NCBI GenBank assembly: GCA_003344405.1
Contig: NOWV01000121.1
Span: 1-64,000 of the forward strand
DNA: 64,000 nucleotides
Source of the DNA: Trichoplax sp. H2
Taxonomy: Eukaryota
Direction of reading: 5' to 3'
Shown: positions 1-64,000 of the stretch, piece by piece
Layout: the number at the start of each line of letters is the position of its first letter
Position numbering within the stretch: position 1 is the first letter of the stretch
Notes under the pieces: model-generated
The model's database searches: none
What the model saw: only the letters and a program-made list of their open reading frames with translations
Told to the model about the DNA's origin: nothing
Made by a program: the position numbers and the translations under genes

Positions 1-477
1 TCATAAAGCAACTAGGCTATATATACAATCTATCCGTACTCGTATATATTGTAAAGCGTACGTACTGGATAGATTTGATTATTTTTGTGGCAGTTATTTC
101 TAGATTTTAATGAATGTCAGATTTTGACGCTCAAACTGAATAAGGACCGTATAGTAGCGCTGGAAAATATTACATAAGAGGTTGAATATGGAAACTCTTA
201 TTTTAATTATTACCGAAAAGGACAGCACGTCTATTTGATTTGTAAGCGACATTTATGAATATTGATAATCCTGAGAGATATTACATTTGGTAATGTATAT
301 AGGCTTTTTATACCAATTATGGTATAGCTGTTAGTAACATTGTCTACGGATACTCGTTATGTATATTAGCTAGGTATTCATAGTTCTAATGATAGATTTG
401 TAAAGATTTCTGATGCAATACCTCAGCCTTTACATAATTATATGGGTCTAGTCAATCTGCAAACGATTTGGTTGTAA

Positions 478-566
478 TGTTACAGCCAATGTCGGTAATG
501 GCTGATATTATCGGTAATGGCCAGCCATTACCGGTAATATCATCATTACCGACATTGGCTGTAACA
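478..566. mobile_element. 89-bp palindromic MITE-like element with TGT...ACA termini and 4-bp TSD (GTAA); Ginger-like termini
   Basis: TGTTACAGCCAATGTCGGTAATG (478-500) is the exact reverse complement of CATTACCGACATTGGCTGTAACA (544-566). Inner arms TGATATTA/TAATATCA and CGGTAATGG/CCATTACCG close on a CCAG loop. GTAA lies immediately on both sides (474-477 and 567-570). Confidence 0.7.
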
Positions 567-1803
567 GTAATATTAAACTAAAAACACTCAGAGTTAGCTA
601 CTTTACTTTGCCTTTTTACGCGTTGTAGAGTAGCTATCAATAGAACTTGATTAAAAATCACCAATACTTATTTAGTTAGTTGAATGCGAGACGACAGTAA
701 TAAAAACATTAAGGTTTTTAGTGAGCTAATACAATATACCGTGGTAAAATTATGAGTTACATCATAAATTTCCGCATTCATATTCAGGTATTATCTACAA
801 AGATCGATCTTAGTATTGAATCCTTTTCATAATAGATGAAATAGTCACGCCATTTTATTCTGAGCAATTGGAAGGAGTGTAAAAATTAGCTATACTTAAA
901 TTAAAAATTTAAAGTAAAATGAACGTATTTCCGATCACTGCATGCTGTGTGGACAGCGATATTTCGGTACAGTTTTTATATTATACTCGTAAACCCACAA
1001 TGAAATAGTAGATGAAAATATTTATCTAAATGCGTTTTCTTGCTATTTCACCACTTGTTATGATTTTTGACCATTATTATATTTGTGAGAGTGTTACCAC
1101 ATTTGCTGGCATCAGCAATATTCCGTTAGTAAATACTTAGTTTGTTCAAGTGTATAACGGCCAAGTAAGAACGATAATGTTTTACGTCAATATTCTATAG
1201 CTATACAGGACTCGCTGAAAGATTTCTAGCTGATCTTCCTTGTTACAAGGTAAAAGAGTTTCGAAAGTATAAAAGATATACAGTATATATATTTATTGCT
1301 CACAATACTAAATAAAGATCAAAATATAATTAAATGGTAAAACTTATAGTTCTTCCTGAGATTTTTAATACAGAGAAAATACTGTTGTGTGTATAATGAA
1401 TGAAGTTTTGTTATTTCACTAGAATAGCAGCTATAAATTAATTCATTGGTAACTGCTACGTCATAAGTTAATTGATTCGTAAATAGTCTAAGCTTTATGT
1501 GATAATCAATAGTAAAGTAAATATTCTTGTGGATAGACAAATGAGAATTATCGTAATTAGGAGGTAGCCGTTGGCAACATACTCACATTTATACGGTTAC
1601 AAATACAATAGCAATTATTCTTGGATTGCTTCTTATTTAACCGGGAAAAGAGCATAGAGTTTCAGCTACTGTTACTAAGTAAGGTATCATCAAGTAGTGT
1701 ATGAGTACATTACAAATTACTAATACCCTTCTAGCAGATAAAACTGTAATCAACAGGTTGGTAAAAGTAGTGCAGGAAACTATAGACCAAGTAAAGCACA
1801 ATT

Positions 1804-4800
1804 ATGATGGAAGAATCCAAAGCACTTTTAACACCGGAATCAGATAAATATGGAAGAAAAGAATCGGAGGATACCTTAGGATCTGCTGATGCGGCATGTT
1901 GTAGCTATCGTATTGAAAAAGGACACGGAAAATATGCCATGATTGGTTGTTTGATTTTACTACTATTTTTATGTGTTACTGTGCCATTACTAGCTGTAGT
2001 TGTAAATAATATTTCAAAGCCATCCAAGGTTCCTCCTTTGAATGCTAACACATCTTCCCAGATAAATAACGCTCCTTTTCCTTATCAAAATCCGCGTTTA
2101 CCTAAACATATTGTACCCCTTTACTACATTATGAAACTTAATATTCAATTTGATAAATTAATTACTGACGGTCAAGTCAATATAACATTACATGTAACCA
2201 AACCTACGAATTTTATCGTTTTTCATCATGTCTTAATTGATATACAGCTAGTAAATATATATCAATCGCGACTACCGACTATTAAACCTATCAGGATTGA
2301 TGGCAAGCAATATAATTCATCCTTACAAATGTTCTATATCAAGTTATCATCCAACTTAGCTGTCCATACCAACTATACATTATCAATCAAATTTACAAGT
2401 AAAGTTTTCACTGATAGGCTGAAAGGGTTATATTTAAATAACTACACTGATATCCATGGTCGGCACAGGTTAGCGCTTTACTACTTGATTGGATTTAGTT
2501 CACTTATATATCGATGCTTAATTGCAGTTCTTAATTTATTTATTAGTGTAACATATCAATCATAAAGCTTAACATTACTAAAGTTGATTTATTTTCATTG
2601 CATGATTAGAATAGTATTAGTATACATGTATAATGAAAGTAAAAAAATCAAGTCTTATTGCTACTAGTATTCGTTAGTTTACAATAAACTTCATAACAAT
2701 CTAATATGTATTGCTTCAAAATCTCTGTCATGAATGTAGGCATCTAGCTATCACTCAATTTGAATCCGTTTTCGCTCGATTAGCATTTCCTTGCTTTGAT
2801 GAACCTGGCTTTAAAACACCTTATAAAATCTACATTGCTCGACCTAAAAATTTTCATGTTCTGTCTAACATGCCTACAATAACGGAACGATCTCTAACCA
2901 GCCAAATTGTGGAAGCTGAATTTGCTACCACTCCGCCTTTAAGTTCTTATCTCATCGCTTATGTAATCGGCAATCTAGCTCACTTGGAAATAAAATCTAA
3001 TAGTAATATCACGGTAAGAAAATAAGAATTATTTTATACAGTTTCAGTTTAGATTTAAATATCGTGTGGAATAGAATGTTGCTTTAATACCGCATAGTTC
3101 AATCTTCATAGTCAGGAAATATTGTGTACGATAAGGATGATATAGTATAGCACTATCAATTATTTTACTGCAGTCCGACAGCTTAATTTTTTCCAAATGA
3201 AAGGAAAAGTAGTTTATTCTTCCAGAGCGGTACTCTTAACTAATACGATATCCTTGTTTTTATTGAAGATGCTTAATTTATCACTATTGTTGCGTCTGAT
3301 TTTATTAGCTGCGGATTTGGTGCTCCCCTAATATGCTTAATTACACCAAATTAGCTATTAATCACGCTAAAATAGTTGTGGCACAATTTGAAAACTTATT
3401 CCACATGAAGTTGAACTCTTCCAAATTAGGTTGAATTGAAGACTTTACAGAATAAATTTTGACTCTTAAACCATTCATTAAACTCTTAACTGTAATTAAT
3501 CCTTAATTCACATACAGATATGGTCCTAGCACCTAATTATTTAAGTGGAGGAATGGAAAATTGGGGACTGATTACCTATCCAGAAAGCTCTGCAATTTAC
3601 ATGCCAGTTGAAAATCAACAGCGACAAACTGTGATTAGTACCGTTACCCACGAAATAGCTCATCAGGTAATTAATCGCCGTGATTCATGTTTGATTAATT
3701 ATTGTATATGGGCTTTATAGACGCAGATTAATAAGTTAATATTGATGTAAATTTATTAATGCAAGTCTTAAGGCGATCAATACTTTGGCTGCCGACCTTT
3801 CATATACAATGTGTCCTTTATAACGATCATTAACCTGCAGTATTATCTTACCGTCTTTAGTGGTTTGGCAATATCGTGACTATCAAATGGTGGAATGAAT
3901 TATGGGTTAAAGAAGGCTTTGCAACGTTGATGGAGTTTGTCAGTGAATACAAATTGACAACAATGAAACAGGCGGTAACTAGATCTATCCTGCAAATATC
4001 GCTGTTGCTAAACCTTACATTTTACAGAACTATATGTTCTAATAACGAGTATTTACCTTTAGATGGCATCCTTCTTCCAAAGTAACCATCTAGCAGCGCT
4101 GAAGGAAGATAGTTTCTTTGCTTCACATGCACTATCGATGCCAATTTCAACCCTTGAAAAAATTAAAGCAAATTATGATAGCATAGAATATGCCAAGGTA
4201 AACTGATTTCTTGAAAAATTTGTAATTTGAAATAGTTTAAATATCTCTCTCTTGTCCAGGATACATACATATTCGTCTGACTAGCTAAGCTTCTATGATA
4301 CGTATTTATAACCATTTTAATCCTCAATCTATTCATAGGGAGCATGTATTCTACAAATGTTATTATTTTTTTTGGGTGAGAAGACTTTCCTCCAAGGAAC
4401 TGAGCATTATCTATATAAGTGGAAATCGAAAACCGCAAGCAGCCAAGATTTATGGAAATCTTTTGATAAGGTACGAAAATATATGTTTAGCGACAATCCT
4501 ATGAGCGCTACTATGATCTTGCATTACAAAGATTCAAAAGAGTTGATTATTATATATAACTGAAGTTTTGGCTTAAAGACAGAAAGATGATTTCTTCAGT
4601 CATTCTTAAATATTCGTAGCAGTAGGATACTGAAATTCATCGTCGCAAATCGTGTCCTTATTTACATTAAGAATGTTATTTTTTTTAACATATATTATGA
4701 ACTAAAGCTCTATTTTGAGCAAAGTTAGGGCAGCTAATTTTTTTGCATTCTCGGTAATCACTTAGAATAAAATCATCGATTAAATAAGCGTGTTAGAAAT

Positions 4801-7800
4801 CTAGAAAATTTCTTACAGTCTTTTACAGTTTTAAAGTATGCTGAACGATAGCTCTCGATTCTTTCAAAATTTTACGCATGCAAATCTTAATTTATCAATA
4901 ATTCTTCCCTAATATTGGGTTAATTTTGTAATCTACATTAAATTTATATCGCTCAACCCTCAAAAATAGTGCACCTACCCCATTGGTGATGAAACTACGT
5001 ATATTATTACGTTTTATTATTTGCATTTCGATAAATTTCTAGCGAAAACATAAAATTAAGCACTTGATAGATATTGAGATGTACCATGCTGTATTTAAAA
5101 GAAATAAGTTTAATACTCCTGAAGTTTCAAATAATTATCTGATCAGTCTAATTTTTTATAGGTTTCTAAATATAACATAAGTAAGATGATGTCAGCTTGG
5201 ACAAGTCAGCCTGGATATCCACTAGTTACTGTCAATATTGATCGAATTCGCTTGCAAGCTAACATCTCCGTTTCAAAATTTATGTGGTTTCATCACATAA
5301 AATCAAACGATATAAAAACTTCCAATAGGTATGGCGTTGCAACACAAGTTATCCTCTTACAATGTATTTTATTTTTGATTAATATCGAGAAAATAATATG
5401 CTAATGAACTTACTTCACTGCATACTAGTGAATCTTGCAAATCGAATATTCTTATCTCTTTAAGAGTCTTATTAAGTAAAAATGCAATGCATTCTGTTTG
5501 TGATGGTTAAAGTTTAAAAATAATAATGATAAATTTCTTCCTTTTTATCTGTCACAACTACAAATAGAGAATTCTGGCAAGTACCGTTTATTTATAAAAC
5601 AAATTATAATCACGGACGTATCGTCATTGCCAAATCACCAAGTAAATACGCCATTAATAAGGAAGAAATATCTTTACCTCTTTATTGCAGTAAAAATTCA
5701 GATATATTTTTGAAAAATTTCATTTTATAGCGATTATCAAACTTCGCAAACCAAATGACTGGTTGCTTGGAAATCTTTTAAGTACTGGCTTTTACCGAGT
5801 GAATTATGATTACAGATCGTGGCAAAAATTTATTCAGTTACTGAAAGCTAATCACAGGGTGAATATTTATTGAATAGTATCATGATCTATAAGTATGAGT
5901 AATAAAACTTCAATGCTATCCGCTAAATATTCAGTATAACCTAGGTGCATTCTAATTTCTAGATAATAAATGTACAAGACAGGGCGACGCTGCTAGATGA
6001 TTCATTTAGTTTAAATAGGTGCGGTATAATATCGGAAATTCTTCTTCCGTCAATATCATTATAGTTACCATAGTTCAAACATGTTTTCCTTGCTTCTAGG
6101 TTTTATTCCGTAATTAGCTGAGATTCTAACAAATTTTAACCGTTGTTTACTCCTCAGAGCCGGGAAGCTTCCCGTAGAAATATTCTTCAACATGACTCGA
6201 TATATATTTAATGAAACAAGTGAAGTACCACGGACTACCGTTAAAGAACATCTCAATGACATTAATAACATGTTGGATAGCGGAATGGATAAGATCAACA
6301 TGAAAGTGAGCTTCTATAATTAATTTTCTAATTTTAATTTTTAGTTCAATCCATTTCATGATTTATGATGTTAGATTAAAGAATGAATTGAACAATGACA
6401 TAATATCTTATAATTTTTTTATTTCGTAAAAAAGAAATATCTTACCTACTTGAAATATAAAATGCAAGGACTACAGTAAGTATCGATATAAAATATGCAA
6501 ATGGAATGATACATATTAAACCCGAAGTTCAATAGAATAGTAGTGATTGATTAACATAACTCGAAGTGCAGGATGTTCTTATAAACTAATATGCAGATAT
6601 AGTCAACCTAAGTTATGCTAAGTTATATGAAGAATTAAAATACCTCTTCTGTTTCGTAAATTGTAGGTTTAGTCAAATAAATCTAACCATGTATCGTTCC
6701 TGGTTATATGATAACAAACCGTAAGTCTCTTGGTTGATCAATAAAATTTGACACGACTATCATTGCAAGCTTAGAAAGAGAATTAATACTCACGTTGGTT
6801 CTTGTGCAATTTGGGCGTACTGAGATTATTTTACTTAGTGCATTTTCGCTCTAGTTAAATCTAATTCAATCTAATTTATTTTCACCTATAGAATTAGACA
6901 CAGACTAGTGGTTAGTTTTTACAGCATTTGAATAAACTTTAGACTAAAGCTAAGACGTAATCTGAACAGGCGTGATATCAAGACCACTAATTAATGTACT
7001 GAACTGTAGATTGTACAATTCAATTGCTTATCAAAAATATCATTTCAACTTTTGATTTTAAATAATGCATATAGGTTCCAGGGTTTAAATTGCTTAATCT
7101 CACAAATAAATTCTTGTTGAGAATGAGAAATTAATTTCGAGTAATTGATGTTTATATAGAGTCAGGAATTTTTAGGAAATTAAAGCTAAAATCGTATCAT
7201 ATAATCAAATTGAACTATGACAAATCCGGAAAGATTGAAACATATATATTATATTTAACTCTTACAATAGGGTACTTGTTTCCGGAGTAATTTATTACAG
7301 TTTAATGGATAATATTTGAATATAGCGTAAATTTACGACAAATTTCATTGACGTGCTACTATAGGTGTATGAGTATAAGAATAAATTAAGTTAGAACCAT
7401 GTTACAAGTGTAGCATTATATATTAGTTGTGCATAGATCACAATTTACTGAAATTCAGGCCTAGATTGCTGAAGATTTTATCTAATGATCCTTCTATTAT
7501 CTAAATTTAAGGCTCCAACCGACACAATTTCGAAGTATATTATTTATCGGAAGCAAATTTGGGTCTACTCGTGACTGGAATAGGCTGCTCACCAGATATT
7601 TAGATACACGGGGGAATTGGAAAAAAGCAATTATGCAAGAAGCATTAGCTGCTACCACTAAAAAATTTCTTATTTCGAAGTAAGTCTAATCACTTTTTCA
7701 AAAAATTATATTTTTTTGTTCTCATATACTTCATTGCTATTGAAAAAGTAACAGTAACACCCAATAGTTAAGTGAAAATCTACATTACCTGTTGAGGGTA

Positions 7801-8526
7801 ACAATTTATTATAATTAAGAGTTTTATTTTAACGAGATTATCACTTCTTCTAGGCTTTTGAAAACTGCTATTAACAACAAAAAGGTTAATAATAATAGAT
7901 TAAAGGCAATTCTAGCGGCAGTTTCTCAACATTTTGTAAATAGAAAAATCATATGGAACTTTTTTACGAAGCATTGGAAGGTGTTAAATCAAAGGTAAGT
8001 AAATTCAGATGTGTTTAAATTACGGTCGTGATAATAATGATGGGAATATTGACCTGGATTTATATTCTCTCCACTCAGATTCAGTTACCAGCCTAATGCC
8101 TTAAGAATAATTTTGAGGGATATAACCAAGAAATTTTACACTCAAGAAGAACTTCAAATGGTAATAAGTAGACTTCTTATTATTTATTCACCTTACATTA
8201 CGTAATCTATTGCGTGTTTATATAGTTTTACTTACTTTAAGTGGAAATCAGCATCAATTCAGGAGTACTAATAGCTGATCATCCACTTATGAATTCTAGA
8301 TATATAAATAAACTGTGATATTCTCGTATTTCTTACATAATTTTAATCTTTCTGTCTGATAATTAAACGCTATTAGGTTATTAAATTTTTCCAAAATCGA
8401 CGCTTGAGATACGGTGAACGTGATGTAAGCAAATCAATCGATCTCATCGCCGGTAGAGTACACTGGAAGAAGGTATACAGTTTAAGCACTAGTAAATGGC
8501 TACAAGATGCCGTAAGAAGACTATAG
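1804..8526 (+). CDS. Type II membrane M1 zinc aminopeptidase (APN/ERAP/IRAP-like), paralog 1, 18 exons
   Basis: Manual exons: 1804-2468, 2740-3013, 3309-3429, 3518-3666, 3861-3974, 4063-4197, 4339-4470, 5162-5328, 5568-5641, 5731-5858, 5963-6018, 6158-6305, 6435-6475, 6667-6720, 7512-7679, 7854-7994, 8079-8160, 8377-8526, all GT-AG and in phase. Motifs: N-terminal TM helix, [35 protein letters not shown]-x18-E (WVKEG), catalytic Tyr in [32 protein letters not shown]; ends at TAG. Confidence 0.92.
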
Positions 8527-11301
8527 AGAAAAATAATAACCAATCATTTTACCGTTGCCTAGTGTTGCTGGTAACTTTTAAGGAAAAACAGAAATTTGTC
8601 ATTACAGTATTGCACTTACTAATGACGTTCTGAAAGCTCTCATTATTTCTAAAACACATCTTTCATTATTTGTATGTCATAAATCCGCTTACAGCATTTC
8701 CAAAATTTCTTGAAAAGAAAAAATATAGGGATAATAACACCATTTGATAAGAATTAGAATAAAAATTACTCTTCACTCTTAAGTCCATATTCTTTCAATC
8801 AGCAACTCAGTCCTTTAGGCCTTATTTTTGTTGCATGTAATCTGCTAAGCATAACATACAAGGTGATAAGATTTTAGTTCATGCGATATTACTACATTAT
8901 AAAAGATCTTGGTATATGTGGCAATTAATTCCAATCAATAAGTTACAGTAACTACGTAAGGGCTTGAAGAATGAAATTTTTGTTTGGTGCGAGTATTATA
9001 GAAAAATCGTATTGCTTACGATTTCTTACGGCTATTAACGCTACAACCTGAAATAAATTAATATAATATTGTAGCTATGAATAACGCGGGTAAAATACCT
9101 TTCTTACGATATATTAGACTATAAATTACCGTGATTTTATTGATAAAAGGTATTCGTAGCTGGAGGAAAAAAATATATTTCCTTTTACGATTATCTTCGC
9201 CAAAATGCAATAAAAATATCGCAATACTATTCCAGCTAATCTTAAAAATCAAGTTCTTATAAAATAATTACTTCAGTCAAGATAGAAATAAAAAGGCTTT
9301 CATTAGAGAATTGAAGAATAGTGAAGGGTTAATTCACTACTAGCAAGAATCTAATTTAAAGGATATTGAGCTCAATAGAGGTGCAGTTTAAGCTCTTATC
9401 TGCACTTCATAAATACAATTTAATCTGTTTACGGCAGCAAAGTTGCTTACAAACGGACTTGAGCCATCGAATAAATACTTTTCTTCTAAAATAGACAATC
9501 TCTATATTTTATCATATGAATCAATCAGCTTAAAATATCATTGCTCTTCTGTTAATGTATAAAACTGCAAGGTATTTGGCCTCTACACAATAATTTATTA
9601 CGTCAGGTCAGTTGAATCTTGTAACGTACTTTACGCCAATATTTGCAATTAATAATATCTAACAGAGGAATTAGCAATTATTTAGTATTAGCATCATATT
9701 AGAAATTGAACTATAGAAAATATAGCCTTCAAGACAATCAAATACGGGTTGTATGACTATACAAACATAAACTATAAATGAATAAGAAGAGCAAGTTAGT
9801 TTCGACACATGCATTATTTCTTATGCTTCACTCTTAATGTACCATAGTTTCTATCGGCTTGCCGTGAATATAATAAGCCTTGTAAGTATTGTTTAGCTTA
9901 TTTTATATGTAGGAAGCTGTTCATCTGGTGTGCCAACGACTCTAACGTATATGGCTGGAGAAACCAGAATAGTTATATTTGAGCCAGACTGATTGTTTAA
10001 TTGACGCAACATTCAAAACTAAATATCTAAAGTCATTATCATGGGGAATTTCTCTAGATTTAATGAAGTACTTTCCTTAAATCAAAGTTAGCTAATAGAA
10101 AGGAATTCTGAAAGATATCAATCTTAAGTATCCTAATTTCATTGCTTTCGAATAGTCAATTAATGACCGAGATGATTGACATGCGATTGGCATTGCATTA
10201 GTATGCCGGTGAGTTCTGAATCACAAAACTAATTGCTTCTATACTTGAAACGGAAATGAAAGCCTTATGGCTAATCATTGGTAAACTATTATCTTAAATT
10301 AAACTATTAGATCTGTATTCCGCTGTGAATACTAAAGGAACTGTATTGAAATTGTCTGCCTGAGAAAGAATTACGAACGAATTTTATTTCGTAAAACCGG
10401 CTTACTATACTTATTTCAGTGATCTTTGAACTCGAAATCGCGCTACAATTACGATAGCAGAAGGGATTTATTTTGGACTCGAATAAAGATCAAATTACTA
10501 ATGGCTTTCATTCAATGATTTTTGAACCCTAAATTGACTGTGTCATTGCATTTTTGATAGTACAACTCGATTAAATGCTTATGGATTACATTGGAATTAC
10601 CAAGGTTTTCATTCAGCAGTCAATAAAGTGAAGAACACGTACTATAAACTGTAATAATAGTAATCATACTATCATAAATGGGTTGAAATCATAAAGATAA
10701 ATAGAAATTGCTAATGGCTGTCATTCAATGGCCAGATGATAGACATCTATAAATATCTTAGCAAATAAGTTCCGGCCCCCAAAACGCAATAGAAATACGT
10801 CATTACTAAACCCCTCGAGGGTTTACTCATTTGATTATTCTATAAAAAAATAGCCATCAGCGATGCAGAATTAATTAACCCATTCACCTGCTTATGATGG
10901 CTACGCAAGCCTTCAAGCAAAATTTTTAACTTAGTCTTGTTATATCTTAATAATGAACTGATTTAATAGGATTCTGTGCTATTAAAATGAATATTAAAAG
11001 CTATAATCGGACCTTGTTCTGCTTGCTGTAGAATTAACAATAGTTTACAAAGGAAAATGGATAATAGCACAGTAGGCGAATCCCCACAACGACCTAAGTT
11101 AATCGCCAAGAAGATAGAACAAATGAGTGAAAATCAGTTAATTATTAAAGTTAGTTCTAATCCTTAACTACTGTAGACCAATGAATCAAGGATTAAGTTT
11201 CAGGAAAAGATTGATTTTAGAACCTTAAAATATTTTAATTTTTGTCCATCTTGAATGAAATTGGAGTCCATAAATTAGTCATTACCAAGTCGGTTATCAA
11301 G

Positions 11302-14300
11302 ATGGATGATATGATGAGTTTACGTGATACTACGGAGAGAGGCAGCGATAGAAAAAAGGTTAAATCGCCTAAAATATGTCCGAAAATCCACTCTGAACAT
11401 AATGCTAATGTAACGAAGCGTAATTATTCCGCCCTAGCTGCTGTTGCGGTCGTCAGTGTCTTCTTAATGGTGGCGATATCCACATCTGTACTGACAGAAG
11501 ATACAAATACAGCCGGCTTTTCATCCAATTCGAATAGTCTTAATAAAGAATATCGTCGTGAAATAGCGTCTAATGAATTTCCCTATCGTGATTTACGTCT
11601 ACCCAAGCATATCTTTCCCATACATTACCAATTGCACCTTAGACATGATCTAGACAATCTGATAATTCACGGTCATAGTCAAATTGTTATTGGTTGTACA
11701 AGGAAAACGAATTTTATTGTTTTTCACCACAACGATTCCATCGTTTTATCCGTCAATATAGCTCTATCTTCAAATGTTAGCAACAAGTTACAAATTCGAG
11801 ATAATCGCTACAGCTCACTACTACAACTACGATACCTTCAATTCGACCAAGACTTACTACCAAATGTCAATTATACGTTGACTATTCAGTTTCGAAGTAA
11901 GATCTATCTAAATTCGATCAATGGACTCTATCGTAGTACATACACAGATGGTAATAATGAAATAAGGTTTGTTGATAGCATTACACTTGCAAGTGGAAAG
12001 GATTAATATTAAGTTATTTTACTACTTTTCTATGTCAAGACTTTATTAATAATAACATAATCATTTTATGGTTATCGAGTTTGGATCTAGTAGTCTTTGA
12101 ATAGCAATTTGAGTAATTCAAATAGGATGCTTTTCGTCTACATTGTTCTATTTAATATGATAAAGTTTATTACTACATTTCCTGCTTATAGTCCATCGTG
12201 TCTGTTTTATTTCAATTTTACAGTTAATAATAATTAAGTGATGATTTTCTCACTTTATCAATTAGATATGCCTATGTTACACATTTTGAACCTGTTTACA
12301 CCCGACTTGCATTTCCTTGTTTCGATGAACCGTCTATGAAAGCTACGTTCAAGTTGTTTATTACTCGACCAAGGGAATATGGTGTTCTTTCGAATATGCC
12401 TTTGAAAACTGATCGGATTATTTCCAATAGTAGCGCTGAAGCGGAGTTTAAGACGACTCCTCGAATGAGTTCTTATGTAGTTGCTTATACGATATTAAAT
12501 TATACCCACATTAGTACGAAAACATCAACAGGTATCAAGGTAAATATATAACATAGATGTAGACCACTAGTAGTGATAGGATTATCAATAATTACTGATT
12601 TAGTTAATTTGCTAGTAGAAGTAGAGAGAAATTGAATCATTTTTAAATATAGTCAGTTGAGATCCGCTACTATACCGAGAGCTTGTAGATTTTATATCGC
12701 GTACATTGATCGCCATCAAGGTAAATGTGTACGTAGACGTAGACTGCTATTAATTTCAAGATTACCAATAATTACTGGTTTAGTTAATTTGCTACAGGAA
12801 GTAGAGAAGAAGCGAATCATTTTTTAATATAGTTAGTAGAGATCGGCTACCAGTATTTATAGACTTTGTATCGCATATATTGGTCGTTTTTCTATAGAAA
12901 TAATATTAATTGGGATGGTTTACAAATATAGATCCGCGCTTGGGCAGCACCAGCTAAGATAGATCAAATGAGACTTTCACTCGATTATGGTAGAAGATCG
13001 CTGGAGTTATATGAAAAGCTTTTTGGGGTTTCCTATCCGTTACCAAAACTAGGTAAAAAATTTATTCGACTTACTGCTTCATTATACTTGCGTTATTTAT
13101 ATTAAAGGTTTCGATGTACTTAAGCATTAAAGAATTAAAAATATTTTGTTTGTATTCCTATGAAAACCTGAGTTTTTCTCTTAAAAAATGATTAGGAGTT
13201 TTTTCACATTATGAATAGTATCATCCGTCTAAATTTCGCCTACATATCTTGATTTCTATTAAAATATCTAGACCTTGTCTGTGTCAAGAAAGCTGGAATA
13301 AGTGCCATGGAAAATTGGGGGTTGATCACATTTCCGGAAGAATCTTGCCTTTACTATCCAAAGACTGGTACCAACAAACACAGAGTTACCGCAACTCCAG
13401 CACATGAAATAGCTCATCATGTAAGTGAATATGTTCTTTCCTGATCCTTCTCGTAGTCAATCGATTATGATCTTAATCGGAGCATACTGTAGAGGGTATA
13501 TACTATAAAGCTTTAATCTAAAATTCTCATTAACAATGAGGATAATACAATATATATTAAAGCTTTAACGCTCACATTTCGTTTTATTATGAAAAGTGGG
13601 TTGGAGATCTGGTTTCAATAGGGTGGTGGAGTGAATTATTTTTGAAGGAAGGTTTCGCAACGGTTATGGAATTCTATTCTGCCTATTATCTGAAATCACC
13701 TAAACTTGCAGTAAGATATTATACAACAGAATATTTGTCAGCACAAATAAACTACTTAGCTTACCGTCAAATTTAATTTGCACATAAGATATCTTCTTCA
13801 TTATTAAGATCAAAGTATCTAATTAATAAACTAAGATATTTTACGACATTAGCAATTGCAATTCTTTCGAAATAAATGGGAAGGGGCAATAAAACGTGAT
13901 ATCTCCAGCACTTCTCATAGTGTTTCCACACCCGTGGATACTCCAGCGCAAATTAATGCGATATTTGACGGTATCATTTATCAAAAGGTAACTAAATCTA
14001 ATCTAATAAAAACCTACACTCGATAGAATCTTAAATTTATTCTTTCTTATTGTATTCGTCAACTTCTTCAGTTACAGCTATATTTTAACTGTTCATACAA
14101 TTATACATAGCAGTTAGTATGAAGGACTTTTTTTCCGTCCAGCTCAATAACTTCCATATCATTTTATTCTATCCTACTCTTGCAAACAGCAAGCATGAAT
14201 TGTTTGCTTGCCACCAACAATTCAAATAGCTTAGTTTCAATTATAGGAGTACCTCTTACGTATTTGTTTGTGAGTTTAATTATAATATAACTCCAATATC

Positions 14301-17300
14301 TGAAGACAGAAAATTTTTCACAATTATTTTTGGTTTACGTAAAGAATCAAAGAGTATCCTTTTATTCCCACAATAATATCTATTTCTTTATTATTTCAAT
14401 GCATGCAAGTACTAACATTTCCGAGATTTTATTAATAATTAAGTACATATAACAAGGAACTGTACATTTCTGTTATTATATTAGACTAGTACCACGTTAA
14501 TAATTTCACTTGCAACGCACAATACAATTTCCGTTTGCTGCCTAAGTACCCTACTAGCTAAAAGCTCTTACATTTAATAAAATTTGAGTAATAATACTAA
14601 TATTTCATTTTTAATTTTTCAAGGGCTCGTGCATGCTTAGAATGATAGAACAATTCATGGGTAGAGAAAAGTTTTTCAAAGGAGTTAATCTATATTTAAA
14701 TAAGTTTAAATATAATGCTGCTTTTGGTGCTGATTTATGGAATTCCCTAAGTCAGGTAATTGGGAATATGATATCAAGCAGCGATATTGCTGATCGATAG
14801 CAACAGCTAACTATAAATATTAGAATCATTACTTTCGGTAGTTCCTATATAACAATCGAGGTTCTATTTCATTATTAGGTAACACATTATGATATCAATT
14901 CAATCATGAAGCCTTGGATACATAAGATTGGATTTCCCATTATCACGGCGTTAGTAGACCGAAATCGACATAAAGTAACCTTTTCCGTTTCGTTATATCC
15001 ACAAAAACGTAAAGTTCAGCAGAATTCCATAGATACAAAGAATAGGTAATCAACATAATTTTATATTTCAGTTCTTAATAAGCTAGAAAATAGTCTATTT
15101 TAATTCTTTATATGGAAAATTAAATACGACCATATTCGGATCCATTGCTTGTATTAATCTGTATATAAGGATAACTGTATTGTATGCTTAATATCTTATA
15201 ATAGCATAAATTAAGATCAAGATATCTAATTTATAATATATTCTTTATCGATAGCCGTATGTGCATATTTTTCTGTGATTTTCGATATTTGCTCCTTCAA
15301 TTATACTAATAAAATCCCTTGAATTTTCTTCGGGATTCATTATGATTAACATTTAATAGTGAGATAGACCGTCAGATACCTTTCACCTTCAGAACGAACA
15401 TGGTACACAATGGAAAGTTTTTAATTAAACGTTCTGCGGGTAAGACTACACGTATAGTACCATGTAATTGCAAATGTAGTCTTTTCCGTTCAGAAATTTA
15501 TTAATTTTGAATTCGTTATTAGACTCAATGGCGTTAAAGTCGCCATTTCAATGGTTTAAAGCCAATGTCAACAGTTCCGGATATTACTGTGTAAATTATG
15601 ATCATGATACGTGGAATCAACTTATTCAATTACTGAAAATTGATCATAAGGTAAATGTCCTAATTCTTTACTTTTAACAATTACTTTAACATAATTTCTG
15701 AATGTTCATGAAAAGCAATATATTTTATAGTAGTAATCGTTTTTTCAATTATGTGCTATATTCCATACGTTAGAAATTAAGCCCTTCTGACAGAGCAGAC
15801 CTAATAACCGATTCCTGCGCATTGGCTGAGTTAGTACAAATTTGATACTTTAAAGAGGCTATAAAAAGATAATTCTTAGCATGAAAGTAGCAAATATAAT
15901 ATTCAAATAATGACAGGCTGTATCTTTCTTATAGAATTGGCGAGTTAAATATTAATATTTTCTTCGGTACAACGGAATATCTTATTCATGAGAAAGATGA
16001 ATTACCACGAGATATGGCATACAATTGCCTGAAAAAAATTCGTTCGTCTTTACAAAGAAAGGCTGATCGAGATAATTTACTAGTAAATAATATCGTAAAA
16101 AGCATGATTTTTACTAATAAATAAAGTTATCATAAGATATAGATTAAGCCAAGAATTCCCTTACATAACATCATCTTAGAAACAATTTATGATGTATACG
16201 CGTATTCTTTTGTTAATTCTCGCCTCCGCTTGCGCTATTAGAAATACATTGCATATCTGAAACTAAAGCCACCGCCCGATTTAGACAAAGATAATCTGGA
16301 AATGGATGATTATAGCTTCCAGTTATCTTCCCAGAATGAGTAAGAATATTTATATGGATAGCCGAAAATATAGCAGAATATATAATAGCCGTTTTATTGA
16401 ATTATTTTCTAAGTTAACATCCGCTAATCGTCAATGTTTTTTACATTACTTTTATTCTATCTAATACATTTACTATAAACACAATAGCTCTTTGAATTTA
16501 AAACTTTATCAATTTAATTGCTAGCCAGTTTGATTGTGCTATATAATAAATTAAGTGCTCTAACCTATCTAGCAATAAGGAAGACAGCTTAGAAAAACAA
16601 TTACTAGCTCTTATTCATGATGGAACACCAGCTAATTGGTACAGCTTATTTTACCAGTATAAAATGTCAAAGAGGAATTGGGAAAAAATTTCTATGATTA
16701 AAGCTCTGGCATCAACTCCTCATCAATTCTTAATTAAGAGGTGAATAACCACCATAACAATTATCCTTATGTCAGCTTACAATATATTATTAGCTTATAT
16801 CTAGAAAACTAATACAGGTACATAACGGTTGATTCATTTTATATCTAGCCTATTAGAGCTCAGTCTTACCAATAAAGAGCTGTCTCCTAGTGATCTAAAA
16901 GATATACTAGTAGCAATTAGCCGGAATAGGATTCATAGAAAAAGCCTTTTGAACTTCATGACAGAGAATTGGAAACAATTGGCTGAGAGGTAATTTAGGA
17001 GATAAATGTTTATAAAATAATTGGTAAGCAAGAAAGCGATTTTTATGGTAATGAGATACTTTAACGCTTTATGCAATCACGATCAAATTTTTTCTAAATT
17101 AGGTCATCTCCAGTAACCATGAAACTGATACTAGATGATCTTGTTCAACAACCTGAAATACACGATAATACACTTGAGGTAATTCAAATAAGATTAATTA
17201 TAATCATTCTATAAATGTCAGCAAAGTGACAGAAAGTTAGGTTAGTAATATTATCAAACTGAGATTTATGAATTTTTATGCATGAATATGTTTCATTCTA

Positions 17301-18234
17301 AATTTTAGTTAAATTAAGCTCCATAGTCTAATATTCCCTCTCTCTGGCTTTCATTTAACAATCCTTATATTTCTTTCGCAGCAATAACTGTATTAGCTCT
17401 CCAAATTAATAATATTTGCATAACCAGTAAACTTAGATTGTACAGTGATGTTGTTTTATTCATCAATCTAGATATCGTTATGTAAATTTCAGCGCATTAA
17501 GATACTTTGCCAGAGTGTGGATTACCGTAATCAGTATGGTGCTGAGTTGCTTTAAAATACTAGTGGAAAAAATTTGCTGAGTAACTCATATATTTGATCA
17601 TAGTAGTCTGCCCTACTATAGCTAGATTGTTACAGTTATTATATAATGTATAGTTTAAAATGTTATCTACCATACTCTCTTTTATTATTTTATGACTGTT
17701 TACATGTTAATCTACCGTAATGAACGTCCATTGCATACGATTTACAGTATACAACACCGAGCCTGCTTTCTTATTGAAAAACCCTGAGTGTAAATATCTG
17801 GTTACCGTTAAACCTATCCCTAATTTATGTTATCTATAAAAGTCTACAAAATAGATCAGTGCTGTCTACATTAGCTTATTTGCGATTGAAATACTCGTAT
17901 TACTTACTAGTGATTACTTTATTCTTTAGAGCATAAATATTTTATCGTCGTATCGTATATTTTCCCTGGTTATACACGTACTTTAGATCTAATGAATAGC
18001 CGCATCGGCATCAATAATATAATTTCTCTCAAATTTACACACTATTCTTATAATGTAACATAGGTTAGAGATTTTATCCAACTTCATAGCATCGTCTTCC
18101 AGGAAGCACTTCAAAATGACTCCGATGAGAGGGAAAACTTTAAATTTTCTTTAACCAAAATAAATTCTAATAGAGCAAGTCATTGGCTTCGAAAAAAAAT
18201 TGAAAAACTAAAAAATGAAGGAATATTTAATTGA
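11302..18234 (+). CDS. Type II membrane M1 zinc aminopeptidase, paralog 2 (divergent), 17 exons
   Basis: Manual exons: 11302-11966, 12266-12539, 12932-13052, 13272-13420, 13597-13710, 13853-13987, 14624-14755, 14879-15045, 15360-15439, 15523-15650, 15774-15829, 15935-16082, 16242-16339, 16573-16740, 16849-16989, 17103-17178, 18064-18234. Motifs: TM helix, [42 protein letters not shown]-x18-E (FLKEG), FDGIIYQKG; ends at TGA. The first in-frame ATG (11302) is preferred over the TTG at 11242. Confidence 0.9.
12534..12887. repeat. Diverged ~181-bp tandem duplication in intron 2 of paralog 2, copying the splice donor
   Basis: Units begin ATCAAG|GTAAAT at 12534 and 12715 and share CAATAATTACTG(A/G)TTTAGTTAATTTGCTA, GAAGTAGAGA, GAATCATTTTT and GAGATC(C/G)GCTAC. 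Confidence 0.85.
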
Positions 18235-20577
18235 GATTTTTTTATTAAATAATGGAAATGATCGACTATAAATTCTTATATTAAGTTCTGTTATTGCCCG
18301 ACATTAGATCGGTCAGGATATTTAATTCATGATACAATTTCAGCTGAACATTTATCTTTATTATAATTTCAGCAATCTACATTTTATTTTAGCCACAGGT
18401 TGTTTATACAGCAGTAACGTTCTCCCTCAACTTTTATTTTAAATTATAGAATAAGATAGGTACACTACAGTATATTGTATATTTGCTTAGCCTTTGAATA
18501 AAGGACGGCTTTTTGAATTAACCCTATTATTAGGAATAGTATCATTTTGTGGGTTTTAATAATCATTCATTTCTAAGTTACATATTATCTTATGTAAATA
18601 TATTTGCTTGCAATTAGATTTATAGATTGCACTTACCTTTAGAACAGTAATGATGTATCTATAAAGATGCTAACCCTCCAAATAAGCTCTATAATAGCAT
18701 CCATTTCCATCGATTAATTAAAATAGTAGTGGGAATACGCAATCTTTTTAATCTAGAACCTATTAACTCGCGAACGAATGCTACCGTTGATCGTCAGTTG
18801 CAGTTCTCACACTATTACTACTCGTCTTTCAATTTATAGTCCAGTAGCATTGACAAAATTTATTATATACTAGAATACCGGTCGGAAATTACAGGAATAT
18901 ATCACGTTTTGATCGCAAATGTAGTATCAGAACTAATGGTATTATTTGTCTTTTATTATATCGAATAAAAGTCTTACCAATACAATAATGACTGTATTTG
19001 AAATATTAAATCATAAATGATCTAAACACAAGCATAAATTTCTTAGTTTGAAGATTCCTTGTTTCACGGTATGCACTGTACTTTATTTTATTAATATCGA
19101 GTAAAATTTCCAATGTGTACTTAAAATAGATCATCTTGAAGGCAATTCGATTCGTATCTTAATAATCGAGTATTTAGATTTCTGACAGTCCCTAAAATGT
19201 CAACAATTGCCTCTAATTAAGGCTAATTTATTTAATTAAATGAACGTTTAACCTTTCCGCTCAAGTGAACGGCCAGAATCTAAAATGTAATATCAATGAC
19301 TGTATAGCGTTGGCAAAGCATCCAATCGCTTCATTGATACCATCTCAAACAAATTATTCTAAAAGCCTTTAACCTAAGAGATATTTAGTAGTTGATCTTG
19401 CATTGAGTACGATATCATAGCTATCCCTCAAGATCATCATACAACGTCATCAAAATAGGATTTTCATGATCAGTAAATTGGCAAATACAAGATGTTTCGT
19501 TTTACTAATATTATTTTACGTATATTATATAAAGAACGAGCTACGAGTATGCGAGTTTAAAAATTCCTGGATAAGGTTAACTGTCTTGTCGCAACTCAAC
19601 CCGAAACAGAATTTTAAGGCATAAATTTTGATAGACCAAGTAAAATAAACATTTTAATGGCCTAAAATTTTTTCAATTTTGTTAACTTTCATATTATACA
19701 GTTAGAAACGATAGAGTAGCAATTTTAAGTTTTCTAGTTTTATCATTATACTGTAAGGATTCTTTAAAATCTACCGTAAGAACTTACTTTAATAAAATTT
19801 AATGAATTGAAACACTTATTTCCGTTTAAGTATGTATTAAACTACAAAGAGATACGAAACAAACAGCCCTTCTTTCTCCTTGAACGAATGTATTTATATA
19901 CGAATCCCTCACAGTACAATAACAGATACACCATATGCTAACCGACTATTATCAACTTGTATATTTTAGAGTCTCAAGATTCAGTTTCTTCTACTGTTTA
20001 AAGTTCAGTGATCTGAATTATCCTTTTTTTAAATATTTATGATAGCTTAACGTTCAGTATGACAATAATTAAAACCAAATAATTTTTGAAACAGTAGTCG
20101 CAATCACATTCCTTTCGTGTTCGCTTACATATTGTTTTCCACTTAAACAACTCTATGCAATTTGATATGCCAAAAATTTTTGTGTACAATTATAAGGTAT
20201 ACAAGTGAATCAGTTGGCCGCATGGTAACAACTTCGTTTATTGTCTACGTTAAAATCAACATCGTTACTGATGTAATACAGATATACTAATAACTATACT
20301 TTAATCAAGTTAGATATTGTTCTTCGTATAATATATTAGAATCGACAACTATAGATAATTATCCATTACGTCACGATATCCAATAGTAATATTGAACAAT
20401 AAAATCCAATATCCAGTGGTGTTAAAACAATTTTCAAAGAGATGGTATAATTTTCTATCCATTATACTTGGTACTAGCTATTGCTATAACGAATTTACTC
20501 ATAGCTTTAGTTTTTTAACTAAGTTACTCGATGTTTTAGAATTTCTCTCAAATACTAAATTACAGAAAGCAAGTAGA

Positions 20578-20778
20578 ATGCCTCGTTCAAGCGCAGCTTA
20601 TGTCGTCGTGGATAATATCGCTGATTTTCAGCCAAAATCTGTTTCACGTCGTGAATCAACGGTCCAATTCTCGCCAAATCACACCAAAATGCATTTAATT
20701 ATCGCGTATATTACTGTTGCTTTGACAGTTTCCGTGGTCGTTGGGGTTTTAATTTATCTTTTCCAAAACAAAAAGTAA
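20578..20778 (+). CDS. 66-aa microprotein with a C-terminal transmembrane helix (paralog A), unknown family
   Basis: MPRSSAAYVVVDNIADFQPKSVSRRESTVQFSPNHTKMHLIIAYITVALTVSVVVGVLIYLFQNKK*. ATG has A at -3. The TM segment is 12/23 identical to the ORF at 27809, with synonymous codon differences. Confidence 0.75.
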   Translation: MPRSSAAYVVVDNIADFQPKSVSRRESTVQFSPNHTKMHLIIAYITVALTVSVVVGVLIYLFQNKK

Positions 20779-23700
20779 TATTAACAAGATTACATAGCAA
20801 AAATATCAATTCGATTGGTAAGTCTATCATTTAAGCCTTTACTGAACAGAGAATATGGCTGATTATTCATCTCTACTAAGATATCAGTTTCTGGATAAAA
20901 ATATAAGTATTTACTTTCAAGTTTAATGAAAACTTGAAAGCAAACTTAGACAATACGAACGGAAAAAAGTTGATGTCTTATCTTTTCGGAAACGTTTATT
21001 CGTAGCATTTGATTTACTTGGATTGTTTATTGTCTACCGATTTTATTTGGCCATATGAATTTTAACCTTTAACTAAACAATTGACATCTGGTGTGTATTA
21101 ATGCACATGCTTGACTATTAAATACTGTACCATAGCACTAGTTAAGATGTGTAGGTCAGGATCGAGAATTTTAAATAAAAATGAAAAATGTTAATGAAAA
21201 CCATCTTGATATCTACACACGACAAAGGCGTTAAGAATGGTGTAGATGATTCACATGATTATAAAATAGAAGTTCAGAAAGTCGCCTGATTTCGAAGAAT
21301 AAATACATTGACGATATTATAATCGTCGAGTTGACAGTATGCGAATTAGATTTCTTTAACAGCAGACAGACATTGGATCCGAAGTTTAAATTGATAAAAT
21401 CAAATTTATTGGAAGCCTGAAATACTCCGTCGTATCAATCTCAAACTGTGAAGGTTCCATTCTAGTACACAGTATAAGAAAAATGCAATCATTTAAAGGA
21501 AATTAATTTATTTCATTTGGTGATAATGTAATCAGGAATGATATCCTTCATAAATATAATAACATTTTAAGATGGTATATTAATTAGGTAATTTTGGTTT
21601 TGAAATCAAAATATATGATCATGTAAGATATGAAGGTTAATTCGCATTGTGATCTCAACTTTGTCTAAATGTGAGTTTTTATTTGTCAATTATAAAATCA
21701 GACATGGAACTTATATCGGTATCGTAATTCTTTTAAGGTGTAAACTTGATAAGAGAGTAACTTAATAAAGCTTCTGTATTACAGCTTATCAGGACGTTCC
21801 ATATTAAATTTAACTCTGTAGTCTTGAGATAACTTAATAAAATAAGTTTTAACCCGTAATTGTTATTATCATTTTTTTGTTTTCTGATATCTGTACACAA
21901 AGTTTACTAATAAAAAACGGTAATTCTTGTTATAGTACTATAATAAATAAATAGTAATGCTTCCATATAAAGCTCTCTGTTATATAAAAATAAGATCTAG
22001 ATTTTTAAAAGCAAGGATATTGGCATGAAACTAATATTGAATTATCATTTAATTTAATAATGATGCGATTTTGTGTATCTTTCATTTGCTGTAAAATGAA
22101 AGTAAAGCTTTTTAAATACTATTTGTGTTACAATACAAATAAATGCTACTTGCATTTAATGTGTGCAATTTTAAAATACTCCATCAAAGGTAGCAATTAG
22201 CGTTCAACTTACGAATAGCTTCGGTTATATTGCTATTCTTTAAGATATTTGATTCTAATGGAAGACGAACTCTGACAAAGATAGTAACAGATTGGCAATC
22301 CTCCTTATATAATATTGTGAATATAAGTGGACAACTCAGAGTAGAAATATTTTATTGTATATCTGAGAAATGTTGTCGAATATTCTAATTACAAATTATT
22401 GATCAATTTCATTGCTAGTCAGAATAAATCGATAGAGATTGATAACCTAAACGGATTTTAGACATAAATTTCTTCTTGCAATTAGTGAAACAATCTCCAC
22501 CGCTATTTGTTATTGTACTGATGTAGATGAGATAATTACTTTAACACTTTGTAAATTTTATAAATAATAGAAACCATTATAATGCTCTTGTTTCAGGTCA
22601 TCACACCTCTCGTTCAATATAAGTTCTTATTACCAGAAAAGTATGTTTCGAAGGTTATATATATACTGATTACAAAACGGTATTGCTATTTCTTGGCTGT
22701 AGAATATTAGTGTTGTCGTATAGCATTTATTACATTTAACTTGTAAACCTAATGTACTCGTATATGGGCTGTAATAGTCTCAGAATATTTTACATGCTCC
22801 TTTCTAGTTGGTTCAATATACCATTTTTAGTGTAAATTATATTGACGATATTACGTGGAAAAAATCAAGAAGCTCCAATCTCGCCCTACAACGTGATATA
22901 ATATCCTCGTACAATATAATACAAGCGTAAATCATCTCTAAATTCTATCTACTTAATAATCTCAATCTTCAAAAGTCTTTGACTTCATAATAAATTAGAA
23001 TTTGGCCACTTTTATTCTCGTCAGCTATATTATTGGTACTTCGTAAATGCATATTAAGTACAATTTACCCCTCTAACTATTAGTTTACCTGGCATGAAGC
23101 ATTCATTTCAACCTGATATACAGTTTGATCAAGAAGTAGTATTACTAAGCTGCTTTTACTTTATTCTGATCCGATCGAAATTGATTGATGCGGATTATAA
23201 TTGCTTGAAAATAAGTCTATCATAACGCTTTATTAATTACGAATCGTATAACAGTATTGCACCGGCCATTACAAGTGATTTAATAACTTTTTAAAGTTTC
23301 ACTCTATTAAAGGATACATTCAATTCGTGCATCCTATCATGGAGTTAAAAAGACTTCAAAGATTTAGAAAGTTTTTTACCATATAGTAGTGGGTAAAATT
23401 TTAAATTACTGAATAATGCAGTCTCATACATTCAATAGTGCATTACTATACTGTACCGTGTAAATGCAGTCATAGATTAGTGTGTGTACTGCATCATCTA
23501 CCATAGTAGTCCATGATCCAAAGTACAATTCAGTAGAGTGATAACCGTGATACTTTGCGTACTTGTTCACTAGCCGAACAAAGTAGAATCTTACTACACT
23601 AATTAATACCAGACAGTCTAGACCTACATCTCGTGATACTTTGCTTACTTATTTACTGACAGTAAGTAGAATATTAAATAATTAATGAATTAAGGTTAGG

Positions 23701-23982
23701 AAGTAAAGTTAATCAACTCTATTATGCAATTGTATCCTATGCTTATGGTCCGTGAGTTGCATGCTAGTCTACATGTACTACTGTAGACTAAGTAGGATAA
23801 CAATCAATCACGATATGCAGATGATTGAGGATCAGGATAAAATAATTATTGCAAATACACACTACGAGATCCCGAGATAGCTACGTAACATGTATATGTA
23901 TTACAGCAAAAGCAACACTATTTAACAGTCTTGAATTTACACTACCTATCTGCAACTACAGTGCTTCATACTATATATGACA

Positions 23983-24173
23983 TGGCTAAAACCCGATCTC
24001 GGTTAATATGCATTCAACCTGCTAAAGCCCGAATTGAAGGCAAAAGTATTACAATTTCGGGCTTTAGCCGGTTATTATCTACTGTACTCGGTTAATATGC
24101 ATAATAGCCGGCTAAAGCCCGAATTGAAGGCAAAAGTATTACATCTTCGGGCTTGTGCCAGTTATTATCTACT
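23983..24173. repeat. Two 89-bp tandem units, each containing an inverted repeat, plus a partial upstream arm
   Basis: CTCGGTTAATATGCA starts units at 23998 and 24087. Unit 1 has GCTAAAGCCCGAA...TTCGGGCTTTAGC arms around TTGAAGGCAAAAGTATTACA; unit 2 has a degenerate right arm. A partial GGCTAAAACCCGA lies at 23983. Confidence 0.85.
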
Positions 24174-24206
24174 TTACTTTAGTGTAGTTTACATGCTTAG
24201 TGGTAC

Positions 24207-24532
24207 TGCACATATCACACTCGTTTTAGTGTACAGTACAGTATAGTAGATAACTTATTCTCATCCATCAAGGTACTGTGAAAGAAAAAGGCTTAATCTC
24301 CATGCTATTGCATCCCATTTTCCATTACTTTTCATTAGAGACCCTTAGGGTCTGTACTTTTCATAATATGCACATATCACACTCGTTTTAGTGTACAGTA
24401 CAGTATAGTAGATAACTTATTCTCATCCATCAAGGTACTGTGAAAGAAGAAGGCTTAATCTCCATGCTATTGCATCCCATTTTCCATTGCTTTTCATTAG
24501 AGACCCTTAGGGTCTGTACTTTTCATAATATG
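24207..24532. repeat. Near-perfect 162-bp tandem direct duplication
   Basis: TGCACATATCACACTCG...CTGTACTTTTCATAATATG starts at 24207 and 24369; I see only two substitutions. Each unit contains the palindrome AGACCCT-T-AGGGTCT. Confidence 0.92.
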
Positions 24533-27500
24533 AAATAGTCTAATCTTGTAGCACGCCTTCATCACCCCTCGAATAAAGCCTCTTTTAAAGACATATCCTC
24601 TCTTGCTATTCCTTTTCCCTTAGTCCCCTCACTTGCTTACTACCCTCGAATTATAATCATGGTTACTCCTGACCTGCGTGGAGTGCTTCTTTTACTTTTT
24701 GGAGCTAGATATCTGATAGAACTCGTTACATCACTACATACACGTATGTCTTGTAAATATCATACATTCTGCAGTAATAAAATCAGTTCTCTAGCAAGCT
24801 TAGTGAACTCAATAATACTACAGTAATAAAGGTTATGGACAAAAGGTGGTAAAGCTAGTACAGGATTGCAGAGGCTACTTGTATAGCTCACTTTTATCGA
24901 AGTCAGATAGCCACACAAGTTATTATCCCCATCGTCTGGCTATTCCAATAGATTACTAATGCACAAAGAATTGTATACTGCTGAAACCGACCGTACATGT
25001 ACCTGTGACTGATGATTTGTATTACAAATTTCAAAGAGATAAAATAACTCAATACTACAGTAAAAATGAATAGAAATATCAAGAACCAGTTGATTAAAAT
25101 TGCGATGATCTGTAGACGTAAAATTTAAGCCAAAATTGAGAGTAAATGCCTTGAAAGTTTATAGATCTAATTAAAGGCAATATTATAGCTGAACAGCTTG
25201 CAACCGATCTAGAGAGCTTGCTACACCCCTTTACTCCATAGTGTATGGCGATCATAGACTACTAGATGCATTTAGTAATCCATGGTAGCGGGGTAGGAGA
25301 GACAGAGATGGAGAAAGACAATGAAGTCGCTATAGCAACAGTGACATCTTTGTCAGATTGCATAATTTAGTAACTCCGAACGATATTATCCTAATCGTTG
25401 TATCTTCTATAATGTATTGCTCAGTGATTACTGAACAATTGCTTTTTTTAATCAATTCTGGCCACAGTGTAGTGTAGAGCAATTGAAGTCGAATCCTACC
25501 ACAGCGTCCGGATTAGAGATCAAAGTCTTAACATCTTTGAATAGAGAACACGTATCATCAACATTGGCCACTTGTCAAGACTAAAAGTCTTAATTTTCTT
25601 CATCATTTGTAGATGAATGATCCAAGCTCTGTTCGGTAGTGTTTTTTTTTCTTCTACAAATATCGATATCTTAAATGAAGAACGAACGCATTTATACTAA
25701 ACAATCTCATACTCACTTGATTGTGGCCTACATCATTGTGGCTGTTTTGATTTGTATCATGATAGGCTTACTGGCTAGATTATTTGCTAGACCAGTATAA
25801 TATCATGAAATAACTGCTATGGAGCAAATATAAAATTGGTCATAAAATTTTTAAGTTAGCGTGGATTAGATACGAATGGAACTACCCATAAAAAGATTAA
25901 GATGTAAAACAATTGGCTATTATTAAGCACCAATTATTTGAGTTTGATATACCGTGGCTGAACTCCTATTAATTTTTTAAAGATTATTTGTACGATCACC
26001 TTCGGCACTAAAATGTCGATATTAATGGATATCGATCTAAAGTGGCAATATGATTCTTGTTATGGATATAAGCACGCCTTTAAGTGCGTACCGTATCTCT
26101 CTAATTTTTCTATCAAAGAATTTACTCGAGGCAGATCAATCTTACCAAGGTTTTTTAACGGAAATGATGACAAATTGATTTTTCGAAAGAAGTCGAAAGA
26201 ATAGTTATTTTTCCGAGCCTAAATAATTGTTATGTTAATTAATAGATAATAGTAGTATGTTTATTATCGGTATATGGTAGTTAACGGTAGTGAAGATAAA
26301 ATTATCATTTAATTAACAGAAAGAACGCAGTAAGATAACTTGTACAAATTTTTAGGAACACATCAAAGAACTTTCTACGTATGTAAGCCTAACGATACCC
26401 TTAAAAGCTGGATGATTTTTTAATCTCCACTATATACTTACAGTGTTAATGTGGAAGTACGCTTTGAACTTGAACTGAATGCAGGTATAAGTACATAAGA
26501 GAATTGTAGTGAGAACAAGAGTAAGTGTATATAATAGAATTGATTAAATCTGGAAGCTCACAGCTAAGTCTAAATGCATCTTAGGATTCTATAAGACTGT
26601 TTTGTTAGACCAACAGCAATTGTAAAACATCTACTTAGCTCCTAATTTAAAGAAGTTAAACTTTAGTCTGTAACTTTATACCTACGTGAAAGCTTCTTAG
26701 CTTAGGTAAATTTTTTTACCAACTCTGTTTAAATAATTAGGTGAACTATATCGTGTTTTAGTTAAATTAATAAAGAGTATTTCTGTAGAATTGCTTTAGA
26801 AGTTATAATAAGAAAATTTGAAATTGCTTTATTGCAGCAATGTGTCTAAATAAATCCTCTAGTTTAATAGCCCCGAGTCTTTTAAATAAGTACTCATTAA
26901 GGTGATTGATAATCGTATACATAAATTTAAGTTCATATAATGTCAAATAGACTCATTTTGTTGTCATTTCTTGAGCCATCATAAATCGTTCCAAAATGAG
27001 TCGACAATTCTATATCTTTCACTGCTATAACTATAAAATCTGCGTTTACGTTGGTCTAAAATAAGCACATATCTATTATGCCATGTCAAAAATAGGATGC
27101 AGACGATACTTAGCATTGTAGCACTGTAGCTTGTACTCTGAATATTCAGTATAATATAACCAACTGTATTCGATGTTATTTACATAATTGCATTTAATTT
27201 TAAGATATGCAGTTAACCAAAGAATTTTATGAGTATTTAAGTTCCTGTCAAATATTTCACAAGTAGCCTATTAACTTGATTCTACTGTATAATAGCACAT
27301 TGTAAATATTCTCAATTCTTAATAGATCTTGCAATGAAATATTCTCACCTTAGGCATTAACACTAGATTAATTTTTTTATTTGATAAGTTGTGAATTTGA
27401 CTTCATACATTTTAATTAACTTTGCTAATCTCATAGAAATTGTAGTGCCTCTAGCTGTGTAACCCGGTAGCTAGTGTTCTCTCTTTATGCAATAAATAAG

Positions 27501-27808
27501 TAAGTCGTAAGACTAAGAATTTTTATCAAAGACTAACCAATAGCATCAGAAGTCAATTGTTTTGACTAATGATGCGTGTATCAAATCTCCTATTGAGTGA
27601 ATAAATAATCACTGCTGCCGATTGGATAAAGTTATGCTACGGTGTCTATCAAGGATTCATATTAACTATAATATTTTCATAATCATTCCCTATTTTTTAA
27701 GTCCCTGACTGCCAGAATTTTCCCGTTTCTATCACAAAAAGAAGGAAAAAAGAATTAAAGTTTTTCAGCTAACAATTAAAAACTGGGACGACGTTTCTTT
27801 GGAACAAA

Positions 27809-28021
27809 ATGTCTTCAATTCAGTATCAGAATATAACTAGTGAAGATTTCATTCCTGCTGCAACTGTAAAAATTACCAAGCGTTACAGACGTAGTAGAAG
27901 AAGACCAATGGTAAAGAATGAGGTGCAAGTCCATTTAGTTGTAGCGTATTTAATAGTAGCGCTGTTTGTCATTGCGATGATTGGATTATTGGCGTATCTG
28001 TATCGAGAACAGCCGCAATAG
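27809..28021 (+). CDS. 70-aa microprotein with a C-terminal transmembrane helix (paralog B), unknown family
   Basis: MSSIQYQNITSEDFIPAATVKITKRYRRSRRRPMVKNEVQVHLVVAYLIVALFVIAMIGLLAYLYREQPQ*. Start context ACAAAATG; basic patch before the TM helix; clearly paralogous to 20578-20778. Confidence 0.78.
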   Translation: MSSIQYQNITSEDFIPAATVKITKRYRRSRRRPMVKNEVQVHLVVAYLIVALFVIAMIGLLAYLYREQPQ

Positions 28022-29723
28022 CATTTAGCTTCAATAAGAATCGTATACTAAACTGGGTGATGTAGTAATAGTTAATTAATATAACCGTATGAATCATTCC
28101 ACAACATCAGTGCTTATCTTCTTTACGGTTATATTGCAGATATAATTGCAATAAGACTTCTCTCAATAATAGTAACCTGGATATAGTAACACCATAGCTT
28201 TCTTTTCCAATTTCTATTTCGATGGATTGTAATTGAAAATATGATAACTAGAGCATCCGAAACGTCATACTTATACCAATATATTTATATTTATCAAACA
28301 TAAACTGCAATGGAAGGTTTAACTTCTAGTTTCCATCCAAAGCTGTCTTTCTTACAATTTCATATCAATCTAAATATAAAGCACCGTAATGTCTCTTACA
28401 ACATTTTCAAGATTATCCGATTATTACAGCAAATAATTAGATAAAAAATAGTTGCCTAATACTTTATACTTATTAATTACATATTACAAATAGACTATAT
28501 TTTGAGGCACTTCATTCTTATTTCAATCAGAACTTTTTTCTGATAAGAATAAACGATTAGTGCAATCGTGCTGACATTGTTTTAAGTGCGATCAGATCTA
28601 TCAATAAAAGATTGCGGGATGATCACTTTGCAATCCATCCCAATTGAATGCAGTTTATAATGCTACCATTATTACGACTGTATTACTTTGTATATGGATT
28701 ATGTCAACATGTTTACTTTGTCTTCGTTTTCATTTCGATGGCCAAATATTAGAAATACATTGAATTACAAAAAGTTTTTGATTATGTATCAAATTAACCT
28801 GCCTAGCTTTAATTTTAACGAATATTCTTTTATCTTGATATTGAAATATAATATAAATCTTTGTAGCAACATTTTAATAGTGATAAGATTATGAGTGTAT
28901 TCTATCTAAAACTGAATTTTAATAGAAATATTTCAAAGGAACTGCATCATTCATTTATCGACTGTACGCAGAATTTAATAATGTAGCAACACACGAACAC
29001 TTGAAAGATTATATTAACGCTCGCCAAGATTTTATTGATAACCTGTGAGAACTAAATCATTACAGTAAAACGGTCAAATAGTTATAGCAGACTTTCACAA
29101 CCCTTAATTATATTGATAAACTAATCCTAATTTTAGCTAATGTGCTTTAATATGTAATACGCTTTCTTTTATGGTTATGTGGTAGATTTTTAACTAATGT
29201 ATCGGAATAAATTTCGAGATTGTTATGCAAATGTGATAAACTGCTAGCTTTAAATAAATCACTTAATGATTTTTTAAAGATGACTGATTAACATTACCGC
29301 ACTGCACAACTTCATTACCTAACAATCATAAATGAAGGGTTAGCAGATATGTTCGTAAATTGTTATTTAGTTTAATAATGGTACGCAGCTTGCTATATAC
29401 AGCACTATATTTGTTCAAATACTGAGGTGTGCTCATGTAATTTCAATAAGACAGTGAGATCGTAAAATCAAACTTGATGATGGTCATTATTACGAATTTA
29501 CGATACAGTAGATAATTTTAGTGCTACCAAGTTTATCGAAACAAGTTTATTTCATGTGCGAGTACGCCAGAGAGAAAATATTACAGCCTATACCAGTACC
29601 AGTAATCTAGTATACTGTTAAGTGGCACCTTGAACAAAGTCTTGTTTAATAGCGGATAGAAATAGCTAAGATTCGAAGAGTGTTTAACTGATACAGGTAA
29701 TGATTTAAACGGAATAAAATGGT

Positions 29724-29743
29724 NNNNNNNNNNNNNNNNNNNN
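29724..29743. other. Assembly gap (20 N)
   Basis: Run of 20 n characters. Confidence 1.
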
Positions 29744-30052
29744 AACGGTCAAATAGTTATAGCAGACTTTCACAACCTTAATTATATTGATAAACTAATC
29801 CTAATGTTAACTAATGTGCTTTAATATGTAATACGCTTTCTTTTATGGTTATATGGTAGATTTTTAACTAATGTATCGGAATAAATTTCGAGATTATTAT
29901 GCAAATGTGATAAACTGCCAGCTTTTAATAAATCACTTAATGATTTTTTTAAAATGACTGATTAACATTACCGCACTGCACAACTTCATTACCTAACAAT
30001 CATAAATGAAGGGTTAGCAGATATGTTCGTAAATTGTTATTTAGTTCAATAA

Positions 30053-30457
30053 GGGACATCTCTACGCTTATATCTGTCGACTATAGAGTCCGAAACTAGT
30101 TCGTACCTGTTTCAGAAATGTTCAACCATTGTTATATTCAGCATTAACGGTTAACAGTGAAGTTCTTTAACGCGCAGTATAAGTCGTACGGCGTATACTA
30201 TACATTTTTCAGTGGCTATACCCTACTCCCACAGGATTATGAAGTAAAAATTACAAGTACATACAGTAAGCGAAGTATAACAAGCGTGGGCTCGCCAGAT
30301 ATTTATTTTTCGCTACATAATATCGCTATTACCGTCAGTCCTAAGTTAGTCCTAATTCTTACTGCATCATAACTACAGATTTGCTTAACTACACGTAGAA
30401 CTCTTATTAAAAGCCAATTCACTATCGCGAGCTAATTTCAAAGAACATAGCTCACTC
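30053..30457. mobile_element. 405-bp segment present in only one copy of the duplication, flanked by AATAA direct repeats (possible insertion)
   Basis: Empty site ttagttTAATAAtggtacg (~29367-29385); filled site ttagttCAATAA[GGGACATC...GCTCACTC]TAATAAtggtacg. No clear terminal inverted repeats and no poly(A) tail. Confidence 0.45.
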
Positions 30458-33400
30458 TAATAATGGTACGCAGCTTGCTATACAGCACTATATTTGTTTA
30501 AATACTGAGGTGTGCTCATGTAATTTTAATAAGACAGTGAGATTGTAAAATCAAACTTGATGATGGTCATTATTACGAATTTACGATACAGTAGATAATT
30601 TTAGTGCTACCAAGTTTATCGAAACAAGTTTTTTTCATGTGCGAGTACGCCAGGGAGAAAATATTACAGCCTATACCAGTACCAGTAATCTAGTATACCG
30701 TTAAGTGGCACCTTGAACAAAGTCTTGTTTAATAGCGGATAGAAATAGCTAAGATTCGAAGAGTGTTTAACCGATACAGGTAATGATTTAAACGGAATAA
30801 AATGGTTTCAAGAAAATTGAAACATGAATTGGAACATTAACCGACTTAGAGCTTAGCCAAAGATTTACAGAACGCCTTATTGTACAGGTACCGTACCAGG
30901 TTTAAGCGGGTACACTAATCAGTTACTTGACAGCTTAGGCTCATATACTTAGGCTCGAAAACATCAGGAACAGGACGAAGATTCTGCAACTAGAGAAGCA
31001 GGCACATCAATATAAGGAAAGGAGATAGGAAAATTTTAAAGGGTTGACGGGTTGTAAGAAAATTTGACTTTAAAAGCAAACAGAATTGCCATGATACAGA
31101 CAATAAAGAGCCATTTGTCATGCTAGACGATGCACAAAGTGGCTTTCGTGTCTTTAGGACGATGATAACTCGCTTGACTTCATCTCAAATATACGTATTA
31201 GTATATTTTGATAATTAAAATTTATGACTTTCTTCAATTTGAATTACTTACTCGTATTTGCCATTCCCCCGCTTGTAAACTTAAATTGTAAATGAGCTTA
31301 CTTTTTCTATCATAGAATATGTTGATTTTACAGCAACGTAATCGACTTATAAAACCGTATTCTATTTGAGCACTCCTTCAAACATTTTGACGAGTAAATG
31401 CGATTTTTGTACAATACGGCGACTCATTCAAATAATTTTAATAATTTCCCACTTTTCGTATGACTTGGGAGCCAAAATATTCCGTGATAGAAATAGTAAA
31501 CTTTTAATAGCTTAAGCTCCCGTAAGAAAGATAATGCTGAATACGAGTAATATATCTAGGTACTTTAAATTAACAAAAAATTTCGAAGTCTCGAAATATT
31601 TGAATATACCTATGCACTATTAGGTTAAAACCAGGTAAGAATCATTTTTCCGGGCGTTCAAAAGGCATTATATATTAAACCACAGAGGTAAAAGCCTATC
31701 GATTATCCTCTACATCTTCGGTATTTGTTGTATGTTAATAAATTGATTCTTAAAAATGTTATATGGACTAATTTACTGTCTTAAGAATCTGTAAAAAAGC
31801 ATAACGGTATCTGGCCTTTGATACAGTAATCATGATTCAACTGGGCTTGTGTGTGATCGTGAAAGTGCGCTTTGATTAATTACCGAAGTAGTGAATATAG
31901 TGGGATCGCCTTGTCATTTACATCATTGTAGTATAGTACCGGTACATAATTTTTAACCTAGTAGTTACAGAGTAATTTACAGAGCTAAACTGTACCAGAT
32001 CAATAGTCTATGGCTATTAAATATTTATACACGTAGTTACTAAACAGCTTCTGACAACGCCTGCGTTTATTTTCCATAATTACATTTATAGATTATAAAT
32101 TGCAATTAAAGCGGAAGTGCTACCGTCATAGTCGTCCGTAACATAAGCATATACCGTATAATTTGGTTAATTCAATTATTTTTGTTCATGTTTTTCAGCA
32201 ATAAGTATTATTACAAAAATGGAGACGTGCGTATTGATATACAATATAGTACTAAGGTGCTAAATACTCCTGATCAATATGTTCTACTTGTATTTTTATA
32301 CTCTACTGTCTGTAGATCATTGTGATCACTTACGCTGAGTTATGCGCAACATCAGTTGTTAGATGTTAGATCTGAACGTATACTGATATCTGTTAAGATA
32401 GAATACAATATGCATAAGTACTTTATGTCTCCCATTTAAAATTAAACTTAAAGCCTGCGGCGACGTTATAATTCATTATAGTCATTACATTGTTAGTCTA
32501 TGAAAAGAAGAATATCCCTATGCAAATAATCATATTTTATTCTTTAATAGGCAAACATCATATCCCTACTAAAAGCACTATATGTCTGTAGTCGTATTGT
32601 GTCCGTATATTTATAATCACTCTGAATGATGTAGGCAATTGACGTACTGTAAATGTAGTTTAATTTCATCAATGAACTTAATCAGGAACGAAATTTTAAC
32701 ACAACAGCAACAATCAAGTACTGACTTAGATGAAATTTATGACTGTACTGTACATTGTACAGTGTATAGTATAAGCCTACATAAGACCATATTAGCTTAT
32801 CATAAGAATGAAAAATAAATTGTATGCTGTTTCCTTACAAACTAATCACTACTTACAATAAAATACGGCAATACAACAGTAGTAATAAGACGATAATCTA
32901 TTTTAGAAATTGATATACGTTTTAGACTGTCTTTCATGCTAGGATTAGGGTCAACAAATTTTTCAACGCTGTTATGGATTACACTGTAATATACGTTGCT
33001 CGGGAGATGTAGTGTACTGTATTTAATGTATTGCTATGGCTAATTATAACAATTATTAATCTAGGCTGTCAGTTGACTCCTCCTTTTAATTATGTTTTTA
33101 TAGTAATATCGAAGAATAGAAAATAATTTATATATAGATGTGATGCATAACAATACTTTTAGCTAGAAAATGGAGAGATTCACCATAATTTAAAACCCTC
33201 CTTCTACTGTCGTGTCTACTTATGCGTATACGTTATTGACGTGCATTGTAGTCCTTAATAAACAAAAGAAAGTGTACTGGGCTTCCGCTGGTGCGTTTAT
33301 TCTATGCACTTCTATGTCAAATAGCATTTTATACTTCTGTCTTAGACTATTTTCTCACTAACACCTGTAGATAACAAATCAATGAATTTTACGTCCTAAA

Positions 33401-33682
33401 AGTTGGTGTTACGAAGCAGTTGACTTTCCAAAGAATAATATTAAGAAAAATCATTAAATCTTAACCCTGTATTTTTTAGTTCTTCTTTTTTACCAAATGG
33501 ATGATAATTAACTTACACATATTGTAGTCTAAGAAATAATTTGATTTCATTAGGCCGCCCTTATTAAATTATTTAAACATCTTCGCATAAAATCATCCTA
33601 GTTTTCTGTTTAGTCAATTCTTTGATTTATTTGGTTATTAGTACTTTACTATTTAACCGAAGAAACCAAACTTAACTTCACT

Positions 33683-36600
33683 ATGGTATCCCAAACTAAG
33701 TATCACCAGTTACCTAAGGAAGATGAAAGCAAAGAGAACGAAGGAGAAATGGGCGAACAGAAGCAAGGTCAAGTGACTATTAACTATTTTTGTGGTCGTC
33801 GTCAAGTACCACGGAAAGACTTCTACTTGATCATGGTTACTTTAATCGTCGTCTCAATGATTCTACTTGCGCTGTTTATTACCGCCGCTGCTCGACATCA
33901 TAAATCTCAAAGGCCATCGCAAAAGCACGGACATTCAAGAGTCACTCCATCACCGACTTTGCCTTTTCCCTATAAAAGTTTTCGATTACCGGCGTACATT
34001 CGTCCAAACCATTATTTAATTGACTTGCGCCCGAACTATGATCAGCTAACAACTGCTGGTAACGTTTCAATCAACGTTACCAGTAGTAAAAAATCGAATT
34101 TTATTATTTTACACAAGAAACATGTCAACATTCTTGATGTTAAAGTCTCAGAATTAAATAGCAAGAAAGATATCAAAGTCATAAAAACTGATGAATATCA
34201 CAAATATAATTTCTACTACATCAAGTTAGAACACTACTTACAACCTAATAAAGGCTATCTTATTCACGTAAGATTTACAAGTCAAATAAAGACTAAAATA
34301 CTTCATGGATTGTATCGCAGTCATTACCGAGCAGCAAGCGGAATGACCAGGTTATATATCTCTTATTAAATTATATTTTTTAATTGACGTATGTTATTGA
34401 AGTATGTTAATACTAAATGACTAAGATTGGAGTATAGCGTTTTATTAATTTGATTGAACTTCAGTTTCTTCAGTGCAAATAGTGTAGCGAAAAATATAGC
34501 TCTATTATAGCATTACTGTTAATATGCGATTTATGTTAACTATTTTGCTCCTGCTAGCAGAAGATAATAATTAAAGTTTCAAATTGTTATATTCTACAAT
34601 AAATTACTGTACCGTAGACCGTAGATAAATATAATCATTCTAATGTAAAGAATACTGATTTCATCTTTTAAGTTCGGGTAAATTTCCTATCTCCCACGAC
34701 TACTTCAAGTTCAAACTACCGATCATTTGTTTATTAATTTTACAGTATAATGACCACACTCGTTTCGGCAGTGATAATTGTTTGATTATTCTCAAGCTAT
34801 GATTAAATTCTGTACCGTCCATACTCCCGTAAATTGTTAAGCATATCTTCATTATGATGGATTATATTTATGATGTAAAAATGGTTATATATATTTATCT
34901 ATGTTATAATTACAATTGCTCATTATAAATCGTTATATCACATTAAATCATTATAAGACTCACACTAGATAGACATTATTAGAGGGGAAACCTGTAAGAA
35001 AAGCCTGAAACGGTAGGTGATTTACTTTACTAATAAGTATTACCTTTTTCTGTTACAGATATTTGTACAGTACCCACTTGGAAGCCACTCACGCTCGAGA
35101 AATATTTCCTTGTTTTGACGAACCAGCTATGAAAGCAATTTTCACACTGACAATCACTTCACCTCCTGGCTATACAGCTATTTCCAACAGTGAAATTCAT
35201 AAGAAGAAAGTTTTACAGAATAATTATACATTAAATGAATTTCATCCTACTCCTCCAATGAGCACTTACTTAGTTGCCTTGGTAGTATCTGATTTTAAAA
35301 ACCTTGAAGGAAGAACTATAAATAACGTTCGCGTAAGTCAATCTCAATTTTACCATCATATCCGTTTTCCTGTATCACATAATTATTGTTTAAATTTAGG
35401 TTAGAACATGGGCAAATCCGCTTATGTACAAGTATACGAACTATTCGTTACATGTAACAATGAAGGTCATCCCTTTCTATGGAAAAACGTTCGGGGTAGC
35501 CTATCCTTTGCCTAAGATGGGTATATATGGTTTACTTTGATAATTTTACACGTATTAATTAGCTCATTTACGTCTATTTCGGTATTAAAGTATATAGATT
35601 TATATGTTTCTTCTTATATAATATAATGTAAAGACTACTAATCAAATCTTATTTGAATTAGATCTGGTTGCTATACCGGAATTTGCTGCTGGAGCTATGG
35701 AAAACTGGGGATTAATCTTATACAGGGAAACATCAATGATATATAATAAATGGGTTAATACTTTGCGTACAAAGCAGTGGGTAACTGTTGTAGTTGCACA
35801 TGAATTAGCACATCAGGTATAGTACAACCTATTTTCGTATTTATATTAGATGAACCTAAATTCATTTCTTTAGGTAGGGTATATTATAATTTTGCTTAAT
35901 ACAATCTAATTAGATCACTATTTTCTGGCTTTATAGTTATCTTAAATTGTATTGTACTAAGTGTTCTTTCTGCTTAAGTTGTATTACTGTACTAATATAT
36001 ATTATTTATTTTCTACTGAATATCTTTCTTGATTTATTATACTAGTGGTTTGGAAACTTAGTAACGATGAAATGGTGGAGTGATATTTGGCTTAATGAAG
36101 GTTTTGCAGCCTTTATGGAACATATTGGAACAAATCATGTTGCCCCTGAATTTCAAATGGTAGAATAATATTTACGATGAATTTTGTTAATTTGCTGTTT
36201 GGTCATATATAATTATGGACTCTTAGGACAATAATTGTTATTTATCTATCTCATGTTCTAACTAGTATGTTGTATACATAGATGAAGCAGTTTCTATTGC
36301 GAAATTTTCGTCGGGCACAGTATGCTGATAGTCTTCCTACGATACATCCTCTTGTATCTACGGCAACTAATAGCGATCAGATCGAGTCCTTATTTGACAG
36401 TATTTCCTATAAAAAGGTAGTCAAGACAAACTACTTTGTCGAAGAATTACAAACTGCTATTTCATAGTATAATTCTACAATATTATGCTGTGTAGTCATG
36501 CTATCTATTGGCTAATGTAGGGAAGTTGCCTTATAAGAATGGTGCGGGATTATTTAGGCATAACAAACTTTAATCAAGGAATTCGCCATTATTTATCTAC

Positions 36601-39600
36601 ATATAAGTATAAGAATGCAGATCATAATAACCTATGGCAGGCTCTACAATGGGCAAGTAAAATTTGATTGATTTTATTTTTATGATGAAGGGATTAGGTA
36701 CACCTGTTTACCATCTGGATATATACGTACAACATTTACTAAGTTGAGGCTTTTAAAATAATAGGCTAGCCATGGTAAAGTTAATATCTCTTCGATGATG
36801 AGTACTTGGGCCTTGCAACCTGGCTATCCAGTAGTAACTCTTGGAAGTCATAATAACAATGGTACAGCAACTATTAGTCAGCAAAGATTTCTGTCCGTTC
36901 GAAAATCGAAATCTGGGGATTACGGGTCGATAACTGCCTCGTGAGTAGATGCGGTCACTATTTTTATAATATTCAAAGAAGTCTTTCAAGAATTAGGCAG
37001 CAACATAGCATTAGCTTAAAGTTATTACGAAGATACAGTCGGAAATGCAAATTGTTTATATATCTACGTGCTATAACTTTCTATCTATTTCGATAAGCGA
37101 TACTAGCGATGTTTGTACTTCGATCTTGGCACGTGAGATTTAAAAATAAATTAGATATTAAATTCGCTAATATTAATATTATCTTATCATTTTAACCAAT
37201 ACCAGGTCCCTTTGGCATATTCCCATATCATTTCAGACAAAAAATAACCGGACTGGTAAATTCATGTTGTTGAAAAGGGCCGGTATGTTTCAAGATAACT
37301 AAAATACATCAATGCAATATATATATCAATTAACTATCGGTATCAGCCGGATAGAATTTCGTAGCTATTAACTGCAAATCATTAAATAAACATAAATTGT
37401 AACTTGGTAGCTAGTACTACCTTTTAGAATGTTTTCATATATATTTGATCAAAGCAGTGAATAGCCAATTTGCACCGTGTGCATAATTGCTAGGCGCTAT
37501 CAACCGAGTATTCGTGAATACTAGTAGTATTTTCTAATTTGTTTTAATAAATCATAAATGTTTATTTCAGATATTTTTCCGTGGAAAAATACTGATGGAT
37601 GGATAAAATTGAACTCTAACCAAATCGGCTATTTTACTGTTAATTATAACATCCAAAATTGGAATTCGCTGACAGATCAGTTAAAGAAAGATTTTTTGGT
37701 AATACATTGAAATTGAATAAATACAATAGCTTTATGATAGTAAAATAGACCATCAAACTGTTCCATCTATTTAAAATCTAGGACCAAAAATAAATACATT
37801 TGCGATTATAAACTAATACATAATAGTTTTATATTTATACTCGTACGATAGTATGATGATTTATTTGGGAAAAGGTATTCCACTTGCGTTATTATATTCT
37901 TAAAAATTGAACTATAACGCCAACTAAATCGGTATTAAGCGAAAATTATTGAATTTACGAACGAAATTAGACAATTATCGCTATTACCGTAAAAATTGTC
38001 GGAATGTTTATAAGTTATTCATTAATTCAGTATGATGACCAAATTATTGCGACTTTTTGATATTACAGGTGTTCAATGACATAGATCGCTATCAGCTCTT
38101 AGGCGACACTTACATGTTAGCTAGGTATGTGAGAACATATTGCGGATATTGTAAGATATGCAATGCATTAACCAAACCGGGAAACTGTTATCAAATAGGC
38201 CTGGCCTGCTAACCATAAAAGTCTTCCTTAATATGACAACCTACCTATTTAAAGAAAAAAATTATCTTCCCCTATACGCCGGTTTATATAGTTTAAGCGC
38301 AATCAAGCAGGCGATGTCATATAACAAAATTATCCACCAAAAATTCGAGGTAACTGTTTAATGATCAAATGTTAAATAGTTTGCTTTCCTATAAATTTTT
38401 AAAACCTTGACGTAATTATTAAAAAGATCCAGAAAATAAACTACAGTGCATAGACTGCCATTATTAATAATCGATTATTGATTTCTAATTACCATTTATG
38501 GTTAGTAGTCAAATCCTTATTATTGATCTATTATCGTAATAACCAAATCTAGGCATATATCTATCGTTTGATACGACCTCAGATTCAGAGATTAGGCTGG
38601 AAACATCAAGCTTCGTATTTGCAGAGGTAACTAGATTTTATTACTTGTCTTGTTTATCATTATAATTATTAGCGTTCTCTTATTGATATCTACAACTTCA
38701 TGAAGGACTGCAGTTTACTATCACTTTTTTCATCTATAGTTTTCGCGGACTTGTATTTTGATTAATTACTTTATAATCCATCTAGTAAATTACAACATCT
38801 AATTTTGGTCTATGGCGTTCACTACAACGATAGTACAATAAAGTCATATAGTTTATCAGCTTATCATCAGTGGGTTTATAATAATACCAGGTAAGACTTA
38901 ATAATTGCGTATCGCTTGTAGTTTTTAAATTGAAATCAATAATCCAGAATAGGTGATAAAGCTATTGAAGTAGTTTAATCTCAGTAATTCTAAGGATTTA
39001 TGAATACAGTTATTATATTGTAATTGAAAAATTTTATATAAGATAATTTTATATTAGATAACTTAGCGCGATTGTTTCGTATCATAGACTGCCTACGAAA
39101 TTTCGTAGCCTTATCCTATCGGTAGCTATGAAATATGGTGGGCAACCGGCAGAAAAAGTTATGATGGATAAATATTTACATACAAGTTCATCATCTATGA
39201 AACGTTTATACTTTGCAATAATGGCTACATCAAAAGATCCTACATTTCTAAACAAGTATGGAATATAGCTACATAATTAAATAAGCAAATAAGTTTGTGA
39301 AATGAACTGAAAAATGTCTTGTAATAGCAGAAATTAGAAATCTATTAAATGTTAAAATTTTAATCGATCAGAGCAACAGTGCTTCTATACTTTTATATTA
39401 TCTATTTTTGCTTAAGATTTCAATCTTTTCTTGGCTTTTTAGGCTATTGGTCATGACTTTGGATCCCAGTAAAGTAAGAATTGAAGAAACTGTAACGTAT
39501 ATGAGTTCTGTTGCTAGGAATTCTGTCGGATCTAAACTCTGCTGGGAATTCTATAAGAAGCATTTTCAAATTATTCATAAAAGGTATGCAATTATTATTA

Positions 39601-40412
39601 CTGATAATAATTATTGGGTAAATGACCTGAATAGATGAGTATCCCTAGTGATATATAAATGATGAGTATTGACGTCATTAAATTTATATATTAATATAAT
39701 AAAACATGATGTACTATTAATCTATTCATTTAAAACTGGAAGCGGTTATAGTAGTATTTTCTTTCTTGTTATAATCCTTAATATGTGTTGATAAGCGTAT
39801 ATAATTTGTTTAATAAAGCGCGATCGATCAAAGTTAGAGAGCTATTTATTATATATTGGAATGACTATCAAAGTATTAAAAAATATTTTCTACGTGACAT
39901 TGATTTACAGGTATAATTCAGAATCCTTTTCGTTATCTCACTTGATGAATTCTCTTACTTCCCGATTTAATACTGAAGCCCAGTACAAAGAGGTATCTAA
40001 ATAGCAATTTTCCATTATTTAATACTCGCACGTATGATATCCTAAAACTTAGTTCTTTAACAAGCTAATGTACTGGATGTTGCAGTATATTCGAATGCAC
40101 AATATGATTAACATTGTACATTAAGTATTTTTAAACGATATAATGACGTTTAACGCTTACTACCGTACTATTAAACAGAGCTTAATATAGAATGTAGAAA
40201 AGTAAAATTTCAGAAATAAGGATATTTATTATTTATATCTATCTTATAAAATCAATAATCATTAGGTAAAGGACTTTTATCGTGTGCATAATAATGTCGG
40301 CGTGGCAAAATCTACAATTCCAATTATCCTATCGAAAATCCGAGCTAGAATTGATTGGAAGATATTAAATGAGGCTGATGTAATACAGTGGGCAAACAAA
40401 CATTTAACTTAA
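33683..40412 (+). CDS. Type II membrane M1 zinc aminopeptidase, paralog 3 (canonical motifs), 18 exons
   Basis: Manual exons: 33683-34350, 35059-35332, 35400-35520, 35662-35816, 36046-36159, 36282-36416, 36521-36652, 36765-36940, 37206-37282, 37571-37698, 38069-38124, 38199-38349, 38553-38626, 38786-38890, 39088-39255, 39443-39583, 39911-39992, 40266-40412. Motifs: TM helix, [98 protein letters not shown]; ends at TAA. Intron 7 needs a GC donor. Confidence 0.95.
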
Positions 40413-41719
40413 ATGAATCGTATTAGATATCTTCATATACCTTTTAAGAAGAAATAAGGTCAAATCTAGTTTCATTTTATGGGATTACGTATGTTATATA
40501 ATTATACATACAATACAGTACTGTCATAAAGTAAAATGATTCCGAATGTTAATTACGGCTATTATGTGTTTCATATTTAGCTTATTGTTGATAGATTTGA
40601 TGACACTAATTTAGCTGTTTTCTTCATGATCTGCTGTATCTATCGCGAAATAGTGAAATTGCAGATTTATAGTGCTATCATACCTACTTCAACTGCTGTA
40701 CAATATTGAATTGCACATTTCTCAGCCTTTTTATCTCTTTATGGCATATAGTATTATATATCATGTGATAGTACTGTATCTGCTGCCGGTTAAAAATCCA
40801 TATAATAATTGAATTAAAATATTCCATTAGGTGTGTTTCAATTTTTTTACAAACCATATCAATCATTATATAATTAGATAATATTTATTACAAGAACTAA
40901 TTGCGTTTGTAACCTAATACACATTACTGCATAACAACTTATTCAGGATACCAATTACCAAGTATCCACTAGGGTCTTTTAACGTACTTCTTTAATTGCA
41001 ATCAGTACCGTACTTAAAACACATAGTGATAAGATACCTATTTACATGTATATTATCATTTAATTAGAAGGTAGCTCCCTTTCTTCTAGATCATGACTAG
41101 AATATCGCCTAGTAAATTTGTAGTTACGAATGCGGTAATGTACTGTCTAATACCGTATAATACATGTATTTTAAGCGCCTTTATTTCAAGATAAAATGAT
41201 TTTCATGTTTTGCTAGTATTTATGTAACATCTTCATAGAGGTTAACTTACATACTGAATTGTGACTCATTTGAAAACTTATGTACGCGTACAATAAAATA
41301 AAATAAATAAATAAGTGTAATTTCGAACTACGGTAAAATTGCGTGTTTTTCGTTTACTTTAATGATTGAGAAAGTCTATTCACTCTTTGCCTAACAATTA
41401 ATGATCTAGAGGCTTTTGTTTCAGTTTAAAATCTTTTAACGACACCGTGATTCCCGCAAATGCCGTACAACAAAATACCATTCAAAGTTAAAAAATAGTT
41501 ACATTAATCATGGATTTTTAAGGATTATTTATTAGCTACAGTCTCAGGCTCATAGAGTCAAACTCAAACATCTATAATACTCGTATACAATAGCATAAAA
41601 CTTGTCGTGAGATGTAGTAATTTTCTCTGGAGTTGATTAGGCATCATGGCCAATACAGTAATCTTCCTTCTTCAGGTTAAAAAGTAAAAAGTAAAGTCAA
41701 AATTAGCCGGATTAATATC

Positions 41720-42520
41720 TGTACAGTGTGTACAGTACACGGCACAAGTTTCGTTGATCAACTACAGTACTGCTGTAACTGCGCCTACAGTATGATCTAG
41801 TATAGTACAGTGCACTAGTCCATATTTCTCTATAGCTGAGAACAATGGGACTGTCGAAAATTTGACTTTAAACTGTAGAAAAACTTACGATTATTACTAT
41901 ATTACGCCGTAAATATTGTATAAAATAGAAATTGAACTACATACTTCAAATATACAACTCATATGCTATCGATTGATATAATTTTACCCTAAGCTGGTCG
42001 ATACTTCTACATGTATTCCATTTTTTAGTTATCTACTGCGAAATTAATCACGCTCTGTACTGTACACTACAGTACAGTACTGTACAGTGCAGTGGGCTTT
42101 ACTTTTTACAGACTACAGTGCACTACAGGTACTGTACAGTGCAGTACTGTACATGTGTAGTGTACAATAGGCAACTTTTTCAGGGCGGACGGACTGACGA
42201 TCACTGACGTCTGATGTCACTTTCGCCTCTCTTGACGTATTTTGTACACTACAGTACTGTACTGTACAGCATCGTACTGTGCAAACAGGGACCTTTAATA
42301 ATGAATGACTCAGTTTATTACCGTACTGTACAGTGTAGAGTACTCTGATGTCCTGTACTGTACTGTAGGCTGTACTGTAGAAAGTAAAAAAAATGGGAAA
42401 GTCTCTGGCTGTAGCTTCACACTGTGAGTGACAGTCTGTGACAGTGAAGCTCAGAGAGGAGTCGCTGCGAGACTGCATTTAGCCCAGGTGATAATAATCG
42501 TACCGTACCGTACCGTATAG
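41720..42520 (+). promoter_or_regulatory. Probable talin promoter region: TACAGTA/TACTGTA-dense, locally GC/CpG-richer, GC box and CRE-like sites
   Basis: GGGCGG at 42183-42188; TGACGA, TGACGTC and TGACGTA between 42194 and 42238; many TACAGTA/TACTGTA/GTAC motifs; (CGTAC)n at ~42499-42517; located 0.4-1.2 kb upstream of the talin ATG. The promoter role is inferred from position only. Confidence 0.45.
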
Positions 42521-42948
42521 CGGTCCTACTGTGCTATTTTATTTGTGGAGGTGTTCTGATTTCTGCATGTTTTCTAGCTCACAAATACCATACAGTCCTT
42601 GCTGGATACGGTAAATCGGTAATCGCCCATCTCGAAGAAGGACGTAAAGCTGATTGAAAAATTGTGGTTAAAGTTCAGAAGCTAGCGTGTATTCCGACAG
42701 GTGAAAGAAATTTTGGACAGTAACTATAAATTGATATTGACCAGTATAACCTTGTAGGCTAATCAGACTTTTCTGGTACTTGTAACAATCTGCATAAACA
42801 ATTCCACTTCATACCGTATTGATGTTGAGCATATCCAATTCTCCATATAGGATATTATATGAGTTTTAATGTACTTTATCTCTGTCCAAGGCTATATTGT
42901 TCATTCCGTTGCTAAAGATTGTTCCTTCGCTTGCTTTAGGTAGCCATC

Positions 42949-45900
42949 ATGTCGCAATCGTTAGCGCTGAGGATTGTCCTCATCCATCTGCATGTGAAAC
43001 AAATTAAAACAATGAAAGTAAGTGGATCAACATGACTTTATGAATTTTGCTTCTTGTGTTTTTTTTATCCTTACATCGTATTGAAATGGAATTGAAATCT
43101 TGCAAGATTAAGGCACACAAGTCAGGAGAAATTAATATGTGATTGATCTTGAATTGTACTAAGTAAAATCTTGACAAATTTTTGCTATGCCTTGCTTTCC
43201 ATTGAAAAGTCTATAATGGACCTGGTAGTGTGACTCATAATACTCTAGTCTTGATACGGCATTATTGTTTGAATGTTTTCTACCTCCTGTCTGGGTAGTA
43301 CGGTACTATTGGTACGTCCAATCAACGTGATCGTCCATCACCACCAAGGCTCTTCTCCTTCAATACATTACAATTCTGGTGTTAAAGTAAATTGTCTACA
43401 GTATTCCAACTGAGCAAGATTCTGGATTTTATTGATGTCTTCGTACTTGCCATGCTTTCAAATGTATGTTTAGTCATCAGTCTACTCTAGGCTTTTTACA
43501 ATGTTGGCAAACTTGAGCCATTGAATGGATTTACCCTACGTTATCTTACTGTACAGTATATGCTGTAGTACAATACTGTATTGTAGTGATTGTAAATGAA
43601 TTACACCAGCAATAAATACGTATAGGATACGCCATGCTTACAGCTAGAACGTGTTCATGCCATCTAAATGGTTGACCAAACGGCCTACTGGTAAGACCGA
43701 TTCATTAGAAGAACAGTACTCTTGCTTTATGACGGAAATAGCGGATAGGCTATTTGGGGACTAGACCCACTGACGACTGGAAGCACTTTGAGATTGAATG
43801 GTAGATGCGCGTGGGTTTTTGTTCACTAAATCCAAAATATGATTTCTAAGGATTCAGTAGTCTGAGGAAGGATTCGGATTCGATTTTACCGGATGAGAAT
43901 CGGATTTCGTAGTGCACAATTCACTTGATCGCTGCCAGCAGTCGACATTACACCGTAATTAAGACTGAACTGTGCTGTGAACAGCACGGTACGCTGTAGC
44001 GACACAGTAGTTGATTGCTGAGCTCTTTAATCGGGCCTAATTTTAATTTTGTCCAATACGTAAGATGTGTTTTGACGTAATTGCAAATAGTGTACAGTAC
44101 AATCAAATCGTAGTTGCTACAATACAGTATTTGATTCGTGAAATGATAGCGGTAGCATTGTTACCTGGGTAGTTTCTCGTATACTAGCCAGTCCTTTGGT
44201 GCGATAGAATAGTCATTTATGTAATAATATTGTGTGTGGAGCTTTTGCTTCGCATTGTTTTCAAACAGAATCCCGTAGTGTGAGGACCTGATTAGCAGAT
44301 GATCGATAGAGCTTATGATTAATACGACAGAATGACAGCACAGTAGTAATCGATATCGCGTAGTTAGATACCTTCCGCATCTGATAATGACAGCATTAAT
44401 GCGTACACGTACGTTGTATACCCGCATACCATAGTCCATTGAAAAAGCTGTTAAAGAGGTTAACAACTTGTTTAAATAGCGTTTGACGTTCCTCCCTGTA
44501 ATTAGGTGTTTCTAATGCTAGTATAGTAAGCAGTAATAGCGAGAGTACAGATACTGTATAAGTCAGTATAACCCAATGACTATAATGTAATCATATAAAT
44601 TAATTAATTATAAAAGCCCTCAAGTGACAATTAAAGGATCATATTTGCTTTTCTATAAATTATTTGAATCAATTTGTTTACGTTAACCTTGACGGACTCA
44701 CTTTTCAATACAGTGCATGATGTTTCCTGAACTTTGTTCCTAAATCGTATCGAAATTTAGGATTTTAAAGTGATCTTGTAGAGGACATAGTATTCTGTGG
44801 CTTTATACATCGTTATGTAATTTTAATATTTGCATTGAAAAAGGTTAAAATGCTAGAGTTGTAATTACTTTATACACACGCAAGTGTTATAGACATTTGT
44901 ACGAATATAATCGATGAGATTGCATGATTCAGTCCAACCCAGAGAATCGAATAGCTAGCTCTACATTCAGTATTTCACCTAAAATGCCTTATTTCATTCA
45001 CGAATCCCTAGTTGTGCCACCTCTTGGTAATACAGTACTTAAATCTTGCGCTAAACTGTACAGTAGCTGAAGAATATATAATGTGTACAGTACATAGCAC
45101 ATTACTAGGAGATAGTATGCCTTAGCAATTCTAACGGTGTAAGAGCGTAGTGAGAAGCAGCGGCTAATACCTTTATTCTTTAGTATTCCCTGGAAAGATA
45201 TTGAACTCGTCTTTGTTTTTATCTATTTTTATGATAGTTTGACAGCTCATCCATTATTTACGATGTCTGCAAGTCTATTTATGAAAAATTTAGTGATTAC
45301 AACTTAGGTCCAGGTAAGGAATGTATGTATGTTAGCCATGTTGTAACTTTTGAAAATTGTAGAAGTGTCTAGATAAGGATAAATTTTTGATAATAATATA
45401 TTATTACAACTAAAACAATAGATGACAAAGTATAAGCTGCTTTTGAATACCGTAGCATGTCTAGTAGTAAATTGCGTCGCTATCGAAGGGAGAGACCATC
45501 ATAGTTAAAAATAGTTACTGTTTCAGTAATAATTTTTGTGCGTTTAACCAAGGCGTAAATAAACTTGGTTTAAAAGATAGTGAGTGAAATTTTCCATTAG
45601 TGTTAACGTAAATTAAGGCTTTTTTGTGATAGATAAGAAATTATTCTTCTGTACTAAACTCTTACTCTTTATCAATGATTTACTGTGTGTGTAGAAGCTG
45701 ATTATGGTCTATTCTTAGCGGATGAAGATCCTAAGAAGGGTATTTGGTTAGATCCTGGCCACGCCCTAGATTTTTACATGCTAAAAAATGGGGTATAGTA
45801 TTCCGATACAGTATTAGTTTTAACCTATCATGTCAGGCTATTAAAAGTCTGTATTTTCTGAAAGTGGACAGTGGGTCAAATATTTCTAAAAAAGTTGAAT

Positions 45901-48900
45901 TTTTCATTCAGTGTCAGAGTTTTTTATTCATTACTTAATGAAATAATACTGTGTAATCAATCTGAGCAAGTCATGAAAAGCAATCATTGTAATTTTGGAT
46001 TGCCTTTTTATGAGTAACACTACTATATCCTAAAGAATGATTAGGAGCTACCATATATTACGCCTGTAAAACATAACTTCTATTATATAATATTAGCTAT
46101 AATTGTTAAACTGAATTAATTCAGTAAACGCGTGACTATTAATCATGTAAAGATTAATGTAGTAAAGTGATTTATGTACGGTATGGTAATGGTACTGTAT
46201 ACCTAGTATTTGTCATAAACCTTGACGTAGTGAAAAGTGTTTCAAGAGTTTAAGTTACGTAGGATGTTATATTTGTAGCTGTTCGTAATGACTACATATT
46301 TTTTCTTAATCTTTAACTGATTATTTTGGATAATATTTAAAACAGGATCTAGTCGAGTATAGGCGTAGAATGAGACCCTTGAAAGTAAAAATGTTGGACG
46401 GAACAGTCAAGACTGTCATGGTAAGTGGCCGTAAAGAAACGATGACAATCGACAGGATATTTCACCTTTATTTTGTCACGTCGGTGATTATAAAAAACTC
46501 ACCGACGGGAATCAATTATTCTCGGATTTGAAAAATATATTAGAAGTATTTTCAATAGCATAATAGTTAAATGATTTTTCTCATAATTAGACCGATATAT
46601 ACAGTACGCGTATATTACTGTTATCAACTATAATATGACCGTCGATTTGTAATTATAGAGTATATTGGTAATACATATACATGTCGGGAAGTATAATTAA
46701 GTTAAATTCTCTCTGCTGTTAGGCTGACGACAGTCATCACGTTGGACAATTAATAAAGTCCATTTGCTTAAAATTAGGTTTGGATCTATTTATTTATGTT
46801 TTCACAATAATGGAATAGACTAGATAACACGTAAATTTATTAATATCTGCCTATTACCAGTAACTCCGATAACAAAAATGTCTTAGGGAAAAAAGGAAAT
46901 AATTTATTACTTGTTATCATCATGTAGGTATTCAAAATTCGGATGAGTTTTCCCTTGTTGTAGAAGAAGTCAACGATGAGATATCGAACAAAACCCAAAC
47001 GAAAGTAGGCAAACAAAAATGGATATTTATCGTTGATTTTTCAAGACTATATATACAGTATATAGTACATGTATTTTGATCTTTAAAATCATATAGGATA
47101 AAACTATCCAACGAGACCAGAAAAAATTAGATCAACTTATCAAGAAACTGCATACGGATGATGAATGTACATACAGCTTTCCATTGATTTTCTCAACTAT
47201 TTGCTTGTTTTGTTGCTTATGCATGATCACGTTTTTCAGTAAATTGGCTCGCTCATGAGAAAACATTAAGAGAACAAGGAGTTGATGAGTCGCAAACTCT
47301 TGTACTTAGGTAATAGAAATTAGACCAATTGTTATCGGTGTAGAAGTTGACGTATGTTATTTTAAGAAAAAATTTATAATACATTTTTATTTTCATGCTT
47401 GTAGACGGCGGTTTTTCTTTGCTGACTCCAACGTCAGTACTCTAGATCCTGTTCAGTTGAATTTGCTTTATGTACAGGTATAGTGTTTGTGTTGTAATTA
47501 CATTATTATTATTAGAGATAAATGTTAGCGTGTACATCATAATTTATACGAGTAATACAGTATAACAGAAAATTGAATATTATGCAGTGCTATTCATATT
47601 ATCTACTAATGTCTTTGCTAGACGCGTGATGATATTATTAAAGGCACGCATCCGGTAACCTTTGAAGAAGCTTGTACGGTTAGTCCTGTTGTCATTGAGC
47701 TTAAAAGCGGTTACCATTTAGCATTTATATTTCGGATTAAGTATCATATACGTATCCAACTTTACATATTGTTTTTTTTAACTTTTTTAGTTTGGTGGTC
47801 TGCAATGCCAAATTCAAATTGGTAATCACGATCCGTCAAAGCATAAGCCTGGATACGTAGAGTACGTGTTAACTGATCGTAATCCTTTTTGTCAGATTTA
47901 AATTTTTTTACGGAAATTTTTATTAATTCAATAGTTTAAAACAGTACTTGCCTGCTGAATATGTAAAAATGCGAGGAGCAGAAAGAAAGATACTTTCGGT
48001 ATTCTAGAAAAGAGCAATTCTTATATTTTGAAATTGAGCGATGAATTACTATAAAGCCTTCTGTTTGTGATTGTAACCTCCGTATCAATCTACGTAAATA
48101 GGAACATGCAGAATTAGGTGGCTTGTCAGAGTTAGAGGCAAAAGAACAGTACGTCAAGCAATGTCGTGCACTTAAAACCTATGGTGTTACTTTCTTTGTA
48201 GTCAAGGTAAGTTCTTGATTTTTGTTTAGTTTTTTGGCACTATTTGAAGCTAATGCAATGTTTTGCTGATCATATTATATTAGGAAAAGATAAAAGGAAA
48301 GAATAAATTAGCTCCACGATTATTAGGTATAACACGAGACAGCGTTTTGCGAGTAGATGAAAAGACAAAAGAGGTAACTCTTTTTTACTTGAAATATTGC
48401 CATCGTTGACCAACTTTATTTATAAAGTTTACATTTATTTAGGTTCTAAAGTCATGGCCTCTCACAACCATCAGAAGATGGGCAGCATCAGCGAACAGTT
48501 TTACGCTTGTAATAGACAACTTAAATGGCTACCTTGACCATATCGGTTATGACTTTGTACCTACTTAGATATGATTATGTTTGCAGGATTTTGGTGATTA
48601 CTCGGATTCCTTCTATTCCGTACAAACAAAAGAAGGAGAGCAAATTTCTCAATTAATAGCCGGATATATTGATATTATTATAAAAAAGGTAAGTTTCAAT
48701 CGCCACCTGAACTGATGTATGATAATAAATCTTTACGAAGGCAGAGTAGTTGATACTTCCTTACTACCTGTACATTCAGAGGAGAGTTGAAGGCCGTCAG
48801 TTAGACTTTGATGAAGAAGGCGCAGTAATGGAGGATTCTGTATCTCCGGCTAGGTACTGTTCGTAAATCATTTATAATTAAATTTTTAAAATTAATAAAC

Positions 48901-51900
48901 CAATGACAGTTTTGGGCTATACGTGTATATTCACATCGTTTAGTGCAACAGTAATTCAACAAAGGCAGGGGAACTCCGCTCATTCTGAATCTCAAAGTGT
49001 CTCAGTTCCTGGTATTGTTGGGCAAGGCGGACAAGGTAATGCGTTGTCATCATGGATGTTATGCTAAATTGTTATGAGCACTTTATACGAAAACGCCCTT
49101 TCTTAATTTACGATAGCTCCGCAAAGTCTTATTATGGGCTCAGTTCAGCAAAATGCGCATATATCTTCCAAAGAAAAACATGCACATCAATTACATGCGC
49201 CGTCCGGGGTAAATACTGTTATTAATAGGACGGAAACCTGGAATCCAACTTACAGTAATATCTTGGATATATCCATTAATTTTACAGGGTCCGCAATCGG
49301 TTATGATGGGCAGTAGACAGAGTCCAAAAGCAGCCTTTTTAAGTAATATTTCGGCTGGTTTCATGGCAGCATCTGCCACAACTGCAGCATTAGATGAGCC
49401 AGCCGAGTTGCCAGATCTTGGTTCAGATCCGGCATCTTTACAGTGGAAGCGTAATACCCTTCACATATCTCAAGAAAATGTCAGAGCAAACATAGCTGCA
49501 ATTAATGGATCCGCTGCTGCAATAATACTGTTAACATCAAGTTAGTTACATTTAGACTGGCATTCTGCAAATTATTAATATCTAAATTTTATTGGTCAAC
49601 ATTAACATTTTAGATCCTGATAAAGAAATTGATTATACAGCTATTGGCTCTTCCGTAACAACCATATCGTCAAATATGAATGATATGGCCAAAAGAATAA
49701 AAATGATTGCCGCTTTGCAAGACGATGAGTACAGTGTTGACTTGATTACAGCAACTAAAGAGTTAGCTTCTGCATTTGTAAAACTGCTAAAATCAAGTCA
49801 ACCAGAGAGTATGGAATCGCGGCAGAGTTTGTTGGAGGCAGCTAATGATGCCGGAATTCATAGTAAAAGGATCCTAACGTATATGGGGGATAAGACCTTA
49901 AACGAGCAATTTCATGTACGTAGCATTTCAGCTTGGTAGTAATAGTAACGCATGTATCTTTATCAAAAATTTTCAATGCTCTAGGAGGATCTCCTTAACG
50001 CCGCTAAAGCTGTAGCGTTGGCTACTACTACTTTAATGAAGCAAGCGAAGAATGTTGCGTCCAATTCTAACGACCCGTCTCTTCAAGATACCGTAATCAT
50101 CACTGCTAAGAATGGAGCCATTTCTTCATCGCAGCTTGTAACCTGTGTCAAAATTCTTAGTCCCACATTGGATTCCCTACTTTGTCAGGAGCAACTTTTT
50201 GATGCTGGTCAAAATGTGATTAAAGCTATAAATAACGTTGTTGCTGCTTGCAAGGTAATTCATTTCGGATTATATTATAACAATATCTTATTTAGATGTG
50301 ATATTACAAATAAAAACTACACGTAACCAGTTCATTTTAGAAAAGGACTATATATCTTCTTATTTAGAATGAAAGCGTAGACGAAGATTTACAGGAAGAT
50401 GTTGACGAGGCAGCTAACCAAGTTAAAATCGCTATTGATAACCTTAATAACTTTGTAAAGGGAAACTTATCAAGCAGTAATGAAATAAGCAAATACGATG
50501 GAATTTGTGACGTGATATTAGATGCCAGCGAGAAATTGTTTAATAGCGTTGGTAACGCTGTAGAAATGATAAAACAAGCTAAGATGATGGCCCAGGTATC
50601 GTAGCTAAGCTTTCTGAAGAAGATTGTTTTGCACGAAATTGAGGCTATTAACTCCCGTAACGTTGTTTAATAGGGTGCGTCTGATCTCGTAAATTCTATC
50701 AAACTGGAGGCAACAGAAGAACAATACGAAGGGGACAGACAGAAATCGTTGCTTTCTGCAGCACGCATGGTTTCGGATGCAACTGGTCAAATGGTTGCTG
50801 CCGCTAAAGTATGATTTATTATTCTTGGTCTTCTGTGTTAGATGATTTTCGTTTTTAAATCGTAAAATTTTTTAGGCTTGTACGCAAAGACCAAATGATC
50901 CAGTATTACAGCAAGAACTTAAAAGAACTGCTGAAAATTTGAGATATTCCGTAAATGCAGCTTCAGGAAATGCCCTTATAAGAAAACGAATATTCGATCT
51001 AGAAGTTAGTATTAAAGTCAATAAAAAAGTAACGAGTTACGGGTATTATTTATAACTTTTATTAATAAATAAATGTAAAGATTGCCGCAAAGCAGTTGGC
51101 GATATCTACAATGCAGCTAATTGCTGCAGCTCATGGAGTTTCTACGTCCAATAGAAATGAGAATTCACAGAAAGATCTTGAGGCTAAGTGCAAGGTTTGC
51201 ATTTTACTTTTAATACCTTTTCGATTTAATATTTAGAGTTATTTGTCGTATGATAATTAATTTATTACCAAATTGAACAGAGTACTGGCGATAGCTGTGC
51301 TAAGCTTATTGAAGGTTACAATAATAGTGCTGCTAATCCGAATAAAACTGGATATTTACTAGCCCTTATTAGTGCCAGTGAAGAAATGATACAAGTATGT
51401 CTAACTTCGATGGAAATTTCTATTAAGCAATGCTTACATCATTTCTAAGTTTTATTGTCCTAAAAATTAGCCTGCAAGTGACCTCATTACATCAGCAAGA
51501 TCAGCTAATCCGCATGTAAATAATATGGCTGCCGCTAATCAGTTGTCAGCTTTTACGAAAGCCACTGTTACTGCATTGAATGATCTCAAAACAGCTTGTA
51601 ATAAGGTACACCACTAAAATTCTTACAAGTACCTTCAAGCTACTATGGCTAGGTACTTTTGGTATGATCTACGGTATATTTTCAAACTGTACGATTCTTT
51701 TGGTATATTCTTTGTTAAGGCCTCCGAAGTTTGTGGATCGGTTGAAATGGATACCACCTTAGAAGTTGTTGATTCCTTAATTGAAGACCTAGCAGCTATC
51801 AGAGTAGCTGTAGATGCGAAGAAATTATTACCGCTACCTGGAGAGTCGGTAAGTGTAGATCTATGTAATTGTATTCAATCATTCGTACCAGGTTATACGT

Positions 51901-54900
51901 GACAATTTTATTAATCTATTTCTTTAATTAGCTGGAAGCATGTACAATGGAATTAGGCGCTACCTGTAAATCCCTAGGATCTGCGATGGCACAATTAATA
52001 ACAGCTGCTACACAAGTAAACCTTGGTTTATCTTATTTTAAGTTAAAGTTAGTTTAGTTCTTTTCAACTGTAATTCATCTGATATGTTCATATACAGGGG
52101 AATGAAAGCTATACAGGTTTGGCTGGACGTGATATGACCAATTTACTACGTGCATTAACCGGATCGGTGCGAGGAGTTGCAGCAGGATCCGATGACGTTA
52201 TTGAACAAGCAAAGATTATTAATAATGCTGATGAAGTATTAAGGAAGTCGAATACACTTTTAAGTAACGCAAAACTTCTTGCCTTGAACCCTGGCGACCC
52301 GAACCTAAAAACATTACTGCATGAGGTGCGAGTCTTAACCTCGATGAAAGCTTTGCATCGTGTTTCTGTTGCATACACTAGTGTTATTTATAAAATTGTT
52401 TATAATTTGCTATACATATACCGTAAAAATATTTGCACTGATGTCTATCTGAACTGAATGACGTTAAATTAATGAAGGCTGCTAAGGATATGGCCAGTGC
52501 TTTAACTAAGTGCATTGACTGTTTACCTGGTCAAAATGACGTCAACACTGCTATTGATTCTATTCGTGACTCTTCCAATTCTTTAAAGGCCAATGTAAGA
52601 CCCATTTTATCAGTAAAGGGAATTTCACTGCTAATTGCTCTTCTAACTTGAGTCTATTTTAGCTATCAAGGGATAGAAGCCTTCAAGACTGCCAAAATAA
52701 ATTATCCACAATGGCGGCAAGTCTCAACGTACTCGCTAATGAAGTAGTTAAAGTATCGACAAATTCTTCCCAGGAACTTCCCGATTCAGCTAAGAAATTT
52801 GCAGCAATGCATAGCCGACTACTATCTACGGGTTCAGATGTAGCAGGACATTTTGACGTGAGACTTTATTTTGGTGTAAGTGTCGTTCTTGTTGTTGCTA
52901 TGTATGTATATTGATACTACTTTGTGCAATTGTAGGATAATTTAGAGCAAGATAAAATTGTTGGAAATTTAAGAAACATTTCTAAGTCCTCCATAAATCT
53001 GCTATCAACTGCAAAGTTGCACTCTATGAACCCTTCTGCACCGAATATTAGAAACGAATTAACCGCAGCTGTTAGGTAAAGTTTTCTACGATTACATTCA
53101 TAATAATCTTGTAGAATTCATAAGATGATTGATTATGCAATAAAAAAACAATTTACTTCTATGTATTTGACTACTATAGGGCTGTTGCGGAAGGTATCAA
53201 TAAGCTAATCGATTCATGCACAAAGGTATCATCACTTGGTGCTAAGGAATGTGAGAGGGGATTAAGAAGGATTCAGGTAAGTACTTACAAGATTTCAGTG
53301 TAGCTTTAATTATGTTTGCTATATTCATTTCGCTAAAGTTACTCAAGGAAGAATTCAACATCTATAGGTAATGGCCGGTGTCATTGACAGCCCTAAAGAA
53401 CCCGTAACAGATGCATCTTACTTTGCTTGTCTTGAAACTGTTGTCGAAAAGTCGAAACTGTTGGGAGAGACTATGTCTTCTGTCAATAACCATGCTAAGA
53501 AATCCGAAGAACCTGAATTTATTAATGCTGTCAAGATGTCTGTGGATCTCATGTGCATACTACTTGAAGCAGCTGCACAGGTATGTACCGTATTTGTGAT
53601 AACGTTTATATTAAATTTAAGATCTCAATGTTTTTCTCTATGTAAGAATAAATGTTTATATTTATTTGATTATACTGTAGGCTGCATACCTAGTTGCAAT
53701 CTCTGATCCAAGCAGTATTGCTGGCAAGCCTGGATTAATAGATCAAGCATACTTTGCCAGGCTTAAACAAGCAATCATTCAAGCAACTGATACTGTTGCC
53801 AAAACAGATAGTACTTCGGAAGAATTATTAGTAGCAGCTACTGAAATTGCGAAAAATTCTACTTTACTTTGCACGGCATGCAAAGAAGTCTCTGTAAAAA
53901 CAAGCAATCCAGTAGCTAAAAGACAATTTGTACTCTCAGCTAAAGATGTTGCTAATGGGACAGGAAACGTTGTTCGAAGTATCAGAGTATGTATAGATTA
54001 TTGCTTTAAATGTTCGAAAATAACCTCAGCAATTTTAGTCAATTATGTATGATGACTAAGTATCTTTTACAGATTTAATAAGCTTACTATTTGATCTTAT
54101 ATAGAATCTTGCTGCTGCGTACTCAAGTGATGCGAAAGAAACGTGTATTGCGGCAACTAGACCATTGGTAGAGGCTGTGGAATCTCTATTATTATATGCA
54201 TCGTCTCCTGAGTTCGCCTCTGTTCCTGCTAAAATCAATACAAAAGTATGTTCACGAATAACACTTATGAGTAAGCCAATACATATAAATTGTAATCTAT
54301 CTATCATTAATTATCTTTCTATCTGTAGGCTCAGGAAGCCCAGGTACCCATAGTTACTGCCGGTAAAGTGATTGTATCTACTGGTAGCACTTTATTTAGT
54401 GCAGCGAGAGACCTAATGTTTGACGGTGAGGACAATACCCAGCCTTCAAAACTTTCTGGCCACATCAAAGGCGTTCTTTCTGCTATAAAACAATTGGTAG
54501 CAGCAATTAAGTAAGTCAACACATCGATAATGGTATAGTGTTACTAAGCGTAGTAATTTTTAGAGCGTGGATTTAATTAAATTACGGTACACTTGATAGA
54601 GAAAAAGCCCCAGGACAGCAGGAAATTAGTCTAGCACTTGATCAGATCAATCGATGTATAACAGCAATTAATCAGAATGCCTTACTGGCTATCAGTGGCA
54701 TGTTATCGCCTCAGGAAGATGCTACACTTCAGGTGAAATGCAACAGATATATAACATTTAGGTTTTGTATTGGGTATATCTTAACTAAAATGAAATCTCG
54801 TTAGGCTCTGCAAGATCGGATGACTGGGTTAGTCAATGAAATGCTATACTCTGTTGATGGCTTGGCTACAGCTGCTAAAGGAGAACCTGAAAAATTGGGT

Positions 54901-57900
54901 CACCAGGTAACATGTAGTACTTGCTTTTGACACTTTAAAGGAAATCGTTCTCATACTGTACACATTGTCATAGGTCGCAGCCTTTACCAATTTTATTGAG
55001 CCTTTAACAAACGCTGCCATTGGAGCGGCATCAGTAATGAATAATCAATCACAACAAAGGAATTTGCTAGATCAAACTAAGACCGTTACTGAAGCTCTCT
55101 ATAGCTTGATGTCGGCGGCAAAAGAAGCCGGAGGAAACGTCAAGGTTTGTACATTTGTGAAATATCGTATTAAAATCCGTTTTTAAGGTTCTTGCTGATA
55201 CATAAGTTAATATGTGTTAGTGATTTTATAACATATCAGATGCTATATTATTACAACTCTATGATTACGTAGATTATACTTTAACTGATGCCGTTTTGCT
55301 TTATAAAGGCTACCATCCAACATGAACATGTTAACGAATCCAGAAGCGAAGTTTGCGATGCCTTAAACGATCTAAGAAAGACTCTTGAAAAAGCTAGTAG
55401 TAATGCAAGCGTCATAAAGCAGTATATTGAAAATATTAATAAAGCAATGGAAAAAGTATGTAACATCATTAAAATGTACTCTGATAAAATAAATGATGCG
55501 CTGTAATTTTAATTATTTGTTATTATTTGTGCAGGCATCAAATATTGTTGAGGCCAAGCCAGAGCACTCTTTTGTGGATTATCAAACACGAATTGCTCGA
55601 ACTGCTAAGGCTATAGCTACTTGTAGTCAGGACATGGTATGGCTTTTTTCTCTTATCATGTAGAATTCTTGCGCCGTTTTACTATTATCAACAATGATTT
55701 ATTAGGTTGGAAAATCGGCTACCAATCCGCAAGATCTTATTCCTCTTACCGGAAATTTAGCCAAGAGTTATATATCTTTGGCTGATGATACACGATGCGC
55801 TGTCGTGACGATTGGAAATGCAGAGGTATACTATCACTGCATCTAGACTCACAAATAGACGATAGCTCATAACTCACTCATCGTGTAGTGAAATCCATGT
55901 TAAGGTATACAATTCATAAAATGTAGGTATCGACAAGAATAAAAACCTCAGTTTATGAAGTGGGAAAATCTTCATTAGCGCTTACCAAGTTATGTGGACT
56001 TGTGGAGTCTGATCCTGATGATCAATCCTTAAAAAGAAAACTAGCTGACAGTGCTAGAAGTTTAGCTGAGAATGTTAGCACTAAAGTTATTAAAGTTGAC
56101 TTTCATGTTTTTCCTTTCACTTAAATTACGACATTCTTTACATTCAATAGGTTTCCTATTTAATGGCTGCAATGCAATCGGGATCAAGAGGTACCCAGGC
56201 ATGTATTGATGGTTGTACTATACTTTCTGGTTTAATTGGTGACCTGAGTACATACAGCATGTTTGCCTCTGCTGGGACGCTCGAAAGTGAAGTTGAAAAT
56301 GATTCTTTTGTAAATTACCGGTACGTGACATCTAAGTTCGTTCAGTTGATAGAAATCTTTTCTACGTCTCTTATCATAATGCTATTGACATTTCGTAAAC
56401 AGAGATGAAATCTTACTGGCCGCAAAATCTTTGGCTGAAGATTGCTCAAAACTGACTGCCAGCTCGTCGTTTACGCAGGAGCAGCTTGCAGATGATATTC
56501 ATAAAATTATTGATCGAATATCCTGTCTTAGCAACAGTATTAAACTAGGAGCGTCTGCCCTCCCAGTAGCTGAATTGGATACTCAAGTTGGTGCTCATAA
56601 GTTATCAATTTATGGCTTAAGCAATTATTACTTAGTTCAAATTCGTTGATAATTTACTGTATAGAAATCTTTTATAACAATGTAGGTTATGCTCTTAAAC
56701 AGCGCTATGGATGTAGCAGTTGCTTTAAATAATCTCCTAAATGCGACCAAAAGTGCATCTGGAAAGCCAGATTCAGATCCTAGTTTCGCGGAATTGAAAA
56801 CGAATGCAAAGGTAACTTCAAAAAAACTGTTTCTCTGATACAATTTTCAAAAAAAGAAAATCGCATTTGAAATGATGGATGTATCATTTCGATTTGCAAC
56901 CTCTAGAGTCTCGTAGAATCAGTATCGTCTTTAATTAAAACGGTGACGACTGTTGGAACATCCTCAGCGCGAGGCCTAAGAGCCCTAGAATCAACAATAA
57001 ATGCAATTAGCCACGAATTGAAGGTATTTTAGATACTGTCTACTTTATATCCAAAATTTTGATAATGAAAATTTAAAGTTTTATTATTGGGATTGATTGA
57101 TTAGTCAATCGACAAACCACCTGAAAATTCAGAGAGAAAAGTGACTCCGGAAGATTTAATCCGTAGTACTAAAGGAATTACCGTCGCCACTGCTAGGGCT
57201 GTTGCTTGTGGCAATTCTGGTAAACAAGAGGATATTCTTGCGGCTGCGAATGCTGGTCGACAAGCTGTATTCAATATGATTGAAATGGTCAAGGTTAATA
57301 TGAATATAAACTGAGTGTATTGTTTATGAAGAACCTCCTTTCATTTAAGAGAGGTAATGAATTTTTGTTCGTATATCGCAGCTTGCCGCACTCGAATGTA
57401 ATTTGGATGTTAAAACGGATCTCATAAGTTCATGTCAAGATTGCGTGAACTACTTCTTGAAATTATTGCAGTCTTTATCGCAGGTAAGTGTTGTTGCTAC
57501 TTTATTTATATTGCAATAGGTAAATAGTATAATATTAATTATTTTCTGTACGAACGTAAATGATTTAGACATTAGAGAATCCAACAACTGAACGAAAACA
57601 AAGTTTACCACTACAATCAAGATATGTTGCCTCAGCTGTTAGTGAATTAGTTAGAATCGCTCGCGAATTGAAAGGTTAGCATTGTTTGATAATGTTAATG
57701 TAATGTATTATGTACTAAAGCTAAACGATACGTAACATAATGTTTACAACAGGAAATGATTATGTGGATCCTGAAGATCCAGCTACTATGGCCGAAAATG
57801 AGCTTTTAAATGCTGCGGCTTCAATCGAAATGGCTGCTAAAAAGCTGGAAAAATTGAAGCCAAGACAGATGAAAAATGTGAAGTGCTAGATGGTTTTAAA

Positions 57901-58895
57901 CATATTAAATGGAATATATAAATTGATTGTAGTATTTTACTCATTTTAGAGTGCGGATGAGTCATTAAATTTTGAGGAACAAATTATAGAAGCAGCAAAA
58001 TCTATCACCTCTGCTACTGCATTACTTATAAAATGTGCTACAGTTGCTCAGAGGGAGCTAGTAGAACAAGGAAAGGTAATTTCGTTTGCTATTACTTTTT
58101 TCAATATTGATAATATTCGAATACTCTTGCTCACATACTGTACTTGTATATAGATAAAAGATATTAAAGGTGGTGAATCTACTCAGGAGGAATCTCAGTG
58201 GTCGGAAGGCTTGATTTCAGCTGTATGCCAATCTATATCATTCCTTACTATTATTTCTTAATTTGTATTAGCTATAGATGTAAATCAGTTTAAATTCTAT
58301 CGGATTTTAGGCACGTATGGTTGCAACTGCAGTTGGAGCTCTTTGTGATGCTGCTAATGCGGCAGTACAAGGAAATGCAAGTGTAGAACGCCTTGTTTCA
58401 TCGGCTAAGGCAGTGGCTGCTTCTACTGCTCAACTTCTTGTAGCATGTCAAGTTAAAGCTGACAAAGAGAGCAAATCGAATGCTAGACTTCAGGTAATGT
58501 TAGACTATTTGTCCTAGCTCCTATTTGAATGCAATACATAGAAATGTCTAGCGCTAACTTTGATTCTTATTCAGGCCGCTGGAAATGCTGTAAAAAAAGC
58601 AACAGATAGTCTGGTTAAAGCCGCTAAGGTTGCCCGTGGTGATCGCAATAGTGATCCAATTGGTCAACCTGTAATAGTTAATAAAAAATTAGTTGGAAGC
58701 TTAGCCCAAGAAATTGAGGCGCAAGAAGCGATTTTGAAAAAGGAAAGAGAATTAGAAGAAGCAAAGAAAAGGTTAGCTGCTATTCGTAAAGCGAAATATC
58801 ACCATGATTCACAAAATAAGCCTGGCAAGGGTAGCGAAACGCCTGAGACGAGTGGAAGTAGTAGTAGCGGATTGGATGCCTTTGGATCACAGTAA
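42949..58895 (+). CDS. TLN: Talin, full length (F0-F3 head, rod R1-R13 with I/LWEQ domain, dimerisation helix), ~58 coding exons
   Basis: Exon 1 MSQSLALRIV...KTMK (42949-43017), then FDSSSIIYDVC (45238), DYGLFLADEDPKKGIWL, RPLKVKMLDGTVKTVM, KLHTDDELNWL, DPVQLNLLYVQ, LKTYGVTFFVVKEKIKGKNKLAPRLLG, IRRWAAS, QLIAGYIDIIIKK. Rod segments DYTAIGSSVTTISSN, PLPGES, KRQFVLSAKDVAN, GTQACI, TPEDLIRSTKGIT, LNFEEQIIEAAKSI, AASTAQLLVACQVKAD and ILKKERELEEAKKRLAAIRK follow in order, collinear with animal talin. Stop TAA at 58893-58895. Confidence 0.97.
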
Positions 58896-59365
58896 AGCGT
58901 ATTTTAGCCGCAGTAGATATGTAGTTTAGTACTTCGTCTATGAAGGAACATTACCACCTTGGACGAGTAGCTTCGTGAAAGTACTATTTAATCAATTTTA
59001 TTATGATCATGGAAAATATAGTTTTTGGTTACATCCCACAATGGATTTTAATTTATAAATGTTTTGCTAATGTCCTCTGTGTATCCGATGGTAATATCCT
59101 TGATTCCGATAAGATACTTGATTTGCAGAATGCGTTAATACCAGGTAACCTGGACCCGGTTTTCCTAATCTTTTGAAAATGTTTGCTTAAGTAATTGTGA
59201 AACTTTATAACTGATCTAATCAATAATTTTAACCTATCAAAAATGTTAAAGGATACAATACCAGAATCGCTAAATATTTACAGTATCAGTTTTTAAACTT
59301 GGGTGAAACTTGATCTATAAATTGCCGTCCAATATTAAATGATTATGCCTTTGAAATATCAAAAC

Positions 59366-59382
59366 AATAAATTCGATTTATT
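59366..59382. terminator. Back-to-back AATAAA signals on opposite strands (candidate bidirectional polyadenylation site)
   Basis: AATAAA-TTCGA-TTTATT: + strand signal at 59366-59371 downstream of talin; - strand signal at 59377-59382 downstream of the - strand ORF ending at 59551. Confidence 0.35.
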
Positions 59383-59550
59383 AAATTGCGCTTGTTTGAT
59401 ACTTTTTTCGAAATTTATGCAGTGCGATACTAACTACTATAGCCAGTTTTAGAATTATTGGCCGGTCAGTTTTAGCTGCTCAAATTTATATGATGTAAGC
59501 GTCAATAAGTCAGCCGTCAGGTTATCTAGATCTTGCCCTTCTATTTATAG

Positions 59551-60222
59551 TCAAATACCCTTTTCGATTTTGCTTGAAGATATATTAAAATGTACGATTG
59601 AACTTGCTGTAAGTAGTAATTCTTCTACTTCAATTATAACACAAGATTCAAGATACTCCCGGTTACGTTGTATTCTTATATACTCATATTGGATTGCTAA
59701 TTGCAATAATTCAAATCTTAGACTCATCTCAGATATTGATAGCGATAAAACTTCTTGCATTTTCTTCATTTGAGATTCACTCCAGTAGCAATGTTTAAAT
59801 ATCTCAAGTGATGAGGAAACCGGTATTTCATTAATCAGAAAATAGTCTAACTATAAAGGAGAGACAATACTGAATGGTCATTTTGATTGTTATGATATCT
59901 ATTGCTAGTAGCATGTGTGTTGTTGACTTTCAGCTAAAGTAAGATAATTTTGGACACTAACATAATGTAATCAAGCATTTGTTACTCACTTTAGGTCCTT
60001 CAAGTTATATAACAGTAATGCTGTATGCAATAATTTCGTCAGATGGAACTTTTATGTCTATTGCTATTGATGTTTAAGTAGTATAGGAACCAAGATATTA
60101 AAACTACAAGGTAAAAAATTTACCGAAAATTAGAATAATCATACGTCCTCGAGCATATCTTGTCCATCATTTACTAATTTTTGGATTGATTGACATTGAG
60201 TTACACATCTTAGTAAAAGCAT
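59551..60222 (-). CDS. Possible 125-aa two-exon orphan gene, or alternative 3' exons of the TDRKH-like gene
   Basis: Exon 60222-60145 (MLLLRCVTQCQSIQKLVNDGQDMLED|gtatga) joins in phase 0 to a good acceptor (tctctcctttatag) and a 99-codon open exon 59850-59551 (LDYFLINEIP...KIEKGI*). No recognisable domain. Confidence 0.3.
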
Positions 60223-60763
60223 GATTTGACTTCATTTATGAATCGTGTACACTAAAATGTAACGTAGTATAGAAGTACAGCATAATTGCTGTTAGATCGT
60301 AAATTATAAACTTGTGTAAAGACAATTAAATAGCATAATCTATGTATACGCTATAGACGATAACAATAAAAAATTTCTAAATTTATACAAATAATCTCTT
60401 TTTGAGTCTTATATTAAAAGGCTATAAGTAGGGATCCAAATAGGTATCAGTCTTGCATTATTTACATAGAATGGTGATAATGTAATTGGTGTGAAAGGCA
60501 AAGATTTTTTCTAATGACAAATTAATATATCATCTCGTTGTCTTTCTAAACTTTCCACTTTAATTACTTGTATCGTGATAAGACAACTTTCATATAAAAT
60601 AAAATTGAATATTGAGAACATGATTTTTTATCGGATCTATTTTATACATATGCAGTTTAATTATCTTTATCTTTATAAAGTTAAATCATATTTTCATCAA
60701 AAGAAATTTATATATTGATTATGGGAGGTTTTTCAAAAGATATTTGTAGCACGACTGTTTATG

Positions 60764-63700
60764 TTAATCATCTTCATACTGACTTTCTTGAAAACTATCA
60801 ATTGCAGTCTTCATGTGTTCCGCATCATCCGATAGTAACTTCGCGGATTCCAATGACTCATAACCTGGTGTAACATTTAAAATTTACAGTGTTAAGTCCT
60901 ACATTTATTGTATCAACATTACATATATGAATGAATGATGATATTTTTTACGTTCATTCATGAACATACATGAATTCCCATCAGTAACTTCCAAAATCTG
61001 TTCACTGCTGTTGACATCAGGTAGTCCTAGTTTACGAGGACTAGATTCAGTTACGAAACCGTTGCCTATAAAATCGCTATTTTGACGAAATGAGAAACTG
61101 TCATCAATAACGTCTTCTACATGTCTATCCGACAGACAGGTCACGTTATCCTCCGTAGGATTATTGCAACTATTTGTGGCACGGTTGAAATTGTCATTGG
61201 ATAATTTAGAATCTCTATTTTCGAGAGTGTTAACGGAAGAATCGTTGTCGATTTGTGAACGGTCAGCAACAAACGATGCTGCTATTTCCTGCATTTCCAC
61301 ATTAGCAGAAATTACGGAAATAAGAGAAGCATCACTAGTCTTTTTCTTTGCACCATCATTTATGTTTCGCGAAGAAGAAAGTTCACTAACAGCCAAAGGA
61401 ACTTCCAAAGTTATTTGACATAAAGAAGCTTCATCTGTTACATCCGATAAGGGAGAAATTGTTTCATCTTTCAATACATATTCATCATTAATGCACTTGA
61501 CATAACCCGATTTGACAAGTTCATAATTAATATTAATATCCTATAATCAATATATGTCATAAAGATAATAAATTTAATTAGTTATTTCCATATATGGATA
61601 ACGGAAGCGTCTCACAGTCATCACAATATAGTCCATATCAGTATTAAATACTAAACACCATGCTAAGTAGCTAACCAGTGATTGACTTGTGTCGATAAGT
61701 TCGATTAAAGGTAGACTAGTAGATTCTTCTGGCTGACTTTGAAAGTCTATAACCGTTGCGTATAGCTCGATTAGGTCTGGGTTATCAACGTATTGACGAA
61801 AATATTTGGTAGCTTCTTCCGACCAGTATTTTCCATCGGTAGGTTCTATATTCGCCAAGGAACATCTAACAGCTTGAAATTGCAGCATTCGAAACTCTGC
61901 ACTAAACATATCGTAGGACATATTAAATCAAACTATCAAGTTTAATGTCCGGTTGAATTGTTATCATAAAACATTGGCTTACCATAAAAATTTTAGCTTT
62001 GATTTGGGAACATCACCGATAGTATTCCCATAGTCTAATCGAAAAGCGTCTGCGGTATTTTCATCTATGATGTTTATAAGTTTGACACGATACCATTTGT
62101 TGATGTTATTATCATAGTAAGCACAAAAATCACCAACACGGATATCATCCATGTCGTTGCTTTTATCTGCACTATAAAATTTGGTCAAACGATCCTCTAA
62201 ATTTTCAAAGTATACACGTTCTCTACTTAAAGGTTGAACCCAAAATTCTGACGGGGATTTAATAGCAGTTACATAAACCGGTTGAAATCCATCATTTTTG
62301 AATAGTTCCATAGTCACCGATACACCTTATAAAGGTCGAAGTAATGCAAATTTACTAATCTGTGCATAGATCTTTAAATTAATGGAGGTATCATTTAAAA
62401 ATCCTGCAAAATTATCGTATGCTAGTAATTCCGTTATATTTGTATAACCTGGAGCTTTAGTTTCCCTTTCTATAAACATTGCATCAGCACAACGAGATTC
62501 CACGTATGATTTAGCCTGTAGTACTGAAACCAAAATTATAAAAAGTTATTCGATGAAGATAAATGAGGTAAAATAACAGCAAACTATAATCTATACTACT
62601 GTACTTAGCTGCAATTTTACATAGCTTTCCTATTGTATGTCACATTCGATTATGCTAATTCATTTAAATGAGGAACATTTCAACTATTTAAGTATCCAAT
62701 TGGTGACCAACATACCATCATAGAGGTTACCAGTGATGACGCATAGACTATGTTCAGGACTGTATTGAAAATTAGGAGGTTCCAAAGCTATGCAAGCGCC
62801 AGTTTTCAATGTTAACCTTCTTAAGCAAGCTCCATGACGTCCCATAAATCGATCATACACTTCCATAGGAATTTTAACAATAGCAGTAAAGTCATCTATT
62901 CTACATTGTATAAATTCCGAAAGGGCAGATTCCGCAATTCGAACATTGTCTGAGCTGCCTTCAATGACGGCAATGTAATCTAATCCGTTATCCTACAAGT
63001 ATAAAATTCGATATTTATTGTCCATGGCAGCGCGTGCGATAGATCGCAATTATTACTGAAATTATTTTCTACTGCATTCTATTTACATCACATGCATGAC
63101 TGTAAATAATAAACCAAAAAATGATACTAGTGTATACCTAAAATAATGGAAACAGCAAGGTTGATACAAGATGTATACTACAGACATTGTGTAATACTAT
63201 TTGTGACAGGCTTATAACAATTCAGGTTTATCATCTCAATATAGGTATTTCATCAGAATTTTTAAGTTTGTAATTTTAGATAATATCAAATACATTGTAG
63301 TATATATCAAGTTGCAAGAGGGACACAGGATAATTGTTTCAATTAAGGAAAGATACGTTCTGTAAATTAAATAATGAAAGTGCTGGCTATTTCAGAAAGC
63401 TTACCTGTAATTTTACGTTTATCTTTACGTTCGCTTTCTCTTCAATGGAACGTAAGTTAGTTTTATTCTTGCCATGCACTTCGTTTATTATATCTGTAAA
63501 AAATTAATTACCATGGGTTATAATACGAACAACAGGACAACAGTCTTAGTACCTACTACTGTCAGTATTATCTCTAGGCCGACTAAAGTGTGTGCTCTAC
63601 AGGAAATTGTTTTACTTTCTTAATTAATTGCACCTCTTGCTAAATATACTACCGTGGCGGTATTTGTGGACAGCGGACACGCAGATTTATGCGTATATTA

Positions 63701-63975
63701 CAGTTATTACTTCAGTCATTCATTATAATTGCATTCTTATACAAGATCAACTCTGAGCAAGGAGTATTTTACTGTCGATCTTTCTAACAGTAATGAAATA
63801 TATCAGCATCAATAAATTAATTATAAAACAAACTATACAGTATACTGTAAGCGTATATGCGTCTAATCACGGCTCTCTCTCTGTAACACGGTTAATAGGT
63901 AAAGTACCTATATATGAGTATGGATATTAAAATAACGGTCATTGATTGAGCTTGTTCACTTTCATAATGATACAT
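60764..63975 (-). CDS. TDRKH: Tudor and KH domain-containing protein (TDRKH/TDRD2/PAPI-like); 5' end tentative
   Basis: KH1 (63597-63553, 63493-63405 and start of 62992-62731: IINEVHGKNKTNLRSIEEKANVKINV...IEGSSDNVRIAE); KH2 (VKIPMEVYDRFMGRHGACLRRLTLKTGACI); extended Tudor (VYVTAIKSPSEFWVQ, VGDFCA..KWYRV, LDYGN, FQAVRCSLANIEP, WSEEATKYF, INYELVKSG); acidic Ser-rich tail; last exon ending ...QYEDD* at 60764. Putative first exon MYHYESEQAQSMTVILISILIY at 63975-63908 is uncertain, as is the KH2 C-terminal junction. Confidence 0.8.
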
Positions 63976-64000
63976 TCTCTCCAGAGTCTCTCATCTGTAC

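Follow-up and report, generated by a model that had tools for sequence, protein, structure and literature searches.

The 64,000-nt stretch of Trichoplax sp. H2 DNA analysed here (the window) probably holds three independent single-exon genes on the + strand that belong to one old, conserved family of tail-anchored microproteins, apparently restricted to placozoans so far, with a mechanism that we infer. An earlier note on this DNA had described two of them as a pair of paralogues in a stretch without any other gene. The two open reading frames, ORF1 (20578 to 20778, 66 aa plus stop) and ORF2 (27809 to 28021, 70 aa plus stop), lie on the same strand and translate as stated there, and their paralogy is borne out. 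Their number is not: ORF3 (25675 to 25800, + strand, 41 aa plus stop), located by translation and an all-against-all blastp of the window ORFs, is a third paralogue, and the ‘empty’ stretch therefore contains one further gene of the family. The count of three applies to the window.

The proteins share a very hydrophobic helix with the signature H-L-x-x-A-Y-x-x-V at its start and G-x-L-x-x-L at its end. The reading frame is open from stop to stop over 20359 to 20778, and ORF1 begins at the first ATG within it (A at −3). Its polar N-terminal tail contains Y8, D16-F17-x-P19 and the sequence S-R-R-E-S, which includes an R-R-E-S site of the basophilic-kinase type; the helix starts at H39. The ORF2 helix starts at H42; the tail ahead of it contains Y6, D13-F14-x-P16 and also a polybasic patch, 8 of the 18 residues preceding the helix being basic; the ATG (A at −3) is preceded by a 60-nt leader free of upstream ATGs. 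Both tails carry a Y-x-x-hydrophobic motif. The N-terminal tyrosine followed by DFxP, the arginine patch and the stop soon after the helix (5 residues past it in ORF1, 6 in ORF2) are all present as the earlier note described. In ORF3 the family helix is preceded by merely 13 residues, the Y...DFxP motif is absent and T occupies position −3 of the ATG.

Without gaps, the helices of ORF1 and ORF2 are identical at 12 of 23 positions, those of ORF2 and ORF3 at 15 of 23 and those of ORF1 and ORF3 at 11 of 23. The all-against-all blastp aligned ORF3 to ORF2 with 57.7% identity over 26 aa (E 1.9e-6) and to ORF1 with 42.9% over 28 aa. In-register BLOSUM62 scores of the three helix pairs are 62–75, matched in each case by 0 of 20000 composition-preserving shuffles within the helix; among all 419 hydrophobic 23-mers encoded in the window, the runner-up against the ORF2 helix scored 33. 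The similarity of the helices is thus well beyond chance. A six-sequence HMM of the family, run on 2876 window ORFs of at least 15 aa, matched the three mini-ORFs only (E 1e-33, 1e-32 and, for ORF3, 2.3e-19), the next best ORF having an E value of 0.28. Flanking DNA similarity among the loci is absent, as had been claimed: blastn at word size 7 over ±1500 nt gave nothing beyond matches of 15–44 nt (E 0.089–0.31). No other ORF of at least 25 aa was found by the all-against-all blastp to be paralogous across the three loci.

Each mini-protein has a single hydrophobic 19-mer (Kyte-Doolittle 2.7–3.2) with 5–9 residues remaining after it; the helix, taken as 23 residues, is followed by 5–6 residues and so lies within the roughly 30 C-terminal residues in which a tail anchor is sought. 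No N-terminal hydrophobic segment is present, the parts ahead of the helix being polar and basic as judged from hydropathy and the translations rather than a dedicated signal-peptide predictor. AlphaFold2 places a helix at residues 34–64 of the 70 in ORF2 (pLDDT 93–95), and the cytosolic part is mostly disordered in the prediction (pLDDT 42–63). These results support the proposal, made in the earlier note, that the ORFs encode tail-anchored membrane proteins, as a prediction of topology. Generic tail-anchored proteins such as Sec61-beta, cytochrome b5 and the SNAREs likewise have a single C-terminal helix, no signal peptide and a functional N-terminal part in the cytosol; they differ in being a topological class and not a homologous family, and most are much larger than the mini-ORF proteins. 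An ORF2 homodimer prediction, run without controls, scored 0.02 against a mark of 0.32 and counts neither for nor against a dimer. A conserved face of the helix was considered and dropped, since the helical moment of conservation (0.18) was matched by 1885 of 20000 shuffles.

Protein searches with ORF1 and ORF2 as queries retrieved three relatives, all of which keep the start, frame and end: P0003 (71 aa) and P0004 (71 aa) are 87% and 83% identical to ORF2, and P0005 (65 aa) is 85–86% identical to ORF1, with 36 of 38 tail residues unchanged. The relatives’ frames end within 0–2 residues of the mini-ORF ends. The same searches returned relatives only and no self-match, though the collection includes the neighbouring Trichoplax aminopeptidase by name. 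This supports the view, already expressed in the earlier note, that the mini-ORFs were missed by gene callers; newer placozoan re-annotations may already include them. A profile search of 1.84 billion protein representatives gave 4 matches at E <= 1e-3, and no form fused to an aminopeptidase was found at that threshold. Two candidates were not accepted as family members: P0006 (136 aa, E 3.6e-5) has two repeats and several hydrophobic segments, and P0007 (382 aa, E 7.8e-4) is internally repeated; both differ in build from the family, and in both the match lies within or beside a hydrophobic segment only. Scans of metagenome_contigs found 142 pattern stretches for the ORF2 group and 135 for the ORF1 group, none of which encodes a relative.

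The family had not been recognised when it was first noticed, and the searches agree. The three mini-ORFs have no Pfam match above cut-off, and at E <= 1 only unrelated sub-threshold families; a PDB sequence-profile search (E <= 10) returned only FlhB (E 0.48), an unrelated protein, and an IGF1R helix (E 8.2). The best ESM Atlas score was 0.78, the threshold for more than a lead being 0.9, and Rfam at gathering scores gave 0 matches in the window. No such family was found in the available portions of the literature on Trichoplax and placozoan micropeptides, small ORFs and tail-anchored proteins. From the sequences found so far, the family appears to be restricted to placozoans.

The codons point to selection on the peptide. 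ORF1 and ORF2 use different codons at 7 of their 12 identical helix residues, by exactly the codon pairs that the earlier note listed; the counts are 9 of 11 for ORF1/ORF3 and 13 of 15 for ORF2/ORF3, and only 39 of 69 bases are identical between the helices of the latter pair despite 15 of 23 identical residues. Nei-Gojobori estimates over 27 codons gave pS of 0.74–0.97 against pN of 0.31–0.43. These values are measured between paralogues; dN/dS is 0.14 for ORF1/ORF2, the sole pair with a computable dS, that of ORF1/ORF3 and ORF2/ORF3 not being computable. Synonymous sites between the paralogues are saturated, which marks the family as old, and the peptides are under purifying selection at the protein level, in line with the retained ORF length of the relatives. 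Both age and purifying selection had been proposed before, and the estimates uphold them. We note a G>A difference at 27979 in the RNA runs that would change Met57 of ORF2 to Ile; this methionine is invariant in ORF2 and its two relatives.

RNA evidence consists of assembled contigs from three RNA runs of one study (X15, X16 and X17), which carry no strand, end or level information. Around ORF1 the RNA-covered stretch is 20512 to 21939 and collinear with the genome, being made up of X17 record 21 (20512–21939, with 11 unmatched letters before 20512), X15 record 9 (20575–21546) and X16 record 15 (20750–21520); cover begins 3–66 nt upstream of the ATG in two runs and extends more than 1.1 kb beyond the stop. 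The stretch around ORF2 (27749 to 29043) is also collinear, begins 60 nt upstream of the ATG and extends beyond the stop. It comprises X16 record 16 (27749–28415) and X17 record 23 (27866–28282), with X16 record 17 (28502–28983) and X17 record 24 (28509–29043) downstream. At the ORF3 locus RNA depth is 5.4–12.8 (bin 25503–26169), and the contigs apparently start inside the ORF at about 25721–25746, as derived from contig end offsets. None of the three RNA runs has any depth in the bin 19500–20166, while depth in the DNA run X1 stays level at about 63–78 across most bins. AATAAA and ATTAAA are too common in the AT-rich DNA of the window for placing 3′ ends. The loci are transcribed, and the contigs run unspliced across the stops of ORF1 (20776–20778) and ORF2 (28019–28021). 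Reads splicing the ORFs as first exons to downstream coding exons, an outcome that the earlier note itself had named as counting against it, were looked for, and the listed contigs show the opposite for ORF1 and ORF2, although a minor spliced form could exist.

Could these transcripts be non-coding, with the ORFs untranslated and conserved for some reason other than protein? RNA depth is low, the strandless contigs might be antisense, and no known protein family was matched by Pfam, ESM Atlas or the PDB profile search. However, conservation follows amino acids and not nucleotides, most clearly in the 13 of 15 residues that ORF2 and ORF3 encode differently, a codon pattern that constraint on the RNA would not yield; similarity ends at the ORF borders, and three relatives retain open frames. 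We regard a non-coding origin as highly improbable, and the mini-ORFs very probably represent a real protein-coding family of tail-anchored microproteins.

It is also very unlikely that the mini-ORFs form the starting exons of an unrecognised gene with several exons, or of more than one such gene, whose spliced form is scarce in the three RNA runs or missing from them. Such a form might escape three runs of one study seen as contigs, which drop rare variants, and for which joints and loose ends are known only among those listed; low-level RNA cover over much of 20.2–31.5 kb would fit additional exons. The collinear form is nevertheless what assembled into contigs and hence is the dominant one, and the relatives’ frames stop within those same 0–2 residues. 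The lack of any further paralogous ORF between the loci, or of similarity in flanking DNA, also argues against it, as does a Pfam scan without match for 10 other ORFs (67–95 aa) chosen from 19.4–32.3 kb.

The three genes lie in a cluster of M1 aminopeptidases. Gene B, the upstream neighbour (11239 to 16993, + strand), was identified by Pfam (Peptidase_M1_N, E 1.1e-14) and by paralogy to genes A and C, exon for exon; the first exon lies within the frame 11239–12003, and the last exon frame with a match is 16826–16993. The downstream neighbour, gene C (33683 to 39499, continuing to about 40412, + strand), was identified by Pfam and spliced RNA joints, corresponds to the match P0008 and is 98–100% identical to TRIADDRAFT_37002. 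Exon 1 of gene C (33683–34350) provides that protein with a cytosolic tail and an anchor helix of its own and reaches into the beginning of the ectodomain. Among the 15 joints listed of 21, all 14 RNA joints are introns inside gene C, present in all three RNA runs (13 GT..AG and one GG..TA), and the fifteenth occurs in DNA run X1 only; none joins a mini-ORF to a neighbouring aminopeptidase in the three RNA runs.

The cluster raises the question of whether the mini-ORFs serve their neighbours as alternative first exons or are relics of such exons. M1 aminopeptidases are type II proteins whose first exon likewise encodes a basic cytosolic tail and an anchor helix, the mini-ORFs share this build and the strand, they sit between tandem M1 genes, and each of the three ends at, or close to, a GT dinucleotide. 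The RNA speaks against it: besides the contigs unspliced through the ORF1 and ORF2 stops, gene C transcripts start at about 33350–33602 and show no upstream joint among those listed. The candidate GT sites give differing codon phases, and gene C exon 2 begins at position 115 of the 186 in the Peptidase_M1_N profile, so that joining a mini-exon to it would lose about 110 positions. Sequence likeness is also wanting. Scores with the anchors of genes A and C are 22–33, against 62–75 within the family; local alignment to gene C exon 1 scores 28–35, against 84 for ORF1/ORF2; none of the 120 M1 aminopeptidases listed exceeds 7.1 bits with the family HMM; and the 4 matches in 1.84 billion representatives include no M1 protein. 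No aminopeptidase-like exon relic was found in 17.1–33.6 kb by the all-against-all blastp at E <= 1e-3. The first-exon reading is largely refuted and now very unlikely. What the mini-proteins have in common with M1 ectopeptidase signal-anchors, including those of the three flanking genes, is a basic cytosolic N-terminal tail, a single helix with its N-terminus in the cytosol, and the shared strand and cluster; they differ in having no ectodomain and in stopping 5–6 residues past the helix, which would call for insertion after rather than during translation.

In tail-anchored proteins the helix is too near the C-terminus for co-translational insertion; because the same seems to hold here, the helix would be inserted after translation via a GET/TRC40-type route, with the N-terminus placed in the cytosol by the positive-inside distribution of charge. 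The invariant residues at both helix ends may contact another membrane protein, and the paralogue-specific tails may tune that contact or the location of the protein. The mini-proteins might then work in the manner of regulins, as small regulatory or adaptor subunits, and we tentatively suggest, as a possibility, that they act as such through the helix. A more speculative proposal is that they are placozoan-own regulin-like micropeptides whose invariant helix ends would dock on a membrane transporter or receptor, or else on the flanking ectopeptidases at their type II anchors; the paralogue-specific tails, with the R-R-E-S site, the polybasic patch and Y-x-x-hydrophobic, would switch the activity or trafficking of the partner.

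Several features are shared with the regulins (phospholamban, sarcolipin, sarcolamban, myoregulin and others): the size class, in the tens of residues; one helix at the C-terminus, beyond which very little would reach the lumen; an N-terminal tail in the cytosol; tandem paralogous small ORFs missed by annotation; and a presumed helix-helix action. The ORF1 tail contains an R-R-x-S site, of the kind present in phospholamban. There is, however, no sequence or profile similarity, no regulin family appearing among the Pfam (E <= 1) or PDB-profile matches, and to our knowledge H-L-x-x-A-Y-x-x-V ... G-x-L-x-x-L is not a regulin motif. Regulins are described, in the available portions of PMC8396278 and PMC9338278, as a class of SERCA-binding tail-anchored micropeptides.

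The location between tandem M1 ectopeptidases also invites the idea that the mini-proteins are substrates or cofactors coupled to these membrane peptidases. A precedent is neprilysin and sarcolamban, where, according to the available part of PMC9338278, a tail-anchored micropeptide is shortened at its luminal end by a membrane metallopeptidase. Genomic position is, however, the sole link to the aminopeptidases here, and contig depth, itself a poor measure, differs more than 10-fold (2–18 over the mini-ORF loci against 150–218 over gene C exon 1). M1 aminopeptidases need a free N-terminus on their substrate, yet the predicted N-in orientation puts the C-terminus of the mini-proteins on the catalytic side of the peptidase. 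Such coupling seems very improbable.

The preferred reading of three independent genes places three conserved small membrane microproteins in a ‘gene-free’ gap of 16 kb, in the genome of a key early-branching animal, and proteins of this kind are routinely lost in annotation. It also offers a general lesson: mini-ORFs that resemble type II anchors and sit beside genes for ectopeptidases are not necessarily orphaned first exons. With the three gene models added, existing placozoan single-cell atlases could reveal the cell types that express them, and the saturated synonymous divergence together with the conserved helix ends gives a clean entry point to a membrane partner. If the regulin-like proposal is true, it would mean a lineage-specific layer of micropeptide regulation in one of the simplest animals.

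Genes B and C, two of three tandem M1 aminopeptidase genes, are separated by 16 kb in which three small related open reading frames lie. ORF1 (20578-20778, + strand, 66 aa) and ORF2 (27809-28021, + strand, 70 aa) translate exactly as an earlier note, made from the sequence alone, had written them. Each has a polar, basic N-terminal part leading into one 23-residue hydrophobic helix, which starts H-L, and a stop soon afterwards (5 residues past the helix in ORF1, 6 in ORF2). When the 1352 stop-to-stop frames of at least 25 aa in the whole window were compared with each other by blastp, the two matched (40.6% over 32 aa, E 3.5e-5) and a third emerged, ORF3 (frame 25675-25797, + strand, 41 aa). 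It starts with ATG, carries this helix too and ends 5 residues beyond it. ORF3 is 57.7% identical to ORF2 over 26 aa (E 1.9e-6) and 42.9% to ORF1 over 28 aa. A family HMM that combines the three peptides of the window with three relatives matched only these frames among 2876 window frames of at least 15 aa (E 1e-33, 1e-32 and 2e-19; next 0.28). The two paralogues proposed in the earlier note are thus indeed related, but form part of a trio.

Each predicted protein contains just one hydrophobic segment, close to its C-terminus. In the predicted structure of ORF2, residues 34-64 form a confident helix (pLDDT 93-95), and confidence in the N-terminal tail is low. The single segment and the predicted helix together give the build of a tail-anchored protein. 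Two motifs near the N-terminus, Y-x-x-hydrophobic and [DE]-F-x-P, are common to ORF1 and ORF2; R-R-E-S is present in ORF1 and a polybasic run in ORF2. These tail motifs may be of sorting and kinase type. A two-codon upstream ORF (ATG TTT TAG, 20531-20539) lies within the putative 66-nt leader of ORF1; the 60-nt leader of ORF2 contains no ATG.

In register, the helices are identical at 12 of 23 positions (ORF1/ORF2), 11 of 23 (ORF1/ORF3) and 15 of 23 (ORF3/ORF2). With 20000 within-helix shuffles, no pair regained its observed BLOSUM62 score; the observed identity recurred a single time, in ORF1/ORF3. Compared with 419 hydrophobic 23-mers encoded in the window, the ORF2 helix scores 75 and 67 with its paralogues and 33 with the next best, the gene A anchor. 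Seven of the 12 identical ORF1/ORF2 residues use different codons, in precisely the pairs first reported, as do 9 of 11 for ORF1/ORF3 and 13 of 15 for ORF3/ORF2. Nei-Gojobori analysis over 27 codons gave pS of 0.74, 0.85 and 0.97 against pN of 0.35, 0.43 and 0.31 for the three pairs; pairwise dN/dS between paralogues, a check the earlier note had proposed, was 0.14 where dS is still computable. The flanks were said to lack similarity, and blastn (word size 7, ±1500 nt) indeed found only 15-44-nt matches (E 0.089-0.31); judged from these alignments, DNA similarity stops at the ORF borders. Codons, pS/pN and borders together show the pattern expected when an old duplication is maintained by selection acting on the peptide, which upholds the proposal of an old family under purifying selection.

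A word-indexed search of 5.8 billion proteins with ORF1 and ORF2 as queries returned two ORF2 relatives, P0003 and P0004 (both 71 aa; 87% and 83% identical), and one ORF1 relative, P0005 (65 aa; 85-86%). All three start at the same Met as their window counterparts and end 0-2 residues from the same place. Their changes cluster mid-helix; P0005 keeps 36 of the 38 tail residues of ORF1, and in ORF2, P0003 and P0004 the stretch F14 to N37 is fully invariant. The helix positions without any variation in the six sequences, H1, L2, A5, Y6, V9, G18, L20 and L23, lie at the two helix ends; a conserved helix face was not significant (1885 of 20000 shuffles). The collection returned the gene C product but neither ORF1 nor ORF2 itself; both are therefore unannotated in its sources, as expected of genes missed by gene callers.

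In M1 ectopeptidases, which are type II membrane proteins, a basic tail and anchor are encoded by the first exon, and an origin of the mini-ORFs as such first exons was therefore suspected initially. Genes A (from about 1795), B (about 11239-16993) and C (from 33683), all on the + strand, are paralogues with exon-by-exon matches to each other and a Peptidase_M1_N match in exon 1. No aminopeptidase exon-like frame was found between B and C at E ≤ 1e-3. A three-peptide profile retrieved four sequences at E ≤ 1e-3 from 1.84 billion representative proteins of any length, none an aminopeptidase, and among the 120 M1 aminopeptidases listed, three of them from Trichoplax, none exceeded 7.1 bits with the family HMM. 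The tail and anchor of gene C align with the mini-ORFs at scores of 28-35, against 84 for ORF1-ORF2. The family thus shows no sequence relation to the flanking peptidases.

Transcript evidence also speaks against first exons. Contigs of three RNA runs of one study (X15-X17) and of X1, taken as DNA (depth about 63-78 in most bins, without a splice-type GT..AG joint), were placed on 19500-39499; the RNA contigs carry no strand, transcript ends or reliable expression level. Collinear with the genome, those listed cover ORF1 (X17 20512-21939, with 11 unmatched letters before 20512; X15 20575-21546; X16 20750-21520) and ORF2 (X16 27749-28415; X17 27866-28282), running unspliced for 742 to 1161 nt and 261 to 394 nt beyond the respective stops. 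Further RNA contigs lie downstream of ORF2 at 28502-29043. Contig-end values suggest that the RNA contigs at ORF3 are interrupted within it. None of the three RNA runs has any depth in the bin just upstream of ORF1 (19500-20166), and DNA carry-over therefore does not explain the cover over the mini-ORFs. Gene C, with an exon 1 contig depth of 150-218, shows 14 intron-sized joints in X15, X16 and X17 alike (13 GT..AG, one GG..TA). Among the joints listed, 15 of 21, all 14 RNA joints fall inside gene C and none links it to a mini-ORF; the splicing to downstream exons that the earlier note had named as a refutation is not seen. One further joint was listed, 24415 to 32741, and occurs in X1 alone.

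Several other features of the region were observed. Low-level RNA cover (depth about 1-18) extends beyond the mini-ORFs over much of the gap, about 20200-31500, and in each RNA run one contig joins the window only at 22969 and follows it rightwards, the 93-255 letters left of that point having no match. Further unannotated transcripts, or differences between strains, may exist here. All three RNA runs read A for G at 27979, changing Met57 of ORF2, invariant among ORF2, P0003 and P0004, to Ile, a conservative polymorphism between strains. A 162-nt tandem duplication (98-99% identity) occupies 24207-24530. X1 contigs join or break at 24228-24415 and at 32741-32763, and at both sites RNA contigs also have loose ends; together with about 32741-32773 the duplication is probably a dispersed repeat, mobile element or structural difference between strains. 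Near-identical direct repeats (280 nt, 96%, spacing 674; 300 nt, 98%, spacing 1083) lie on both sides of a 20-N assembly gap (29724-29743), in whose bin DNA-run depth falls to 20; misassembly around a repeat is the probable explanation for 29102-30778. The stretch had been described as holding no other gene; ORF3 contradicts this, while 10 other ORFs (67-95 aa) gave no Pfam match, and Rfam found nothing in the whole window. Beyond gene C lie a talin gene (about 48000-59000, + strand; Talin_middle, Talin_IBS2B and I/LWEQ matches) and a gene with KH and Tudor domain matches (60900-63000, − strand). Exons 1 and 2 of gene C are 98% (160/163) and 100% identical to TRIADDRAFT_37002 of Trichoplax adhaerens, which assigns the window to Trichoplax or a near relative. 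The first Met of that protein model falls within the anchor helix, at residue 59 of the window frame; the upstream in-frame ATG at 33683 adds 58 residues (cytosolic tail and first part of the helix), and gene C RNA contigs begin upstream of it, at 33350-33602. The public model looks N-terminally truncated.

The mini-ORFs thus form a family of three small paralogues on which purifying selection acts at the protein level, and lie in transcribed (strand-blind), unspliced stretches. They most likely represent a new, lineage-restricted family of a known kind, tail-anchored membrane microproteins, which supports the original interpretation and extends it to three genes. Among the placozoan papers listed, judged by title and abstract opening, none deals with such a family, and the ESM Atlas gave no match at 0.8 or above. 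As in the tail-anchored class, the proteins would be inserted post-translationally with the N-terminus in the cytosol, which the 8 basic residues among the 18 preceding the ORF2 helix would fit. The neprilysin-sarcolamban model would link the family functionally to the flanking aminopeptidases, and genomic position is the one argument for it; an aminopeptidase acts on an N-terminus that lies on the enzyme's side of the membrane, and the predicted orientation therefore fits poorly. The closest working analogy for this microprotein family is the regulins, a class of SERCA-binding micropeptides (PMC8396278, PMC9338278); membership is not supported, there being no Pfam or PDB similarity. The conserved helix ends and freely varying middle suggest that the helix may contact another membrane protein, and the tails, different between paralogues and nearly fixed between orthologues, may serve paralogue-specific cytosolic functions.
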